64,000 bases of DNA from Nanobdellota archaeon (lineage in GTDB: Archaea; Nanobdellota; Nanobdellia; Pacearchaeales; GW2011-AR1), in the NCBI GenBank assembly GCA_024654565.1, contig JANLHM010000009.1:25945-89944 (forward strand), in the 5' to 3' direction. A model generated the notes under the pieces. The model was not told the origin of the DNA. It ran no database searches and was given only the letters and a program-made list of their open reading frames with translations. A program made the translations under genes and the position numbers. Positions 1-64,000 of the stretch are shown piece by piece; the stretch's first letter is position 1; each line of letters opens with the position of its first letter.

Positions 1-376
1 AAGCAAGTTGCATACCTGTCTGCATACGGTCAGCTCCCGCACCTGTAAGCATTTTATTTTCTCTTTGAATGTGATGTGGAAAAGGAACAACCTTGAACAT
101 ATATTGCCCATTTAGTTCTTCATCCAGTTTTTTATTTATATACTGTCTACACGCTTCAAGAGCATTGTGTCTAATCTGAAACTTTTCAGTTGAAACAACT
201 TTCAAAACATGAAGAAGTTTTCCGCTATTGAACAAAGAAGGTTTTCCCATATCAAACTTTACAATTTTTTGTGGAGGAACAACTTTTATGTAAGACTTTT
301 GTCTTTTCTTTGAAACCCTCGTAAAGGGTGTAACTTTCCTTTTTGAATATGCACTTGCTTTTCTTAGTGTCGCCAT
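1..376 (-). CDS. rpl10e: ribosomal protein uL16 (L10e type), C-terminus beyond window edge
   Basis: Absent from the ORF track because it runs off the window. Hand translation of the minus strand from the ATG ending at 376 gives MATLRKASAYSKRKVTPFTRVSKKRQKSYIKVVPPQKIVKFDMG...FPHHIQRENKMLTGAGADRMQTGMQLA. GAGADRxQTGM is the L10e/uL16 signature block. Confidence 0.85.
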   Translation of the reverse strand, partial: MATLRKASAYSKRKVTPFTRVSKKRQKSYIKVVPPQKIVKFDMGKPSLFNSGKLLHVLKVVSTEKFQIRHNALEACRQYINKKLDEELNGQYMFKVVPFPHHIQRENKMLTGAGADRMQTGMQLA

Positions 377-690
377 GATTGTTTTGTTCCTTTGATTAAT
401 CTCACCATTTTCTCTATTTTTGGAAGAGTTGAATACTTGCTCAATTCAGACCTTGTTGCAAGAGTATTAAGTTCTTCTTTTACCCTGTTATCAGCAGATA
501 GAGAAAAAATAATCTTTCTTCTCGAATTTTCATTAAATATCGTGTTCACATTCACAATTTCGAGTGAGGGGTATACTATCTTGAGAGCGCCATCGCCAAC
601 GTAAGAAGGGTCTCCGTACATTTTAGAAAGAAATTTGTTCACAAAAAACTCATTCTCTTTTTTAATCTCAGTTTCATTTATCTTATTCAT
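364..690 (-). CDS. hypothetical protein (108 aa) between the eL33 and uL16 genes
   Basis: ORF track. Same strand as two ribosomal protein genes, with 4-nt and 13-nt overlaps to them. No motif recognised. Confidence 0.5.
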   Translation of the reverse strand: MNKINETEIKKENEFFVNKFLSKMYGDPSYVGDGALKIVYPSLEIVNVNTIFNENSRRKIIFSLSADNRVKEELNTLATRSELSKYSTLPKIEKMVRLIKGTKQSWRH

Positions 691-947
691 TCTATATTGA
701 CCTCGGTTGTAACAGCTTGACCTGGAAGACCTTTTTCAAATATGGCTCGAACAACTCCATTGTTTCCGTGTGAACCTGAAACTTTTCCTTTTATTACTTT
801 ACCCGCAGGAGACTTCCAAAGAACACCTTTTCCTACAAGTTTAGTTGCTTTTTCTTTTGAATCCACGCCAGAAACTTCTATCAAAAAGTGCTTTTCATGA
901 ACATTATGCCTACCCCTTCTAAACTGAACAACCTTTCCTGTTATCAT
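687..947 (-). CDS. rpl35ae: ribosomal protein eL33 (L35Ae)
   Basis: 86 aa. The block GKVSGSHGNNGVVRAIFEKGLPGQA matches the conserved L35Ae C-terminal block (G.V...HGN.G.VRA.F...LP). Confidence 0.85.
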   Translation of the reverse strand: MITGKVVQFRRGRHNVHEKHFLIEVSGVDSKEKATKLVGKGVLWKSPAGKVIKGKVSGSHGNNGVVRAIFEKGLPGQAVTTEVNIE

Positions 948-1028
948 GTTAAATTATTGAGAAATTGGTTTAAAAAACCTTCGCTCAAATTCAGAAACTT
1001 TTATATTCTTTGAAGGGGGTCCATCATA

Positions 1029-1700
1029 ATGAAAAATACTGTTCTAATTACGGGAGCTTCTGGAGGAGTCGGTTTTGAAACAGCAAAATTGTTTTATGAA
1101 AACGGATGGGGGGTATACGGAACTTCAACAAGTGACAAAGGAATCGAAAGGATTTCTTCTGAATTTCCAGATTCAACTAATTTTAAGCTTGATTTGAAGT
1201 CAAAAGAAAGTATAGATAATTTAGTGACTTATTTAGGTGAAATTGATGTCCTTGTAAATAATGCAGCGGTAAAGTCAAAAGGTTCAATTGGAGATTTGAC
1301 TTATGAAGGAATTAATGAAGTAATCAAAGCAAATTTATCGGGTCAAATATATTTAACAAAAAAAATAGTAGATGGTATGAAAGGAAAAGGTGGAAGAATA
1401 ATTAATGTTTCTTCAATCTTTGGATTAATTTCCCCAGAAGATTTCGCTCTTTATTCAGGAACAAAATATGGTTTAAGGGGATTTAGTAAGGGGTTAATGA
1501 GGGATTTGTTAAAAGAGAATATCCTTGTTTCAACAATTTATCCTGGAGGGATAAACACACGTTTTCACGAAAAAGAAAGACCGGAATATTTGGACCCAAA
1601 AGATGTTGCAGATGCAATCTATTACATTGCCTCAAGACCTAAAGGAGTTTTAGTTTCGGAACTGACAATAGTTTCGGATAAAGAAAAAAGAATTCCTTAA
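1029..1700 (+). CDS. short-chain dehydrogenase/reductase (SDR)
   Basis: TGASGGVGFETAK glycine-rich NAD(P) loop, NNAAV, and a YSGTKYGLRGF catalytic YxxxK. A TATA-like cttttatatt lies about 25 nt upstream. Confidence 0.85.
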   Translation: MKNTVLITGASGGVGFETAKLFYENGWGVYGTSTSDKGIERISSEFPDSTNFKLDLKSKESIDNLVTYLGEIDVLVNNAAVKSKGSIGDLTYEGINEVIKANLSGQIYLTKKIVDGMKGKGGRIINVSSIFGLISPEDFALYSGTKYGLRGFSKGLMRDLLKENILVSTIYPGGINTRFHEKERPEYLDPKDVADAIYYIASRPKGVLVSELTIVSDKEKRIP

Positions 1701-2288
1701 TCATTCGTTAATAATTAAAGAATAATAGTCAATCAACTCTTGTCCAAGAAAGTTCAATTTTTCCGATTGAGGTTTAATTTGTTCTTCATATCCATTTTTA
1801 TATTCATCAAAACCCTCAATACAAGTTTTCCACATATCTTTTCCAAACTTGATTCCCTGATTAATAATTTCTTTGTTTTCAAAATCTTTCTCTTCCCATC
1901 TTTTATGAATTAACTTTTTTGCATATTCTTTATCCCCCCAAGATTCTAAAAAAATTCTATTCCAATAGTCTAACTTAAATAAAACACATCCAGAATGGAT
2001 TGTATCAGGAATAAAAATTCCCCCATCTGCAATTTTTTTAAATTGAAACTCAAATTTTCCTTCAAGATTATGATTTAAATCTTTTTTCACTAAAGAATAT
2101 TTTTCTATAAAATCCTTTAATGGCCCCCCCATTTCTAAATTTTCTTTTGCCTTTTTCATTATATATAAATGTGCAAGAGAATCAACACCATAAATTAAAA
2201 TTTCATGTCCAAGAGAATAATTGCTGAGTAAATCATCTTTTGTTAAGAGATTAATTTCATTTTTAACTTCTTCACTTAATTCTTTCAT
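1701..2288 (-). CDS. hypothetical protein (195 aa)
   Basis: Long ORF in an AT-rich background; no motif recognised. Confidence 0.55.
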   Translation of the reverse strand: MKELSEEVKNEINLLTKDDLLSNYSLGHEILIYGVDSLAHLYIMKKAKENLEMGGPLKDFIEKYSLVKKDLNHNLEGKFEFQFKKIADGGIFIPDTIHSGCVLFKLDYWNRIFLESWGDKEYAKKLIHKRWEEKDFENKEIINQGIKFGKDMWKTCIEGFDEYKNGYEEQIKPQSEKLNFLGQELIDYYSLIINE

Positions 2289-2334
2289 AAAAAAGATAGA
2301 AACTTAAAACTTTATAAATGTAAATACTAAAGGA

Positions 2335-3447
2335 TTACCCTTTTTCCAAAACATAAATCATTCTTCCTACAATCTGATTTTCACGAAACTCAGGAATTTC
2401 ATGAATTAATTCATATCCAGTTTCAATTAAAACCTTTTGAATGTCACACTTTAGTCTTTTCTTCCCGATTCGAATATAAGGCGAAGTAAAAACTATTCGT
2501 CCTGAAACTTTTTCCTTATAATTTTTTATTACTTTTGTTATGAGTTTTTCAAATTTTTCAAGTGTCTTAACGGCTTCTTTTCTTTGAGGAATTTTTTTTA
2601 AGGTTTCTCCCAAATCTGGTTCAGTTACAATTGCGTTTACAGGGGGGATTTGTGCAAATAGTGAGTCCTCGTTGAGGAGTTTATACTCTTCCTTATTAAA
2701 TTTGAACCATTCAAGATTTTGTTTTGCACCAGAAACAGCATTTTTATCTTTGTCAATTCCAACAACTTTTATTCCTAAAAGTAGTGCTTCTAAGATAAGC
2801 CCACCTATTCCACAAAATGGATCAAGCAAAGTCTCTCCTTTTTTTGCTTTTGAAAGGTTAATTAAAATCTTTGAGAGTCTTGGAGAAATTGCAAGGGACT
2901 CCCGTCTCACTGGTTTATTCATATCTCTTTTTTCAATAATGTTGTAGTCACAGTTTTCAATAATTTTTCCAAATAAAACCTTTCCCGAATAATCAAACAC
3001 AAAAAATTCTTTGTCAATTAACTTTGAAGAAGGAATGTCAAACTCTTCCCCTTCCTGAAGGTTTATTTTCCCTGTCATGTGTTTTAAGGTTGCTTTCAAT
3101 TTTTCATTTCTGAATCTTTTTTTTAAGTAATTAAGAACAATTTCAAAACTTTCTGAGAAATCCCAAAGGGCATAATTAAGTTTATTGCTTTTTCCGTAAT
3201 ACAAGTTTACTTCATCAAGTTTTTTCTCAATTTCATTTTTGTTTTCCTCTAAAATAACTTCTCCAATTGAAAGCACCCCTCCAAAAGAATTGACAATTTC
3301 TTCATCAATAGGTTTTTTTAAACTAAGTAGTAAAGCATTTTTGACAAGTTTAAAATCTGAAATTTTGTTTTCCTCTTTCTCAAAATAAGAAAAAACTTCA
3401 GCCTTTGATAACTCAACATTCCTCCCGAGAATAAAAAGATATTTCAT
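2335..3447 (-). CDS. putative tRNA (guanine-N2) methyltransferase, Trm11/COG1041-like
   Basis: The N-terminus MKYLFILGRNVELSKAEVFSYFE resembles the COG1041 start. LLDPFCGIGGLILEA is a SAM motif I, and VTEPDLG sits where the DPPYG-like motif IV is expected. Confidence 0.65.
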   Translation of the reverse strand: MKYLFILGRNVELSKAEVFSYFEKEENKISDFKLVKNALLLSLKKPIDEEIVNSFGGVLSIGEVILEENKNEIEKKLDEVNLYYGKSNKLNYALWDFSESFEIVLNYLKKRFRNEKLKATLKHMTGKINLQEGEEFDIPSSKLIDKEFFVFDYSGKVLFGKIIENCDYNIIEKRDMNKPVRRESLAISPRLSKILINLSKAKKGETLLDPFCGIGGLILEALLLGIKVVGIDKDKNAVSGAKQNLEWFKFNKEEYKLLNEDSLFAQIPPVNAIVTEPDLGETLKKIPQRKEAVKTLEKFEKLITKVIKNYKEKVSGRIVFTSPYIRIGKKRLKCDIQKVLIETGYELIHEIPEFRENQIVGRMIYVLEKG

Positions 3448-3543
3448 GATTTAAAAAGAAAAAGTGACTTTTTAGAAGTTTTGATTTGCGGGTTTTTCCT
3501 TTTAATTAGCGAAGTTTTTAAATCCAATTGTCTTTTATCCAAA

Positions 3544-4725
3544 ATGCAAAAAAAAGGGGAAAAAAAGGGGATAAAACTTTTGACACTAGCAACTTCAGTC
3601 AGGTGGCTAGGTTGGGGTTTTGGGGAAGCGTTTATCCCAGTATTTCTACTTTTATTTTCAAAAAACTTTCTTGAAGCAGGAATACTTGCATCCGCATACT
3701 ACTTACTTTTCTTTTTGTCTCTTCCAATTTCTTCATACATTGCAGACCGTTACAATGTAAAAAAAATGCTCCTTACAGCGATGATAATTTACATTTTTAT
3801 TGGCTTAGGATATTTTGTAGCAGGAATTACTGGGGCAGTTATTTTTATAATTCTCTCAAGAAGTTTAAGTGGGGTGTCTTTCTCAATGGATCAAATTGGA
3901 AAAGAGTCTTACATTATGAGGCATTCCCCAAAAGGAAAAGTCTCTGAAACTTTTGGACGTTTTGATTTTGTAACAAACTTATGGTGGGTTGTTGCAGTAT
4001 TAGTGGGACTTATATTAGTCGAGTTTGCGGATGTCAAAATTCATGAGCTTTTGCTTCTTGTTGTTCCAACGTCCCTCATATCTTTTTTTATTTTAATGAA
4101 ACTCAAAGAAAAAAGTAATAAGAAAAAAAATAATTTTTCAATAAAAAATGCATACCTTGAAACTTTTAAAGAGATTAAAAAATTCAGTAAGGGATTAAAA
4201 CTGGTTGCATTCTTAACTTTTGTTTTTGCATTGTCGAGTTCCATTCTTTATTTCTTTGTTCCAATATCTGCTTACTTGGGGGGAAATGGAGTTGTAAGTT
4301 CAGCCGTCCTTGCTTTTGTATATTCAATTCCATTTTTCTTTGGAAACAGTCTTGGAAAAATAGTCGATAAAAAGAAGGACAAAGTTTATATTTTTGGGGG
4401 AGTTTCACTTATTTTGGTCTTTCTTGCAGTTGCATTTTTTAAAAGTTATGCAGTTCTTTTAGTTATAATGCTTATTTCAAGCGGAATTTTTGAACTTTTG
4501 TCCCTTACAAGAAGGGGGATGACTGCAAAACTTGGAAACAGGATGAAGCTTGGAGAAATTGACGGGGCATTAAATGGAGTTGCGGCACTTGGAGCGATTA
4601 CAGGGCCCATACTTTTTGGATTTTTTATGGATTCACTTGGAATGGAAACTTCATACCTAATAATTTCAGGAATAATTTTGATCTCAATTTCAGTTTTTAT
4701 TCTAAAAAGAAAACATTTGAATTAA
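3544..4725 (+). CDS. MFS-type transporter
   Basis: About 12 predicted hydrophobic helices. The track ORF starts at a TTG (3481). The ATG at 3544 (MQKKGEKKG...) sits about 25 nt after a tttttaaat box, so it is preferred. Confidence 0.7.
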   Translation: MQKKGEKKGIKLLTLATSVRWLGWGFGEAFIPVFLLLFSKNFLEAGILASAYYLLFFLSLPISSYIADRYNVKKMLLTAMIIYIFIGLGYFVAGITGAVIFIILSRSLSGVSFSMDQIGKESYIMRHSPKGKVSETFGRFDFVTNLWWVVAVLVGLILVEFADVKIHELLLLVVPTSLISFFILMKLKEKSNKKKNNFSIKNAYLETFKEIKKFSKGLKLVAFLTFVFALSSSILYFFVPISAYLGGNGVVSSAVLAFVYSIPFFFGNSLGKIVDKKKDKVYIFGGVSLILVFLAVAFFKSYAVLLVIMLISSGIFELLSLTRRGMTAKLGNRMKLGEIDGALNGVAALGAITGPILFGFFMDSLGMETSYLIISGIILISISVFILKRKHLN

Positions 4726-6488
4726 AAAACAATCTCAAAATCCCCATACTCTTTCTTTAAAACTTCAAATATTTTAGAATCTACTTCAACTTCATTCTTT
4801 TCTCTTTGTTCCAAAAGTGCCTTTTCAAATTCCTCAAGAGTTGACTCTTCAATTTTTTCTTTAATTTTCTTTATTTTGTTTCCCTCAAAAAGGAAGGTCT
4901 TTCCATTGGCGTTAACAATCTCAACTTTTTTGTCTTTCATCTTTAAAATCATTTTTCCTTTGTTCATTGTTGCAAGTTCTTTTCTTTGGATGAACTCTAT
5001 CAAGTCTTTAATCAAAATATCCGCGTCCTTCCTTACTCTGTCAATTTTGTGGGAATCTGACTTTTCTTTTTTAAATTCCTTCTTTGAATTTATTATTTCT
5101 TTAAGAATTCTCAAATGCTGATTAGTAAATTTGGATTCTTTAACACACTTCTTCTCAAATTCAAGAACAAGTTTTTCTTGGGACTTTTTTCCCAAGATGT
5201 TTTTCAAAAGTCCAAAAACATCATCATTTAACTGATTGACTGTTTTTTCCTGAAATTTCTTTTCAATTTCTTTTCTTAATTCCTTAAGTCGCTTTAGGTA
5301 TTCTTCAGTTTCTTTTAAAAGTTTGTCGATTTCAGTTCCCGAAATTTCTTTTATTCTCTCGTGTTCATAGTCTTTCCAAGTTTTCACAACCTTTTCAAGA
5401 AAGTCAACATACTTTTTTTCAATCATTTTTGTTTCAAAGAATGCTTTTTTGAAAGCATTTACAAGTTCTTTTGAAGTTGGTGGAGGATATCCCCCAAGCA
5501 TAAGAATTGCTTGGGCAGGAGTTGTTACTCCCCAGAATATGTTTGTAAAAACGTCAGACAAAAGAGTTTTTTTACTTCTGTTAATTACTCCGTCACCCAT
5601 ACTCATGAACATGTCAATTGCCTCAGGAGAAGGTTTCAATTTACCCATTCTTAAAAGTGATTTCCACGGCATGAATGTTCCTCGGTCATAAAGCGGAACA
5701 CCATCTCTTATAAAAGTGAACATTACAGGGTGGGCATCTTTTACTGCATCCCAAAAATCAGTTAAAAGGTAAATTTGAGGTTCAAGGCGATTTTTAACCC
5801 CTGCAATTTGTGTTGCTTCAGCGACATATTGGTATATTATTCCTCTAAGTCTCTCAAGAAGTTCCCTTCTTGGCATTCGTTTAACGTCAGTGTCATTAAT
5901 TATCACAAAAACATCAACGTCACTTGTTTTTACCGCGTCACCCCTGATTAAACTTCCCCCAATAACATAACTTACAACATACTTTTCAAATTTCTGTAGA
6001 ACTAGTGACTTATGAATTTCAGCGACTCTGAGGGCCCCCAAAATTCCTTTGTCATACAAAGGGTAACTCATTGCAATCGCACCTGAAAGTTCAAACTTTT
6101 GATCCATACAAATTTCCCATATTTCAGCAGGAGTAAAAACATGAACCCATACTTTCTCTTTTGACCTTTCAACTTCCTTGATTATTTCTTGTTTAATCTT
6201 TGCAACTTCTTTAGATTTATCATCAGGAACAATAATCCCAATGTGGACTGAATCCTTTGATTCCTTTGGTGCTTCCTCTTCATCAATAAACTTTGGAACT
6301 GCCTGGGGGGGAAGAATTCCAAAAGCAAGAATATAACGAAATTTTTTTAGGGTAAAGTTTTTCAATTTTTCAATTTCTTTTTTTGTTTTCTCAAACTTTT
6401 TCTTCTCTTCTTCAGGGTCAACGTTTGGAACTTTGGGTTTTGAATAATTTAAATCCATTCCAGGAATGGAATCAGTATTTGGAACCAT
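4722..6488 (-). CDS. large nucleotidyltransferase-domain protein (pol-beta superfamily) with helical/coiled-coil C-terminus
   Basis: GGSLIRGDAVKTSDVDVFVII is a GS-x(9-10)-DxD NTase motif. It is followed by a helical KNTase/HEPN-like region and a Lys/Glu-rich coiled coil. Confidence 0.7.
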   Translation of the reverse strand: MVPNTDSIPGMDLNYSKPKVPNVDPEEEKKKFEKTKKEIEKLKNFTLKKFRYILAFGILPPQAVPKFIDEEEAPKESKDSVHIGIIVPDDKSKEVAKIKQEIIKEVERSKEKVWVHVFTPAEIWEICMDQKFELSGAIAMSYPLYDKGILGALRVAEIHKSLVLQKFEKYVVSYVIGGSLIRGDAVKTSDVDVFVIINDTDVKRMPRRELLERLRGIIYQYVAEATQIAGVKNRLEPQIYLLTDFWDAVKDAHPVMFTFIRDGVPLYDRGTFMPWKSLLRMGKLKPSPEAIDMFMSMGDGVINRSKKTLLSDVFTNIFWGVTTPAQAILMLGGYPPPTSKELVNAFKKAFFETKMIEKKYVDFLEKVVKTWKDYEHERIKEISGTEIDKLLKETEEYLKRLKELRKEIEKKFQEKTVNQLNDDVFGLLKNILGKKSQEKLVLEFEKKCVKESKFTNQHLRILKEIINSKKEFKKEKSDSHKIDRVRKDADILIKDLIEFIQRKELATMNKGKMILKMKDKKVEIVNANGKTFLFEGNKIKKIKEKIEESTLEEFEKALLEQREKNEVEVDSKIFEVLKKEYGDFEIVF

Positions 6489-6541
6489 ACACTAAAAACA
6501 AGTGCCTTATTTATAAAAGTTTGGGGAAAATTGAATCTGAA

Positions 6542-6813
6542 TTAGTAAGACAAAATTCTCTTTTTTCTAATGTGGTAATAGACGAGTCCAAAAATAATTA
6601 AGACAATCCCAAGTGTTGTTGCAACATAACCTGCACACACCCATTCCATACACTCTTCAAACAGTTTTATTAAAGCTATTTTCCCAAAGCAAATGAAGTA
6701 AATCCAGTTCGAACATACGCTAATGAATTTCTTTCATTGGCAAGAATTGTCCTCTCCTGAGCCAATTTCTTGCGACTCAAAAGCCTCTTTTTTATGTAAT
6801 TGTTTATCACCAT
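6542..6813 (-). pseudogene. DUF202/YidH-like small membrane protein gene interrupted by a -1 frame change
   Basis: Hand translation. The N-terminal piece (6813 down to 6676) reads MVINNYIKKRLLSRKKLAQERTILANERNSLAYVRTGFTSFALGK then TAG; LANERxxLAxxRT is the DUF202 signature. The C-terminal piece is in the -1 frame: (GK)IALIKLFEECMEWVCAGYVATTLGIVLIIFGLVYYHIRKKRILSY. Neither piece is in the ORF track (both under 60 aa). Confidence 0.6.
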
Positions 6814-6881
6814 TTTATATCTTAAATAAATTTTCTGAGGTTTTTAATCTTTTTTGACCTTTTGAAGAATTGAATAGTTTT

Positions 6882-7427
6882 TTAAGAGTCTTCAAAAGCA
6901 ATTTTTGCTACAGACATTTTTTTATAAAAATGAAGGTACTTGGATTTACTTTTTGATTCAAAGATCATGAGGTTCAAGCCTTCCCAGAACGAAAACCATC
7001 CAGCTGGCTCAAACAAGACAGAAAGAAAAATTATGAATGGATTCTGGCTTTCCCTAGTTATAAAAAAAGTTGCAAGTACCATAAACAAAACTCCGGATAA
7101 GGCAAATAAAAATCCCTTCCATAAAACCCTTCTTTTTAATCTTTCAGTAAGTATAAAATGTTTCTTAAAATAAACTTTTATTCGATTTTGAATAATTCTT
7201 TCAGTTGAAGGGTTTCTTTTCTCTCTTGGAACAAAAAGTTTTAATTCGACTTCGTTATCTTTTTTGTCTTTTGTTACCCTGTTTATTTCATTTAAAAGGT
7301 CCTCTGACAAAAGTTTCTGGGAATATGGCCTAGAATCAAAATCAGAAAAAAGGTGGTCATAATCTTCAACAAAAAGACCAACCTTAGAAAATTTCTTTGC
7401 TTTTTCTGCCCCTTTTACCTTTTCCAC
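6882..7427 (-). CDS. hypothetical membrane protein (181 aa)
   Basis: Charged N-terminal half followed by two hydrophobic helices (FLFALSGVLFMVLATFFI, IIFLSVLFEPAGWFSFW). Confidence 0.55.
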   Translation of the reverse strand: MEKVKGAEKAKKFSKVGLFVEDYDHLFSDFDSRPYSQKLLSEDLLNEINRVTKDKKDNEVELKLFVPREKRNPSTERIIQNRIKVYFKKHFILTERLKRRVLWKGFLFALSGVLFMVLATFFITRESQNPFIIFLSVLFEPAGWFSFWEGLNLMIFESKSKSKYLHFYKKMSVAKIAFEDS

Positions 7428-7505
7428 AAATTACTTTAAGACTTCATAATTTTTAAATGTTAATAAATGTCAAAAATTGTTTTTTGAGATGGGAATTTTG
7501 ATAAT

Positions 7506-8246
7506 TTAATGCTTAGTTGCTTCTACTTTTAAACTTTCTAAAGCTATTCCTTCATATTGTCTTTTTGAAATCTCTTTGTCCTCGCCTAATATTATTACAT
7601 TAAAACCTGCTCTTTTTATCTTCTGAATGTAATCTTCTTTTTGTAATGCTCCTGCAACGCAACCAGTCATCAAACCTTCATCTGTTTTTTGTTCATCTGT
7701 TAACGCTCCTAGCAGAACAATATCTGAAATAAACATTTTTCCACCTTTCTTTAAAACTCTAAAAGACTCTTCAAAAACTTTATCCTTATTTGGTGCAAGA
7801 TTAATAACGCAGTTACTTATTACAACATTAATAGAATTGTCTTCTATTGGAAGTTCTTCTATATCTCCCAATTTAAACTCTACATTGTCGTATCCATATT
7901 TTATAGAATTTGCTTTTGCTTTTTTTATCATTTCGGGGGTCATGTCAACCCCAATTACTTTTCCTGCCTCTCCAACCTTTTTTGCAGCTAAAAAAACATC
8001 AACTCCAGCTCCACTCCCTAAATCCAGGACAACATCTCCTTTCTTAATAGTTCCAAGTGCGGTGGGGTTTCCACAGCCCAAACCTAGATTTGCCTCAGGC
8101 ACATTATTTATTTCTTTGTTTGAATAACCAATTTCTTTAGAAATTTTTTCATTAGAAACTCCGCATCCGCAATTACAAGAGCACCCCCTTTTAGCAATTT
8201 TGGTATAACCTTCTTTTACAGTTTTTTTTATTTCATTGTTTTTCAT
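7506..8246 (-). CDS. arsM: arsenite S-adenosylmethionine methyltransferase
   Basis: [16 protein letters not shown] is a SAM motif. Conserved Cys contexts GLGCGNP, SNCVINL and TGCVAGA are present, plus an N-terminal CSCNCGCG cluster. Sits 1 nt after arsR. Confidence 0.85.
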
Positions 8247-8247
8247 T

Positions 8248-8526
8248 TTATTTCATTTGTTTGTTTAACCCCAACAATTTAAAAATTTCAAGAACTTTCT
8301 TATCTACAATTTGATAATAAACCCACTTCCCTTCCCTTCTTGATTTGATTATTTTTGCTTTCTCCAAGACGTTAAGTTGTATAGAAACAGTTGATTGGGT
8401 TCTTTTCACATTAGGAAAAATCTCACAAACACATTTTTCTCCATTAAGAAGAAACTGAATTATTTTTAATCGGGTATTATCACTCAATGCTTTAAGTATA
8501 ATTATCGGTTGCTGATTACCGCTCAT
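8248..8526 (-). CDS. arsR: ArsR-family metalloregulator
   Basis: w[26 protein letters not shown] with a CVC metal-binding motif, then [17 protein letters not shown]. Confidence 0.85.
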
Positions 8527-8574
8527 AGAACATATTGATGTTTATCAATATATAAACTTTCCCTTTTTAGGTTA

Positions 8575-8645
8575 TGGTCCATGGAGGAATCGGACCTCCG
8601 CCTTCTCGGTGTAAACGAGATGTTCTGCCATTAGACTAATGGACC
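8575..8645 (-). tRNA. tRNA-Val (anticodon UAC)
   Basis: Hand fold of the reverse complement GGTCCATTAGTCTAATGGCAGAACATCTCGTTTACACCGAGAAGGCGGAGGTCCGATTCCTCCATGGACCA. The 7-bp acceptor, TCTCG/CGAGA anticodon stem, TTTACAC loop and GGAGG/CCTCC T-stem are all perfect. The D-stem is imperfect. Confidence 0.75.
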
Positions 8646-8680
8646 AAAGTAAATTTTAATGTCGTTTAGGTTTTAAAAAG

Positions 8681-9532
8681 TTATTCTTTATAATTGGAAG
8701 GTTTATTGAAATGAGTCATGAGGTCATAATAAACAAGGGCTTCATCGGAAATTTTAAGAGATTTCAACCGATCAAGATAGTAGTTCAATTCTTCAAATCT
8801 TCCTTCTTTATGGAAAGTTCTCCTAGCAATTGCGGGAAGAGTTGGATAGTTTACAGGATTTTCATCAACAAGAATTATTGGAATATTAAGTGCATATGAA
8901 ACCCCCATAAAATAAAGTGCCTCTTTTTTGTTGTATCCGTTTCCCTTGTCAAAGTTTATAATCATCAAATCAGTTTCCTTGAATTTATCGAGCTCATCAA
9001 CCTTTAAATTGCAATTAATCTTTTTTCCCATTTTCTTTAATTTAACAACTGTTTCGGTCAAGGGTGTTAAATCCCCTGCAACATAAACATTTTTATAAGA
9101 ATCCATAAGTGAAGGATTTTTCAAAGGAACAATTTCGGTAATTTTAGAAGATAAATCTCCCCTTTTTAAAAAATTAAATGATTCGTTCTTACTGAAAAAG
9201 TAATAAGATGAAACTTTTTTAAGAAGACTTTCTTTTTTATTTCTTCCGCTTTCGTCAACGGTAATTATTGAATTTCCTTTTACTCTTGATGCTCCAACCT
9301 CACTGTAAGAAGTTGTTCCGGCAGAATTCTTTCCAAACGGAATGTAACAAAGAGTTGAAGGCGTTTCTATGGAGGAGTTCAGGTCCGTAAAAACAACTTT
9401 TGCCATCGAAGACTGGGGATTATTTCTGGGATCAACCCATTTAATTTCTGGAAATTTATTTATAAATTCATCCCTCCATTCGGGGTTTGTAAAAGATCCA
9501 ACAAGATAAATTCCCTCTTTTGCTTTAATCAT
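8681..9532 (-). CDS. hypothetical protein with two tandem nucleoside 2-deoxyribosyltransferase-like (Rossmann/SLOG-like) halves
   Basis: Half 1: IYLVGSF..PEWRDEF...VDPR...GTTSYSEVGASRVKGNSIITVDE. Half 2: VYVAGDL...DLMIINFD...EALYFMGVSYALNIPIILVDE. Both follow the (I/V)Y(L/V)AG ... G(T)xxE(I/V)G ... (I/V)(I/V)xx(D/E) pattern of that fold. Assignment by eye only. Confidence 0.5.
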   Translation of the reverse strand: MIKAKEGIYLVGSFTNPEWRDEFINKFPEIKWVDPRNNPQSSMAKVVFTDLNSSIETPSTLCYIPFGKNSAGTTSYSEVGASRVKGNSIITVDESGRNKKESLLKKVSSYYFFSKNESFNFLKRGDLSSKITEIVPLKNPSLMDSYKNVYVAGDLTPLTETVVKLKKMGKKINCNLKVDELDKFKETDLMIINFDKGNGYNKKEALYFMGVSYALNIPIILVDENPVNYPTLPAIARRTFHKEGRFEELNYYLDRLKSLKISDEALVYYDLMTHFNKPSNYKE

Positions 9533-9586
9533 GTTAAATCACTTTTTTGTTTATTTAAAAATAAATATGTAATGAAAAATATAAAA

Positions 9587-9657
9587 TGCGCGAGCCGAGA
9601 TTCGAACTCGGGTCACAACCTTGGCAAGGTTGCATTCTACCACTGAACTACTCACGC
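9587..9657 (-). tRNA. tRNA-Gly (anticodon GCC)
   Basis: Hand fold of the reverse complement GCGTGAGTAGTTCAGTGGTAGAATGCAACCTTGCCAAGGTTGTGACCCGAGTTCGAATCTCGGCTCGCGCA. All four stems pair, and the anticodon loop is TTGCCAA. Confidence 0.85.
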
Positions 9658-9729
9658 AACAAGAATACTTAATTTTCCTCATTTAAAAATTTTAGCAAAC
9701 TTTATATTGTCCTTTTTGTTTAATAAAAA

Positions 9730-10086
9730 ATGGCATTTGATTCACATGGCCTCCTGCATTTTAGCTTAAGAAAGAGGATTCATTCAAAAAGAGAAGAATA
9801 TCCAAATCCAAACAAAAAAATAAGAACTTTGGATAAAGTTGTTTATGTGGTTGGAATATTGGGTCCGTTAATGATGTTGCCACAAATTATAAAAATTTAT
9901 ACCATGAAAAGTGCAGAAGGACTCTCTTTCATTTCCTACCTCTCATTTGCAATTTTTTCCGTTATATGGGTTATTTATGGACAGGCACATAAGGAAAAAC
10001 CAATAATAATCACCCACTCTTTATGGATAATTTTTCACCTTTTGATAGTTATGGGGGTTTTAATTTACGGAAATGGATTTTGGTAA
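9730..10086 (+). CDS. PQ-loop / SemiSWEET-like 3-TM transporter
   Basis: LGPLMMLPQIIKIYTMKSAEGLS is a PQ motif, and three hydrophobic helices are present. Confidence 0.65.
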   Translation: MAFDSHGLLHFSLRKRIHSKREEYPNPNKKIRTLDKVVYVVGILGPLMMLPQIIKIYTMKSAEGLSFISYLSFAIFSVIWVIYGQAHKEKPIIITHSLWIIFHLLIVMGVLIYGNGFW

Positions 10087-10110
10087 ATTAAACATTTAGA
10101 AAAATTTTGA

Positions 10111-10935
10111 TTATAATAAAAGGTTTTCAAGTTCATTGTAATTTTTGACAAAATTTTCTCCCAAGTAATCTCTTTCATGTTTTTTTGAATAGCCATTTTC
10201 CATTTGAATCACATCATACCCTAAGTAATCCGGCAGAGCCAAATCAAGTTCATAGATGTCCCCAATAACTTTTGTATTTTTATTGGAGAAGATTCCAAGT
10301 GAAAGAAATTTCAAGATACCATAATAATTGTCTCTCCTCAACAAAACTTCCCTTTTAAAATTTGGAGGGGTGAAAGATTCAGGAACTTCATCAAAATTTG
10401 GGTTCACAAATAATTTTTTTGCATTACCTATCACCGAAATGTTACAAAAGTAATCACTTCCAAGTTCCTTTAAATAATGTTCAACTTTTCCTCTTTGAGA
10501 ATTGGTTACAAATACTAAGTTGTATTTTCTCATTGTTTTGTCAAGAAATTCTTTTGTTTTTTCTTTTCCTTCCCGGTAATGAGCATTTTGTTTTGGAATT
10601 TTTTTAAGAGTCTCTCCAAATAATCCAATAATGGTTTTTGTTTCATCTTCTACTAATAATTTTTCCCTTTTAATCATCTCTTGAGAAGTAGCCTGGGTTA
10701 AAATGTAGGGGTCTGATGAAACAGGAAGGACATCTTGGCCATTTAAAATAAATCCTTTTTTTTCATCACTTTTTAGTTCTTCCTTAATCTCATTAAAAAT
10801 TGGAAGATATTTTGACTTTTTCAATCCAAACTTTTCTAAAAATAAGATGGGGTAAATTTCCTGAAATTCTTTTGTTTCTTCTTCAATGTCTGTCAGTGTT
10901 CCGTCAAAGTCAAGCATCAGGCTGAATTCTTTCAT
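10111..10935 (-). CDS. HAD-superfamily hydrolase
   Basis: The N-terminal LMLDFDGTLTD is HAD motif I (DxDxT). VFVTNS is motif II-like, and a GD motif lies near the C-terminus. Confidence 0.7.
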   Translation of the reverse strand: MKEFSLMLDFDGTLTDIEEETKEFQEIYPILFLEKFGLKKSKYLPIFNEIKEELKSDEKKGFILNGQDVLPVSSDPYILTQATSQEMIKREKLLVEDETKTIIGLFGETLKKIPKQNAHYREGKEKTKEFLDKTMRKYNLVFVTNSQRGKVEHYLKELGSDYFCNISVIGNAKKLFVNPNFDEVPESFTPPNFKREVLLRRDNYYGILKFLSLGIFSNKNTKVIGDIYELDLALPDYLGYDVIQMENGYSKKHERDYLGENFVKNYNELENLLL

Positions 10936-11019
10936 TACATTCTTAAAAAATAATATTTTTTAAATAGACATGTCCTGTAAAGAATATATTCAAATAATAT
11001 AAAAAAAGGAAATAAAAAA

Positions 11020-11754
11020 ATGTTAATTGATGTTCATGCCCATATGGACTTCCTTCCGGAAGAAAAGTTAATTAAAACTGAAAAAAACAAAAGGATAAGG
11101 CTCGTTTTATCTAACTCAGTTAACTTGGAGTCCTGCAAAAAAAATCTTGAAATTTCAAAAAAGTTTTCAAAAATAAAACTTGTGGCAGGGCTCTACCCGG
11201 AAGACGATTTAGACCTAAAAAAGTATGAAGAGTTTGAAGAATTTGTTTTAAAAAACAAAAAAAATGTTATTGCAATTGGAGAAATTGGAATTGACAAGAC
11301 TGAAAAGCTAGAGTTTGAGCTACAGAAAAAAGTTTTTATTAAACAACTCACTCTCGCTAAAAAACTTAAGATTCCAGTCATAATTCACTCAAGAAAAAGT
11401 GAATTAGAAGCTCTTGATATACTTGAAGACTACAAAAATAAGCTAAAAATTGTCTTGCATTGTTTTTCTGGAAATTTTAGTCTTATAAGAAAAGGAATTG
11501 AAATTGGGTGTTTTTTTTCAATTCCGACAAACGTCGTAAGAAGTGAGCACTTCCAAAAAATGGTGCGTGAAGTTCCAAAAGAAAAAATATTAACTGAAAC
11601 AGATTCTCCCCATCTTTCCCCATTTAAAGAAGAAGAAAATGAACCTTCTTTCATTTCAGAGTCCATTAAAAAAATGGCCGAGATATGGAGTGTTTCCGAA
11701 GACAAAGTTGAAAAACAAATTGAAAAAAATTTTAAAGAGTGTTTTGGATTTTAA
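11020..11754 (+). CDS. tatD: TatD-family metal-dependent DNase/hydrolase
   Basis: MLIDVHAHMDF is an HxH start. GEIGID, VIIHSR, HCFSG and ETDSP motifs appear in canonical order. Confidence 0.85.
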   Translation: MLIDVHAHMDFLPEEKLIKTEKNKRIRLVLSNSVNLESCKKNLEISKKFSKIKLVAGLYPEDDLDLKKYEEFEEFVLKNKKNVIAIGEIGIDKTEKLEFELQKKVFIKQLTLAKKLKIPVIIHSRKSELEALDILEDYKNKLKIVLHCFSGNFSLIRKGIEIGCFFSIPTNVVRSEHFQKMVREVPKEKILTETDSPHLSPFKEEENEPSFISESIKKMAEIWSVSEDKVEKQIEKNFKECFGF

Positions 11755-12173
11755 TCCAAATTTTCAACTAAATAAATAGGTTCAAAATTTTTATCATTTT
11801 CCTTAATAATGTTAACCTTTTCATTTTTGAAAACGTCTTCAAGGTGTTTTAGTTTTATTCCATACAAATCAAAATAGCTTCCACTCCCCCCATAATACTT
11901 GATTACTTTTTCAGAAACTCTTTCTGAAACTCCTGCTCCAACCAATTCATAATTCGGTTCTTCACTTTTTTCAATTGGGATATCTCTCTTCTGAAAATCT
12001 TTTCTTGTTTTGTAGTTTATTTTTGAGTTTATTAAAAATTTAGAAAATATTTCTGCGTGAAGTTTTTCTGAATAAGGGGCGTGCCACAAATAGGGTTTCC
12101 CATCAAAATAAACCTGAATAACTTTAGACTTTTTGTCAGTTTTGCCCCAAATTTTTGGGAGTTCCCTTTGCAT
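11751..12173 (-). CDS. hypothetical protein (140 aa), immediately downstream of the thermosome gene
   Basis: Starts 2 nt after the thermosome stop on the same strand. No motif recognised. Confidence 0.55.
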   Translation of the reverse strand: MQRELPKIWGKTDKKSKVIQVYFDGKPYLWHAPYSEKLHAEIFSKFLINSKINYKTRKDFQKRDIPIEKSEEPNYELVGAGVSERVSEKVIKYYGGSGSYFDLYGIKLKHLEDVFKNEKVNIIKENDKNFEPIYLVENLD

Positions 12174-12174
12174 T

Positions 12175-13791
12175 TTAATTTAATCCCCCCATATAATCTG
12201 GTAGACTTCCAATGTTATTCATATTTCCTTTTCTTGACGGCTTTGACGCAATCACGTCATCAATTCTAAGTATCATTGTTGCAACGTCAGTTGCCGAGTC
12301 TATTGCTTGCAGTTTGATCTTTGAAGGTTCGACAATTCTTGAATTGAGGGCATTCTCAATTTTATTTGTGAATAAGTTTAATCCTGCATTCATGTCCCCT
12401 GAATCGTGTTTTGCTCTTAATTCAGTTAAAATGTCAATAGGGTCAAGTCCGGCATTTTCAGCGAGTGTTATTGGAATAAACTCAAGGGCATTGGCGTATT
12501 CTTCAACTGCAAGTCTTTCACGTCCAGAAAGCGTTTGTCCAAACTTTCTTAATCTTTTTGCAAGTTCCATTTCAATTGCTCCCCCTCCAGGAACAATGAG
12601 TCCAGTTTCCAATGAACTTGAAATGTCTCCAAGTCCGTCGACAAGAGCTCTTTTTATCTCATCAACAACATGGGTTGTTCCTCCGTGAACCAGAATAGTC
12701 ACGGTTTTTGGATTTTTACAACCACTTATGTAAGTCATAAGTTCTCCGCCTTTTTTTATTTCTTCAACTTTTAAAGCTTCTCCTAGACTTGAAGAATCAA
12801 TTTCATTTATGTTAGAAATTATTTTTGAACCTGTTGACTTTGCAATCATTTCCATGTCAGACTTTGCAACCCTTCTTGTTGCATATATTCCCGCTTTAGA
12901 AAGAAGATATTTGACAAAGTCATCAATTCCTTTCTGGCAAAAAATAACATTTGCTCCACTTGCAGAAATTTTTTTGACCATTTCTTTTATTGTTCTCTCT
13001 TCTTCATCAAGAAAATTTTGAAGTTCAGAGTGACTTGAAATTGAGATTTTCGTTTCAATTTCAGGACTTTTAAGCTCTATTGGAAAGTCAACAAGTAAAA
13101 TTTTCGCTCCATCTACTAATTTAGGCATATCTTTTGAAATTTTTTCCTTTTCAATTATAATTCCTCTAACTAACTCCGTGTCTTTTATCCCCTCTCCAAC
13201 AACTTTCTCAATTTTAATGTCATCAATATCAATTTTGTTGTCTGTCTCAACAAGTTTTGCAGCTTCGACTAATATTATAGAGAACCTTTCTTTTTCATCT
13301 TCAGCCCCTTTCCCAGTCATTGCAGTCATTGCAATTTGTTTTAATACTTCCAGGTTTTCAGAGTTAATTTTTAATGAAATTTCACCCAAGATTTCTTTCA
13401 CTTTTTCCTGAGCCATCCGATAACCCTTTACAATAACTGTTGGATGAATTTTCTGGTCAAGAAGCTTCTCTGCATTTTCAAGTAGTTTACCCGCAATCAT
13501 AACCGATGTAGTTGTTCCATCTCCAACCTCTTTTTCCTGAGTTCTGGCAATTTCAACCATCATTTTTGCAGCAGGGTGTTCTATCCTCATTTCTTCAAGA
13601 ATTGTAACCCCATCATTTGTAACAATTATGTCGTTCGTCGGACTAACAAGCATTTTATCCATCCCTCTTGGACCCAAAGTAGTCTTTACAATTTCAGAAA
13701 CAAGTTTTGCTGCAAGAATATTGTTTCTCTGTGCATCCCTCCCGTAAGTTCTTTCAGTTTCTTCAGACATAAGGTCAAACTTCTTATTCAT
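12175..13791 (-). CDS. ths: thermosome subunit (group II chaperonin)
   Basis: 538 aa. [25 protein letters not shown] and [11 protein letters not shown] are classic CCT/thermosome blocks. Confidence 0.95.
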
Positions 13792-13974
13792 TAAAATTTA
13801 ATCCTATGCAGTTATTTAAAGATTGTTACAATTTTGGCAAAAAAAGTCAAGTATGGAAATTTTTTTAGATATAAGGATCTTTAATACTCAAAATGGCTGG
13901 ATTTAAACTTAAAAAAAATCTTTTTACTCTCCTGCTTTTGGTATCACTTTCTTGCGGATGTAGGGAAGACATTT

Positions 13975-14289
13975 TTGTCCCGGGAAGCCTATTCAAAAGA
14001 GCTAATAAATTTTAATATAAATCCAAAAGAAGTTCATACAAAAAACGGTAAATTTGAAATCCAGTATCAGGCGGGTGAAAGATATAAAATCAAATTTGGT
14101 TATTTGTTTATAAAACATAAGCCAGACAGTGTGATAAATTCTTTTAAAATTGATTCATACCAAAATAACCTCGTCTGGTTGACCAAAAATGGTCCAACGC
14201 AGAAGGAATATGAGAAGATTTCGGATGACCCTTTAATTGAAGTAAAACGCACAGGTAAGTTAAATTGTGAAACCTACTTGATGCAGTGA
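13975..14289 (+). CDS. hypothetical protein, likely the body of a secreted or lipobox-like protein whose signal peptide is out of frame upstream
   Basis: The track ORF starts at a TTG. An ATG at 13893 opens a 40-aa ORF MAGFKLKKNLFTLLLLVSLSCGCREDIF... in another frame. That ORF would fuse to this one by a 1-nt change in the T5 run at 13972-13976. Confidence 0.5.
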   Translation: MSREAYSKELINFNINPKEVHTKNGKFEIQYQAGERYKIKFGYLFIKHKPDSVINSFKIDSYQNNLVWLTKNGPTQKEYEKISDDPLIEVKRTGKLNCETYLMQ

Positions 14290-14345
14290 CTTGTTAAAGA
14301 TCTTGAAACAGAAGAATATTTAAAATAAAAATTCATAGTAAATTC

Positions 14346-14852
14346 ATGTCAGAGCAAGATGAGGTGTATTCAAGTAAAATTTCATATAAAGGTTTTTTTC
14401 GCTTTAAAGACCTCTATTCATTTTGTTACAATTGGCTTTCTGAAGAAGCAGGTCTTTCTGTAGATGAAGGGGAATATAGCGAGAAGATTTCAGGCCCAAT
14501 AAAAAACATTTCTTTTAAATGGACAGCTTCTAAAGAAGTGACAGATTACTTCCAGTTCGAGGTTAAACTCGATTTCAAGGTGGATGAACTTAGTGAAGTT
14601 GAAGCGAATATAGGTGGCGCTAAAGTAAAAACAAACAGTGGCGGGGTGACTATTAAAGTCAAGGCTTCTCTTGTTAGAGATTATGAAGGTAAATTTGAAA
14701 CTTCAGGAAAAATGAAACTATGGAGAGGAATTTACGAAAAGTGGATAATCTCGCAAAGAGTTTCAGAGTTTGAAGATAAGCTTGCAGGACTTGCAGATGA
14801 ATTTTTAAGTCAGGCTAAAGCTTTTTTGGATTTAGAAAGTGCAAATAAGTAG
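14346..14852 (+). CDS. hypothetical protein (168 aa)
   Basis: ORF track. An atatttaaaat box lies about 25 nt upstream. No motif recognised. Confidence 0.6.
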   Translation: MSEQDEVYSSKISYKGFFRFKDLYSFCYNWLSEEAGLSVDEGEYSEKISGPIKNISFKWTASKEVTDYFQFEVKLDFKVDELSEVEANIGGAKVKTNSGGVTIKVKASLVRDYEGKFETSGKMKLWRGIYEKWIISQRVSEFEDKLAGLADEFLSQAKAFLDLESANK

Positions 14853-14873
14853 ATTAAAAGCAACATAGAAATA

Positions 14874-14883
14874 TTTATATATA
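14874..14883 (+). promoter_or_regulatory. TATA-box-like element for the 14903 gene
   Basis: tttatatata lies 20 nt upstream of the ATG at 14903, implying a leaderless or near-leaderless mRNA. Confidence 0.45.
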
Positions 14884-14902
14884 AATTCTTACCCTTCTTT
14901 AC

Positions 14903-16291
14903 ATGAAAAAGGTGTTCTTGATTTTAGTTTTAGGATTTTTATTGTTACAACCAATTCTTGCAATTGATTTAGATATTCAAAAATTAAGTGATAAAGAAAC
15001 AATGGTAATCGGACTTGAAAATCCTGCAACGTTTAAAATAAATGTTACAAATAACGGACCAACTGAAAAATTTACATTTTATACCTTTTTTGGAATGGGA
15101 CTTGAACCAGCAGAAGCTATTGAAATAAAATCGGGGGAGTCAAAGGTTATTCAGGTTAAAATATTTCCAAGGCTTGATTCTGAACTTTCAGGATATGTCA
15201 CTTTCAAATATTATATAAGAGATAAATATAAAGAAGAAATTGAAGAAAGTTTAACTGTAAACTTAATTTATTTAAAAGACGCTTTTGAAATAGGTGCTAA
15301 TTCAATAGACCCAGAATCAAATTCTGTAAATGTGTATGTTCACAACAAGGTGAACTTTGACTTTGAAGATTTAAATGTTCGTTTCACCTCGCCATTCTTT
15401 GAAGTTGAAGAAACAGTTAGTTTAAGTCCTTATGAAAGACGGAATTTTGATTTAACTCTCGAAAGAAGTGACTTTGCAAAACTTATGGCAGGATTTTATA
15501 CTTTAACGGGTGACTTTGAAATAGAAGGGGTTTCGGGAAGAACTGAAGAAACTATAGACTTTTTAGAAAAAGATATTGTAAAAGATGAAGAAAAAAAGTT
15601 TGGATTTGTAGTTTCTACAGAGGTAATAACAAAAACAAATGAAGGGAACACTATAAGTAACACCCAGATTTCTGTTAAGAAAAACATAATTTCAAGAATG
15701 TTCACAAGTTTTTCAACAACACCCACAGTAGTAAAAAGAGATGGGTTTGGGATTACATATTTATGGGATCAAAAACTAAATCCGGGGGACTCTTTTGAAG
15801 TTGAAGTGAAAACAAATTGGTTTTTTCCAATTTTAATAATTATACTCTTGATTGCAACTGTTATCCTCGCAAGAAAATATGCTTCAACAGATTTAGTTTT
15901 AAGAAAAAGAATATCTTTTGTTAATGCGAAGGGCGGAGAATTTGCACTTAAAGTTACAATCTCAGTTGAAGCAAGAAAGTTCATAGAAAATGTAAAAGTC
16001 TTTGACAGACTTCCACCACTTGTTAAAATTTATGAAAAGTTTGGGGGAGAAATTCCTAAAAGATTTAATAAAACAAAGAAAGTATTCGAATGGGAATTCC
16101 AGACTTTGCAACCAGGTGAAAAGAGATTTCTCTCATATGTAGTTTATTCTAAAGTTGGAGTTCTTGGAAAGTTCGCGCTACCCGAAACATTCTCTACCTT
16201 TACAAGGGAAGGAAAATTAAAGGAAGTTTCATCAAATAAAGCATATTTTTTAGCTGAACAAAAAGGCAATAAAGTTGATTCTTTGTTTTAA
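14903..16291 (+). CDS. secreted/membrane-anchored surface protein (462 aa)
   Basis: N-terminal signal peptide MKKVFLILVLGFLLLQPILA, beta-rich repeats, and an internal TM helix FFPILIIILLIATVILA. Confidence 0.65.
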   Translation: MKKVFLILVLGFLLLQPILAIDLDIQKLSDKETMVIGLENPATFKINVTNNGPTEKFTFYTFFGMGLEPAEAIEIKSGESKVIQVKIFPRLDSELSGYVTFKYYIRDKYKEEIEESLTVNLIYLKDAFEIGANSIDPESNSVNVYVHNKVNFDFEDLNVRFTSPFFEVEETVSLSPYERRNFDLTLERSDFAKLMAGFYTLTGDFEIEGVSGRTEETIDFLEKDIVKDEEKKFGFVVSTEVITKTNEGNTISNTQISVKKNIISRMFTSFSTTPTVVKRDGFGITYLWDQKLNPGDSFEVEVKTNWFFPILIIILLIATVILARKYASTDLVLRKRISFVNAKGGEFALKVTISVEARKFIENVKVFDRLPPLVKIYEKFGGEIPKRFNKTKKVFEWEFQTLQPGEKRFLSYVVYSKVGVLGKFALPETFSTFTREGKLKEVSSNKAYFLAEQKGNKVDSLF

Positions 16292-16350
16292 TTCTTTTAA
16301 TTCAATCATCCAAACTTTTAAAAACAAATTCTTCATTTAATTTTTATTAA

Positions 16351-16514
16351 CCACCCATAGCTCAGTGGTTAGAGCGCCTGGCTGTAGTTTATCAATAAGT
16401 AACTAATGGGGAGAGTCCGATTCGCGGACAATCTATGAACCATGAAAAGCCGGAAATTTCCAAAAAAGGCAAGCAGTGCCCGGGAGATCCCAAGTTCGAC
16501 TCTTGGTGGGTGGA
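16351..16514 (+). tRNA. tRNA-Tyr (anticodon GUA) with a ~91-nt intron (about 16388-16478) at the canonical 37/38 position
   Basis: Hand fold. Acceptor CCACCCA/TGGGTGG with C1-G72 (the archaeal Tyr identity pair), D arm GCTC-AGTGGTTA-GAGC, and anticodon stem CCTGG/CCGGG. The anticodon loop is CT-GTA-G then the intron; the T arm is CCAAG-TTCGACT-CTTGG and the discriminator is A. Confidence 0.8.
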
Positions 16515-16519
16515 TAACT

Positions 16520-16546
16520 GCGGGGGAATTTTCCCCCGCCTTTTTC
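16520..16546 (+). terminator. GC hairpin plus T-run directly after tRNA-Tyr
   Basis: gcggggg-aatttt-cccccgc followed by cttttt. Confidence 0.35.
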
Positions 16547-16662
16547 ATTAAATTCTAATATGTTCATAACCAAGACATTTTTCAACGAAGTTGCCCAAGG
16601 TTTCGAATCCGAAAAACTTCAATGTCATTAATTACAAATGTTTTGACATTGCAGGTTTTGAG

Positions 16663-16708
16663 TTTGGGTGGATAAAAAAAGTGTGCCCTTCGGGGCACAT
16701 TTATTTTT
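16663..16708. repeat. 46-bp direct repeat, copy 1 (tRNA 3-prime-end-like box plus cUUCGg hairpin plus T-run)
   Basis: tttgggtggataaaaaaagtgtgcccttcggggcacatttattttt is identical to 18160-18205. Confidence 0.9.
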
Positions 16709-16716
16709 AAGAAATA

Positions 16717-16726
16717 TTTTTATATA
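16717..16726 (+). promoter_or_regulatory. TATA-box-like element for the 16750 gene
   Basis: ttttatataa lies 24 nt upstream of the ATG. Confidence 0.45.
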
Positions 16727-16749
16727 AGGGATGTTTATTAATTTCAATC

Positions 16750-17085
16750 ATGAAAAAAACTTCAAAAACAGTTCTGATTATAGTAGCAGTCGTTGTTATT
16801 CTTGTATTATTATATTTTTCATATAATCATTTTACTTTATCTTCCGTTTCTTTAGATGAAATGAAATATTGTGAATCCCGAGAAAATTGTGTTCCGGTAG
16901 ATTGCGGATGCAGTTGCAGTGGTTGTGGGGGATTTTCATACGAAGAAGTGGTAAACAAAAAATTTGCTTATGCTTGGTATGACCAAAAAGGATGTAGTCC
17001 GTCCCAGGTATGCCCTGAGGTTTGCTGTTCCCAAAGAACAATAGAGTGTGAAAACAATTTATGTGTGGTTAAAGAGTTGCAATAA
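16750..17085 (+). CDS. small Cys-rich secreted/anchored protein (111 aa)
   Basis: N-terminal TM/signal VLIIVAVVVILVLLYF, then 13 Cys including CGCSCSGCGG and CPEVCC. Confidence 0.6.
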   Translation: MKKTSKTVLIIVAVVVILVLLYFSYNHFTLSSVSLDEMKYCESRENCVPVDCGCSCSGCGGFSYEEVVNKKFAYAWYDQKGCSPSQVCPEVCCSQRTIECENNLCVVKELQ

Positions 17086-17145
17086 TTTTGTTCTGTCGCT
17101 GTTCACTTTTAATCGGTCTGTGGTTCGGTTTTCAAAAACAAAACA

Positions 17146-17153
17146 TTTATATA
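17146..17153 (+). promoter_or_regulatory. TATA-box-like element for the MNT-HEPN pair
   Basis: tttatata lies 24 nt upstream of the ATG at 17177. Confidence 0.45.
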
Positions 17154-17176
17154 CAAATGTAATAATATTATAACAA

Positions 17177-17701
17177 ATGTTAAAAAATTATAACAAATAC
17201 AAACTTTTGAGAGTTTTTATGGATTCTCCAAATGAAAGTTTTAGGTTAAGGGAACTCTCAAGAGCTGGAGGGATGGCCCCCTTGTCTGTATCAAATTATC
17301 TCAAGGAATTTCAAAAGGAAGGTCTTGTCAAGAAAATTGTCAAAAGAAATGTTCCCTTTTATACAGCAGAAAGGAATGATGAAAAGTTTATTCTTTATAA
17401 AAAAATCGGAATAATATATGAAATTAATGAGTCGGGATTGGTTGATTATCTCTGGGAAAATTTGTCCCCCGATGCAATAATCCTTTACGGGAGTTATGCA
17501 AAGGGTGAATCCACAGAGGACTCCGACATTGATATTTTTATCATTGGGCATGAAGAAAAGATTGATTTGAAAAAATTTGAAAAAATTTTTGGAAAGGAGA
17601 TTCACCTTATATTTCAAAAAGATCCAAAAAAAATACCAGATGAATTAAAAAATAATCTTATAAATGGAATTGTTCTAAAGGGTTATTTCAAAGCAATATG
17701 A
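17177..17701 (+). CDS. minimal nucleotidyltransferase (MNT) with N-terminal wHTH
   Basis: ILYGSYAKGESTEDSDIDIFIIG is a GS-x(n)-DxD NTase motif. The N-terminal FRLRELSRAGGMAPLSVSNYLKEFQKEGLV is wHTH-like. Confidence 0.8.
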   Translation: MLKNYNKYKLLRVFMDSPNESFRLRELSRAGGMAPLSVSNYLKEFQKEGLVKKIVKRNVPFYTAERNDEKFILYKKIGIIYEINESGLVDYLWENLSPDAIILYGSYAKGESTEDSDIDIFIIGHEEKIDLKKFEKIFGKEIHLIFQKDPKKIPDELKNNLINGIVLKGYFKAI

Positions 17702-18096
17702 TAATAAAAATAAAACCTGACAAAGAAAGAGCAAAATCAATTTTTGAACTGGCAAAACAAAGAGAGAATTATCTCCTAAATACGGATTTCTCAAATTTTC
17801 CAACTGGAAAGGCAGAAAATTATTATGAAATAATAAAAGAAATCTCAATATCTCTGCTTCTTTTTGAAGGGTTAAAAACAATCGGTGAAAATGCACATAA
17901 AGAGATTTTTGAAATTCTGCATAATAAAAAAATAATAACCGATCAAGAAAAAACAATAATTCAGGATTTGAGGGTAAAAAGAAATTACAGCATGTATGAA
18001 GGAAAGCAATTCAAGGCAATATATCTTAAAAACCATGAAACAAAAATTAAAGAGATTATCTTAAAATTAAAAAGGTTAATTGAAAAGAGATCATAG
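17698..18096 (+). CDS. HEPN-domain protein, partner of the MNT
   Basis: ATGA overlap with the MNT gene. All-helical 132 aa with an LRVKRNYSMYEG block resembling the R-x(3-4)-Y variant of PF05168-type HEPN. Confidence 0.6.
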   Translation: MIIKIKPDKERAKSIFELAKQRENYLLNTDFSNFPTGKAENYYEIIKEISISLLLFEGLKTIGENAHKEIFEILHNKKIITDQEKTIIQDLRVKRNYSMYEGKQFKAIYLKNHETKIKEIILKLKRLIEKRS

Positions 18097-18159
18097 TATT
18101 TTTTGTATTGCATTAAAATATTAAATAAAATCCTCCTCTTGAACACTTTTAATCGACTC

Positions 18160-18205
18160 TTTGGGTGGATAAAAAAAGTGTGCCCTTCGGGGCACATTTA
18201 TTTTT
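18160..18205. repeat. 46-bp direct repeat, copy 2
   Basis: Identical to 16663-16708. The upstream context tcgactctt (18153 onward) extends the similarity to the tRNA-Tyr T-loop/acceptor 3-prime strand. Confidence 0.9.
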
Positions 18206-18242
18206 TAATAAATATTATAAAGTTATTTTTCTTTTAATCTAG

Positions 18243-18674
18243 ATGGTTAAAATTTTTAAAGCAAAAAAATCAGATTTTCCTGAAATCTTTTTACTCTTTA
18301 AGGAACTTTGGCCGCATAAAAAATTTCTAAAAAAAAGAACTTTTGAAGTTTGGAAAAAAATACTAAGAAAGAAAGATTCTTTTCAATTGGTCTTGAGGGA
18401 AGAAAAAAGTATAATCGGATATTCTGCAGTTGATTTTAGGCAAGATATTGAAGAGAATGGGAGAATAGGTTATCTCACTGAGTTGATTGTCACTAAAAAA
18501 GTCCAAGGAATAGGTTATGGAAGACTATTATTAAATGAAACAATTAGATTAGCAAGAAAAAATGGTTGTAAAGAAATACAATTTCCTTCAACCCCAAAAA
18601 GGAAAAAGGCATGGAAACTTTATTACTCCTTGGGATTTAAAAATACTGCGTCATTTTTTTGGAAAGAAATATAA
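18243..18674 (+). CDS. GNAT-family N-acetyltransferase
   Basis: LIVTKKVQGIGYGRLLLNETIRLARKNG is the acetyl-CoA motif A (Q/RxxGxG/A). Confidence 0.8.
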   Translation: MVKIFKAKKSDFPEIFLLFKELWPHKKFLKKRTFEVWKKILRKKDSFQLVLREEKSIIGYSAVDFRQDIEENGRIGYLTELIVTKKVQGIGYGRLLLNETIRLARKNGCKEIQFPSTPKRKKAWKLYYSLGFKNTASFFWKEI

Positions 18675-18941
18675 TTTATCCCACCTAATTTCTTCTTTCC
18701 TCGACGACAATTTCTCTTTTTTTCGACGAAAAAAAGGCTTTTTAAACTTTTTTATTCTTAAAGCGTCCTCGGAAAAACAGAATAATTTATATACTAAAAT
18801 CTCTCTAAAAAAGTATAAAAAATGAGGTGCAAGTAAGACTTGCGAAATCACAAATGGATGAAAAACTTGAAGACAAAGAGGATTCGGAGTTCATGGATTT
18901 CTTGGAAGGACTGGACGATTAAATTTTTAGGAATTAAATCT

Positions 18942-19856
18942 TTAGGGATTTAATTTTTGAAGAGTTAGTTCATTGTTCTCAAGAGAAAGTTCATTATCTA
19001 GAGTTTCAATTTTTATTTTTATTTTTTCTGTCGTTCTCTCAGGCAACCAGATATTCCGCAGTTCCATATTCATACCCTGTCCTGCCTTTATTTCATCAAA
19101 TTCAAATTCTTTTATTATTCTCTCATCACCATATATCACAACTTTCCCTCCTGAAGAGCTACTTATCCCAATATTTTTAATTGAAAAGTTTAAATCAAGA
19201 TACCTTCCCTGTGCACTTGATGAAACATTACCTAATTTCATGTCAGGTAGAGATGGAAAGCTGTAAATTTCATCTATTTTTTCAATAATCTCATTACCTA
19301 TTGTTTGGGAACAGGAACTAACTGGATAAAGGATGTTATTTTTGTTTTCAGAGTGGTCAAACCCAAGAACATGAAGAAGTTCATGTATTCCAACATTAGG
19401 GTGTTCACAATTTGATTCTCTTAAAAGAAGTATTTTTCCTTCATATATTATATAAAAATTTTCTCCTGAAAGAATCTTTGTTGGACCGCCTTCTCCTGCA
19501 ATAAAGAGGTTATTTCCCGAAGGCCTAACTTCATCATCGCATGAAACCATTATTTCTTCTCCGCTCGTTACAGGATAAAAATCAAGGATGGTCAATTCCC
19601 CCAGCGAATCAAAAGCCCTTTCCATATCCTGCTTTTTTTTAAGAGAGCAACCAGAGTCTATTTTGTAAGAGATGTCCGGATTTTCAAACCTCATATTTTT
19701 ATAGAACTGCATTTCATTTGAAATATTTCCCACACTAAATTCTGGATTTTTATCAACTCCAAAGTCCATTTTTTCAAGTGGAATGAACCAGTAAAAGAAA
19801 AAAAGGAGAATTGCAAATATACTAAATAATCCCACCAAAAAGTCCGTCCATTCCAT
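18942..19856 (-). CDS. membrane-anchored metzincin (matrixin-like) zinc protease
   Basis: HELLHVLGFDHS is the HExxHxxGxxH motif. An N-terminal TM helix FLVGLFSIFAILLFFFYWFI is present. Confidence 0.75.
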   Translation of the reverse strand: MEWTDFLVGLFSIFAILLFFFYWFIPLEKMDFGVDKNPEFSVGNISNEMQFYKNMRFENPDISYKIDSGCSLKKKQDMERAFDSLGELTILDFYPVTSGEEIMVSCDDEVRPSGNNLFIAGEGGPTKILSGENFYIIYEGKILLLRESNCEHPNVGIHELLHVLGFDHSENKNNILYPVSSCSQTIGNEIIEKIDEIYSFPSLPDMKLGNVSSSAQGRYLDLNFSIKNIGISSSSGGKVVIYGDERIIKEFEFDEIKAGQGMNMELRNIWLPERTTEKIKIKIETLDNELSLENNELTLQKLNP

Positions 19857-19949
19857 ATTTAAAGAGAAACACCCAAATTATATAAAACTTCTTCCCCAAA
19901 AACGTTTAAATTTCAAATATTATATAAACTTTTTATTAGTTAAATTAAT

Positions 19950-21095
19950 ATGGAAAAAACAGAAAAAATAAAGTTTCTTAAAATTGACTTTAACTTAAAT
20001 CCAAAAGAAGAAGTTGAAAAAAGAGTGTCTTTCCCTAATTCAGTTGTAACCAGACTTGTTTTCAGAGAAAAGTTTGGGATTTTTCATGAATTTGAGTTTA
20101 AAACTGTCTTTGAGTACCTTGGAAAAAGAGAAGAATTATTGAGTTCTATATTCATTTTTAATGGAAAACCAATTGACGGAAATTTATCTGAATATGTGGT
20201 GTTTGACGGGAATGAAAATGAAATTCCATCTACCGATTACCAAAATTCTTATTATGCCGCAAAGGAGGAATTAAAAAAGATAATTCAGGAAAAAACAAAT
20301 AGTATTTCAAAAGTCCTTTCAAAAAATTTAGAAAAAGAAAAAGAGAAAATAGAAAATTCCTTTGTTTTGGAAACTAAAGTCTTTCAAAAAAAGTTAAAAG
20401 AAATTACAGAAACCCTTATGGAGCATGCAAAAAAAGGGGAAATAGAAAAAATTGCAGAGCAAAAAAAAGAAATTGATTCACTTAAAGAAAAATCCAATTT
20501 TTCAGAACTCGAAAAAGATAAACTCAGAGCAATTCAACTTGAGAATCAAAAGCATATGTTAAACGTTGAAAAAAAACTTGAAAAAGTAACAGTAATATAC
20601 TATCCATCTTACCTTTTCACAGCAGACATTAAAACAGATTTAATAAAAAAATCCTTTACCTTTGAATTTGATCCGATGTCAAAAGAGATAATTGGATTAA
20701 AATGTGAAAATTGTCTTAACAAAATGAGAAAAGTTTTCCTTTGTAATGCTGGTCACTCTGTTTGTGAAAAGTGTTCGTCAACTTGTGAAGCATGTAAAAA
20801 AACATATTGTAAAAAATGTATCAAACACACATGTGAATTGTGTTCAAAAAAGATTTGTAAAGATTGCGCAGTGAGGTGTTTTCGATGTTCAAAACTTCTT
20901 TGTAATGGTCACACAAAAAAGGATAAAATTTCTGGCCACTTATACTGTAACGATTGCATGAAAAAGTGTAAGAGGTGTAGCGAATTAAAAGACCCTTTCC
21001 ACTTTAAGGTGAGTAAGAAGACAAATGAAGAAATATGTGAAGAATGTTTCAGGAGTGAACTCCAAAAAGGAGTTTTAAGGGGAGTTTTTGATTAA
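19950..21095 (+). CDS. coiled-coil protein with a C-terminal array of about five CxxC zinc ribbons
   Basis: The last ~130 aa hold about 10 CxxC pairs (CENC, CEKC, CEAC, CKKC, CELC, CKDC, CFRC, CNDC, CKRC, CEEC). The central part is a Lys/Glu-rich heptad region. Confidence 0.65.
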   Translation: MEKTEKIKFLKIDFNLNPKEEVEKRVSFPNSVVTRLVFREKFGIFHEFEFKTVFEYLGKREELLSSIFIFNGKPIDGNLSEYVVFDGNENEIPSTDYQNSYYAAKEELKKIIQEKTNSISKVLSKNLEKEKEKIENSFVLETKVFQKKLKEITETLMEHAKKGEIEKIAEQKKEIDSLKEKSNFSELEKDKLRAIQLENQKHMLNVEKKLEKVTVIYYPSYLFTADIKTDLIKKSFTFEFDPMSKEIIGLKCENCLNKMRKVFLCNAGHSVCEKCSSTCEACKKTYCKKCIKHTCELCSKKICKDCAVRCFRCSKLLCNGHTKKDKISGHLYCNDCMKKCKRCSELKDPFHFKVSKKTNEEICEECFRSELQKGVLRGVFD

Positions 21096-21105
21096 GAGAA
21101 GAGAA

Positions 21106-22944
21106 TCAACAAAATAATTTTTTCATTTCTTCTGTAATAAAGTTTGTGTGTTTTTTTCCCGAATAAGTAAGGTAAAGAATGTTTTTTGTTCTACTTAAGC
21201 CCACATAAAAAAGGCGCCTTTCTTCATCATTCTTGTCATAAGGATAAAATTTGGTTTTTTCAATTATGGGGTGTTCGCTATGCCTTAATGGAAAGTTTGA
21301 GGGGGTACAACCCAGAATAAACACGACTTGTGCTTCAAGGCCTTTGATCGAGTGAATTGTTGAAAGAATTATTTCCCCCTTCTTTATTGAAACCTCACTT
21401 TTGTTTTCAGTTTTCAAAATGTATTTTATTTGTGCTTTATCGAGAACTTTTGAAAATTCCTGAAGTTCACGGTTTGTTCTTGCAAGAACAAATATTTCTT
21501 CTCGGGGAAATGGGAAAGACAAAATTTCATTTTTAACAAAATCAAACTCTTTTTCTTGAGAATCAAATGAAAAAAGGTTTATTTTGCCTTCACTAGATTT
21601 GAAATGTTCAAGGTCAGGGAAGTTCATGTTTCTTAGAGATTCATTTATTAAATTTATAATTTTTTCAGAACTTCTGTAATTTTTATTTAAATTAATTAAC
21701 TCTGAATTAGGATATTTATTTTGAAAATCAAGAATATACTTTAATTCTGAACCCCTCCACCCAAATATTGACTGCCTTGGGTCCCCAACACAAAATAAAT
21801 TTTCGGGTTTTAATGTTTCAAGAAGTAGAGACTGAATTTTATTTACATCTTGAAATTCATCAACAAGTACATGACTAAATAGGGGAATAAATTTGGGTTG
21901 AACTCTAAAAAAGTTTAGAGCGTCTTTAGTTTGGTCAGCATATGTTCTTAAACCAAAAGCCCTGAAATACCTGTCAATTGACCGAACAATTTTAAACATT
22001 AATTTTGAATTTTCATCCACCCCCCCAAAATACTTTTTTTCAAATTCGTCTATTGTTGTTTCTGAAACTCTGAAGTATTCAAAAAGGTTAAAGCAATCAG
22101 CTACAAAAGCACTTTGAAGTTCATAGGAATTTTTTGGAGATTTTGAATCAAGATTGTAATACTTTTCTATTGCTTCATTTATTGTGGTATGCAACTCTTC
22201 AAGAGATTTTAAAATTGCAACCATTTTATCCTGAAAAGTGGCTATGCGAACCCTTTTTCCATATATTTTTCTTTCGTATTTAAGTAATATTTTTTCAGAA
22301 AAAGAATTGAAAGTCTCAACAACCGCCCTGACTCCAAGGTTCAAAAGACGTTTTTCCATTTCCTCTTTTGCCTTTCTTGTAAAAGTTATTGCAAGTATCT
22401 TATCTCCCTTTACTTTCTTCATCTTAGCTAAAAATTCAATTCTTTTTGTTAAAACAGTTGTTTTTCCTGAACCAGCTCCTGCAATGCAAATAATTTCTTT
22501 TGAGGGGGAAGTAATTGCTTTTCCTTGTTCAGGACTAAAATTTTCTAAAAAGTCCTTCATATGTTTAAAAAATTTTAAATCTTCTTCATCATACTCTTTT
22601 TTTATTTGAATTTCTTTAGTTTTACCTAATTCTTTTTTTCCTTCTTCAGAGATTGTCAAAACTTCTACACTTTTATTTAAAACAGATGAAGAAACACAAA
22701 TTAATTTTTTTTTAATTAGATTTTCAATTGTTTTTTCAATTTCTTTTCTTTCAAGGAATTTCAAAATTCCAAAACTCGAATACTCAAAAAGTTTGTTTTT
22801 CTCAATAAACAAATCATTTTCCGTCCCCATTAAAAATTCAATAAAAACTTGCTCCCAAATGGGAAAAGGCATTTCATTTAAGCCTTCTAAAATAAATTCG
22901 TCATCCTTTGAACCGTCCCTTTTATATTCCGGAATTTCAACCAT
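21106..22944 (-). CDS. UvrD/Rep-family SF1 helicase with N-terminal wHTH-like extension
   Basis: AGAGSGKTTVL (motif I), LVDEFQDVN (II), GDPRQSIFGWRG (III), NYRS (IV), TIHSIKGLEA (V) and YVGLSRTK (VI). Confidence 0.85.
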   Translation of the reverse strand: MVEIPEYKRDGSKDDEFILEGLNEMPFPIWEQVFIEFLMGTENDLFIEKNKLFEYSSFGILKFLERKEIEKTIENLIKKKLICVSSSVLNKSVEVLTISEEGKKELGKTKEIQIKKEYDEEDLKFFKHMKDFLENFSPEQGKAITSPSKEIICIAGAGSGKTTVLTKRIEFLAKMKKVKGDKILAITFTRKAKEEMEKRLLNLGVRAVVETFNSFSEKILLKYERKIYGKRVRIATFQDKMVAILKSLEELHTTINEAIEKYYNLDSKSPKNSYELQSAFVADCFNLFEYFRVSETTIDEFEKKYFGGVDENSKLMFKIVRSIDRYFRAFGLRTYADQTKDALNFFRVQPKFIPLFSHVLVDEFQDVNKIQSLLLETLKPENLFCVGDPRQSIFGWRGSELKYILDFQNKYPNSELINLNKNYRSSEKIINLINESLRNMNFPDLEHFKSSEGKINLFSFDSQEKEFDFVKNEILSFPFPREEIFVLARTNRELQEFSKVLDKAQIKYILKTENKSEVSIKKGEIILSTIHSIKGLEAQVVFILGCTPSNFPLRHSEHPIIEKTKFYPYDKNDEERRLFYVGLSRTKNILYLTYSGKKHTNFITEEMKKLFC

Positions 22945-23023
22945 TAAAACTTAAGAAAAAATTTCTTTATATTGTTAACTTTTTAAGTAATAAGTCACTA
23001 ATTAGTAATAACAAACGGAAAGG

Positions 23024-23032
23024 TTTATATAT
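23024..23032 (+). promoter_or_regulatory. TATA-box-like element for the 23053 gene
   Basis: tttatatat lies 21 nt upstream of the ATG. Confidence 0.45.
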
Positions 23033-23052
23033 CCTAAACTTCTCTTGTTTCT

Positions 23053-23745
23053 ATGAATTTGGAAGGATATTTACCTCAAAATAGAATTGGAAGAGAAATA
23101 TACAAAAAAGTCCTTAGTGGAGAAGAGATTACTCCAGTTGAAGCCGGTTTAATTGGAAGAGAAGGAGATACCAAGGTAAAAAAACAAAGAGATTATCCAT
23201 ACAAATATGCTTTTCTAAAAAGTGACTTAATCGGAGCTAATGGCAACCATTCTAAGGTTTTTTCACTTGCTTCAAAAAATCTTGATCTTGTCGCAAAATT
23301 TCCAAAAGAAGGAAATTGGTGGAAAGTTGAAAGGGGAAGTATCATGCAATCAATGGCTTATGAAAAAGGGGTCGATGTTGCAAAACCAAAAGGATTGTAC
23401 AAAATATTCAATTTAGATACTAAAACTTTTTACTCTGGATTTGTGATGGAACATTTAGGAATGCTCCCCATAAATGAAATAAGAAGTTTAAAGGAAATGG
23501 TTTGTGATGAGAAAAAAAATTTTAACTTTGACGCTAAAGAACTACTTGATAAATTAAAATCTTCTTGTATGGGGCTTTGTGAATTGCATGAAAAAGCTCT
23601 TAAAGGTTACGAAAAAGCAAAGCAAAAAGCTGAATTAATAGGTTTTTCGAATATTGATTACAGGGAAACTAATGCTTTTTGGGTTCCAAGTAAAGATAAG
23701 GTAGTGATGATTGATTGCGATGAATGGGAATACGACGGTGATTAA
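23053..23745 (+). CDS. hypothetical protein, possibly protein-kinase-like fold; paralog of 58167..58799
   Basis: Blocks shared with 58167..58799: L.GEEI...EA...G, P(Y/F)KY, a G-rich LIGANGNHSKVFSL then VAKF (G-loop plus Lys-like), V.KPKGLYKIFN...FVMEH (hinge-like), and VMIDCDEW (DFG-position-like). The fold call is inference. Confidence 0.45.
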   Translation: MNLEGYLPQNRIGREIYKKVLSGEEITPVEAGLIGREGDTKVKKQRDYPYKYAFLKSDLIGANGNHSKVFSLASKNLDLVAKFPKEGNWWKVERGSIMQSMAYEKGVDVAKPKGLYKIFNLDTKTFYSGFVMEHLGMLPINEIRSLKEMVCDEKKNFNFDAKELLDKLKSSCMGLCELHEKALKGYEKAKQKAELIGFSNIDYRETNAFWVPSKDKVVMIDCDEWEYDGD

Positions 23746-23749
23746 AACT

Positions 23750-24049
23750 TTATTTTTTATTTATTTCCTTAAAAACAATATATCCCAAAACAAGTGGGAC
23801 TAAAGTCAATAAAAACCCAATTGTCAAAGTAAGGAATTCTGGAACATTAATTAAAGTTAAAATTTGAATACTCAAAAATTCTGTTGCCATAATCGGATTT
23901 AAAAGATATTCTTCACGAAGGCCTTTAGATAAAAGGTTTATTGCAAGAACTCCCACAAAATAACAAATAAGTGAATAGAAGATTTCAGATTTCTCAACTC
24001 TGAAGGTTTTTTCTTTCAATGTTTTTTGTTTAATTGATTTTTTTTTCAT
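23750..24049 (-). CDS. small membrane protein (99 aa)
   Basis: Three hydrophobic helices. Starts 2 nt after the VIT1 stop. Confidence 0.5.
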   Translation of the reverse strand: MKKKSIKQKTLKEKTFRVEKSEIFYSLICYFVGVLAINLLSKGLREEYLLNPIMATEFLSIQILTLINVPEFLTLTIGFLLTLVPLVLGYIVFKEINKK

Positions 24050-24050
24050 T

Positions 24051-24665
24051 TTAAACTAATTTTGACAAAAGCTCTCCAACAAAGTATGCGGCAACAGCTG
24101 CAACACCCCCCACTAAAAGAGTTTCAAAGCCCGATTTAAACCAATGTTTGTTTGTCACTTTTGACTTCATAATTCCAAGAACAAAAAGGGAAATTCCCGA
24201 AAGAATTGAAGCAATAAGAAAGGAGTGAGAGATGTATGAATTTAAAAATGCTCCCACAACAAAGATTAAAAGGGGGACAAATCCAAAAGTCAAAAATGAT
24301 GAGAATGTAACAAGGGCATTTTTTTCAGGTCTTGCTTTATCAAAAACAAGTTCAAGTTCATCATTAAGCATAATCCCTTTTTTATATTTTTTATTTTTTG
24401 CAATTAAAGCCAAAACTTTTTTCGCATCTTTCTTGTAGTATTCACCTTGCGACTTTGTTGAAAGGTAATCCCCAACCGCCATGGAGATGCCGTCTGCAAT
24501 AAGATTGGCAAACCCCAATATAAGTATTACTGAAGAGGAAAGTCCTGCCCCCACAACCCCTGCAACAATTGCAAAAGTAGTAATAATCCCGTCAAGACCC
24601 CCGTAAACCCCACTTTTCAAATATTTTCCTTTTGAAAAAACCTTTTTTTCTAACCCCTTTTTCAT
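24051..24665 (-). CDS. VIT1/CCC1-family iron/manganese transporter
   Basis: YGGLDGIITTFAIVAGVVGAGLS and ANLIADGISMAVGDYLS are typical PF01988 blocks. Confidence 0.8.
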   Translation of the reverse strand: MKKGLEKKVFSKGKYLKSGVYGGLDGIITTFAIVAGVVGAGLSSSVILILGFANLIADGISMAVGDYLSTKSQGEYYKKDAKKVLALIAKNKKYKKGIMLNDELELVFDKARPEKNALVTFSSFLTFGFVPLLIFVVGAFLNSYISHSFLIASILSGISLFVLGIMKSKVTNKHWFKSGFETLLVGGVAAVAAYFVGELLSKLV

Positions 24666-24762
24666 AATGAATAAATAGAATTTATTGTTTTTAATGCTTG
24701 CGAACGGAAAAAGAAGGGTTTTCGATATCTTAATAAATACATTTTCCTTAATATTTGAACAA

Positions 24763-24769
24763 GGAGGTG
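24763..24769 (+). promoter_or_regulatory. Shine-Dalgarno-like GGAGGTG
   Basis: ggaggtg lies 6 nt upstream of the ATG at 24776. This is one of few clear SD sites in a window dominated by leaderless-type layouts. Confidence 0.5.
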
Positions 24770-24775
24770 TGTATT

Positions 24776-24967
24776 ATGAAAAATAGCGTTTTAGAAGTCA
24801 TTGCTCTAGTTCTTGTTCTCATTGGGGGAATAAACTGGGGCCTTGTTGGTGCATTCGGATTTAATGTTGTTGATGCAGTATTTGGCGCTGGAAGCATTGT
24901 CTCCTCGATCATATACCTTTTAGTTGGAATATCAGCAATTTTTGGAGCATTTAGTTTTTTTCAATAA
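24776..24967 (+). CDS. DUF378-family small membrane protein
   Basis: LIGGINWGLVGAFGFNVV is the DUF378 signature. The ATG at 24776 with an SD is preferred over the track TTG at 24755. Confidence 0.7.
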   Translation: MKNSVLEVIALVLVLIGGINWGLVGAFGFNVVDAVFGAGSIVSSIIYLLVGISAIFGAFSFFQ

Positions 24968-25054
24968 AAAAAATTAAGCTCTTTTTTTCTTTTATTTTTT
25001 TATTTTCTCCTTTAGAAACACAAATTATATAAAGGGGGAACCTTAAATTTTTTT

Positions 25055-26314
25055 ATGAAGAAAACCTCCCTAGTCACCCTTATGACTTTACTTTTTGCAG
25101 TTCCTAATCCCCAATTTAGAAATTTTGAAGGAGAAAAAAATTTACCCATCCAAAATTTGAGTAAAGAGAGTTTAAGAAACCATTATTTTTCAACAAATTA
25201 CCTTTCAAAATTCAATTTGTCAGAGAATTTCACTCTTGAAAAAGGAAAGGAAGTGGTTTTAAACATTCCAAAAAGGTCACTTCTGAATCTTGATGACTAC
25301 CTCTTAAATTTAAACTCAGACTCCTTGAAAAGTGTTACTTACCCCTCTGAAAAACCAGTTATTTTTTCAAAATTTTCTTACATCCTTAACGAAACAGATC
25401 AAACAAGCAAAGTTAAAATTATGTTGGACTCAAATTCAGTATTAAACGTTACAACCGACTTTTCCAAAGTAAGAAATGGCCCTTTTCTTGCAACTCCCGA
25501 AAATGAAGAACTTAAGGTTAGAAGTTTTTATGGAGTTCACAATGTAATTCCCATGAAAGTTTTGCTAAAAAAAGGAGAAGTAGTCCAAGATGAAATAGAA
25601 TTTATTGATGAAGAACACTATTCCCCCTATTTTGTTTCTAAAAAACTCGCAAACAAAGATTCACTCAACTCTGAAGATGTAAAAAAAATTTTGGACTCCT
25701 ACGAAAACATCTATGGGGATTACTTTAAGGTAAATTATAAAGCACTCGTGTGTACCGATGCTGCAACTTTGATATTAAAAACTGTCGGAATAAATCTCGA
25801 GGAAGAACTTGATAGAAATAAGGTTTATGGTAATAGTTACAGACAAAAAAATGTGTCCGTAATAAAAAATTATGTTAATAAAATGGACCCCCATAAAATT
25901 CATCTCTTTAAAGAAGGAAATCTTCAAAATATTTTAAGGTATGGGGAATATTCGGATCTAATTCCGGAGAATTTTGGGATAAAAAATTTTTCTCCGGGAC
26001 AGATACTTCTTTTCACAAGGTTTTATAGCACAGGACCAAATAAAGGAAGAATACAAAGAGAAGATGTACATTTTGGAGTGGTTTATGAAGTAAATGAAAA
26101 AGGAAATAAAATAATTGAGTCATCGATGGTTAGTTCGCGAAAAGGTGAGCCCCCATACGACAAACTTATTCAGCTTACAACTCTTGATTTTGAAGATTGG
26201 TACAAATCAAGAAGTAATTACAACGGTTCAGATGAAACAAATGAATCATTAACTTATAGGGTATACGGAGTAATAGATTGGATTGATGCAATAAACAAAA
26301 TTATCAAGAACTAG
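25055..26314 (+). CDS. secreted hypothetical protein (419 aa)
   Basis: Signal peptide MKKTSLVTLMTLLFAV. An attatataaa box lies about 25 nt upstream. Confidence 0.6.
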   Translation: MKKTSLVTLMTLLFAVPNPQFRNFEGEKNLPIQNLSKESLRNHYFSTNYLSKFNLSENFTLEKGKEVVLNIPKRSLLNLDDYLLNLNSDSLKSVTYPSEKPVIFSKFSYILNETDQTSKVKIMLDSNSVLNVTTDFSKVRNGPFLATPENEELKVRSFYGVHNVIPMKVLLKKGEVVQDEIEFIDEEHYSPYFVSKKLANKDSLNSEDVKKILDSYENIYGDYFKVNYKALVCTDAATLILKTVGINLEEELDRNKVYGNSYRQKNVSVIKNYVNKMDPHKIHLFKEGNLQNILRYGEYSDLIPENFGIKNFSPGQILLFTRFYSTGPNKGRIQREDVHFGVVYEVNEKGNKIIESSMVSSRKGEPPYDKLIQLTTLDFEDWYKSRSNYNGSDETNESLTYRVYGVIDWIDAINKIIKN

Positions 26315-26374
26315 GAAATTTCCAAAAAATTCCAAATAATTAAAACCTAACTTTCAAAAAACTTTTTTGAAATT

Positions 26375-26530
26375 TCACTTCTTTTTTTTAATGCCGGAAA
26401 AACTTTGCTCGGCAAAAAACAACAAGGCAATAATTGCTATAATTGCAGATATCCAAGGGTCCCACATAGCTGAGACAAGGACAGCAATTGCAGCAACAGA
26501 AGCAAAGATTCCCTCTTCTTTTCGGTCCAT
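26375..26530 (-). CDS. possible small membrane protein (51 aa)
   Basis: Hand translation: MDRKEEGIFASVAAIAVLVSAMWDPWISAIIAIIALLFFAEQSFSGIKKKK. Below the track cutoff. Confidence 0.3.
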   Translation of the reverse strand: MDRKEEGIFASVAAIAVLVSAMWDPWISAIIAIIALLFFAEQSFSGIKKKK

Positions 26531-26693
26531 TACCATAATGTAATTATGGATTTTGACTATAAAAAGGTATTTGAGTGCTCTTAAAAATTTGAAAATATGT
26601 TAAAACAAGCTTTATAAACCAAGTTCAAGACATATAATAGGTAGTTAATTGATTCTAAAAATTAATTGATGACAAAAAGACATAAATGGAATT

Positions 26694-28073
26694 ATGAAAA
26701 AAATGGAAAAATTTAGAAAACTCGGATTAAGTGAAAATGTGATTGACATACTGAGAAGTATGGGTTTTGAAAATCCGTCTGAGATTCAGGAAAAAGCAAT
26801 CCCTTTTGCTTTAGAAGGGCGTAATATTCTAGGTACTTCAATGACTGGGAGTGGAAAAACTCTCGCATTTTCTTCAGCAATTATTGAAAGAATTGTTCCT
26901 GAAAAAATAATTAAAGCACTTGTTTTAGTTCCAACAAGAGAACTCGCTGAACAAGTTTCAGAAGCAATAAAAAAGTTTTCAAAAGGAAATTTAAAAGTGA
27001 TTGCGGTCTATGGAGGGGTAAACATTCAAAATCAAATGAGGCAAATGAGGGGAACTGATGTACTTGTCGGGACACCCGGGAGAATACTTGACCACCTGAA
27101 TAGACAGGTGTTAAGACTAAATAAAGTTGAGATACTCGTTTTAGATGAATTTGACCGAATGCTTGACATGGGTTTTGCCCATGATGTGGGAAAAATAATT
27201 GATTCCTGTCCAAAGGAAAGACAAACCATGCTTTTTTCTGCGACAAACTCGCCAGACATTGACCACCTTGTAAAAAGATACATGCCCAACTCTGTTAATG
27301 TATCAGTTGAGTCTTATGTTGACCACTCAAAATTGGAGCAAGTTTATTATGATGTTCCAGATTCACTAAAGTTCCCACTTTTAGTAAATCTACTAAAAGA
27401 AGAAAGCTCACACTTAGTTATGATTTTCTGTTCAACAAGGAGAAATGCGGATTTTGTTGTTGCAAATTTGAATAACATAGGAATTAACGCAAAAGCAATT
27501 CACGGAGGACTTGATCAGAAAAAAAGGATTAATGTTTTAAATGAATTTCATGAAAACAAAGGCCTAAACATTTTAGTTTGTACTGACATTGCTGCACGGG
27601 GGCTTGACATTAAAGGGGTGACCCACATATACAATTATGACTTACCTGCAGTTTCAAAAGACTACATACATAGAATAGGAAGAACTGCAAGGGCAGGTAA
27701 AGAAGGTAAAGCGGTGAACATACTCTCTCAAAGAGATTATGACAACTTCTCAAACATCACAAAGCGTGAAGAAGTTGACATAAAAGAAGTAAAACTCCCA
27801 TTTTTAGAAAGAATTGAATTAATAAAACCAAAAAGGAACTTTGGAGGAAGAAGTTCTGGGGGGGGAGATTTTGGTAGAAGAAGCCCTGTAAGAAGAAGTT
27901 CAGGGGGAAAGAGCCCCGTAAGAAGAAGTCCCAGAAGAAATTCCTCAAGAGAGGATAATTTTGGGAGAAGGGGTTCTAGAAGTGCTCCAAGAAGTAGTGG
28001 GAGAGGTAGTTCGGGAAGAAGTCAAGGAAGAAGTTTTGGAAGAAGACGAAACTTTGACTCTATTAGAAGTTAA
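26694..28073 (+). CDS. DEAD-box RNA helicase with Arg/Ser/Gly-rich C-terminal tail
   Basis: Q-motif FENPSEIQ, then SMTGSGKT, PTRELA, TPGR, DEFD (DEAD variant), SAT, ARGLD and HRIGRTARAG. The last ~85 aa are RRSPVRRSSGGKSPVRRSPRR...GRGSSGRSQGRSFGRRR. Confidence 0.9.
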   Translation: MKKMEKFRKLGLSENVIDILRSMGFENPSEIQEKAIPFALEGRNILGTSMTGSGKTLAFSSAIIERIVPEKIIKALVLVPTRELAEQVSEAIKKFSKGNLKVIAVYGGVNIQNQMRQMRGTDVLVGTPGRILDHLNRQVLRLNKVEILVLDEFDRMLDMGFAHDVGKIIDSCPKERQTMLFSATNSPDIDHLVKRYMPNSVNVSVESYVDHSKLEQVYYDVPDSLKFPLLVNLLKEESSHLVMIFCSTRRNADFVVANLNNIGINAKAIHGGLDQKKRINVLNEFHENKGLNILVCTDIAARGLDIKGVTHIYNYDLPAVSKDYIHRIGRTARAGKEGKAVNILSQRDYDNFSNITKREEVDIKEVKLPFLERIELIKPKRNFGGRSSGGGDFGRRSPVRRSSGGKSPVRRSPRRNSSREDNFGRRGSRSAPRSSGRGSSGRSQGRSFGRRRNFDSIRS

Positions 28074-28321
28074 TCATTAAACCAGTCTAGTTTTTGATTT
28101 CTTGGTAAATGTTTTATTTCATATTCGTACTTACATGCTTCAGACTTGTTTTTGCATTCTTTAGACTTGAGGACTTCCTTAAAACCCTTTTTGTAAACAT
28201 ATTTACTCCCTTTTCCAGTTACGTGTTTTTCCATTCTTTTGTCAATGTCATTAGTTACTCCAGTATAAAATGAACCGTCCATACAGAGAAGAAGGTAAAC
28301 CCACCACTTTTTTTCTTCCAT
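28070..28321 (-). CDS. GIY-YIG domain protein (UPF0213/YhbQ-like, 83 aa)
   Basis: WWVYLLLCMDGSFYTGVTNDIDKRMEKH matches the GIY-x(10)-YxG pattern. Convergent 4-nt overlap with the helicase stop. Confidence 0.8.
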   Translation of the reverse strand: MEEKKWWVYLLLCMDGSFYTGVTNDIDKRMEKHVTGKGSKYVYKKGFKEVLKSKECKNKSEACKYEYEIKHLPRNQKLDWFND

Positions 28322-28411
28322 TGTTCACTAAAACCCTTTATTTCTTTATAGAGGTTTAGGAAAATTTCCTTCTGCAAAAAATATATATACCCAAAAATCC
28401 ATTAATAGATT

Positions 28412-28606
28412 GTGGTAAAGAGAAAAAGACTTAGAGACAATAAACAGCAAGGAATGAAAAGACGTTCAGCTGGTGCAAAGAAACCGATGAGTAAAGAACA
28501 AAAGATTGCTAATAAACTTGCAAAAGAAAAGCAGTCCGTAGCTCAAAAAAAGTTAAATGAAGCTAAAAAGAAATACAATTCTAATTTAAGTGCAAAAGCC
28601 GAATAA
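28412..28606 (+). CDS. small Lys-rich basic protein (64 aa)
   Basis: GTG start in the track. About 35% K/R. No motif recognised. Confidence 0.4.
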   Translation: MVKRKRLRDNKQQGMKRRSAGAKKPMSKEQKIANKLAKEKQSVAQKKLNEAKKKYNSNLSAKAE

Positions 28607-28797
28607 AGAAAATTTACCCTTATTATATTTTAAAATGTTGCAACGACTCAATAAATCTAAAAAAAGCATTAAATAAAAAGTAGCCCAAATATGGTGAACC
28701 ACACGGGACAATTGTTAAGATTACTATAATTTAAAACTTTAAAAATACTTCTTTTGTTCAAAATTTCATCTTTCCTGAGCGCTTCTTTTTAGAAAGT

Positions 28798-29004
28798 TCA
28801 AGCTTGCTTTATTGTACGAGCAATTATTGTAATTATGAAAAGAACTACAAAGATTACTGCCAACCATTTAGCTATTGTGTATGAAACGCCAGAAACAAGT
28901 CCAAATCCGAATAATCCTGAAACTATTGCAATTACTAAAAAAATTATTGCCCACATTAACCATCCACCAACGCCTTTATTGTTTGACATTCTAATTGTAA
29001 CCAA
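28798..29004 (-). CDS. DUF1328 (UPF0391/YtjA-like) small membrane protein
   Basis: WLMWAIIFLVIAIVSGLFGFGLVSG...IAKWLAVIFVVLFIITII matches the DUF1328 pattern. Confidence 0.7.
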   Translation of the reverse strand: MVTIRMSNNKGVGGWLMWAIIFLVIAIVSGLFGFGLVSGVSYTIAKWLAVIFVVLFIITIIARTIKQA

Positions 29005-29058
29005 CTAAAGTATATATAATGATTGTTTTGGGGAAAAATTAATAAGGCATTTTCAAGC

Positions 29059-29214
29059 TCAATCTAGACTTTCAGATAAAGGCATTTCTTCAGAGGGACC
29101 TTCTTCAGGCTTCCATTTGAATTCCTCAATCATAGAAGTGTCTATCACCTTTCTTTTAGGTCTTCTGTGTCCCGGAACTAGTCTACTCATTATGAAGAAA
29201 GCGTCCCAAAACAT
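29059..29214 (-). CDS. possible small protein (51 aa) downstream of the methyltransferase
   Basis: Hand translation: MFWDAFFIMSRLVPGHRRPKRKVIDTSMIEEFKWKPEEGPSEEMPLSESLD. Below the track cutoff. Confidence 0.25.
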   Translation of the reverse strand: MFWDAFFIMSRLVPGHRRPKRKVIDTSMIEEFKWKPEEGPSEEMPLSESLD

Positions 29215-29336
29215 AATTTTACGCTTGTTACCTATTAATTCCTTTTTTCAAATCTTTTTTGTATATAGATAGTGCTTTACCGACGTTATTCAATTTTATA
29301 TACCTTTCGTAGCGACGATAAAGTGAAAAAAGGGGA

Positions 29337-30380
29337 TTATTTTAAACTCTTTAGCTTCCTTATTTCAACCCATGCGGGAGGGAACCAATTATTACTTTCA
29401 CTTTCAGGTTTATATGTTAAAGCGTGGCCCACCCAAGTCCCACTTTTGACTTTAAGTTCTATAAATCCTTTATTTTCCAAGTCAATCATCCTGTCATATT
29501 GATTTCTCATCCGATTTGAAAAATCTTGAACAAAAGAATCTTGCTTTCCTATCCCAACGCTTAAGAGAGCTTCTCCCCCGACTGAAAGAGACCGAAGACA
29601 ATTTTCAAGAGCTAAATTTTGTCCAGACATATACGTAAAAGCCATATTTGACAAAATTATGTCCATATTTTCTTCTAGACTTTTTGGAAACCTCTCCCCC
29701 GGACACAAGTATAAATTGTCAAATTCATATGTAACTGGTTCAACGTCAACAGTCATATTGTTTGTAATGACGTCCTTTGGGAAAAAGTCTTTTATGTCTT
29801 TTAATGCAACACCCATAGCCCCCCCTATATCAAGAACATTAAGTAAATTTTTTCCAGTGTTCCCTTTAACTCTTTTAATTACCCCTCCAAATTCGTTTAC
29901 TTGAAAACCATATGCCTCAAGGTGACGCATACCCCAAGAACCCATGGGAGAGTTTGAATTTCCAGAATATAAACGTCCATTAAGCCATATATCTGGGTTT
30001 GAAAAAAGTTCTATTTTTTCATTTTTAGTCAATAAATTTCCTTTTAACTTTTCCTTTTTGAAATATTCTTTTGCTTTATCAAATGTTGAGTCTGGAGTAA
30101 TAAAACAAGGGAAACCCCCACATCTTATGTCATTGGGAGCATAGACAACTTCCTGTTCACATAATTTTCTTAAATCGAGGTTTTTGGATATTCTGTATTT
30201 TAAATGATTGAAAATTTCATTTTCTATAACAATTCTGTCTTCATCTGAAAGTTCAATAATTGCTTCCCCCCCAAAATGATTTTCATTAATTATTTTTCTT
30301 ATTTCTTCATCAGTTTTTGGGATAAACTTACCTGTCTTTAATCCATCCCAAAAGTGACTCATTAATTTCTGAATTGCCAT
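29337..30380 (-). CDS. class I SAM-dependent methyltransferase with ~170-aa N-terminal extension
   Basis: VLDIGGAMGVALKDI is SAM motif I. MDIILSNMAF and LRSLSVGGEALL are post-I/II motifs. Confidence 0.7.
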   Translation of the reverse strand: MAIQKLMSHFWDGLKTGKFIPKTDEEIRKIINENHFGGEAIIELSDEDRIVIENEIFNHLKYRISKNLDLRKLCEQEVVYAPNDIRCGGFPCFITPDSTFDKAKEYFKKEKLKGNLLTKNEKIELFSNPDIWLNGRLYSGNSNSPMGSWGMRHLEAYGFQVNEFGGVIKRVKGNTGKNLLNVLDIGGAMGVALKDIKDFFPKDVITNNMTVDVEPVTYEFDNLYLCPGERFPKSLEENMDIILSNMAFTYMSGQNLALENCLRSLSVGGEALLSVGIGKQDSFVQDFSNRMRNQYDRMIDLENKGFIELKVKSGTWVGHALTYKPESESNNWFPPAWVEIRKLKSLK

Positions 30381-30559
30381 ATTAAAAAAGAAACAAAATT
30401 CAAATTTTTAAACCTATTCTTTTTGTAATTATTAAAAAGTGACATATGTTTGCTAGTAAAGCAAGGGAGAATGAAACGTCCGTGCTGAACCGAAACATAG
30501 AATGGTATTTCCAAGAGATTTAATTTCTAACCTCTTAAAATAAACTAAGATGATGAATC

Positions 30560-30841
30560 CTATATAATTTTTTGAATATTGTTATAAACAGATCCTATTA
30601 CCTTCACACCAGTTTTATCCGAAAAAATTCTGCATAAACCGTCAAATAATGCATAAACACCCAAAACCGAAATTATTGAAAAGATAATTCCAAATATGAT
30701 TTGTATTCCTCCTTCAGAAAGTCTTAATATCTCTCCAGCTAAAACTTCATCTATGGAAGGAATACCCCAGAAGACTGAAACTAAGCCATACAGAAGTTCT
30801 CCCGTTGTTAATGTCTTCTTCACCATTTCAAATTTAATCAA
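30560..30841 (-). CDS. small membrane protein (93 aa)
   Basis: Two hydrophobic helices; orphan. Confidence 0.5.
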   Translation of the reverse strand: MIKFEMVKKTLTTGELLYGLVSVFWGIPSIDEVLAGEILRLSEGGIQIIFGIIFSIISVLGVYALFDGLCRIFSDKTGVKVIGSVYNNIQKII

Positions 30842-31036
30842 TTAGGTTTTATAAATATCGATTATTACTTTGCACTTAAAGTCCTAATTCCTAAAAATAA
30901 AACAAATAGTCAATAAAAACAAGTTAAAGAGCAAGTTTTGACCGAGAAGTCAGTAAAGACTATGGATCATGCCAAAAATTTATAAATAATCTTATCAGAA
31001 TTATGATGTGAGTAAAGTAAATTTTATATCTCAAAA

Positions 31037-31291
31037 ATGAAAAAAGATAGAAAAAAAGTTTATTTTGAAGTAGGGATTGGATTGCTCTTGGCAATTCTAT
31101 TAATAGTTTTTTTTGGTTTTGAAGGAATTATTAGTATTGGATTATTATGGATTTTGCCTTTATACATAATAGGTAATTATATCTATGAAATAAAAATCAA
31201 AAAAGAAAGCCCATTAATAGAAGATTTATTGTTCATTGGTTCAATTATCTGGATTGGATTTCAGGTGTATATGATTTTTGCAGGATATTAA
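31037..31291 (+). CDS. small membrane protein (84 aa)
   Basis: Three hydrophobic segments; orphan. Confidence 0.5.
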   Translation: MKKDRKKVYFEVGIGLLLAILLIVFFGFEGIISIGLLWILPLYIIGNYIYEIKIKKESPLIEDLLFIGSIIWIGFQVYMIFAGY

Positions 31292-31446
31292 TCAGCAAAA
31301 CCCAGACACTTAAAAATTATTATAATTTTTCCTAGCTCTTTCGTACGTTTCCGCCATTCCATATCCTTATTTACGCGTGGGTTCTCTTGGACGATAGTCT
31401 TTGTCATAAACAAATTTTATCAATCCCCCCGTATTTGTTGTGGAAG

Positions 31447-31821
31447 TCATTTTTTAACAAAGGTGTTTTTTACCCTTTCAGAAATAATTAGATACGCTAT
31501 TACAATTATGATCATTAAAAAAGGGATGAAAGTAGTATATCCCCTAAAAATAAGGGCCTGGACAAATTCTGCAAAAGCCCAAATCAACAGAGATATAATT
31601 GCGAAGTTCACAAATTTTTTCTTTTTCTTAAATTCTAAAATCAAAGAGTACACAGAAAAAAAACCTCCAAAAAAGGCAAAAATAGCTTGGAGAGGGATTA
31701 CTCCTTCACCCCCAATGTATTTCCCTAAAACATCTAAGGGATAAAAAAGAGTGATAATTAACATAACTGTTGGTAGAAACAGCCACCCCCCAATTCGATT
31801 AATTTCCTTTTCTTTTACCAC
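31447..31821 (-). CDS. small membrane protein (124 aa)
   Basis: Four hydrophobic segments; orphan. Confidence 0.5.
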   Translation of the reverse strand: MVKEKEINRIGGWLFLPTVMLIITLFYPLDVLGKYIGGEGVIPLQAIFAFFGGFFSVYSLILEFKKKKKFVNFAIISLLIWAFAEFVQALIFRGYTTFIPFLMIIIVIAYLIISERVKNTFVKK

Positions 31822-31934
31822 CTATCTTTTCCTCAAATTTCTTTTATGGTGTTTTGGCTTTCTTTTTACCATTGATTTCTATAAGAATTTGATATTTATA
31901 AAATGTGTTTTTTAAGATAAAAATATGAACTCCG

Positions 31935-32399
31935 TTATAACGAGAGGAATAATTCATCTTTAAAGTAAGTCTCAAAATATTTAATCAAATTTTTATAGAG
32001 AAGAACTATCGAACCAGGATGATATTCGGTACTTCCCCTCATTTTATCTTCAAATATAAGAAAAGAGTCATCATTTTCTTCCCAAGACTCTAAAGTTGTC
32101 CAGGGATAGGTTATAAATCCCTGATGAATCAGAGAATTTCTCCAAAAGTTATACAAATCTTCAGCGTTTTTCGTTGGAACGCCCACATTAGGCAAGGATA
32201 GCAATGAAATGAACCTTTTCCCAGAATTATTCTCATCTTGAAATAATAGTTTAGCTAAACTTTCAAAACCAAGAAATGAGATTTGAAATATGAGCCTCCC
32301 ATGTTTTTTTATTAATAAAAAATCATTTAATAATTCTAATCTCTTATTATGAAAAGCTATGAATTTTTTAAGGTCTATTTTTACTTTTTCTTTTTTCAT
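31935..32399 (-). CDS. hypothetical protein (154 aa)
   Basis: ORF track; soluble; no motif recognised. Confidence 0.5.
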   Translation of the reverse strand: MKKEKVKIDLKKFIAFHNKRLELLNDFLLIKKHGRLIFQISFLGFESLAKLLFQDENNSGKRFISLLSLPNVGVPTKNAEDLYNFWRNSLIHQGFITYPWTTLESWEENDDSFLIFEDKMRGSTEYHPGSIVLLYKNLIKYFETYFKDELFLSL

Positions 32400-32438
32400 A
32401 AGTTTTTAATTTTTTCTCAATACTTTCAGTCATATTCT

Positions 32439-32849
32439 CTAGTTTTTTATTATAAATTTTCCATTTATATTTTCCTTTAATTTTTTCAATTTTATTAAAC
32501 TTAATAAACCATATATAATAATTGTTCCAATAGTCAAAACTAAATAAATAATATTTGTAATGTTTTTAGAGTGAAGCAAATAAACATAATAAATTAATAA
32601 TGGGTAAAATAAATATGAAATGTAATAAAACCAGTTTCTTTTCTCTTGGTTCCTAATTTCAAAAGCCAAAATTAAAAACATTATTGCTAAAAGAGGAAGA
32701 ACCCACCAATCAATTAATCCATCTGAACCATCAATAATCTTCCTCACAAAAGTTTCTGCAATAATGAATCCAGATATAATAATAATTACTTCAGAGATAA
32801 AATCCCTATCAGTTTTACTTATTATTTGAAGCTTTCTAACGCCCCCCAT
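32439..32849 (-). CDS. membrane protein (136 aa) starting 2 nt after tRNA-Asp
   Basis: Four hydrophobic helices. The start codon abuts the tRNA 3-prime end. Confidence 0.5.
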   Translation of the reverse strand: MGGVRKLQIISKTDRDFISEVIIIISGFIIAETFVRKIIDGSDGLIDWWVLPLLAIMFLILAFEIRNQEKRNWFYYISYLFYPLLIYYVYLLHSKNITNIIYLVLTIGTIIIYGLLSLIKLKKLKENINGKFIIKN

Positions 32850-32850
32850 A

Positions 32851-32922
32851 CGCCCGCGCCGGGAGTCGAACCCGGATTTCCAGCGCGACAGGCTAGCGTC
32901 ATAGCCACTAGACCACGCGAGC
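32851..32922 (-). tRNA. tRNA-Asp (anticodon GUC)
   Basis: Reverse complement GCTCGCGTGGTCTAGTGGCTATGACGCTAGCCTGTCGCGCTGGAAATCCGGGTTCGACTCCCGGCGCGGGCG. Acceptor GCTCGCG/CGCGGGC, anticodon stem CTAGC/GCTGG, loop CTGTCGC, T arm CCGGG-TTCGACT-CCCGG. Confidence 0.8.
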
Positions 32923-33180
32923 AGATTAATAAATTGTCATACCAAATTTTATTTTTAAACCTTGTGTTAGTGAAAGTTATCTCAAATTAATGAGATTAAT
33001 CAATGGACAGGGAGTGATACCAGGATATATCCTGGAATCTATTGGGAAGATTAATTTACCGACGACAAAATATAAACTCTCCATATAAGGAGATACCCCG
33101 AAAATTGACCATCTTCAAAAAACCGAAAGTTAATTAAACTCTTTGTACTTAAATAATTTGTTCAACTTCGGTTGGGCATC

Positions 33181-33220
33181 GGGGTAAAAATTTTCGGATT
33201 TTTACCCCACCTTTTTATTT
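33181..33220 (+). other. perfect 11-bp hairpin followed by a T-run in a 430-bp non-coding gap
   Basis: ggggtaaaaat-tttcgg-atttttacccc, then acctttttattt. Confidence 0.6.
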
Positions 33221-33350
33221 AACAAATAAATACTTTTTATTTAAAAAATAAATAATAAACCTAAAAAAAAGTTTTTCGCTATTCAATTTTTTAAAATTGT
33301 TGCCAAGAAAAGGTTTTTAAATGGACTAAAAGTAATCCCTTTGAATAAAA

Positions 33351-33653
33351 ATGAATGAAATAAAATTAAAATCAGATTTGAAAGTTGTCAGAACTTATTT
33401 GGAAAAGAAAAAAGTTTCTCACAGGTTGGATTACCATGGAAAGGGATTGTTCCACACTCACGTAAGGGATGTTAAACCAAAAGAATTTGGAAAAACTCTT
33501 AGTGAAAAACTAGGGACTTATGTAAATTTTAGAAATTTTTTTGAAGGAGTAATTAGTGACCTTCCCCATTCAGATCCATTTTTCTTGAGCTATGAAAATG
33601 AAGTTGATTTTTATTTTGATAAACTAGGTAAAGACCTAGGATTAAATAAATAA
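33351..33653 (+). CDS. hypothetical protein (100 aa)
   Basis: ORF track; no motif recognised. Confidence 0.5.
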   Translation: MNEIKLKSDLKVVRTYLEKKKVSHRLDYHGKGLFHTHVRDVKPKEFGKTLSEKLGTYVNFRNFFEGVISDLPHSDPFFLSYENEVDFYFDKLGKDLGLNK

Positions 33654-33654
33654 A

Positions 33655-34941
33655 TTATTCTTTTACTTCAATTTTCTTTTTTCCGCCCATATATGGTTGA
33701 AGAACTTTGGGAATAGCAATTGAACCATCTTTTTCCTGAAAGTTTTCCATAACTGCAATTAATGCACGAGGAGACGCAATTACAGTGTTGTTAAGAGTGT
33801 GAACAAGATATATTTTACCATTTTTTTCAGCCCTGATGTTAAGTCTCCTTGCCTGAGCATCAGTTAAGTTTGAACAACTTCCAACTTCAAAATATTTCTT
33901 TTGCCTAGGACTCCAAGCTTCAACATCAGCCGAACGTGACTTTAAATCTGCTAAGTCTCCACTACAACACTCTAGAATTCTAACAGGGATTCCAACCTCT
34001 TTAAACAATTCAACAGAGAGTTCAAGCATTTTCTCATACCACTTTTCAGATTCGGATGGGTCACAAATCACAATCATTTCCTGTTTTTCAAATTGGTGAA
34101 CCCGGTAAAAACCTTTCTCTTCAATTCCGTGGGCCCCAACTTCTTTCCTAAAACACGGGGAAACACCAGTTATTTTATAGGGAAGGTTTTTGCCGTTCAC
34201 AGTCTTACCAGAAAACATCCCGATTAAAGAGTGTTCACTTGTTCCGATCAAATAAAGGTCTTCACCTTCAATTTTGTACATCATGTTGTCTTTTTCTTCA
34301 AAACTCATAACCCCTTCAACAACTTCACTTCTTATAAGGAAAGGTGGAATAACAAATTCAAATCCTTCTTTAATCATATAATCTTTAGCGTAAGAAATAA
34401 GTGCTGAATGCAATCTTGAGATGTCCCCCATAAGATAATAAAATCCGTTCCCCGAAGTTTTTCTTGCAGTGTCAAAGTCTGCTCCACCAAGCTTTTCTGC
34501 AAGTTCTGCATGATTAAAAACTTCGTAAGAGGGAACCTTTGGTTCACCTATCCTTTTTACTTCAACATTTTCTTTGTCACTTTTACCAATTGGGACCAAG
34601 TCATTAATGAAATTTGGAATTCTCATAAGACTTTCTTTTATCTTTACCTCAAGTTTTTTCCTTTTTACTTCAGAACTTCCTATTTTTTCAGGAATTTCTT
34701 TTGCTTCTTCCTTTAACTTCTCAGCTTCTTTTTTATTTCCATTTTTAATCTCTTCAGATATGCTTTTTGAAATTTTATTCCTTTCGGATCTAAATTTATC
34801 TTCATCATACTTTAATTTTCTCCATTTAGAATCGAGTTTTAAAATTTCATCAACAAGAGGAAGTTTTTCATCCTGAAATTTCTTCTTTAGGTTTTCCTTT
34901 ACCTTTTCGGGATTTTCTCTTAAAATGTTTATATCAATCAT
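33655..34941 (-). CDS. serS: seryl-tRNA synthetase (bacterial-type)
   Basis: 428 aa. N-terminal coiled coil MIDINILRENPEKVKENL, and class II motifs FRKEVGAHG, YRVHQFEKQE and GSCSNLTDAQARRL. Confidence 0.95.
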   Translation of the reverse strand: MIDINILRENPEKVKENLKKKFQDEKLPLVDEILKLDSKWRKLKYDEDKFRSERNKISKSISEEIKNGNKKEAEKLKEEAKEIPEKIGSSEVKRKKLEVKIKESLMRIPNFINDLVPIGKSDKENVEVKRIGEPKVPSYEVFNHAELAEKLGGADFDTARKTSGNGFYYLMGDISRLHSALISYAKDYMIKEGFEFVIPPFLIRSEVVEGVMSFEEKDNMMYKIEGEDLYLIGTSEHSLIGMFSGKTVNGKNLPYKITGVSPCFRKEVGAHGIEEKGFYRVHQFEKQEMIVICDPSESEKWYEKMLELSVELFKEVGIPVRILECCSGDLADLKSRSADVEAWSPRQKKYFEVGSCSNLTDAQARRLNIRAEKNGKIYLVHTLNNTVIASPRALIAVMENFQEKDGSIAIPKVLQPYMGGKKKIEVKE

Positions 34942-35027
34942 AACCTAAAAAAGAAGAAGGGAATATATAAATTTAATTGGGACCTATTAACAATAATATT
35001 TATAACTAAATTTTACCCATAATTCTC

Positions 35028-35702
35028 ATGAACGAAAATTTTGATTGGAAGAGGATAAACTTTGTCTTTCCAGAGTATTATTTGGGACTTGGCCTCGGAG
35101 ACAAAAAAGACTTCGATGACAGTTATCCACTAGAACCTAACTTTTCAGAAAATGGATCTATAAGTTCGAGGTTTAAAGAGAAATATGGAGTTCAGATTTT
35201 TTTAAATAATGAAGTCCCGGGCTGGATTAAAAAACTGGATGGGAGAAAAGAATTTATTGAAGAAGGATATAAATCCAATTCTAAAGTTGTCTACGAAAAA
35301 GTCTTTGACGATTTAAACAATTTATATGAAATTTTTGAAGGTTGGAGAAGTTTTGTCTCAAATTATTCAAAAGGGGCTGGATGGAAGGGAAAACTTCAAA
35401 ATTTTGTACAATTTTATAATTATAGTCGTCTTGTTCACATGGGAGACTATTACCACTTTTTACCCAATAATATAAATTATAATTTTGCTCCGACAGATGT
35501 TCTTTTAAAAATTCGAAATACTCCAGTAGAAGGATTAAATAGTGAATGGGAAAAGTATCACCTTTTATCTCGTAATGTTTCTAAAGGTGGTAAAAACAAA
35601 TCCAACAATATTTTTGGGCATAACTTAGTTGATTGTGTAAAAAAATCAGATGAGATATACAAACTTGCTCCTGAATTAGAGAAAATTTGGAAACTTTTTT
35701 AA
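35028..35702 (+). CDS. hypothetical protein (224 aa)
   Basis: ORF track. An atatttataa box lies about 25 nt upstream. Confidence 0.55.
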   Translation: MNENFDWKRINFVFPEYYLGLGLGDKKDFDDSYPLEPNFSENGSISSRFKEKYGVQIFLNNEVPGWIKKLDGRKEFIEEGYKSNSKVVYEKVFDDLNNLYEIFEGWRSFVSNYSKGAGWKGKLQNFVQFYNYSRLVHMGDYYHFLPNNINYNFAPTDVLLKIRNTPVEGLNSEWEKYHLLSRNVSKGGKNKSNNIFGHNLVDCVKKSDEIYKLAPELEKIWKLF

Positions 35703-35738
35703 GGGAAAATTTAAAAGGAAAGAGAACCTTAGTCCACA

Positions 35739-36395
35739 ATGGTGGAATTACTTTCTGAACTTACTCCGTCATTTAGTGCTTTATACCAGGGAGTGATCTC
35801 AAGTCTTCCGGCATGGGCTCAAAATTTTATCAATCTTTTCCTTTGGTCGCTATTGATGGTGATATATGCCATATTTGTATGGAAATTTTACAGATGGATA
35901 GCAAAGAAAAATCTTTTTGAACTTAATCTTTCAAAATTTAATCGTTCAGAACATGCAGTTCTTGCAAAGCTTTTTGGGGCCGTTATATATTTTGTAGAAT
36001 ATTTAATCATCCTCCCATTCATGGTTTTCATTTGGTTTGGAGCGTTTACAATATTCCTTATGCTTTTAACAAAAGATCTTGAATTAAACATTATCTTGTT
36101 TGTAGCAGTAGCGATTGTTGCTGCAATAAGGATGACTTCATACTACAAAGAAGAATTAGCAAGAGACCTGGCAAAAACTATTCCTTTTACCATTCTTGCA
36201 GTTGCTGCAACTCAAGGATTATTTTTTGACTCGGGCCAACTTTTGAGTAACTTTGTGAGAATCCCTGAATTCTTGTCCGACATTTGGATATACTTAATCT
36301 TTATAGTTGCAGTTGAGTTTATCCTCAGAGTTTTGGATATACTTTTCCTTGCCTTTGATCTACACAGTGAAGAAGAAGTGAGGACTGGTGATTAA
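35739..36395 (+). CDS. membrane protein (218 aa)
   Basis: About six hydrophobic helices. Confidence 0.6.
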   Translation: MVELLSELTPSFSALYQGVISSLPAWAQNFINLFLWSLLMVIYAIFVWKFYRWIAKKNLFELNLSKFNRSEHAVLAKLFGAVIYFVEYLIILPFMVFIWFGAFTIFLMLLTKDLELNIILFVAVAIVAAIRMTSYYKEELARDLAKTIPFTILAVAATQGLFFDSGQLLSNFVRIPEFLSDIWIYLIFIVAVEFILRVLDILFLAFDLHSEEEVRTGD

Positions 36396-36474
36396 AATTA
36401 ATGGAAGCCCCTAAACAAGATTAGCCCCTTTTTTTAAAGAAAAGCTTTTTAAACCATTTTCTAATAAATCATAT

Positions 36475-36783
36475 ATGACAAAGGTAAGAATCAAATTAAA
36501 TTCAACAGACATTGGAATGCTCAATGAAATTTGTAATTCCATTAAAGAACTTTCAAAGAGTTCCGGTATTGTTATTTCTGGCCCCGTTCCCCTCCCAACA
36601 AAAAAACTTAAAGTCACAACAAGAAAGTCTCCATGCGGTGATGGAACAGCAACTTTTGACAGATATGAAATGAGGATTCACAAAAGATTAATCGACCTAC
36701 CTGCAAATGAAAAAGTCCTCCACAATATTATGAGGATGAGAGTTCCTAAGTCAGTTAACATCAAAATTGAGATGAAAGATTAA
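36475..36783 (+). CDS. rps10: ribosomal protein uS10
   Basis: KVRIKLNSTDIGMLNEICNSI...GPVPLPTKKLKVTTRKSPCGDGTATFDRYEMRIHKRLIDL is the canonical uS10 pattern. Confidence 0.9.
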   Translation: MTKVRIKLNSTDIGMLNEICNSIKELSKSSGIVISGPVPLPTKKLKVTTRKSPCGDGTATFDRYEMRIHKRLIDLPANEKVLHNIMRMRVPKSVNIKIEMKD

Positions 36784-36802
36784 GAGACTTTAATTTTTTT
36801 TA

Positions 36803-36838
36803 TTTACCTTACTAACAACTATTACCTTACTAGCAACT
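36803..36838. repeat. 18-bp tandem direct repeat (2 copies) upstream of the 36882 gene
   Basis: tttaccttactaacaact / attaccttactagcaact. Confidence 0.8.
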
Positions 36839-36881
36839 AAATTACAACAATGTTTATAATTACTTTTTTCTTGAGAAAAAT

Positions 36882-37331
36882 ATGGGAATAGTTAAAGGCG
36901 GTTGCCTTGAAAAAACAATTTTTGACATGAAAGAAGGTGAAGAGGGATTCACATCTTCAAAGGCGCTTGAACTGCATTTTGGTTGCAACGGTTTTCTATA
37001 TTTAGAGATGCCTATATCCAAAAATTATGATCCAAAAAAAAAGAAAATTTTATACGTAAAAAGAATTGGGGATAAAAAAGATGATTTTCTAGTTGATTTA
37101 GAAAAATCCGAAAAACAAAAGTGGTCAAGGTCTTTCATACTAGAAGAAGATTATAAAGAGTTCGAAAATGATCCGGGAGTCGCTTTGTTAAAATACGAGG
37201 GCTCAATTGAAGAAAAATACAAAAATAAAGAACATTCACTTGAAATCCAATTAAAAGAAGCAGAAAAAAATGAAAATTATGAACTGGCAGCAAAGTTAAG
37301 AGATGAAATAAGATTGAAAAAAGAAAAATAA
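36882..37331 (+). CDS. hypothetical protein with C-terminal UVR-like motif
   Basis: ENYELAAKLRDEIRLKK resembles the UvrB/UvrC (UVR) helical motif. Confidence 0.5.
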   Translation: MGIVKGGCLEKTIFDMKEGEEGFTSSKALELHFGCNGFLYLEMPISKNYDPKKKKILYVKRIGDKKDDFLVDLEKSEKQKWSRSFILEEDYKEFENDPGVALLKYEGSIEEKYKNKEHSLEIQLKEAEKNENYELAAKLRDEIRLKKEK

Positions 37332-37382
37332 TTCTCAAAAACGCTTATAAATACTTCTTTCTTAACTTCATCAGAGGTGAAA

Positions 37383-39779
37383 ATGGAAAAAAGAAACTCA
37401 GTATTTATTCTTAAATTTGAAGAAATTTCGATAAAAGATATTCCTCTTGTCGGGGGGAAAAATGCTTCCTTGGGTGAGATGTACCGGGAACTTTCTAAAA
37501 AAGGTGTTGACATTCCGGATGGATTTGCAATCACTTCTCATTCATACAACTACTTTCTAGATAAATCGGGATTAAGGTCCAAAATAAAGAAGATAATGTC
37601 AACACTCAATGTAAAAGATTCAAGAAACTTGTCAGCACACGGAAAAAAAGTAAGGGAAACTATATTAAAAGAAAGTCTTCCAAAGGAATTAGAAGAAGAG
37701 ATAATAAAAAGCTATAAAATTTTGTCAAAAAAATATGGGGAAACTTACACTGACGTTGCAGTTCGTTCTTCTGCAACAGCTGAGGACCTTCCTGATGCTT
37801 CTTTTGCGGGTCAACAGGAAACTTATCTGAATGTAAGAGGAGAAAAAGAAATACTTAAGGCTTGTAAAAAAGCATTTGTTTCACTTTTTACAGACAGAGC
37901 AATTTTTTACCGTGAAGAAAAAGGATTTAGCCACTTTGAAGTTGCTCTTTCAATAGGGATACAAAAAATGGTAAGAAGTGACCTTTCTTCTTCGGGAATT
38001 ACCTTTTCTATCGACACTGAATCCGGATTTAAAGACGTTGTTTATACAACTTCAATATACGGACTCGGGGAAAACATTGTTCAGGGTGCAGTTAACCCTG
38101 ATGAATTCTATGTCCATAAACCAACTCTGAAAAAAGGATATAAATCAATAATTTCAAAAAAAATAGGTGAAAAGAAAATAAAGATGGTTTATTCGGGAAA
38201 TGTGGAAAAACCAGTAAAGAATGTTCCCGTTTCAAAAGAAAAGCAAGAGGAATTTTCAATAAGTGACGGCGAAATCTTAAAATTAGCAAAGTGGGCCGTT
38301 ATAATTGAAGACCACTACAAAAAACCAATGGACATCGAATGGGCAAAAGACGGCAGGTCAAAAAAACTTTTTATTGTGCAAGCAAGACCTGAAACTGTTC
38401 AGAGTAGAAAGAATTTGAGTGTTTTAAAAGAATATATTATGCAAAAGAAAGGAAAAGTTTTGACCGAAGGAAAAAGTGTTGGTTCAAAAATTGGTTCAGG
38501 AAAGGTAAGAATAATTAAAGACGTTTCAGGGATTCACTCTTTCAAAAAAGGAGAAGTATTAGTGACAACAATGACCGACCCCGATTGGGTTTCTATCATG
38601 AAAAAAGCTTCAGCAATAGTCACCGACAAAGGGGGTAGAACGTGTCATGCCTCGATCATATCTCGTGAAATAGGTATTCCTGCAATTGTTGGGACAAACA
38701 ATGCAACACAAGTTTTGAAAAATGGACAAGTTGTAACTGTAAGCTGTGCTGAAGGGGAAAATGGATTTGTTTATGCAGGAAAATTAAAGTATAAAATTAA
38801 AGAACATGACCTAAAAAAAATGCCAAAAACAAGAACAAAGGTAATGATGAATATTGGGACTCCTGAGAGGGCATTTGAACAGAGTTTTATTCCAAATGAC
38901 GGAATTGGTCTTGCTCGTGAAGAATTTATTATAAATTCATATATAAAAATACACCCAAATGCTCTAATTAATTTCAAAAGCCTTAAAGACCAAAAACTCA
39001 AAAGAAAAATAGAAGGATTAACTAAAGGATATAAAGACAAAAGGAAATTTTTCGTTGATAAACTTTCAGAAGGAATTGGGACAATCGCCGCTGCATTTTA
39101 TCCAAAAGATGTACTTGTTAGAACTTCTGACTTTAAGTCAAATGAATATGCAAATCTAATTGGGGGAACACTTTACGAACCAAAAGAAGAAAACCCTATG
39201 CTTGGATTCAGAGGTGCAAGTAGATATTACCATAAAAATTTTATTGAAGCTTTTAAGCTCGAGTGCGCAGCAATAAAAAAAGCACGAAATGTCTTTGGAC
39301 TTAAAAACATAAAAGTAATGATTCCATTTTGCAGAACGGTTGAAGAAGGAAAAAAAGTTTTGAAGATTATGAAGTCATGCGGATTAAAAAGGGGAAAAGA
39401 TTCACTTGAAGTTTATGTTATGTCTGAAATTCCTTCAAATGTTTTACTTGCTGAAGAATTTGAAAAAATCTTTGACGGATTTTCAATTGGGTCAAATGAT
39501 TTGACTCAGTTAACTTTGGGTCTTGACAGGGATTCATCAACAATTTCAGGAATAGCAAATGAAAATGATGAATCTGTTAAAAAATTAATCTCTGAAGCAA
39601 TAAAAAAAGCAAAAAAACACAAGAAGAAAATCGGAATATGCGGTCAAGCTCCATCAGACTTTCCCGAATTTGCCCAATTCTTAGTTAAAGAAGGGATTGA
39701 TTCTATTTCCCTAAACCCTGATTCCGTCATAAAAACAACTCTGAAGATTGCCGAAGCTGAAAAAAGAATGAGAAAGTAA
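37383..39779 (+). CDS. ppsA: phosphoenolpyruvate synthase
   Basis: About 798 aa. GGKNASLGEM, the GGRTCHASIISREIGIPAIVG phosphohistidine loop, and the C-terminal PEP-utilising domain GSNDLTQLTLG. The ATG at 37383 is preferred over the track GTG at 37377. Confidence 0.95.
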   Translation: MEKRNSVFILKFEEISIKDIPLVGGKNASLGEMYRELSKKGVDIPDGFAITSHSYNYFLDKSGLRSKIKKIMSTLNVKDSRNLSAHGKKVRETILKESLPKELEEEIIKSYKILSKKYGETYTDVAVRSSATAEDLPDASFAGQQETYLNVRGEKEILKACKKAFVSLFTDRAIFYREEKGFSHFEVALSIGIQKMVRSDLSSSGITFSIDTESGFKDVVYTTSIYGLGENIVQGAVNPDEFYVHKPTLKKGYKSIISKKIGEKKIKMVYSGNVEKPVKNVPVSKEKQEEFSISDGEILKLAKWAVIIEDHYKKPMDIEWAKDGRSKKLFIVQARPETVQSRKNLSVLKEYIMQKKGKVLTEGKSVGSKIGSGKVRIIKDVSGIHSFKKGEVLVTTMTDPDWVSIMKKASAIVTDKGGRTCHASIISREIGIPAIVGTNNATQVLKNGQVVTVSCAEGENGFVYAGKLKYKIKEHDLKKMPKTRTKVMMNIGTPERAFEQSFIPNDGIGLAREEFIINSYIKIHPNALINFKSLKDQKLKRKIEGLTKGYKDKRKFFVDKLSEGIGTIAAAFYPKDVLVRTSDFKSNEYANLIGGTLYEPKEENPMLGFRGASRYYHKNFIEAFKLECAAIKKARNVFGLKNIKVMIPFCRTVEEGKKVLKIMKSCGLKRGKDSLEVYVMSEIPSNVLLAEEFEKIFDGFSIGSNDLTQLTLGLDRDSSTISGIANENDESVKKLISEAIKKAKKHKKKIGICGQAPSDFPEFAQFLVKEGIDSISLNPDSVIKTTLKIAEAEKRMRK

Positions 39780-39872
39780 CTTGACTTCATTATAATTTAA
39801 CTGAGGAACCTTTTATTTTTTCATAAATAATGAACAAATAACTTAAAAAGAACCTTTAATTTTTAATATTAA

Positions 39873-40430
39873 ATGAAAACAAAAAAGAAAAACCTCAAAA
39901 TAGGAATCTTTATAACAGTTATTTTGCTCCTGGGTGTCATGGGGGGAATTGTTCTCTCAAAAGAAAAAGTGACAAAAGTAAAATTTGAAACAAACCACGG
40001 GGACATTGTAATTAACTTGTATTCAGATATGCCAATTACTTCTGGAAACTTTCAAAGCTTAGTTGAAGAAGGTACATATGACAACGTAGTGTTCCATAGG
40101 GTAATTGAAGGTTTTATGATTCAAGGTGGAGACCCGACAGGAACTGGTTATGGGGACCCAAAAATTCCAAACATCCCCGATGAATTCACACATAAAAACG
40201 GAAATAAGAACAACAGAGGAACTATTTCAATGGCAAATGCAGGACCAAACACAGGCTCATCACAGTTTTTCATAAATCTAGTTGACAACAACTTCTTAGA
40301 CTCAAAGCACCCAGTCTTTGGAAAAGTGGTTGAGGGAATGGATGTTGTTGACAAAATTGCACAAGTTGAAACTGACAAAAGTGACAGACCCCTCGAAGAA
40401 GTGAAGATAATAAAGGCAACAATTCTGTAA
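39873..40430 (+). CDS. cyclophilin-type peptidyl-prolyl isomerase with N-terminal membrane anchor
   Basis: FHRVIEGFMIQGGDP, GTISMANAGPNTGSSQFFI and HPVFGKVVEGMDVV. Confidence 0.9.
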   Translation: MKTKKKNLKIGIFITVILLLGVMGGIVLSKEKVTKVKFETNHGDIVINLYSDMPITSGNFQSLVEEGTYDNVVFHRVIEGFMIQGGDPTGTGYGDPKIPNIPDEFTHKNGNKNNRGTISMANAGPNTGSSQFFINLVDNNFLDSKHPVFGKVVEGMDVVDKIAQVETDKSDRPLEEVKIIKATIL

Positions 40431-40440
40431 CCCATTTTAA

Positions 40441-40485
40441 TGCAACATCTCTTTTAGTGCAACATCTCTTTTAATGCAACAATGC
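40441..40485. repeat. 17-bp tandem direct repeat (2.6 copies) upstream of the 40514 gene
   Basis: tgcaacatctcttttag / tgcaacatctcttttaa / tgcaacaatgc. Confidence 0.85.
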
Positions 40486-40503
40486 TTAAAAAGTGTTTTT
40501 CGT

Positions 40504-40579
40504 TTTATAAAAAATGAATAAAGAAAATTTGGAGCGTCTAATTGAAAAAGCAGAAGATTTTGTTATTAAGAAAGGAAAG
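40504..40579. repeat. 76-bp direct repeat, copy 1 (10 nt upstream plus the first 22 codons of the gene)
   Basis: tttataaaaaatgaataaagaaaatttggagcgtctaattgaaaaagcagaagattttgttattaagaaaggaaag is identical to 40848-40923. Confidence 0.9.
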
Positions 40580-40861
40580 GTGAAGAGAAACTCCCATCCT
40601 AACCCAAAAAACAGTGTTTCGGGAGTTCATCCAACCAATACCATTATGGAAGACCGAACCTACAAATCAAAAGGTTTAATTTTAGAATATAGTTCAATTG
40701 ATTTTGGAATCCCTGGAAAGACGGAGAGTTTTTCAATTTATTTTAAAAGACCTTTTAGAAGAAAACAGCTTGTATTAAAAAAATACTGTGATGGAACAAT
40801 TGAAAACTACCTTCCATCTTCTTTAATTAAAGATTTGGAAAAAATTCTTTATAAAAAATGA
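40514..40861 (+). CDS. hypothetical protein, cassette paralog A (115 aa)
   Basis: The first 22 aa are identical to the next gene. A shared central Y(K/R)SKGLIL(E/K)Y and a shared C-terminal (D/E)LEKILYKK are present. Confidence 0.65.
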   Translation: MNKENLERLIEKAEDFVIKKGKVKRNSHPNPKNSVSGVHPTNTIMEDRTYKSKGLILEYSSIDFGIPGKTESFSIYFKRPFRRKQLVLKKYCDGTIENYLPSSLIKDLEKILYKK

Positions 40862-40923
40862 ATAAAGAAAATTTGGAGCGTCTAATTGAAAAAGCAGAAG
40901 ATTTTGTTATTAAGAAAGGAAAG
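40848..40923. repeat. 76-bp direct repeat, copy 2
   Basis: Identical to 40504-40579. Confidence 0.9.
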
Positions 40924-41244
40924 AAGAAAATAAATAAACATTATACTCCAAAAGACAATATTCAAAAAGATTATTTAACCACCACAGAAGACATAACTTA
41001 CAGATCAAAAGGTTTAATTTTAAAATACCGTGAAGCAGAAACGGAGAATGTTCAAACTAAAAGTTTTGAAATAGCTTATAAAAAAATGTTTAAGAAAGAA
41101 AAAACACTTTATAGAGTCAAATTATTCAAGATGGGTAATGAAGAGGAAAGAAAAACTCAAAGCTGGAAGAAAGAAGCCAAATCAGAAAACTATCTTTCTC
41201 CAATAAGTATTAAAGAGCTTGAAAAAATTCTTTATAAAAAATGA
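40858..41244 (+). CDS. hypothetical protein, cassette paralog B (128 aa)
   Basis: ATGA overlap with paralog A. The termini match A while the centre is divergent. Confidence 0.65.
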   Translation: MNKENLERLIEKAEDFVIKKGKKKINKHYTPKDNIQKDYLTTTEDITYRSKGLILKYREAETENVQTKSFEIAYKKMFKKEKTLYRVKLFKMGNEEERKTQSWKKEAKSENYLSPISIKELEKILYKK

Positions 41245-41624
41245 AAATCAAATATTTCAAAAATTATGAAAATTTACATGATTGTTATGTCGGAGAAAAA
41301 AACGGAAAATCTGATTACTTTAATATTGTCTCAATAAGTAAGAGGTTCTTCCACCTCTTTGCAAATGATGAAGGTTCAAGTTTTAGGGATGGAAGGTTTG
41401 ACGGGTTTTACCGGTTAATGAAGGTTGAAAAAAGAGATTTTGATAATTTAAAAGGATTCGCAATAAACAAAAACAGAAAAAAGGGTTTAACCCTAATAAG
41501 AAAATTTCATGAAGAGAATCCAGACCTAAATCCAAATGTTGGAACTGTTGAAGGGGACACTGAAAACTTTGACAGAGAAAAAACTTTTGAATTTTACATA
41601 AAGGCTAAGCCAATTCTTGAATAA
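41241..41624 (+). CDS. hypothetical protein (127 aa), third gene of the cassette
   Basis: ATGA overlap. The same 25-nt junction gaaaaaattctttataaaaaatgaa occurs at the A/B boundary. Confidence 0.6.
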   Translation: MKIKYFKNYENLHDCYVGEKNGKSDYFNIVSISKRFFHLFANDEGSSFRDGRFDGFYRLMKVEKRDFDNLKGFAINKNRKKGLTLIRKFHEENPDLNPNVGTVEGDTENFDREKTFEFYIKAKPILE

Positions 41625-41707
41625 ATATCTATTTTTCTAATCAAAAAGATTTCAAATATTAAGTTAAGTAACATAATCCTTAAAAACATAAGAAACCCTG
41701 GAACCCA

Positions 41708-42169
41708 ATGGAAATTCCAAGAATTCTTAAATATGAAGGTGAAGTTCTGAGTCAAAAAGATGCTTTTTCTAAAATTGAAATGGGAATTATAGGACTCTTT
41801 CATGAGAATTGGGAAAGCCCTCATGAAGGATGCCTGGTAAAACTTAGAAATAAAAACAATGTAATCGTTTTTGCCCCAAACCAAGAAGATTTTGATTACT
41901 CACTCGACAAAACAACTTCATTCAAAAACCACAGATTTTTGAATTGTTTAAGGTGGCAGTTAGGATCATTAAGAGAAAATAAAGATGTCCTTAATCCAAA
42001 AAAAAGGTTCTACAGCGGAGGAAAAGTCGCAGAGTATTACTTCATTAAAAACTTTTTAGTTGTTTCCCCCTATTACCATTCATCGGGGCGTGAGGATTCA
42101 AAACTAATCGCAAAATTAATTGCGTCAGAGAAAAAGTTTCAAGTGGAAAGTTTTAAGGTTATCGAATAA
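41708..42169 (+). CDS. hypothetical protein (153 aa)
   Basis: ORF track; same strand as the cassette. Confidence 0.55.
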   Translation: MEIPRILKYEGEVLSQKDAFSKIEMGIIGLFHENWESPHEGCLVKLRNKNNVIVFAPNQEDFDYSLDKTTSFKNHRFLNCLRWQLGSLRENKDVLNPKKRFYSGGKVAEYYFIKNFLVVSPYYHSSGREDSKLIAKLIASEKKFQVESFKVIE

Positions 42170-42433
42170 TCTCCAATTTAAAATATATGTTCCCCCCGAC
42201 ACATGTACCCCTTTTACGTATAAAAATTTCTTGCTTTACAAAATAATTATTGCTGCGGATTTGGTTTTGCTTAAAATTCTTTGCTCAACAAACAATTTAA
42301 CACCCCAAATATTTATCTTTGACTATTGGATTTACCGTCTGAAAAATTTGTGTTTAGTAATTTTAGAAACAAATAAACGGAGAAACTTGTTGAGAACTAA
42401 TTTTAGAAGCACCTCCCAATTTAAAACAAAAAC

Positions 42434-42442
42434 TTTATATAA
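42434..42442 (+). promoter_or_regulatory. TATA-box-like element for the 42463 gene
   Basis: tttatataa lies 21 nt upstream of the ATG. Confidence 0.45.
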
Positions 42443-42462
42443 GTGAATAATTTAAGATTCAT

Positions 42463-42771
42463 ATGGAAAAAGACATCGGAAAAATTATGAAAAACGATCA
42501 GTCAGACATTGTTTTAAGAATTGATGACTTTGCTGGAAAAAGAGGATTCACAATTCGTGAATTTGTGACTTCGGAAAGGTACACTGGGTTCACAAAAGCA
42601 GGAGTAAGAATTCTCTCAAAAGACTTTCCTAAATTCAAGGAAATGGTTAATTCCATAACTGATGAAGATATGAAAGAAATTGAACCTTCAGAAGATGCCA
42701 AAGAACAGGAAGAACCAAAAAAAGTTACAAAGGGAAAAACAAAACCCAAGGAAGAGCTTCCTGATTATTAA
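42463..42771 (+). CDS. PC4/YdbC-like putative ssDNA-binding protein with acidic/Lys-rich tail
   Basis: DIVLRIDDFAGKRGFTIREFVTSERYTGFTKAGVRILSKDFPKFKEMV resembles the PC4-like pattern (beta sheet, then helix, with K.G(I/V).L..e.f..l). Assignment by eye. Confidence 0.55.
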   Translation: MEKDIGKIMKNDQSDIVLRIDDFAGKRGFTIREFVTSERYTGFTKAGVRILSKDFPKFKEMVNSITDEDMKEIEPSEDAKEQEEPKKVTKGKTKPKEELPDY

Positions 42772-42781
42772 TTTTTTAAAA

Positions 42782-43426
42782 TTATTCAACTTTATAAGAA
42801 ACAACCCACTTAAGTTCATTTATTAAATTTATTACTTTTCTTAGTTTTTTCCCGTCACACTCAACAAGGTATTCCAATTTTTCTGTCTTGTCTCTTTTAT
42901 TTGATTCTATTGTAATCATCTTTATTCTTTTAAAATTTTTAAGAAGTTCATTAAAGTCATTCATATTTTTATTTTTTATTTCAAAAAATATCCTTTTTTG
43001 GTATGAACCAATCCCATTCTTTTTGAAAAAGCCGTCAACCAAAATTATTGTCCAGATTGATAAATATACAATTCCCCCAACAAGGTATTCTCCGACACCT
43101 ATCACAAGTCCAAAGATTGAAAAAACCCATATGCTTGCAGCAGTGGTAAATCCATATATTTTGTCATTTGTTTTTATAAGTGCTCCTGCCCCAAGAAAAC
43201 CAATACCAGTAACAATTGCTCCAAGAAGTGGCAAAGGGTTACCCATCCCAATAATAATCGCAGTTACTGCAAGGCCACATGAACCAATTGCAACAAAAGT
43301 GAAAGTTCCAAACCCTATTGGTTTATGAGTTCTTTGTCGTTGGAGTCCAAAAACCATGGCAAGTATGAATGTTAAAAGCATTCTAAAAATTATAACTAAT
43401 GTATCCATAAATAATTCATAAAACAT
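42782..43426 (-). CDS. MgtC/SapB-family membrane protein
   Basis: FGLQRQRTHKPIGFGTFTFVAIGS plus four further TM helices and a soluble C-terminal domain. Confidence 0.8.
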   Translation of the reverse strand: MFYELFMDTLVIIFRMLLTFILAMVFGLQRQRTHKPIGFGTFTFVAIGSCGLAVTAIIIGMGNPLPLLGAIVTGIGFLGAGALIKTNDKIYGFTTAASIWVFSIFGLVIGVGEYLVGGIVYLSIWTIILVDGFFKKNGIGSYQKRIFFEIKNKNMNDFNELLKNFKRIKMITIESNKRDKTEKLEYLVECDGKKLRKVINLINELKWVVSYKVE

Positions 43427-43461
43427 CCCTATTTAAATTTAAATGTAAAAGAGAAATATAA

Positions 43462-43791
43462 TTATTTTTTGGCCTCAACAAACTCTTTTCCGTCATTCAA
43501 GTAACTTGGCATTAAAGAACTGTGACCAAATTGTATGGTTAAATCAATTCCAAGTTTTTCCATCCCAACAGGGTAATCACATGCCCCGTAACAACTTCCA
43601 AGAAATATTAAAAATTCACAACCGGTTTTTTCCCTTAGGTAGTCAACAATTGCAGTTGCATACTGCTTTAATCCGTCGGGAAACTGGACTAGAACGAGTT
43701 TTGCATTTTCTTTTTTTATTCTCTCAACAGCACCATCTAAGTCAAGACTATATTCCTCTTCAAGGTCAACAACAGTTCTTTCTTTTATCAT
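43462..43791 (-). CDS. dph2: diphthamide synthase Dph2, N-terminal domain only (109 aa; full length is about 330 aa)
   Basis: AKLVLVQFPDGLKQYATAIVDYL...FLIFLGSCYGACDYPVGMEKLGIDLTIQFGHS aligns to domain 1 of archaeal Dph2 (VLIQSPEGL...YGACD...LIHLGHS). A stop follows, and the next gene starts 35 nt later. Confidence 0.65.
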   Translation of the reverse strand: MIKERTVVDLEEEYSLDLDGAVERIKKENAKLVLVQFPDGLKQYATAIVDYLREKTGCEFLIFLGSCYGACDYPVGMEKLGIDLTIQFGHSSLMPSYLNDGKEFVEAKK

Positions 43792-43950
43792 AATAATTCA
43801 AAATAAAAAGGGTATAAAAAGTTGCCGAAGGTTAATAATAGTGTAAATAACCTTTTTGATTTCTCTTTTTTATAAGGTCATCATTTCTTTTTATATTCAG
43901 TTTTATTGCATTGTCAATCCCTTTTGGATTAGTTCGGTATTTGTGTTCAA

Positions 43951-44571
43951 TCATACTTGAATTAAAATGTGCCTTCTGTAATTGAAGCCTTTAGACATTA
44001 AATATCTCTCATGGGCCTCGTGAAGCAACACAAATTTAATTTCCTTTTTTGAAATCCCGTTATCAAGCCATATTTCATTCTGAGGGACAAAAGAATAAAC
44101 TTTGTCATGTCCCCCATCAACAAAATCAATGAAAAATAAATCCCTAACAATCTTTCCATTGACAACCCAAACTTGAAGGTTGTTACTATATTTTTTAAGA
44201 AGCTTTTTATGAATTTTGTCTATTATTTTGTAACTCTCTTTTGATTGTAATTTCTTTATTTTTTTGAACTCTTTATCTTTTTCACGCTCTCTCTTTTGAA
44301 CCCTATTTCCCTCTCTCCATGTAGTGTCATATGAATAGCCTTTTGCCATTAAATTGTGCTCTATCAAAACGTAATCAATAAAATATTTTTCATCATCTTT
44401 ATCTATGCCGTTATCAAGCCACAATTCATTTTTAGGAATTTTCTTAAAAACATAATGCTCCCCACATGTTGTAAACTCTTCATCAATGTTTTTACGGACA
44501 TAACTCCCGTCAACAATCCATACCTTTAAACCCCCAACTTTTCCTATCTCCCTTTTATAAGGCTTCTTCAT
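43951..44571 (-). CDS. hypothetical protein built from two ~90-aa repeats, with HExxH only in the second
   Basis: Repeat 1: LKVWIVDGSYVRK...GEHYVFKKIPKNELWLDNGI...VLIEHNLMAKGYSY. Repeat 2: LQVWVVNGKIVRD...GGHDKVYSFVPQNEIWLDNGI...VLLHEAHERYLMSKGFNY. Confidence 0.6.
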   Translation of the reverse strand: MKKPYKREIGKVGGLKVWIVDGSYVRKNIDEEFTTCGEHYVFKKIPKNELWLDNGIDKDDEKYFIDYVLIEHNLMAKGYSYDTTWREGNRVQKREREKDKEFKKIKKLQSKESYKIIDKIHKKLLKKYSNNLQVWVVNGKIVRDLFFIDFVDGGHDKVYSFVPQNEIWLDNGISKKEIKFVLLHEAHERYLMSKGFNYRRHILIQV

Positions 44572-44654
44572 AAAATGTAAAGGGAATCCATTCTTATAAA
44601 ACTTTTTTAAAACGATTAAGAAAGATTTTTAACTTTGGTTTTACAATTTTTTCT

Positions 44655-46394
44655 ATGAAACAAAACATAAGGCAACCGATAATTACTGTAGCAGGTCACG
44701 TTGACCATGGAAAGACTTCAATACTTGACGCTCTTAGAAATACCTCTGTTCAGGAAGGAGAAGCGGGGGGAATTACTCAAAAGATTTCTTTTACTTCTTA
44801 CCCGAAGGAGCAACTTAAAAAAACATGCCCTTTAATTGAAAAATCAGGAATAAACCTCAACATTCCAGGATTTTTGTTTATTGACACTCCAGGTCACGCA
44901 GCATTTACTAATTTAAGAAAAAGAGGGGGCTCACTTGCTGACCTTGCTGTTTTAGTAATTGACATAAATGAAGGAATAAAACCTCAAACTGCTGAAGTAA
45001 TTCAAATTTTAAAAATAAATAAGACCCCTTTTATAATTGCGCTAAACAAGATAGACAAAATTTCAGGATGGAAAAAGATTGAGGGAGATCTAAAAAATTC
45101 AGTTGAAAGTCAAAACCCAAGAGTAAAAGAAAATTTTACAGAAAAGTACTACACTCTTCAAGGGTCCTTACAGTCACATGGATTTGACCCTGATTTGTTT
45201 TACAACATCACTGACTTTACAAAAAAAATTGCAATTGTTCCATGCTCTGCTCACACAAGAGAAGGAATCCCTGAATTAATCCTAATGCTTGTTGGATTAA
45301 GTGAAAAATTTTTATCTAAAAGACTTGAACTTCATGAAGACCCTAAAGGAGTCATGCTGGAAGTAAAAAAAGAAAAAGCAAATTCCTCAATTGAAGCAAT
45401 ACTTTATGACGGAAAATTAAAAAGGACAGATGAAATTGCCGTTGCTTCACTTTCGGGTGAACCAATAGTCACAAAAATAAGAATTCTTGAAGAAGTGAAA
45501 CCACTCTCATCAAAATTTGCAACTTCTGAAGAAGTTAATGCTTCAACGGGGATAAGGATGCAGTTAGTTGAGAAAACTGAAATACTTCCAGGGATGCCTT
45601 TTGTAAAATTCAAAAACAATTTAAAAGAAATAACAGAACAATTCAAAAAGGAAATCGGTGAATCAATAAAAACTGATAAACACGGAATAATTGCAAAAGC
45701 TGATTCCTTGGGAAGCCTTGAAGCTCTTCTTGTTTTACTTAAACAAAATAATGTGTCAGTAGTGAAAGTTGGAATAGGAGAAATAAACAAGGCTGATGCA
45801 ATTTCTGCAAAAGCAAACCTTGACATTAACGAACTTGATTCAGTAATTGTAGGTTTTAATGTCGGAATAAGTGAAGATTCAAAGGAAATTTCTTCAAAAG
45901 TGAAAATGATCACTAATGACATTGTTTACAAAATTATTGAAGACCTTGTCTTTTGGAGAAAAGAAAAACAAATGGAAATTGAAAAAAAGAGACTTATGGA
46001 ACTTTCGTCAATTTGTAAAGTTGAACTTTTACCTGAATACGTGTTTAGGAATACAAAGCCCGCAATTTTTGGGGTTAGAATTGTTGGAGGAAAACTCACA
46101 AAAAAGATTTCCATGATTGATGAAGATGATGAAAAAATAGGAAATATAAAAAATATCCAGTCAGAGCAAAAGTCAGTTGAAGAGGCTCTTGAAGGAATTG
46201 AAGTTGCAGTTTCAATTCCAAATATAAATTACGAAAGGCAACTCAAAGGAAAAAGATTTCTTTATTCAAACATGGGTGAATCACAATTTAAAGAATTCAA
46301 AAAAAATAAAGACCTTTTAACTGGTTCAGAAATAAAAGTTTTAAAAGAAATTGCCGAGATAAAAAGAAAAGAAAAAGAAGATTGGGGAATGTAA
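44655..46394 (+). CDS. infB: translation initiation factor aIF5B (IF-2)
   Basis: 579 aa. GHVDHGKTSILD, DTPGHAAF and NKIDK G-motifs, plus the typical four-domain length. Confidence 0.95.
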   Translation: MKQNIRQPIITVAGHVDHGKTSILDALRNTSVQEGEAGGITQKISFTSYPKEQLKKTCPLIEKSGINLNIPGFLFIDTPGHAAFTNLRKRGGSLADLAVLVIDINEGIKPQTAEVIQILKINKTPFIIALNKIDKISGWKKIEGDLKNSVESQNPRVKENFTEKYYTLQGSLQSHGFDPDLFYNITDFTKKIAIVPCSAHTREGIPELILMLVGLSEKFLSKRLELHEDPKGVMLEVKKEKANSSIEAILYDGKLKRTDEIAVASLSGEPIVTKIRILEEVKPLSSKFATSEEVNASTGIRMQLVEKTEILPGMPFVKFKNNLKEITEQFKKEIGESIKTDKHGIIAKADSLGSLEALLVLLKQNNVSVVKVGIGEINKADAISAKANLDINELDSVIVGFNVGISEDSKEISSKVKMITNDIVYKIIEDLVFWRKEKQMEIEKKRLMELSSICKVELLPEYVFRNTKPAIFGVRIVGGKLTKKISMIDEDDEKIGNIKNIQSEQKSVEEALEGIEVAVSIPNINYERQLKGKRFLYSNMGESQFKEFKKNKDLLTGSEIKVLKEIAEIKRKEKEDWGM

Positions 46395-46403
46395 ACTTTT
46401 TGT

Positions 46404-46835
46404 TCAGGATTTACCAACAATTTTTACAGGAATTCCCATAAAGATGTCAAAAGTGGTTTTCTTAAGTAGTTGGTTATCAAAAGTCATGTCCAACTTACTA
46501 AATGGTTTATACCTTATTAATCCATTTGCTCCAAGTTTTTTTGCTTTAATTCTCAAGTCAACATTTTGAATTCTTTCGTCATGATAAAAGGTATCCCAAA
46601 AAAATTCGGAAACGTTGGGAATCGATTCTTCATCAAATCCAAAAAGTTCAAATAAAATCTTGGTTAACTCGCCCATGTCTTTTTCTGAAGGAATCGCCAT
46701 TCCTTGTAAAGAAGAAATATTTTTCGGATAAATCTCATATTTTTCTTTTCTAGAAGAATTCAATTCATAAAGACTACCCGGGAATAAAAATATCCCTTCA
46801 ACCGTCTTGTAAAACTTCTCTTTTTCCATTGACAA
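46404..46835 (-). CDS. hypothetical protein (143 aa)
   Basis: ORF track; no motif recognised. Confidence 0.5.
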   Translation of the reverse strand: MSMEKEKFYKTVEGIFLFPGSLYELNSSRKEKYEIYPKNISSLQGMAIPSEKDMGELTKILFELFGFDEESIPNVSEFFWDTFYHDERIQNVDLRIKAKKLGANGLIRYKPFSKLDMTFDNQLLKKTTFDIFMGIPVKIVGKS

Positions 46836-46995
46836 CTCAAAAGTTCAGTTCTATTTAAACATTTGTTCAAAATAGGATATATTTTTTAATTAATACGCCT
46901 TCATAAAAAGCAATTCATACAAAAAGCCACACTTGCCCCATTTTGAAAAGTAGAAAGATTCACTTTTACACAACTTTTCCTTTTTTGTTTTGGAA

Positions 46996-47874
46996 TTATT
47001 TCAAATTCTTTCTTCTTTCAGCAATTAACTTTTTCTTTTGATTCCTCTTGTAAAACCAGAATGCAATAAGACCAATTACAACAATAATTATAACCCATGC
47101 ACTAATGGGGATTCCACTATTTTTCCCCGCTCTGCCTTCAAAGTATTTTGAATCATAGGTAGTTGACTTTTCAATAGTTCTTCTAACCCCCGCTTGATCA
47201 GTATAAGAAACAGTCATTAAAATTTCTCCGTCTTTGGGCGTTGCCTCAAAGTCAGCAGTAGTATATTCTTGTGCATCAAGGTCTCCAACAATGTTTACAT
47301 TTGAACCTTTTATCTCAATGTTATCCTGTTCAGGAATATTTATTTTCAAAAGGGTGGTGTCTACATTTGCAATGTTTGAAATTTCAAAAGTTATAATTTT
47401 TGTCAAAGGATTGTAGTTTTTCACATCAATTTCAAAGTCTGCATGTGAATCTTGTATCCTTATATCAAACTTTTTTGAAAGAGGACTTATACTTAAAGTT
47501 GAACCTGCTGAATACAAAACAGTAACTTCTGCATCCCCATCAAAAGCATCCCTATTCACCTGAAGAGTGTAAGGAATATTCCATTCATTCTTGTTCCCTT
47601 GTGTGAAAGTCCCGCCACTCAAAGACTTTACTCCCATATCTTGAGAATTTAAAGTAAATGAATAGCCTGGGTCAAGCTGAAACGAAGCTCCATTACAGGA
47701 AGCATCCCCTACTCCACTCACCTGAAAAAGAAATTTAACGGTGTCTCCCTGGACAGCTGGATAGGGATCTTGGTTTACCAATGAAACTTCAAGGGTACAA
47801 GCAGCACTAGCTAAAGAAATTAACAATATTGCAAAAAAGAAAGACGATAAAACTAACTTGCCTCTTTTTTTCAT
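46996..47874 (-). CDS. secreted beta-rich surface protein with C-terminal TM anchor
   Basis: Signal peptide LVLSSFFFAILLISLASA, a C-terminal helix ISAWVIIIVVIGLIAFWFY, then a KRNQKKK stop-transfer. Confidence 0.65.
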   Translation of the reverse strand: MKKRGKLVLSSFFFAILLISLASAACTLEVSLVNQDPYPAVQGDTVKFLFQVSGVGDASCNGASFQLDPGYSFTLNSQDMGVKSLSGGTFTQGNKNEWNIPYTLQVNRDAFDGDAEVTVLYSAGSTLSISPLSKKFDIRIQDSHADFEIDVKNYNPLTKIITFEISNIANVDTTLLKINIPEQDNIEIKGSNVNIVGDLDAQEYTTADFEATPKDGEILMTVSYTDQAGVRRTIEKSTTYDSKYFEGRAGKNSGIPISAWVIIIVVIGLIAFWFYKRNQKKKLIAERRKNLK

Positions 47875-47922
47875 ATGAAGATTAATAAAATTTTGTTTTT
47901 AAATGTTTTCTTCCTTACAACT

Positions 47923-48501
47923 TTATATCTCAAAAATCTTGGTTATTTCTTCAATTGGTGCATTATAAAACTCATTAATGTCCTTCCGATTCCCATTAAA
48001 TTTTTTGTTTAGAATTTCTGCCCACACCAAATAATCACTTGAGTAATCAAGTTTATGGGGAATAATCGGAACCCATAGAAAATTCCTTCTTGGTTTTTTA
48101 AAATATTTCTTTCTAAGGAAATTGTCAATTAAAGTAGCATCCCCCTCAAAAAGTTTTGCATAACTGGAGTAAATTATTTTCTGTTTTTCATCGTCCCAAA
48201 ACCGATACCCCCCAAAAAGTTTAAAGCTGTCAAAAATATTTGGAAAATTGAACTCTTGGGCATTATGTGCTAATTCATGACCAATAATCAAATTCAAATA
48301 GTCCTCATTCCCTCCGTACTTTGGATTGAATTTTAAAGTTTGGTCAGAATAGGAAGCAATTACATCAAAATTAAGTTTTTTAATTACAACCTTGCAATTA
48401 GAAATGTTAGTTTTTAAGTGACTAAAATTTTCAACCATTAAAGAAATATTTTGCAAATTATTCTCAACATAATTCTTATTTATTATCACAAAAAAAATCA
48501 A
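47923..48501 (-). CDS. zincin-like putative metallopeptidase, paralog of the 55.8-58.2 kb family
   Basis: IIGHELAHNAQEFNF (HExxH), LFEGDATLIDNFL, and the C-terminal KKFNGNRKDINEFYNAPIEEITKIFEI. TTG start in the track; the true start is uncertain. Confidence 0.6.
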   Translation of the reverse strand: MIFFVIINKNYVENNLQNISLMVENFSHLKTNISNCKVVIKKLNFDVIASYSDQTLKFNPKYGGNEDYLNLIIGHELAHNAQEFNFPNIFDSFKLFGGYRFWDDEKQKIIYSSYAKLFEGDATLIDNFLRKKYFKKPRRNFLWVPIIPHKLDYSSDYLVWAEILNKKFNGNRKDINEFYNAPIEEITKIFEI

Positions 48502-48565
48502 ATTTTAATAATTTTTAAGCATTTATGTAATTTGTTACAAATTTATTTTGGATAAGAATTGCAAA

Positions 48566-49771
48566 TTACTCGTAACGCAAAGCGTCAACAGTATTTATTT
48601 TTGATGCGCGTATAGCAGGAATTACTCCTGAAATTGCACCAGTTACTCCTGCAAATAAAATGCATCCAATAAAAAGCCATGGCGAATAATATGGAGCTAA
48701 AAATGACCAACCTAGATTTGCTAAAACACTTCCTGCAACACTAGTTATTAAAAATCCCAATAGCACCCCCATTATTCCTGCTAGAACTCCTAGGAATGCT
48801 GATTCAAAAAGGAAGATTCCAAAAATTTCCCTGTTCCTTGCTCCAATAGACTTCAAAACTCCAATCTCCTTAAACCTCTCAAGAACTGAAGTGATCATCG
48901 TGTTTGCAGTGTTTATTCCAGAAACAAGAACGGAAATTAACGCAATTAGAATAACAAAACCAACAATAATGTTTAAAACAGCACTATAAGTTTCAATTAA
49001 ATCCTGAAAAGACTGAACATAAAAATCCTCTTCTCCTTTTTTCTGATCTCTTTCATTTCTTAAATCTCTTTCAATGTTTGAAATAGCTAAATCTATATTT
49101 TTAATGTCGGCTCTTGCAATAATTTGGGAATAAGAATCTTTTTCTGGAAAAAGGTCTTTGTAATAATTGTTCGTGATATAAATCTGAGAGTCATCCGTTG
49201 GATTTCCAAATGATTCAAAAAAACCAACAACTTTAATTGAAGTCCCGTTTATTTCAATTTGGTCATTTATGTCAAGTCCTTTTTTGAAAATTCTGTCATC
49301 AAACATATAATTGTATCCAAGAACTGCTTTTTTTGTGTCTCCAGACTCTAAAAGTCTCCCTTTTTCAATATCAGCATTTAAAAAATCTAAAACTAGGTCT
49401 GTTGACGGGTCATAAGAAACAATAAAAGTATATATCTTTTCACTTCTTCTTTCAACTTGAACAACGCTGTAATACAAACCCGTTGCTTCATACACTCCCC
49501 CAGACCTCTCAATTACTTCTAAATCCCTTTCAGTCAGTTTAAAAGTAGTGTCCAACCCTGGTGCAGAGCCCCCTTTTGCGAGTATTAAAATTTTGTCAGC
49601 AGATGAATCACTTGCAAACTCTTGAGTATAATTGTAAAGTCCAAGTCCAAAACTTATAAAAATAAATATTGTTGCAATTCCAATAAGAATTGAAAAGACA
49701 GTCAAAAAACTTCTTCCCTTTCTGTGTTTTAAATTCCTTAATGAATATCTTATTGATTCAGTGTTTATCAT
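48566..49771 (-). CDS. ABC transporter permease, MacB/FtsX-like
   Basis: N-terminal TM, a large extracytoplasmic loop, and a C-terminal FtsX 3-TM bundle with LERFKEIGVLKSIGA. Confidence 0.85.
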   Translation of the reverse strand: MINTESIRYSLRNLKHRKGRSFLTVFSILIGIATIFIFISFGLGLYNYTQEFASDSSADKILILAKGGSAPGLDTTFKLTERDLEVIERSGGVYEATGLYYSVVQVERRSEKIYTFIVSYDPSTDLVLDFLNADIEKGRLLESGDTKKAVLGYNYMFDDRIFKKGLDINDQIEINGTSIKVVGFFESFGNPTDDSQIYITNNYYKDLFPEKDSYSQIIARADIKNIDLAISNIERDLRNERDQKKGEEDFYVQSFQDLIETYSAVLNIIVGFVILIALISVLVSGINTANTMITSVLERFKEIGVLKSIGARNREIFGIFLFESAFLGVLAGIMGVLLGFLITSVAGSVLANLGWSFLAPYYSPWLFIGCILFAGVTGAISGVIPAIRASKINTVDALRYE

Positions 49772-49772
49772 T

Positions 49773-50990
49773 TTAATCTCTCAATGCCTCCACTGGATTT
49801 TGTTTTGCAGCACGAACAGCAGGAGCAATTCCCGCAATTCCTCCAATTAAAAAACTTCCAATAAGGGAAAAGAAAATTAAAACAAAGTTTATTGAGGGAG
49901 CAAGGTCAGAATTGACAAAACTGTTTATTCCAATAACTCCAACTAAACCAATTAAAGTTCCAAACAAAGCCCCAACAAAACCCCCAACAAGACCTAAAAG
50001 ACTTGATTCAATAAAAAATTGGGTAAATATTTGAGAGTTTGTTGCACCAATTGATTTCATTATTCCTATTTCTTTTTTTCTTTCTAATACCGAAGTCGTC
50101 ATAGTGTTAACAATTCCCAAGGCCCCAATAAAAATAGAAATTGAAGCGACAATAACAATAAACATCTGAACTCCCCCAAGAATTGCGTTTACGCTTTCAA
50201 GGCTTGATTCGGGGGTTGAAACCTCAAAATTTTCGTCCCCTACTTTAACGTCCCTTACTTTTCTTAATACTTTTTCAATGTCTTCCTTTGTTTTCAAGAT
50301 TTCATCTTTGTTTACCGGTTGAACTGCAATGATGTCTATTTTGTCTCCATAGTTAGAAATTGAATCTAGGTCCTCCTCATTCATATACGCAACATTGTCA
50401 AAAATAAAACTTCCTTTTTTTTCCAGTATTCCAACAACCTGGAAACTTTTATCTTGAATTGCAACAGTATTCCCTGGGACTACTTTTTTTCCAAGTCCAA
50501 CTGAATCAGTATAAAAATTATATCCAAGAACTACTTTCCCAACGTCATCATCCTTAAGTAACCTACCAACAACAGTTTCTGCTTCAATCTGTTCATAAAT
50601 AAACTTTCTGTTTTCTCCAGAGGGGATGTTTGTTGCATATCCAAAAATTGCTCTTTTGTTATATTCTAATTTTGCAGAAACAATGTCTCTTCCAACAGCT
50701 CTTTTAACACTCGAAAGTTTCTCTATTGCTTCAAGCTCTTTAGAAGTTAAAGGGTCAACGGCTCCTGAACCCGGGGGGCCAAAGTTTGAAATTCCCCCTG
50801 CCTGAACACTCAAAAGTTCAGTTGAACTTATCCCGAATTGACTTGAAACTGCCGTCTGAAGTCCACTTCCAAGTGAAATTAATGAAACAACTGCGAGAAC
50901 ACCAATAAAAATTCCTAGAAGAGTAAGCCACGAACGTAAACCTCTATGTCTTAAGTTCTTAATGGAAAGGCTAAAAGTATCACTTAACAT
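49773..50990 (-). CDS. ABC transporter permease, MacB/FtsX-like (second copy)
   Basis: Same architecture; LERKKEIGIMKSIGA. Confidence 0.85.
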   Translation of the reverse strand: MLSDTFSLSIKNLRHRGLRSWLTLLGIFIGVLAVVSLISLGSGLQTAVSSQFGISSTELLSVQAGGISNFGPPGSGAVDPLTSKELEAIEKLSSVKRAVGRDIVSAKLEYNKRAIFGYATNIPSGENRKFIYEQIEAETVVGRLLKDDDVGKVVLGYNFYTDSVGLGKKVVPGNTVAIQDKSFQVVGILEKKGSFIFDNVAYMNEEDLDSISNYGDKIDIIAVQPVNKDEILKTKEDIEKVLRKVRDVKVGDENFEVSTPESSLESVNAILGGVQMFIVIVASISIFIGALGIVNTMTTSVLERKKEIGIMKSIGATNSQIFTQFFIESSLLGLVGGFVGALFGTLIGLVGVIGINSFVNSDLAPSINFVLIFFSLIGSFLIGGIAGIAPAVRAAKQNPVEALRD

Positions 50991-51487
50991 ATATTAATCT
51001 CCCACCAAACTTTTTTAACTCCATTAACTATTCTATTTTCAACTTTTCTAAATCCAACTTTTTCATTCACTTTACAAACAGCCTTATTTGATTTTTTACA
51101 TTGGGCATATATTATTTTCATTTTTTTTATTTTAAATCCATAATTGATGATTTTTTTCAAAGCTTTTGTAGCTAAACCTTTACCCCTATAATCTGGATGT
51201 AACCATAAATGGACTCTTCCTTCACTAGAATTTTTATCCCAATTTTGATAATCTAATTTAACATTTCCAGCATATTTTCCATCTACTAATATTGTAAAAA
51301 CCTGGGAAACCCCTTTCTTTGTTTTTTTAATAAAATCTTTTACTTCTTTTTTTGCTTCTTCGAAAGAAGAAGGAACACCCATAAATCCTTTTGCAGTTTC
51401 TTTATCTTGCATAACTTCCCAATATAATTTGGAATCATTTAATTTAATGGGCCTTAAAATAAATCCTTTTCCTTTTAAAACAATCAT
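50984..51487 (-). CDS. GNAT acetyltransferase (RimJ/RimL-like) embedded in the ABC operon
   Basis: HPDYRGKGLATKALKKIINYGF is the acetyl-CoA motif. Overlaps the downstream permease by 7 nt and starts 2 nt after the ATPase gene. Confidence 0.75.
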   Translation of the reverse strand: MIVLKGKGFILRPIKLNDSKLYWEVMQDKETAKGFMGVPSSFEEAKKEVKDFIKKTKKGVSQVFTILVDGKYAGNVKLDYQNWDKNSSEGRVHLWLHPDYRGKGLATKALKKIINYGFKIKKMKIIYAQCKKSNKAVCKVNEKVGFRKVENRIVNGVKKVWWEINIC

Positions 51488-51488
51488 C

Positions 51489-52250
51489 TTACTCCCTCTC
51501 CTTAACTATTCTTTTGGGTTCTCCGTCAGTATATTTTTTTACTTTCTTTTTCTTTGTAATTTTCTCAAGTTTTCCGTCACGAAGCCAATAAACAATTTCA
51601 GCATGTTGTTTGGCAAGTTCTGGTTCGTGAGTAATCATAATTATTGTTTTTCCTTGCTTGTGAAGTTTATCCAAGAAATCCATAACTATGTCTCCCGTTT
51701 TAGTGTCAAGGTTTCCTGTTGGTTCATCAGCTAAAATTACTTCAGGCTCATTAGCAAGGCTCCTTGCAATTGCAACTCTTTGTTTTTGCCCTCCTGAAAG
51801 TTCATTTGGATAGTGGTCCATTCGGTCACCAAGTTCAACAAGATTAAGAAGTTCTTCAGCACGAACTTCTCTTTCTTCAATGGGGACTCCTTGAAAAGTC
51901 ATAGGAAGCATAACATTCTCTTTTGCAGTTAAATTTGGAATTAAGTTAAACGACTGAAAAATAAAACCGATTTTTTGCCCCCGAAGTTGAGAAAGGTCAG
52001 ACTCTGAAAAAGTGGATATGTCTTCACCATCAAGAAAGATATTGCCTTTTGTCGGAACGTCAAGACTCCCAACAAGGTTCATTGAGGTGGACTTTCCTGA
52101 ACCGGACGGACCCATAATTGCAACAAATTCTCCTTCGTTAACTTTAAGCGAAATCCCGTCAACCGCTTTTACAACATTGTCCCCCATATAGTAATATTTG
52201 AAAACATTTTTTAGCTCAATCAAAACAGAATTTTTCCCCCCTTTTCTCAT
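51489..52250 (-). CDS. ABC transporter ATP-binding protein (MacB/LolD-like)
   Basis: GPSGSGKST (Walker A), LSGGQKQRVAIARSL (signature), ILADEPTGNLD (Walker B) and ITHE (H-loop). Confidence 0.9.
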   Translation of the reverse strand: MRKGGKNSVLIELKNVFKYYYMGDNVVKAVDGISLKVNEGEFVAIMGPSGSGKSTSMNLVGSLDVPTKGNIFLDGEDISTFSESDLSQLRGQKIGFIFQSFNLIPNLTAKENVMLPMTFQGVPIEEREVRAEELLNLVELGDRMDHYPNELSGGQKQRVAIARSLANEPEVILADEPTGNLDTKTGDIVMDFLDKLHKQGKTIIMITHEPELAKQHAEIVYWLRDGKLEKITKKKKVKKYTDGEPKRIVKERE

Positions 52251-52287
52251 AATGTAAAAAATAAATGAAATTATTTAAATCTTGACA

Positions 52288-53043
52288 TTAATATTTTTGT
52301 TTACGCTTAAAATCAAGGTCTTCAAGTTTATCCCAGTAAAATCTTTCCCACGGAGCACTTGGAAGAAGAGAAACAAATTTTTCCAAATTATTTTCTTTGT
52401 TTCTGGAGTCCACAAGAAAATTTCTAAGTAAAGAATATTCTTTATCAGTTAACAATCTTGCATCAACATCCCATTCTCTAATGTGAAAAGATCCTAGTGG
52501 TCTCTCACCATCAAAATCATGTGGATCTAGTGGTTCTTTATCATTGAAAGAATAACGCGTTTCCATAAAGTTAACAAGTGTCCTGACAAATTCCTGCTTT
52601 TGGCCTATCTGGTAAAGAATGTGCTCTTCTTCAAGGTCCTCCTCATGAATTTCCTCGCCCAGACTTTTCCTACGTGTTTCACTTAACTGAATAGCAATTT
52701 TATTATTCAAATTTTTTAAAACAGAATAAACTGGGTCATTAGAAATATTTGCTAAATTTGCTCTTGATGTGTCTCTCACATTTTTAAGAACATTAAAGTA
52801 ATGAGGAACCTTGTCTTTAGGTAAATCTTTAATCTTTAAATTTCCTTCAACAAAAGAAAAACCCAAATCCATTAATTTTTTATCCTCTTGAGTTAATTCA
52901 GAATGTTTCTTTCGAATTGCCCCCGCATATTTTATAATGTCAAAATTCAAAGCATCTTCCTCAGTTGCGCCACCTAAAACCATAAGGTAAACCCTTTTTT
53001 TCTCTTCAAATTTTCTTATTAGGTCGTCTTTTCTTTTACTCAT
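52288..53043 (-). CDS. hypothetical protein (251 aa) downstream of the RecJ-like gene
   Basis: ORF track; same strand; 10-nt gap to the RecJ-like gene. Confidence 0.55.
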   Translation of the reverse strand: MSKRKDDLIRKFEEKKRVYLMVLGGATEEDALNFDIIKYAGAIRKKHSELTQEDKKLMDLGFSFVEGNLKIKDLPKDKVPHYFNVLKNVRDTSRANLANISNDPVYSVLKNLNNKIAIQLSETRRKSLGEEIHEEDLEEEHILYQIGQKQEFVRTLVNFMETRYSFNDKEPLDPHDFDGERPLGSFHIREWDVDARLLTDKEYSLLRNFLVDSRNKENNLEKFVSLLPSAPWERFYWDKLEDLDFKRKQKY

Positions 53044-53053
53044 TTTAAAAAAA

Positions 53054-54667
53054 TTATCTTCCTTTCAAAAATTCTCGAAGTAAATTCACTACCTCTTCTT
53101 TCTTGTAAGGCAAAAATGTTAATGAACCTGCATTTTTGTGTCCACCACCTGCAACAAAAGATTCAGGAGATTTTTTACTTATGAATTTTAACAATTCATG
53201 AAATGAGAAATTTGCTTCATCAGTTGCTCTCAAAGTTATTGCAGTTGGCATAATTCCTGCTGTAACCAGTGAAGAAACACCCTTCTCTTTTTGATAATTG
53301 TCATGGACTAAACTTACAGCCCTCCCAGGTTTAGGGAAAAATCCAAAACCAGGAAAAGTTTCCTCAATTTTAATTGTTTGAAGTGTTGTTTTTCCTATTT
53401 TTTCATGTTTAGAATTACTTCTTCCAATTTCAAGACCTTTTCTATCTAGTTCACGAATATACGGGGCCATTAAACTCACAAGCTCTTTTTGTCTTTTTCT
53501 TGGTTCACCAAAAAGAACTTCAATGTATTCTCTAGCTTCCATAAACCTTACTTTAGCTGAAACGTAATCAATAACAAGGGCGATGTCAGACAAAAGTTCT
53601 TTTGAATACCCTTCCTTTTCAGCAATTTTCAAATATTCTTCCATGACTTTAGGGTTTCCTAAGTCAATTCTGTCAGCAAACCCCGCCATAGCAGGAATTT
53701 GATTTATATTTTCAACGTCGGGATTTATGAAACGAGCGAGTTCACTGCAGAGCATTCCCGCTGAAAAGTGTGAACCATCTTCTCCGACTAAAAATGGACT
53801 TATATGAACTAAAACTTCTGAACTTATCACATCCTTGTCAAAAGCATGGTGATCAATAACAATAAAATCTGCTCCATGAACCTTTCCCTGTTTTATCCCC
53901 ATCAAGTCTTCAGGGGTCGAGCCATTGTCAGCAATAATAATAAGAGGCATTTTATTTGAAAACTTTGCAACATTTCGAAGGGAATTAGCCATATCCCTAA
54001 TTGAGTCATCAATCTCGTAATATGGCGCTTGAGATGGAGCTCTTAAGAAAAATTCCCATGGAGCTTTCAAAGAACTGTGATGCTTTTCAATTAAAGGAAT
54101 TATTGCTCTCTCAAGAGAAAACCCTGAAGAATACCCGTCAGCATCGTTGTGATGTCTGACTATTAAAGGTCTATCCTGAATAATTGCAAGTCTTATTTGA
54201 GTTGCAGCCTCAATAAACCTTTCACGAAGTTTATTTAAAATTTGATTTTTAACCAAAAATTCAGGAGGAGTTACTTTTGCTTTTTCTTTTTCAAGAGCCC
54301 TTAAATTTTTAATAAATTCTTTTTTTTCATTGTCCCCGAGTTTTTTTATTGAACTTATTTCTCCCTCAATTTCCCCATTGTATTCCCCTACTTCAACCAC
54401 TGCTTTTATTACGTCATTTTCGTTTATTTCTGGATATGCACGCTCTCCTGGTTTTATAAAACCTTTAAGAGATAAGCTTCCTGTCCCATCAGTCACAACA
54501 AAAATTGTGGGACCTCCTGTTTGAACTATTCGGTTTATAACTCCTGTAATTGAGACCCTTCCTTTTGAATTAAGACTAATCTCTTCTATTAAGGCTTCAC
54601 TTACTTCCTGCTTATAAGAACTTCCCTTGAAATTGCTCTTTCCTTTTTTAAAATTTCTTTCTTTCAT
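53054..54667 (-). CDS. RecJ-like DHH/DHHA1 phosphoesterase with N-terminal OB fold
   Basis: HHNDADGYSSG (motif I), IIADNGS (II), VIDHH (III) and GGGHKNAGS (DHHA1). The N-terminal VSITGVINRIV...FVVTDGTGSLSLKGF is OB-like. Confidence 0.8.
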   Translation of the reverse strand: MKERNFKKGKSNFKGSSYKQEVSEALIEEISLNSKGRVSITGVINRIVQTGGPTIFVVTDGTGSLSLKGFIKPGERAYPEINENDVIKAVVEVGEYNGEIEGEISSIKKLGDNEKKEFIKNLRALEKEKAKVTPPEFLVKNQILNKLRERFIEAATQIRLAIIQDRPLIVRHHNDADGYSSGFSLERAIIPLIEKHHSSLKAPWEFFLRAPSQAPYYEIDDSIRDMANSLRNVAKFSNKMPLIIIADNGSTPEDLMGIKQGKVHGADFIVIDHHAFDKDVISSEVLVHISPFLVGEDGSHFSAGMLCSELARFINPDVENINQIPAMAGFADRIDLGNPKVMEEYLKIAEKEGYSKELLSDIALVIDYVSAKVRFMEAREYIEVLFGEPRKRQKELVSLMAPYIRELDRKGLEIGRSNSKHEKIGKTTLQTIKIEETFPGFGFFPKPGRAVSLVHDNYQKEKGVSSLVTAGIMPTAITLRATDEANFSFHELLKFISKKSPESFVAGGGHKNAGSLTFLPYKKEEVVNLLREFLKGR

Positions 54668-54881
54668 AACATATAAAATAAATCCTATAATTAAAAAGCT
54701 TTGTATGAAAAATTACAAATTAAGATTTTCATCACTTTCAAGAGTTTTCTCAATATTCTTATTTACCTTTTCTTTCTCAATTAATTTACATGAAGAATCG
54801 TGGTAATACTTACCTGTTTTTTCATCATAAATAAGGTTACTGAGTACACGAAGTCATACCTTTTTCTCAATATTTTTCTTT

Positions 54882-54939
54882 CTTGAGATTTTAATCACTT
54901 TCTCCCTATCCTTCCTTGAGATTTTAATCACTTTCTCCC
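54882..54939. repeat. 33-bp-period tandem duplication spanning the stop codon of the 54928 gene
   Basis: cttgagattttaatcactttctccc occurs at 54882-54906 and 54915-54939. ctccctatc is also duplicated. Confidence 0.85.
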
Positions 54940-55155
54940 CCTTTTCTCCCTATCAATTACCCCGATATTGATACCCATAATAAAAGCCTTGCCATCAGAA
55001 TTTAAGACAACTTCCCAGTTTCCAAGAGAATCACAATAGGAGTTATTGTGATAAAAACGGTTGTTCTTCGAGTCATAAACAACAGAATCACTTATTATTT
55101 TATTGTCAAAACAATTAGGATTGTCGCAATAAAGAGAAATCTTTTTATCAAACAT
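54928..55155 (-). CDS. hypothetical small protein (75 aa)
   Basis: ORF track. A CDNPNC ... YDSKNNRFYHNNSYC motif is present, and a degraded paralogous fragment lies just downstream (54720-54870). Confidence 0.45.
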   Translation of the reverse strand: MFDKKISLYCDNPNCFDNKIISDSVVYDSKNNRFYHNNSYCDSLGNWEVVLNSDGKAFIMGINIGVIDREKRGRK

Positions 55156-55259
55156 CCCAAAAAATTAAAGATATTTTGACTTGCCTTTAAAAATTTATAA
55201 AACTTGTCTTTTGGTTACCCTATCAAAATCTTTATAAACGAATTTCTGTAAAGTAATTC

Positions 55260-55691
55260 ATGACATTTAAAATTAACATTGGTGAAAAGTCAGGAAAGAC
55301 TTACAAACTTGAGGCAACAGCTCCGGGTTTAATTGATAAAGAATTAGGTGAAAAAATAGACGGAAAAGAAATAAAGTCAGACCTTGAAGGATATGAATTT
55401 GAAATAACAGGTGCGTCTGACAAAGCAGGTTTTCCTTCCCTTAAAGAAGCTTCGGGCACAATTCTTCGTGGAGTACTTTTAAGGTACGGAAAAGGGATGC
55501 ATAAAAAGCCAAGAAAAGAAGGAAAAAAACCTCAAAAAGAACCAAAGCCAAAAGGATTAAGGATGAGAAAAAAAGTTAGAGGAAAAGTAATTTCTGAAGC
55601 AATTGTGCAAGTAAACCTTAAAGTTGTAAAAGTTGGGAAAAAACCACTTTCTGAAGTTTTTGCTTCCCCCATTGAAGCCCCAGCTCAATAA
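55260..55691 (+). CDS. rps6e: ribosomal protein eS6
   Basis: FKINIGEKSGKTYKLE...GYEFEITGASDKAGFP...GMHKKPRKEG is the typical S6e pattern. Confidence 0.9.
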   Translation: MTFKINIGEKSGKTYKLEATAPGLIDKELGEKIDGKEIKSDLEGYEFEITGASDKAGFPSLKEASGTILRGVLLRYGKGMHKKPRKEGKKPQKEPKPKGLRMRKKVRGKVISEAIVQVNLKVVKVGKKPLSEVFASPIEAPAQ

Positions 55692-55782
55692 ACATTTTAA
55701 ACACATAAAAAACTAATTTTAATTCACTAAATAATCTCTCATTTATTTTGTTACTATTTTAAAGAAACGACATATCGAAAGA

Positions 55783-55790
55783 TTTATATA
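55783..55790 (+). promoter_or_regulatory. TATA-box-like element for the seven-gene cassette
   Basis: tttatata lies 60 nt upstream of the ATG at 55851. Unlike most genes here, this implies a 5-prime leader of about 35 nt. Confidence 0.4.
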
Positions 55791-55850
55791 TTAGTAAATA
55801 GTAATACTTTTAACTAAAAAGTGGTATCAAAATCACACTAAAAGAGAAAA

Positions 55851-56423
55851 ATGAAAATAAATGAAGATTATGCAAGGAAAACAATTGAAGAAGTTGCTCC
55901 ACTTGTCGAAGAATTTAGTGGGCTAGAAACCGATTTGGATTTTCCAGATGTAACAGTTCATAAAAAATTTGCCGAAGATTTCAAAGATGCAGAAGCTTAT
56001 TATGTTCCAAATTTGGACATTTTCCATTTCTTAGAAAAGTACAAATTAAAAACAAAAAATATATTCAAATCACTGGCAGGTCATGAAACAATGCACCATG
56101 CTCAATATAATTCTTTCAAAAATTTAATTAAACGGGAAATTTATTTTTATAATCTTCATCCAATAGACAATTCTAAAAACTTTGCCACAGAATCACCTCT
56201 GAGAAGGTTAATAGAGGGAGATGCAACATTAATTCAGAGATTGATTTACAAAAAACTCCCAAAATCAAAGTTAGAAATGCTCATCCCAAATCTTTATGAC
56301 CCATGTTATTTCTTATGGTCAAATATCCTCAAGAAAAAATTTAACGCAAATCGTAAAGACATAAATGAACTCTACACTGCACCATTTGAAGAGTTAGATA
56401 AAATTTTCGGAGGAAGTAAATAA
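55851..56423 (+). CDS. zincin-like putative metallopeptidase, paralog 1 (190 aa)
   Basis: LAGHETMHHAQYNSF (HExxH), LIEGDATLIQRL, and the C-terminal KKFNANRKDINELYTAPFEELDKIFGG. The HExxH..Q plus EG(D/H)A layout resembles Zincin_2/DUF2342-type peptidases (by eye). Confidence 0.65.
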   Translation: MKINEDYARKTIEEVAPLVEEFSGLETDLDFPDVTVHKKFAEDFKDAEAYYVPNLDIFHFLEKYKLKTKNIFKSLAGHETMHHAQYNSFKNLIKREIYFYNLHPIDNSKNFATESPLRRLIEGDATLIQRLIYKKLPKSKLEMLIPNLYDPCYFLWSNILKKKFNANRKDINELYTAPFEELDKIFGGSK

Positions 56424-57026
56424 ATGAAAATAACAGGAAATTATATGGGGGACGTGATTGAAGAAGTTGCGCCTTTAGTTAAAGAAATTAGTGGACTAAA
56501 AACAAACTTGGAAAAATCCGTAATTAAAATTAGGTGGTTTAATGAAAAATCGAACTATGCAAGTTATAATCCATTCGAAGATGTTTTTAAATTTAATAAA
56601 AACCTTTTTTTAAATGAAGAGGGTTTGAAATTAATTGTGGGACATGAATTGATGCACAATGCACAGTACAAATCAAAAGAAAAATTATTAATAAAACAAA
56701 TTAAATACTTTTTAAAATCTGATGAACTAGAAGAAATTAATCCATTGAACGCATTGACGGAAGGTGATGCGACCCTAATTGAAAAAAATCTTCAGGAAAA
56801 GTTTTTCAAAGGAGCAAAACGCACGCTATTCAAAAGAAGACTTCCTTTTACAAACTCATTTGCAAATTCGTCCGAAGTCCCTTATACTGATAAATTTCGC
56901 TCTCCGAATTATGTAAAGTGGGCTAACATTTTAAAAAATGAATTTGGGGGGGATAGGGACAAAATTAACTCCCTTTATGAAAAAGACTACAATCAATTAA
57001 AAGAAATTTTTGGAGAGAAAAAGTAA
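56424..57026 (+). CDS. zincin-like putative metallopeptidase, paralog 2 (200 aa)
   Basis: IVGHELMHNAQYKS, LTEGDATLIEKNL, and the C-terminal NEFGGDRDKINSLYEKDYNQLKEIFG. Start abuts the previous stop. Confidence 0.65.
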   Translation: MKITGNYMGDVIEEVAPLVKEISGLKTNLEKSVIKIRWFNEKSNYASYNPFEDVFKFNKNLFLNEEGLKLIVGHELMHNAQYKSKEKLLIKQIKYFLKSDELEEINPLNALTEGDATLIEKNLQEKFFKGAKRTLFKRRLPFTNSFANSSEVPYTDKFRSPNYVKWANILKNEFGGDRDKINSLYEKDYNQLKEIFGEKK

Positions 57027-57464
57027 ATGAAAATAAAAGAAAGAATCTTATGGGTTATGTTCAGCATAGGAATAATTACCTCCCCCATTCTATACGAAAA
57101 AGTTCTAATAAATGGGAATCAACTTTCGCTTTGTGAAGGTAAAAAAATACATTCAAAATCTGAGCTTGAACAAATTATAGAAAAAAGAAAAAAAGAATTT
57201 GGATTCAAAGGAGAGATAGTTTCAAAAATTGATTCAACGGGAGAGATTGTTGATGTTGGAGGATCAAGAAAAATGGAAAGTGGAAAATATGAAGTGATAT
57301 TAAACAAAGACTATCTTCAAAATAAAGCATTAGAACATGAACTCTATCACATATTTGACGGACATTGTGAAAGGGGATACGACCCAATTTCATATATTTT
57401 TTGGTACGAACCAAAAGCAATGATCCACACACTATTTTATAGTCCGGAGGAAAATAAAAAATGA
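57027..57464 (+). CDS. membrane-anchored protein with HExxH motif (145 aa)
   Basis: N-terminal TM ILWVMFSIGIITSPILY, and LEHELYHIFDGH near the C-terminus. Start abuts the previous stop. Confidence 0.55.
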   Translation: MKIKERILWVMFSIGIITSPILYEKVLINGNQLSLCEGKKIHSKSELEQIIEKRKKEFGFKGEIVSKIDSTGEIVDVGGSRKMESGKYEVILNKDYLQNKALEHELYHIFDGHCERGYDPISYIFWYEPKAMIHTLFYSPEENKK

Positions 57465-57610
57465 AAATCCGATTAAGTATAACTGTTGACGAAGAAAAAG
57501 CAAAAATGATAACTGAAGTCTTGAAAGAAGGACTTTTTAGAAGTAGATCTCACGTCATGGAATATGCTCTTATTAAATTTCTAAAAGAAAAGGAGAATGA
57601 AATAAAATGA
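57461..57610 (+). CDS. ribbon-helix-helix (CopG/Arc-like) protein, 49 aa, not in the ORF track
   Basis: Hand translation: MKIRLSITVDEEKAKMITEVLKEGLFRSRSHVMEYALIKFLKEKENEIK. It shows the beta-strand (IRLSITVDEE), helix, RSRS-turn, helix pattern of RHH. ATGA overlaps at both ends. Confidence 0.65.
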   Translation: MKIRLSITVDEEKAKMITEVLKEGLFRSRSHVMEYALIKFLKEKENEIK

Positions 57611-58170
57611 AACTAACAGAGAAATTAGTAAGGAAAATAATTGAAGAGTCTATTCCGGTAGTTGAAGAAGAAAACAAATTAAAAACGGAATTGGATGATT
57701 ACTTGGTAACTCTTTGGGGAGGTTTTCAAAACGGGTATATACACCGCCCGAAACAAAAGTTTCTAATTTGTCCAGGATTAATAGAAGGAAAAAAAGAACT
57801 AAAGAGCATAATGTTCCATGAAGTTTTCCATAATGCCCAAAATTCAAACTTTAAAGATATTTTTGAACTTTACGAAAATTTACGTAAATATAAAATTGTA
57901 AAAAATTTAGTTAAAAAGGCTTATTCAATTAGATGTTTGATAGAGGGTGACGCGACCTTAATAGAAAGAAACTTATCCAAAAAATACCTAAATTATGATC
58001 CTTATGTGGGTGTAAATTTAGAATTATTAAAAAATAATTTGGACGATTATCATGTTCATGGTGAAAAAATACTTCGTGAAAAATTCAAAGGAAATCGTAA
58101 AGACATCAATGAACTCTACACTGCGCCAGTTGAAGAATTAGTTAAAATTTTCGGAGGAAATGAAAAATGA
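57607..58170 (+). CDS. zincin-like putative metallopeptidase, paralog 3 (187 aa)
   Basis: IMFHEVFHNAQNSNF, LIEGDATLIERNL, and the C-terminal EKFKGNRKDINELYTAPVEELVKIFGG. Confidence 0.65.
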   Translation: MKLTEKLVRKIIEESIPVVEEENKLKTELDDYLVTLWGGFQNGYIHRPKQKFLICPGLIEGKKELKSIMFHEVFHNAQNSNFKDIFELYENLRKYKIVKNLVKKAYSIRCLIEGDATLIERNLSKKYLNYDPYVGVNLELLKNNLDDYHVHGEKILREKFKGNRKDINELYTAPVEELVKIFGGNEK

Positions 58171-58799
58171 AAAACTTTGGATTATTAAGAAAACTTGTTG
58201 AAGGAAAAGAAATATCTATAGAGGAAGCAAAAATCCTCGGGACAACAAGAAATGCAAACCTAAAATTTCCATTTAAATATGTGGTGGGAAATGAATTGGG
58301 AGAGCAAGGATCAAATTCAATAGTTTACTTGACAAAAAATAAAAAATCTATGATTGCAAAATTGAATTTTAATAGCCTCTTTTCAGTTAATAATTACCAA
58401 ATATTAAGGGAATTGAAAAAAAGAGGAAGAAAGGTTACAAATCCAAGAGGAATGTATAATGTATATAATCAGAAAAAAAAGGAATTTAATCCGGCATTAA
58501 TAATGGAATATGGAAATAGCATAAGAGTCTCGGATTTGAAAAGGAATAGTCCGGAGTATAAGGATGCATTAAAAAAAATAAAAAAGGAATCGGATAAAAT
58601 GAAAAAACTTGGATGGAAATCATTCTACGATAAATATTGGGATCCGACAAATTATTATAATGAATTCCGATATGGGATAAAATTCGAAAATGCTTTATAC
58701 GATCCCCCAATGAAGAGGTTAACTTTAATTGATTTTGATCAAGACGATTTAGATACGAGAAAACTTTATACGAATGAAAAAGGAGGAAAAGAACTATAA
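58167..58799 (+). CDS. hypothetical protein, possibly protein-kinase-like fold; paralog of 23053..23745
   Basis: LVEGKEISIEEAKILG, FPFKY, ELGEQGSNSIVYL...MIAKL, NPRGMYNVYN...ALIMEY and LTLIDFDQD. ATGA overlap upstream. The fold call is inference. Confidence 0.45.
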   Translation: MKNFGLLRKLVEGKEISIEEAKILGTTRNANLKFPFKYVVGNELGEQGSNSIVYLTKNKKSMIAKLNFNSLFSVNNYQILRELKKRGRKVTNPRGMYNVYNQKKKEFNPALIMEYGNSIRVSDLKRNSPEYKDALKKIKKESDKMKKLGWKSFYDKYWDPTNYYNEFRYGIKFENALYDPPMKRLTLIDFDQDDLDTRKLYTNEKGGKEL

Positions 58800-59197
58800 T
58801 GAAAAAACACGATTACGGAGAAATAGGAGAACCAATATACACCTATTCAGAAGAACCTAAAAAAGAATCAAAACTTTGGAGAAAAATTTTGACTTTCGGA
58901 CTTCCTTTACTATTCGCAGGAACCGTTATCTATGGATCTCAACCAAGTGAAATTGAAAGTAAAACTCTCAAGTATCAAGGATGGTATGAGGATGGGGGGA
59001 AAAATTTCCTCGTCTTTGATGAAAAATCAAAAAATGAAAGGGTCAATGGGCCAAAGTATAAAATTGTAAGTGGAATTACAAAAAATTTGAATGACTTTGA
59101 AACAAACAGAGATTATCGAGTAAAAATTGAAAAGAAAAATTTTGGATTTGTCTTCCCAGATGAAGTAACTTCAATTGAAGAAGTAAAATCTGATTAA
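58799..59197 (+). CDS. single-pass membrane protein (132 aa), last gene of the cassette
   Basis: TM helix ILTFGLPLLFAGTVIYG. 1-nt TAATG overlap with the previous gene. Confidence 0.55.
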   Translation: MKKHDYGEIGEPIYTYSEEPKKESKLWRKILTFGLPLLFAGTVIYGSQPSEIESKTLKYQGWYEDGGKNFLVFDEKSKNERVNGPKYKIVSGITKNLNDFETNRDYRVKIEKKNFGFVFPDEVTSIEEVKSD

Positions 59198-59256
59198 ATT
59201 AATTTATTTTTTATTTTTAAATTTAAATAAATAGACTAAAAAAACAAAAAGAAAAA

Positions 59257-59940
59257 ATGGAAAACAAAAAAGTCGTCCTCCCTGACGTTTCGCTTTGTGC
59301 AATAGTCAGGGACGAAAAAGTGAACCCGGCAGGGGGAATTAAAAGGTTTGTTGAGTCTCACGTCCCATATGTAGAAGAAGCCGTAATCGTTGACACTGGT
59401 TCAATTGACGGAACACGAGAAGTTTTAGAAGAATTAGAATTAAAATGCAAAAATCTTAAAGTTTACGACCGTAAGTTTATTGGATTTGCTGACGCAAGAA
59501 ACTTTTCTCTTTCAAAAGCAAATACAAAATATGCTCTTGTTCTTGATGCTGATGAATTACTAACTCACAAAACCCCGTTTAATGATTGGAAAATTATTAA
59601 AAATGTTTTAGAAAAAAAAGGAGAAGTATACCACTTTAGTTTCAATCACATACTTCCAAGTGGCCAATTGATAGAACCGGGAGAATGGAAGGAAAGGCTC
59701 TTCAAAATTGAAGGAACACAGTTTTCAGGGATATGTGGAGAAAGGCACTATAGACGGGGATTAGAAAGTGGTGTTTCTATAAAACATTTTCTTCAAAGTA
59801 AGATACCAAAAGTCTTGAAATGGGAAAACTTTTACAATAAACTTGAAGACGAAATTATTAAAAAAAATATATCCCCTTCACAAGTTGACGGCTTTAACGA
59901 ATGGAAAGAATATAACCCGAGGAGGGATTTGTACGAATAA
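59257..59940 (+). CDS. family 2 glycosyltransferase
   Basis: VSLCAIVRDE, VIVDTGSIDGTRE and LVLDADELL (DxD) are the GT-A/GT2 motifs. Confidence 0.75.
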   Translation: MENKKVVLPDVSLCAIVRDEKVNPAGGIKRFVESHVPYVEEAVIVDTGSIDGTREVLEELELKCKNLKVYDRKFIGFADARNFSLSKANTKYALVLDADELLTHKTPFNDWKIIKNVLEKKGEVYHFSFNHILPSGQLIEPGEWKERLFKIEGTQFSGICGERHYRRGLESGVSIKHFLQSKIPKVLKWENFYNKLEDEIIKKNISPSQVDGFNEWKEYNPRRDLYE

Positions 59941-59941
59941 A

Positions 59942-60427
59942 ATGGGAAAGATAATAGAAATTGATAAAGAAAAAATAAAAATAATCCAACATGGAATTGA
60001 TAATCAAAAAATAAGAAAGTTTCTTATAAGTTATATTTCAAATACTGTTGACATTTTAGTTCCAGTGAGAAAAATAGGAAGGTATTACTCCCTTCTTGAC
60101 GGTCACTCAAGGGGAAGCGTTGCGACTTCACTCTCTAAATGGAAAGAAATTCCCCTATAGGAGTATGTCCCAAAAAACGAAGGCGATTTTATAAAAAAAC
60201 TTTCAAAAAACTTTATCCAACATATAGAGGATTCAAATTACTTTATATCTAAAAATTTCGAATATGCAAACCACACATTCAAGGTGGGATTAAAAGAATT
60301 CACCGAAAATATAAATTTAATAAATTCTCCTGAAAAACTTTTAACAAATTACCTCTCACTTTATGAATTTCAAAATTTTAAAATTGGTCCAAAAAAGAAC
60401 TTATTAAAAAAACTTAATCTAGGGTAA
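59942..60427 (+). pseudogene. ParB/Srx-like nuclease-domain gene interrupted by an in-frame TAG (60158-60160)
   Basis: MGKIIEIDKEKIKII...ILVPVRKIGRYYSLLDGHSRGSVA (DGHxR ParB-like motif) ...KEIPL, then TAG. The same frame stays open for 88 more codons (EYVPKNEGDFIKKLSKNF...KKLNLG) to the TAA at 60425, with no in-frame ATG. Confidence 0.55.
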
Positions 60428-60542
60428 ATCGCATTTAGAGGTCTTGAATCAAAACCCCAATATTCATGGTATTACAAAGAGGATGATTTGTCAAAAAAGA
60501 TAAACCCACAACCTTTTTAACTTGAAAAACCCCTAAAACTTT

Positions 60543-61742
60543 ATGGCAGAAAAAGAATTACCTGAATTAAATGTGGGAGTTGTAGGCCACATTGACCATG
60601 GTAAAACGACCCTACTTTCTAGGTTAACAGGAAAGTTTACTGACACCCATTCTGAAGAATTGAAAAGGGGGATTACAATTAAACTTGGATATGCACAAAT
60701 GGTTATTTATGAAAATAACGGCAATTTCAATACTGAGAAAAAAGGTAATCCGGTGAGGTATATCTCTTTCATTGATGCTCCAGGACACGAAATGCTTATG
60801 GCAACAATGCTTTCAGGTGCTGCAATTGTTGATGCTGCAATTCTTGTTATTGCAGTAAACGAGGGAATAAAACCCCAAACAAAAGAGCACTTTATGGCTC
60901 TTCAGGCAAAAAAAATAAAAAATATAATTATAGTCCAAAATAAAATTGATTTAGTCTCAAAAGAGAAGGCAATTGAAAATTACAATGAAATAAAAAAATT
61001 CATAAAAGGAACTTTTGCAGAAAATTCACCAATTATCCCAATTTCAACTCAGCAAGGAATTAATATTGATAAACTACTTCAGGCACTCACCGAAATAAAG
61101 TTACCTGAAAAAAATCTTAATAAAAGTCCAATCTTCCTTATTGCAAGAAGTTTTGACATAAATAAACCAGGCTCAAACATAAAAAATCTTCATGGAGGAG
61201 TTCTCGGAGGAATCTTAAAAGAAGGAAAGTTAAAAGTCGGAGAAGAAATTGAAATAAAACCTGGAAGAACTGTAAAGAAAAACAACCAGTATTCTTACGA
61301 ACCAATCACAACGAAAATTCTTTCTATACAAAAAGGAAATGAATCTGTTAAAGAAGTACATCCTGGTGCGAGCATCTCAATAGAAACGGGACTTGACCCC
61401 TTTATGACAAAAACGGACTCACTAACTGGTTCTATAGTTTCGACAAAAGGGAGCCTTCCCGAAATTACTTCAAAAGTTAAAGTTAAAGTTGAATTGTTTA
61501 GTGAAGTTCTTGGAGGAGAAGAAAAAGAAAAAGTAAAAGAATTGAAAACTAAAGAAATGCTCATGTTATCTGTCAACACAACAATTACTGTTGGAACCAT
61601 TGAAAAAATATCCGGAAGTGAAATAGAAATGAGTCTCAATATCCCAATTGTTGCCCTTAAAGGGGATAATGTTGGTGTCGCAAGAAACATAAATGGACAC
61701 TGGAGACTTATTGGTTTTGGGGAAATTACAGAACAGCCGTAA
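60543..61742 (+). CDS. eif2g: translation initiation factor aIF2 gamma subunit
   Basis: GHIDHGKTTL, DAPGHE, QNKIDL, 399 aa with EF-Tu-like domains II/III. Confidence 0.95.
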   Translation: MAEKELPELNVGVVGHIDHGKTTLLSRLTGKFTDTHSEELKRGITIKLGYAQMVIYENNGNFNTEKKGNPVRYISFIDAPGHEMLMATMLSGAAIVDAAILVIAVNEGIKPQTKEHFMALQAKKIKNIIIVQNKIDLVSKEKAIENYNEIKKFIKGTFAENSPIIPISTQQGINIDKLLQALTEIKLPEKNLNKSPIFLIARSFDINKPGSNIKNLHGGVLGGILKEGKLKVGEEIEIKPGRTVKKNNQYSYEPITTKILSIQKGNESVKEVHPGASISIETGLDPFMTKTDSLTGSIVSTKGSLPEITSKVKVKVELFSEVLGGEEKEKVKELKTKEMLMLSVNTTITVGTIEKISGSEIEMSLNIPIVALKGDNVGVARNINGHWRLIGFGEITEQP

Positions 61743-61780
61743 TTAGAAAAGTTTAATAAGAACAAATCCCTGAAGAGAAG

Positions 61781-62863
61781 ATGGATAAAAAGGGGTTAAT
61801 GTTGTCAATAATAATTGTTCTTGGAATGTTGTTAGTTTTCAGTTCATTAGTTCTCGCAGACCGAGGGGACGACAATGGAAATGGCGGTTCAGATGATGGG
61901 AATAACGACTCAGAAGACGAGGACGAAAATGAAAACGAGTCTGAAATAAAAATTAGAGGAGTATTAAGAGAAGGTAATTGTACAATTAAAATTGAAAGGG
62001 AATTAAAAACCGAAAATGGTAAGACTGTTGAAGTTGTAAAAAGAGAGATGAAATGTACTGATGGAACAAAAGAAGAAGTAAAAATAAGGTTTGAGAACAA
62101 AACAGAAAGTGGAAGGTATACGGAGAGAATAAGATATGAATTCAGAGGAAAAGAACTAGAGGTTGAAGCAGAAGAAGGAATAGAGTTTGAAGAAGAAGTA
62201 AACGGAACAGAATATAAATTAAAGGCAAAACTAAGGGATGGAAATTTCACCCATATTAAAATAATGCCGGACAGAGCTTCAGAAATTGCACTTGAGAGAC
62301 TAAAAGCATTAAATTTCACAATTGAGTTAAGAGAAATAGAACACAACAATATCCCAAGAGTGGTGTATAACATAGAATCAAACAAAGACGGAAAGTTCCT
62401 CGGAGTTTTCAAGCTTAAAATGAAAGTTGAAGGTCAAGTTGACCCTGAAACCGGAGAGTTTATCGGAATAAACAAGCCTTGGTGGGCATTTCTTGTCTCG
62501 GGGGAAGATTCTGATGAGACAGAAAGCGAAGAGAAAAGAACAATAAACCTAAGTGAACTAAATAATTCGGGTGAATCGGGAACAGCCATGTTCTCTCAAG
62601 AAGATGGACAAGTTATTGTGACATTAAGTACAATAGGTTTCACTCAAAACATTTCTCAACCAGCACACATTCATGTTGGAAGTTGTCCTGACACTGGTGC
62701 AGTAAGGTATCCTCTTAACAATGTATTAAATGGGGAATCAATAACTACAATTAATGTAACCTTTGACAACCTAGAAAGTGAGTTACCTCTTGCAATCAAT
62801 ATACACAAGTCAGTAGAAGAATCAAGCGTCTATACTATTTGTGGAAATTTGACCTTTGATTAG
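61781..62863 (+). CDS. secreted protein with acidic low-complexity linker and C-terminal CHRD-like domain
   Basis: Signal/TM LMLSIIIVLGMLLVFSSLVLA, then DRGDDNGNGGSDDGNNDSEDEDENENE. The C-terminal GTAMFSQEDGQVIVTL...QPAHIHVGSCPDTGAVRYPLN resembles the CHRD aHIH.G motif. Confidence 0.6.
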   Translation: MDKKGLMLSIIIVLGMLLVFSSLVLADRGDDNGNGGSDDGNNDSEDEDENENESEIKIRGVLREGNCTIKIERELKTENGKTVEVVKREMKCTDGTKEEVKIRFENKTESGRYTERIRYEFRGKELEVEAEEGIEFEEEVNGTEYKLKAKLRDGNFTHIKIMPDRASEIALERLKALNFTIELREIEHNNIPRVVYNIESNKDGKFLGVFKLKMKVEGQVDPETGEFIGINKPWWAFLVSGEDSDETESEEKRTINLSELNNSGESGTAMFSQEDGQVIVTLSTIGFTQNISQPAHIHVGSCPDTGAVRYPLNNVLNGESITTINVTFDNLESELPLAINIHKSVEESSVYTICGNLTFD

Positions 62864-62875
62864 AATAAAGAAGAA

Positions 62876-62883
62876 TTTATATA
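62876..62883 (+). promoter_or_regulatory. TATA-box-like element for the nuclease gene
   Basis: tttatata lies 24 nt upstream of the ATG at 62907. Confidence 0.45.
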
Positions 62884-62906
62884 AACAATTCCTATTCTCT
62901 TGATTT

Positions 62907-63776
62907 ATGACAGTTTATTCACACTCACGACTTTCGACATTTGAGCAATGCAGGTATAAATACAAATTAAAATATATTGACAAAATTCCCGTACCCATTG
63001 AAAAGTCAATTGAAGCTCACCTTGGAGAGTGTGTTCACGCAGTTCTTGAATACTTGTACAAAAACGCGATTAATGGAAAGACACTTGAAATGGATGAAGT
63101 AATAGAAAAGTTTTCCTTAGTCTGGGCGGAAAAATATTCTGAAAATATGAAAATTGTAAGAGACTTAACCGAGAAGGATTATTTCAACAAAGGAGTAAAA
63201 TTTCTTATTGATTACTACTTAAAACATAAACCATTCCAGGATGGAACAATAGAAACAGAAAAAAGGATTTGGATAAGTCTTGAAAAAAGCTTCCCCCACA
63301 AAATTATCGGATATATTGATCGCCTGGTATTTAACAAAAAAACAGGAGAATATGAAATTCACGACTATAAAACTGCAAACTCACTTCCAAATAAGGAAAA
63401 GTTTGAGAGAGACCGGCAACTTGCACTTTATTCTATTGCAATAAAAGAAACTTACGGGAGAGAAGTTCCAGTCCTTTTAAAATGGCATTACTTGAATTAT
63501 GACCTTGAAATAACTTCCAAGAGAACAAACGAAGACCTTGAGAAGTTAAAGAAAGAAATAATTGAGCTAATAAAAAGAATTGAAAAAACAAATGAATTCC
63601 CTCCTCAAAAGTCTCCATTGTGCGACTGGTGCGAATATAAACCGTATTGCAAAGCATGGGGAAACTCTATTCCTGAAGAGTTTGTGAAAAAAGAAAAACA
63701 GGGGACTATTGAAAACATTGGAACAGAAAAATTAAAAGAGAGTTTCCCAACTTCGTCAAAATATATAGTAGATTGA
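62907..63776 (+). CDS. PD-(D/E)XK nuclease, Cas4/RecB-like, with 4-Cys cluster
   Basis: N-terminal SRLSTFEQCRYKY, IGYIDRLV...YEIHDYKT (D...(D/E)xK), QLALY, and the C-terminal CDWCEYKPYC. This gives the C...CxxCx5C arrangement typical of Cas4-type Fe-S nucleases. Confidence 0.75.
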   Translation: MTVYSHSRLSTFEQCRYKYKLKYIDKIPVPIEKSIEAHLGECVHAVLEYLYKNAINGKTLEMDEVIEKFSLVWAEKYSENMKIVRDLTEKDYFNKGVKFLIDYYLKHKPFQDGTIETEKRIWISLEKSFPHKIIGYIDRLVFNKKTGEYEIHDYKTANSLPNKEKFERDRQLALYSIAIKETYGREVPVLLKWHYLNYDLEITSKRTNEDLEKLKKEIIELIKRIEKTNEFPPQKSPLCDWCEYKPYCKAWGNSIPEEFVKKEKQGTIENIGTEKLKESFPTSSKYIVD

Positions 63777-63816
63777 TATTGGAAAGCTTTAAAAATAAAT
63801 ATGAACTTGTGTTCAT

Positions 63817-64000
63817 ATGAAAAACAAACTTAAATGTGATGCTTACCACATATTTTTTAAAAATCTTGCAAATGGTGTTAAGATAGATATTATTGCAACA
63901 CTAAAAGATGAGCCGATGTCTGTAAATGAACTTTCAAAAGAACTTAATATTGAACAGTCAAAACTTTCTCACGCTCTTGCAAATTTAAGGTTTTGTAACC
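63817..64000 (+). CDS. ArsR-family wHTH regulator, partial at window edge
   Basis: Hand translation: MKNKLKCDAYHIFFKNLANGVKIDIIATLKDEPMSVNELSKELNIEQSKLSHALANLRFCN. This follows the ArsR pattern (R..I...L....SV.EL......QS.LSH.L..L). Confidence 0.65.
   Translation, partial: MKNKLKCDAYHIFFKNLANGVKIDIIATLKDEPMSVNELSKELNIEQSKLSHALANLRFCN

Follow-up and report, generated by a model that had tools for sequence, protein, structure and literature searches.

A conserved, predicted co-regulated cassette of zincin-like, ribbon-helix-helix and kinase-like genes between rps6e and aIF2-gamma in a Pacearchaeota-type DPANN archaeon

The window, that is, the whole 64,000-nt stretch of DNA analyzed here, comes from a small DPANN-type genome and carries seven plus-strand open reading frames at 55851–59197 (g1 to g7) that abut or overlap one another, with the positions and junction types that a preliminary description had assigned to them. 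The first two junctions are TAA/ATG abutments (56423/56424 between g1 and g2; 57026/57027 between g2 and g3), followed by ATGA overlaps at 57461, 57607 and 58167 and a TAATG at 58797–58801. A GGAGG ribosome-binding site precedes every internal gene, through which the cassette is predicted to be translationally coupled. Among same-strand chains in the window whose genes lie no more than 5 nt apart, this is the longest, the runner-up comprising four genes, and it forms an insertion flanked by two housekeeping genes, rps6e and aIF2-gamma. A T6-A-T5 run on the plus strand (59207–59218), 10 nt past the g7 stop codon, is a likely archaeal terminator; internal T-runs at 56605 (T7) and 57397 (T6) make a single transcript less certain. 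Beyond lies a family-2 glycosyltransferase (GT2) gene (59257–59940, plus strand; Pfam Glycos_transf_2, 1.2e-11). Across genomes, the cassette encodes a ribbon-helix-helix (RHH) protein, one to three zincins, a kinase-like protein, a single-pass membrane protein and a variable membrane or peptidase-like protein.

Three of the genes, all on the plus strand, are indeed paralogs encoding zincin-like proteins of roughly 190 aa: g1 (55851–56423, 190 aa), a cytoplasmic, gluzincin-type protein bearing HETMHHAQ and IEGDATLI; g2 (56424–57026, 200 aa), which weakly matches Hvo_1808_fam (E=0.0033); and g5 (57607–58170, 187 aa), the copy chosen for modeling. They are 35–43% identical pairwise and share an invariant HE..H.AQ, EGDATLI and R..IN..Y...IF tail. 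Across 48 diverse family members, H71, E72, H75, Q78 and E113 are invariant. The AF2 model of g5 (pLDDT 91.7, pTM 0.89) places a backing helix and three strands before the HExxH helix, which is followed by a Glu helix carrying E113, as in gluzincins. Zincins top the fold lists for this model, none of them significantly (best Foldseek E = 0.57 in PDB and 0.026 in BFVD), and the best PDB profile match is 3CMN, at a borderline E=0.01 and aligned over the HExxH and EG motifs, in keeping with an early guess at Zincin_2. Zincins likewise prevail among the otherwise non-significant profile matches. Against Pfam, none of the window paralogs does better than E=0.18 for any family, and the best member of the wider family reaches 4e-5, under the gathering scores. 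The window zincins have neither signal peptide nor hydrophobic segment (KD maximum 0.5–0.7) and are thus predicted to be cytoplasmic.

A fourth copy lies on the minus strand, 3′ of a MacB/FtsX-type ABC transporter. It had been placed at 47923–48501; the copy is real, and the database gene call spans 47923–48489 (188 aa). Thus g1, g2, g5 and this copy are old paralogs of a small, DPANN-restricted, previously unclassified family, which has a confident gluzincin-like model and the signature HExxHxxQ ... EGDA ... R..IN.LY. Searches for the family give 40 matches among 5.8e9 proteins and, in a set of 1.8e9, 202 representatives. What had been called a striking paralog expansion does involve genuine extra copies, but it is not recent, since one zincin copy differs from another as much as it does from the orthologs of other genomes.

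Between the zincin genes lie two smaller ones. The 145-aa g3 (57027–57464, plus strand) has the hydrophobic N-terminal anchor (KD maximum 1.59 at residues 10–28) and the HELYH string that had led to its description as a membrane HExxH protein; the zincin sense of that label is unsupported, the protein being an ORFan with a motif only. No homolog but itself was found among 5.8e9 proteins, and hhalign gives a probability of 1.3% against the zincin family, that is, no profile similarity, which leaves g3 unsupported as a fourth metalloprotease. The 49-aa g4 (57461–57610, plus strand), previously reported as a hidden RHH gene, is by its pattern of conservation a real gene under purifying selection: it is 86% identical in amino acids to its L017 ortholog (L numbers denote comparison loci), and of the codon changes between the two genes, 15 are synonymous and 6 non-synonymous. 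It probably belongs to the ribbon-helix-helix class and is a probable DNA-binding autoregulator. RHH_1 is the top Pfam match for all five g4 orthologs (E 0.0017–0.012), at 16–18.6 bits against a curated cut-off of 20.5, and the best NCBIfam match of g4 is the ParD antitoxin model TIGR02606 (E=6e-4).

The 210-aa g6 (58167–58799, plus strand; AF2 pLDDT 80) is a minimal protein-kinase-like protein, a character first proposed from sequence blocks and now reinforced by 92 Foldseek matches with E<1e-3, led by CK2alpha (2e-6), with RIO2 (7e-6) and RIO1 also among the best. At the sequence level it matches neither the RIO1 nor the Pkinase Pfam model significantly. Alignment shows that it retains Lys65, Asn175 and Asp189, while the catalytic-loop Asp is replaced by Gly in g6 and in both its orthologs; g6 is therefore probably a pseudokinase or nucleotide-binding regulator. 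The second kinase-like gene noticed earlier at 23053–23745 (plus strand) is a genuine, stand-alone paralog, 27% identical to g6, situated between a UvrD-like helicase and VIT1 and keeping the catalytic-loop Asp (IDYRETN). The g6 family is very small, with 12 clusters. Finally, the 132-aa g7 (58799–59197, plus strand) is a single-pass membrane protein (KD 1.39 at residues 26–44) with a predicted short cytoplasmic tail (YGEIGEPIYTYSEEP) and extracytoplasmic domain of ~85 aa; the tail motif is limited to the three loci that also carry g6.

Upstream of g1, a BRE-like CGAAAG and TATA box, TTTATATA (55776–55790, plus strand; TATA 55783–55790), form the cassette promoter, within which AAAGATTTATATA is invariant across six aligned loci. 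Further upstream, the element ATTTTGTTACTATTTT, with the core GTTACTATT (55745–55760, plus strand), occurs once in the window and is kept in five of the six aligned orthologous promoters, whichever gene comes first. It provides the left arm of an inverted repeat, the right arm lying in AAATAGTAATAC (55796–55807, plus strand), just 3′ of the TATA box at the start of a leader region of ~38 nt. The arms, TTACTATTT and AAATAGTAA, are 100% complementary and bracket the TATA box as a candidate operator, although a 9-nt inverted repeat is not rare in an AT-rich stretch of 160 nt (by a rough estimate, ~0.2 expected by chance). Related (A)GTAATA(A/C) repeats appear in the leaders of L017, L005, L008 and L019. 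The leader, put at ~35 nt in the preliminary description, is as unusual as was thought there: the TATA box stands 68 nt before the g1 ATG, versus a mode of 27–32 nt for other genes of the window, and this latter spacing, seen in ~20 of them, implies leaderless transcripts. The suggestion that the module is autoregulated fits the conserved promoter and the inverted repeat around its TATA box.

The adjacency of zincin, RHH and kinase-like genes is not unique to this genome but recurs in related DPANN genomes, and at least five others carry the core of the cassette in the gap separating rps6e from aIF2-gamma. RHH, zincin and g7 genes, with or without g6 and GT2, occupy this gap in L005, L008, L017 and L019, and zincin and g7 genes in L003 and L020. 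Gene content and order within the gap vary (the window, L017, L008, L005, L019, L020 and L001/L003), but RHH, zincin and g7 remain linked despite the rearrangements, the g7 orthologs lying before or after the zincin in L003, L005, L008, L017, L019 and L020. Because related genomes have the core at an equivalent chromosomal position, the cassette is a real, presumably regulatory or signaling module and not a chance cluster; the region constitutes a single conserved, predicted co-regulated cassette. The RHH-bearing loci are phylogenetically related and thus count as one event.

The variation nevertheless permits a skeptical reading, in which unrelated lineage-specific genes have settled in a permissive rps6e/aIF2-gamma gap and share one promoter for genome compaction. 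Short spacing is common here (0 nt or less at 14 of the window's 57 same-strand junctions), g3 is an ORFan, and zincin copies are found in unrelated contexts too. We consider this unlikely, given the persistent linkage of RHH, zincin and g7, the conserved promoter, the co-occurrence of the g7 tail motif with g6, and the non-homologous stand-ins of similar general role that recur beside zincins, with TrmB replacing RHH and a true Pkinase replacing g6. The location itself invites another thought, namely that components of the small subunit or of initiation are the targets of a protease and of a mini-kinase resembling RIO/Bud32. The cassette or a zincin adjoins rps6e in the window, L001, L003, L005, L008, L014, L017, L019, L020 and L022, and RIO2 and RIO1 rank high among the structural matches of g6. 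However, the adjacency of rps6e and aIF2-gamma is ancestral in archaea, and the cassette looks inserted into this pair with its own promoter; moreover, the zincin family has a range limited to a small clade of DPANN archaea, and g6 lacks both the catalytic Asp and a RIO1 Pfam match, which together render such a role very improbable.

A toxin-antitoxin or conflict function, floated in the preliminary description, would cast the RHH protein as antitoxin, the zincin as toxin or as a protease dedicated to degrading the antitoxin, and the kinase-like protein as an effector in the manner of HipA. It draws on the manner in which the RHH gene overlaps its neighbors, as antitoxin genes do, on the ParD match of g4, on the differing gene content of the cassette among genomes, and on two distant zincin relatives immediately 3′ of DUF2683/RHH-like and ParE/RelE-like pairs (L021 and L026/27). 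Yet no cassette product has a match in PADLOC or a significant one in PHROGs, and no system of this architecture was found in either collection or in the literature searches made. The fixed housekeeping locus and conserved promoter, at a protein identity of only 40–60% among the genomes sharing it, point to long vertical inheritance and not to mobile or patchy spread; the G+C content is near that of the flanks, if slightly lower; g6 lacks the catalytic Asp; and the window cassette has no recognizable toxin. We thus regard this proposal as weakly supported and quite doubtful.

Somewhat better placed, though still rather unlikely, is a role in envelope or surface-protein maturation, whereby GT2, the membrane proteins and the zincins would process, modify or control the quality of exported or membrane proteins or peptides and the RHH protein would be only an operon regulator. 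GT2 accompanies the cassette elsewhere, leading the genes downstream of the conserved promoter in L008 and L019, and two to three cassette products are membrane-anchored. The slot beside the RHH gene is filled elsewhere by different putative peptidase-like proteins, transglutaminase-like or Cys-His (L008:7408-8004, L005:4357-5004 and L017:5335-5775), two of them membrane-anchored. A second conserved zincin context, that of the fourth copy, lies directly 3′ of MacB/FtsX ABC exporters (also in L002, L009-L013, L010 and L022) and 5′ of a 294-aa surface-type protein, and distant zincin relatives have transthyretin/CarboxypepD_reg-like domains of a kind common in secreted proteins. Against this, the window zincins appear cytoplasmic, g3 and the Cys-His proteins are putative peptidases by their motifs only, and the reading does not account for the recurrence of TrmB and RHH/ParE-like genes next to zincins.

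This adjacency speaks for the explanation that we tentatively favor, possible but short of probable, in which an autorepressing RHH protein, a zincin that inactivates a DNA-binding regulator and a signal from g7 and g6 would operate together. The g4 protein would act at the repeat that brackets the TATA box to repress the operon. The zincin may be a dedicated protease that inactivates such a regulator, namely the RHH protein in this cassette and proteins of the TrmB or RHH type in other genomes, much as ImmA acts on ImmR, IrrE on DdrO and BlaR1 on BlaI. The g7 protein and kinase-like g6 could supply or gate the signal, for example via the conserved Tyr/Ser/Thr-rich g7 tail. In support, the DNA-binding proteins encoded beside zincins have different folds, and the contexts are independent: in addition to RHH in the cassette and the RHH-like pairs of L021 and L026/27, TrmB lies immediately 5′ of the zincin in L004 and L018, and in L001 and L003 it is divergent. 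A kinase link is likewise supported by an independent, bona fide Ser/Thr kinase (Pkinase, 4e-13) that L007 carries at the second gene position 3′ of its zincin. On the other side, such adjacency may simply mean that the regulator controls the zincin, and many zincin copies have no adjoining regulator (ABC-transporter context; L020, L022, L028 and L030).

Individual components have recognizable counterparts. Like RIO/Bud32-type kinases, g6 has a minimal kinase-like fold of ~200 aa without activation segment or distal C-lobe and conserves the beta3 Lys, the catalytic-loop Asn and the metal-binding Asp in an "IDxD" context; it differs in the catalytic-loop Asp, which is Gly in g6 and kept in the family of the 23053 paralog. 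The g4 protein resembles CopG/ParD-type RHH proteins in its size (~45–50 aa), N-terminal beta-strand (RLSITVDEE), two helices and G-x-x-R-S-R-S turn, but it scores just below curated cut-offs, and unlike CopG/ParD antitoxins it has no cognate toxin in the window cassette. For the zincins, the nearest known family, at borderline scores, is Zincin_2/DUF2342 (PF10103), which is not known to have a function. Of the 50 PDB matches that Foldseek listed, its member 3CMN, a "putative hydrolase" of Chloroflexus aurantiacus, has the highest query-normalized TM-score (0.49). Both families carry an HExxHxx(Q/E)F helix followed by an EG-motif helix and end in a helical C-terminal part. However, Zincin_2 proteins (~370 aa) are twice the size of the DPANN zincins (~190 aa), which have their own invariant NRKDINELYTAP..EL.KIF tail; PF10103 is matched by one distant relative (3.4e-5) and by none of the window zincins, all scores being below family thresholds.

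At the level of the system, the cassette can be likened, as a working model, to ImmA/ImmR of ICEBs1, IrrE/DdrO of Deinococcus and other COG2856/Peptidase_M78 pairs, in which a small soluble HExxH zincin is encoded beside, and often overlapping, a small repressor, and which autoregulate their own operon. The BFVD fold matches of g5, none of them significant, include IrrE N-terminal-like proteins, and no Peptidase_M78 match emerged in any profile search made. The partners differ, Xre-type HTH proteins in those pairs versus RHH or TrmB in the cassette family, as does the third zinc ligand motif, which is EGDA in the DPANN zincins; the cassette further adds kinase-like and membrane proteins and does not lie on a recognizable mobile element. 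In BlaR1/BlaI and MecR1/MecI, a membrane-linked signal leads a gluzincin to remove the repressor of its own operon. BlaR1 unites sensor, membrane segments and zincin in one polypeptide, whereas the cassette has a soluble zincin and a separate g7, and no homology links their sensor domains. The top, albeit non-significant, fold matches of g5 include the zinc-protease domain of BlaR1, and the cassette may follow a similar route from membrane to repressor.

The cassette between the genes for ribosomal protein S6e (rps6e) and aIF2-gamma is real, conserved and lineage-specific, and it brings known folds together in an undescribed combination, with two uncurated protein families. As the preliminary description held, it comprises seven plus-strand ORFs: the zincin-like g1 (55851-56423) and g2 (56424-57026), the HELYH-bearing g3 (57027-57464), the 49-aa g4, probably of ribbon-helix-helix (RHH) type (57461-57610), a further zincin-like ORF, g5 (57607-58170), the kinase-like g6 (58167-58799) and g7 (58799-59197), a single-pass membrane protein. 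The genes are translationally coupled, adjoining directly at two junctions and overlapping by ATGA at three and by TAATG at one, and under a simple gene model they form the window's longest same-strand chain with gaps of at most 5 nt (seven genes, the runner-up having four); 14 of the 57 same-strand junctions in the whole window measure 0 nt or less. GGAG or GGAGG lies 7-12 nt before the ATG of each of g2-g7, within the 3′ end of the preceding gene, and in the 3′ ends of g1 and g5 the ribosome-binding GGAGG is formed by two consecutive codons, GGA GGA, belonging to the conserved ...IFGG tail; no GGAG/GGAGG site precedes the ATG of g1.

Upstream of g1, a TTTATATA TATA box with a BRE-like CGAAAG (55776-55790, plus strand) lies 68 nt before the ATG. 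Such boxes (TTTAWAWA) start 27-32 nt before the ATG in about 20 other genes of the window (e.g., 1701-2288, 4722-6488, 8248-8526, 14903-16291 and 23053-23745), whose transcripts would therefore be leaderless, as most transcripts of the genome appear to be; internal operon genes use GGAGG sites instead of leaderless starts. Since the other boxes sit this close, the earlier remark that the cassette has an unusual leader, then put at about 35 nt, is borne out at about 35-38 nt. A T6-A-T5 run occurs 10 nt past g7, but T5-T7 runs are also present within the cassette; a single transcript is plausible. Scans for bacterial sigma-70 promoters and intrinsic terminators, which are not relevant to an archaeon, stayed at background level. 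Pfam places a RecJ/GAN-like OB-DHH protein (minus strand) and S6e in the upstream flank, and a family-2 glycosyltransferase (GT2) and aIF2-gamma in the downstream flank; a foreign origin by composition is unsupported (G+C 0.28-0.32 in the cassette versus 0.30-0.38 in the flanks). An Rfam gathering scan of the window found no RNA element in the cassette region and only four tRNAs elsewhere, three of them ordinary and on the minus strand (8575-8645, 9587-9657, 32851-32922) and one a 164-nt match to a 71-position model (16351-16514, plus strand), whose long insertion is presumably an intron.

The core of the cassette (RHH, zincin and g7, sometimes with the kinase-like gene) recurs at the same locus in relatives, so the gene order is not unique to this genome. 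In the closest relative (locus L017) the order is S6e, a TM protein, RHH, a 146-aa Cys..His protein, a TM protein, zincin, kinase-like, g7, GT2, a ParB-like gene and aIF2-gamma. Locus L008 reads S6e, GT2, RHH, a membrane protein with a transglutaminase-like C/H/E pattern, zincin, kinase-like, g7, aIF2-gamma, and L005 reads S6e, a transglutaminase-like membrane protein as in L008, RHH, zincin, g7. Other versions have S6e, GT2, RHH, g7, two zincins and aIF2-gamma (L019), S6e, a g7-like gene, zincin and aIF2-gamma (L020), or S6e, zincin, g7 and aIF2-gamma (L003, where the zincin has a divergent TrmB gene upstream of it). The slot beside the RHH gene holds differing Cys...His proteins (L008:7408-8004, L005:4357-5004, L017:5335-5775), membrane-anchored with C..GHMWIEY..W.PYE in L008 and L005, soluble with NCFGTA...HAGV in L017; the transglutaminase-like and Cys-His readings come from motifs with no Pfam match and were not retained. 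The window's own ParB-like gene (59843-60475, plus strand; LLDGHSRG motif), an ortholog of the intact 210-aa gene of L017 (57% identity over 193 aa), contains an in-frame TAG (60158-60160; Tyr in the ortholog) and an in-frame TAA (60426-60428), and is probably a pseudogene or split gene, as similarity runs on past both stops.

The promoter, too, is common to the loci of other genomes. Whichever gene comes first, the non-coding DNA before it is conserved, as GTTACTATT, about 25 nt and (A/C)GAAAGATTTATATA, and three loci also share a similar leader after it; this striking conservation contrasts with encoded proteins that are only about 40-60% identical. It bears on the idea that no functional system exists and that the genes merely gathered in a permissive gap, which the variable gene content would suit but which the conserved core and promoter make unlikely. 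A perfect inverted repeat, TTACTATTT (55751-55759) and AAATAGTAA (55796-55804), surrounds the TATA box where a repressor would act, and is a candidate operator, although a 9-nt repeat in such AT-rich DNA is not very improbable as a chance event. The octamer AGTAATA(A/C) is three-fold enriched in the window (16 occurrences versus 5.3 expected), with one copy in the cassette leader (55800-55807) and two copies 18 nt apart upstream of a g6 paralog (22986-23011). A regulon marked by it was rejected, since the octamer is not conserved upstream of the paralog's orthologs (L023, L025).

The three paralogs of about 190 aa described at the outset, g1, g2 and g5, are 35-43% identical to one another and to a fourth copy, and all four share HE..H.AQ, EGDATLI and an R..IN..Y...IF tail; the fourth copy does exist, although it lies on the minus strand, not the plus strand, and occupies 47923-48489 rather than 47923-48501. 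In a neighbor-joining tree the four are no closer to one another than to copies elsewhere and are thus old paralogs, not the recent burst that the paralog expansion might have implied. (Three overlapping genes at 40514-41624, plus strand, encoding 115, 128 and 127 aa, look like a tandem paralog array, with an identical 18-nt AAAAATTCTTTATAAAAA preceding the second and third.) The family forms 40 clusters among 5.8e9 proteins, whose source names, where listed, are all 'hypothetical protein' in Pacearchaeota/Nanoarchaeota records and which are devoid of precomputed Pfam domains (homolog annotations put the organism itself among the DPANN archaea of Pacearchaeota/Nanoarchaeota type), and has 202 representatives at E<1e-3 among 1.84e9 proteins, 40 of these below 1e-30. 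H71, E72, H75, Q78 and E113 (g5 numbering) are invariant in 34 close and 48 more diverse members; G114, A116 and Y171 vary hardly at all in either alignment, R164 does not vary among the 34 close members, and L170 is nearly invariant.

An AlphaFold2 model of g5 built on the family alignment (pLDDT 91.7, pTM 0.89) predicts, in order, an N-terminal helix (5-23), three short strands, the HExxH helix (62-81), a short helix, the long helix bearing E113 (99-128) and four small helices, which is the gluzincin arrangement. As in clan MA(E), HExxH is predicted to lie on a helix and the third-ligand Glu (E113-G-D-A, invariant or nearly so) on a downstream helix, with a backing helix and a small sheet. 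Foldseek returned no significant match for this model (best E 0.57 in PDB, 0.026 in BFVD), and zincins dominate its lists of non-significant matches (LTA4H and other M1, selecase and other minigluzincins, M48, BlaR1, MATCAP, SprT-like, IrrE-like). Pfam gave scattered sub-threshold matches to MA-clan families (DUF6782 4e-5, DUF5700 6e-5, SprT-like 4e-4). The best calibrated link is that of the broad family profile, searched against PDB sequences, to 3CMN, which we take to be the Zincin_2/DUF2342 structure, at E=0.01, in an alignment that runs from the strand preceding the active site through HExxH and the EG motif to a helix beyond it; 3CMN also has the highest query-normalised TM-score among the Foldseek matches listed (0.49). 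The Zincin_2 family (PF10103) proposed earlier thus stands as nearest curated neighbor, on borderline evidence, but not as an assignment, as no window paralog and none of 34 family members matches PF10103, and the match of only 1 of 58 distant relatives (3.4e-5) stays below the gathering threshold. We conclude that the initial zincin-like call was apt: judging from sequence and model, these are metallopeptidase-like enzymes of gluzincin type in a family that is not curated, and its ties to known families are only qualitative. They contain no hydrophobic segment and are therefore predicted to be cytoplasmic.

The same call does not extend to g3. It is an ORFan, its own sole match among 5.8e9 proteins, with an hhalign probability of 1.3% against the zincin family, nothing in PDB and a weak PBECR1 match (0.021), so that its reading as a fourth metallopeptidase is unsupported; a chance HExxH is to be expected, by our estimate, in roughly 0.5% of proteins as long as g3, and the HELYH string by itself does not make g3 a metallopeptidase.

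The small g4, by contrast with its size, is clearly a real gene and the best-conserved protein of the cassette, with orthologs in L017, L005, L008 and L019, the first 86% identical (15 synonymous versus 6 non-synonymous codon differences). The hidden 49-aa ORF first reported thus holds up as a conserved gene, and its RHH nature is probable: RHH_1 is the top Pfam match in 5/5 orthologs (E 0.0017-0.012, 16.0-18.6 bits), although none of the five reaches the cut-off of 20.5 bits, and further matches are to a ParD-type NCBIfam model (6e-4) and, in a profile search of PDB, to CopG (E=0.55). The strand/helix/turn (G-x-S/T)/helix pattern of RHH proteins, which are about 45 aa long, is by sequence reading kept in five orthologs (RLSITVDEE / KAKMITEVLKEG / LFRSRS / HVMEYALIKFL). 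RHH regulators of the CdrS type have been reported absent from DPANN (PMC7439475).

An RHH protein naturally raises the question of a toxin-antitoxin or conflict module, and other zincin relatives do have ParE-like neighbors. In the cassette, however, no toxin family was detected that could be paired with g4, as a type II system would have it; the ParE-like genes adjoin other relatives only. The position and promoter are fixed across genomes rather than patchy or mobile, composition is near-native and g6 is degenerate, all of which leaves this explanation distinctly improbable. A defense system was rejected, with zero matches in PADLOC-DB at E up to 1 for all cassette products and nothing significant in PHROGs.

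The kinase-like call on g6, a family of 12 clusters, agrees with its model (pLDDT 80), which has a predicted bilobal kinase fold and 92 Foldseek PDB matches at E<1e-3, among them CK2alpha (2e-6), RIO2 (7e-6), RIO1 and APH(2''), at probability 1.00; the RIO1 Pfam model matches neither g6, nor its paralog, nor 13 family members. The alignment conserves a glycine-rich turn, Lys65, a VME hinge, Asn175 and Asp189 in an IDxD motif, and as the chain ends about 20 residues beyond, there is no activation segment. Of the full catalytic set (beta3 Lys, Asp-x4-Asn, metal-binding Asp), K65, N175 and D189 are kept, and the catalytic-loop Asp, assigned by sequence pattern, is Gly in g6 and both orthologs (GIKFEN, GQKPQN, GLKLEN), for which reason g6 is likely a pseudokinase or nucleotide-binding regulator. 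The additional kinase-like gene noted at 23053-23745 (plus strand) is indeed there and retains that Asp (IDYRETN); it stands alone between a UvrD-like helicase and VIT1, in the window and three other contigs. A translation-linked function, for which position and the RIO-like fold are the whole case, is very improbable. For g7, Pfam and PDB yielded no family or fold; its orthologs lie beside a zincin in six other loci, and its cytoplasmic tail motif, YG..G.PIY(T/S)(Y/F)SE, is confined to the three loci with a g6 gene, a correlation confounded by these being the closest relatives.

Beyond the cassette, regulators accompany the zincins in several guises. An RHH gene adjoins a zincin or lies one or two genes away from it in the window, L005, L008, L017 and L019. 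A regulator of the TrmB family is encoded immediately upstream, in the direction of the zincin, in L004 and L018, two distantly related genomes with a chromosomal context other than the cassette locus, and is divergent in L001 and L003. In L021 an RHH-like and ParE/RelE-like pair is directly upstream of the zincin (L021:4397-4938), and in L026/27 a DUF2683 (7e-8) and ParE_toxin-like (2e-4) pair is directly upstream of a distant relative (L026:3395-3896); the L021 and L026 contigs are unrelated, and these pairs hint that the family may have a wider functional link to RHH antitoxins. The zincin of L007 precedes a 51-aa protein, whose AbrB-like reading was dropped as it has no Pfam match, and a genuine Ser/Thr kinase that is membrane-anchored (Pkinase 4e-13). 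Two paralogous proteins of about 373-401 aa upstream of that zincin (L007:3270-5630) contain an 'HDFIED' string that recalls HD-domain (RelA/SpoT-type) hydrolases. With related loci counted once, a DNA-binding protein neighbors the zincin in about five or six of ten contexts, and these neighbors represent two or more distinct confirmed folds (RHH-type and TrmB); such adjacency by chance is unlikely (p about 1e-3, a rough estimate from small counts and a guessed background of roughly 10-15%).

A second conserved context has no regulator: one or two zincin copies just after a MacB/FtsX ABC transporter, as for the window copy at 47923 and in L002, L009-L013 and L010, while in L022 the zincin is divergent beside transporter genes. 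In the window (47923-52250, minus strand) the fourth zincin is downstream of an ABC ATPase, a GNAT acetyltransferase and two MacB/FtsX-type permeases; most transporter-zincin loci then encode a protein of 108 aa and a surface-type one of 294 aa. This transporter context, along with the GT2 and membrane proteins, would suit a module for envelope or surface maturation, but the zincins are cytoplasmic, and we consider that function fairly unlikely.

From genomic context we infer instead, tentatively and at clearly short of an even chance for the model as a whole, an autoregulated protease/regulator module. The RHH protein would control its own operon through the repeat that surrounds the TATA box, the zincin would be a dedicated protease acting on a DNA-binding regulator, and g7 and the degenerate kinase g6 may link regulator proteolysis to a membrane-derived signal. 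Were this so, archaea would have evolved the regulated proteolysis of transcription factors through dedicated zincins independently, using building blocks of another kind; were it not, the cassette would remain a conserved and well-delimited object for the structural and biochemical study of DPANN 'dark matter'. A more far-reaching and doubtful proposal is that an unclassified gluzincin family of a small DPANN clade serves as the dedicated protease for small DNA-binding regulators (RHH, TrmB, RHH antitoxins). In the cassette it would combine with a catalytically degenerate mini-kinase and a sensor that crosses the membrane once into a transmembrane signal-to-transcription switch, which these episymbionts could possibly use to react to contact with the host or to the state of the envelope. 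The genomes of DPANN archaea are tiny, a very high proportion of their genes is unannotated, and to our knowledge almost nothing is known of their sensing and regulation. The cassette gives concrete, testable roles to six products labelled at most 'hypothetical protein' in our searches, supplies a conserved promoter with a candidate operator, and would define a new gluzincin family with clear catalytic motifs as well as a new minimal kinase-like family with a putatively active and a degenerate branch.

Full-text literature searches found no description of this gene set, in line with the initial impression that no described system has such an architecture. Component by component, the nearest relatives are Zincin_2 for the zincins, CopG/ParD for g4, by sequence and structure, and RIO/Bud32/CK2-type kinases for g6, by fold only. 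In function the cassette comes nearest to two zincin/repressor pairs, ImmA/ImmR and IrrE/DdrO, and to the sensor-protease/repressor system BlaR1/BlaI. The cassette zincins differ from ImmA/IrrE in having no Peptidase_M78/COG2856 Pfam match and from BlaR1 in having no M56 profile match, the regulator folds also differ, and unlike in BlaR1/BlaI the sensor is a separate protein; shared with ImmA/IrrE, in the cassette and in other loci, is a zincin gene adjacent to the gene of a DNA-binding regulator. If the transmembrane switch exists, it would be an archaeal counterpart of BlaR1/BlaI or ImmA/ImmR, built from unrelated protein families.
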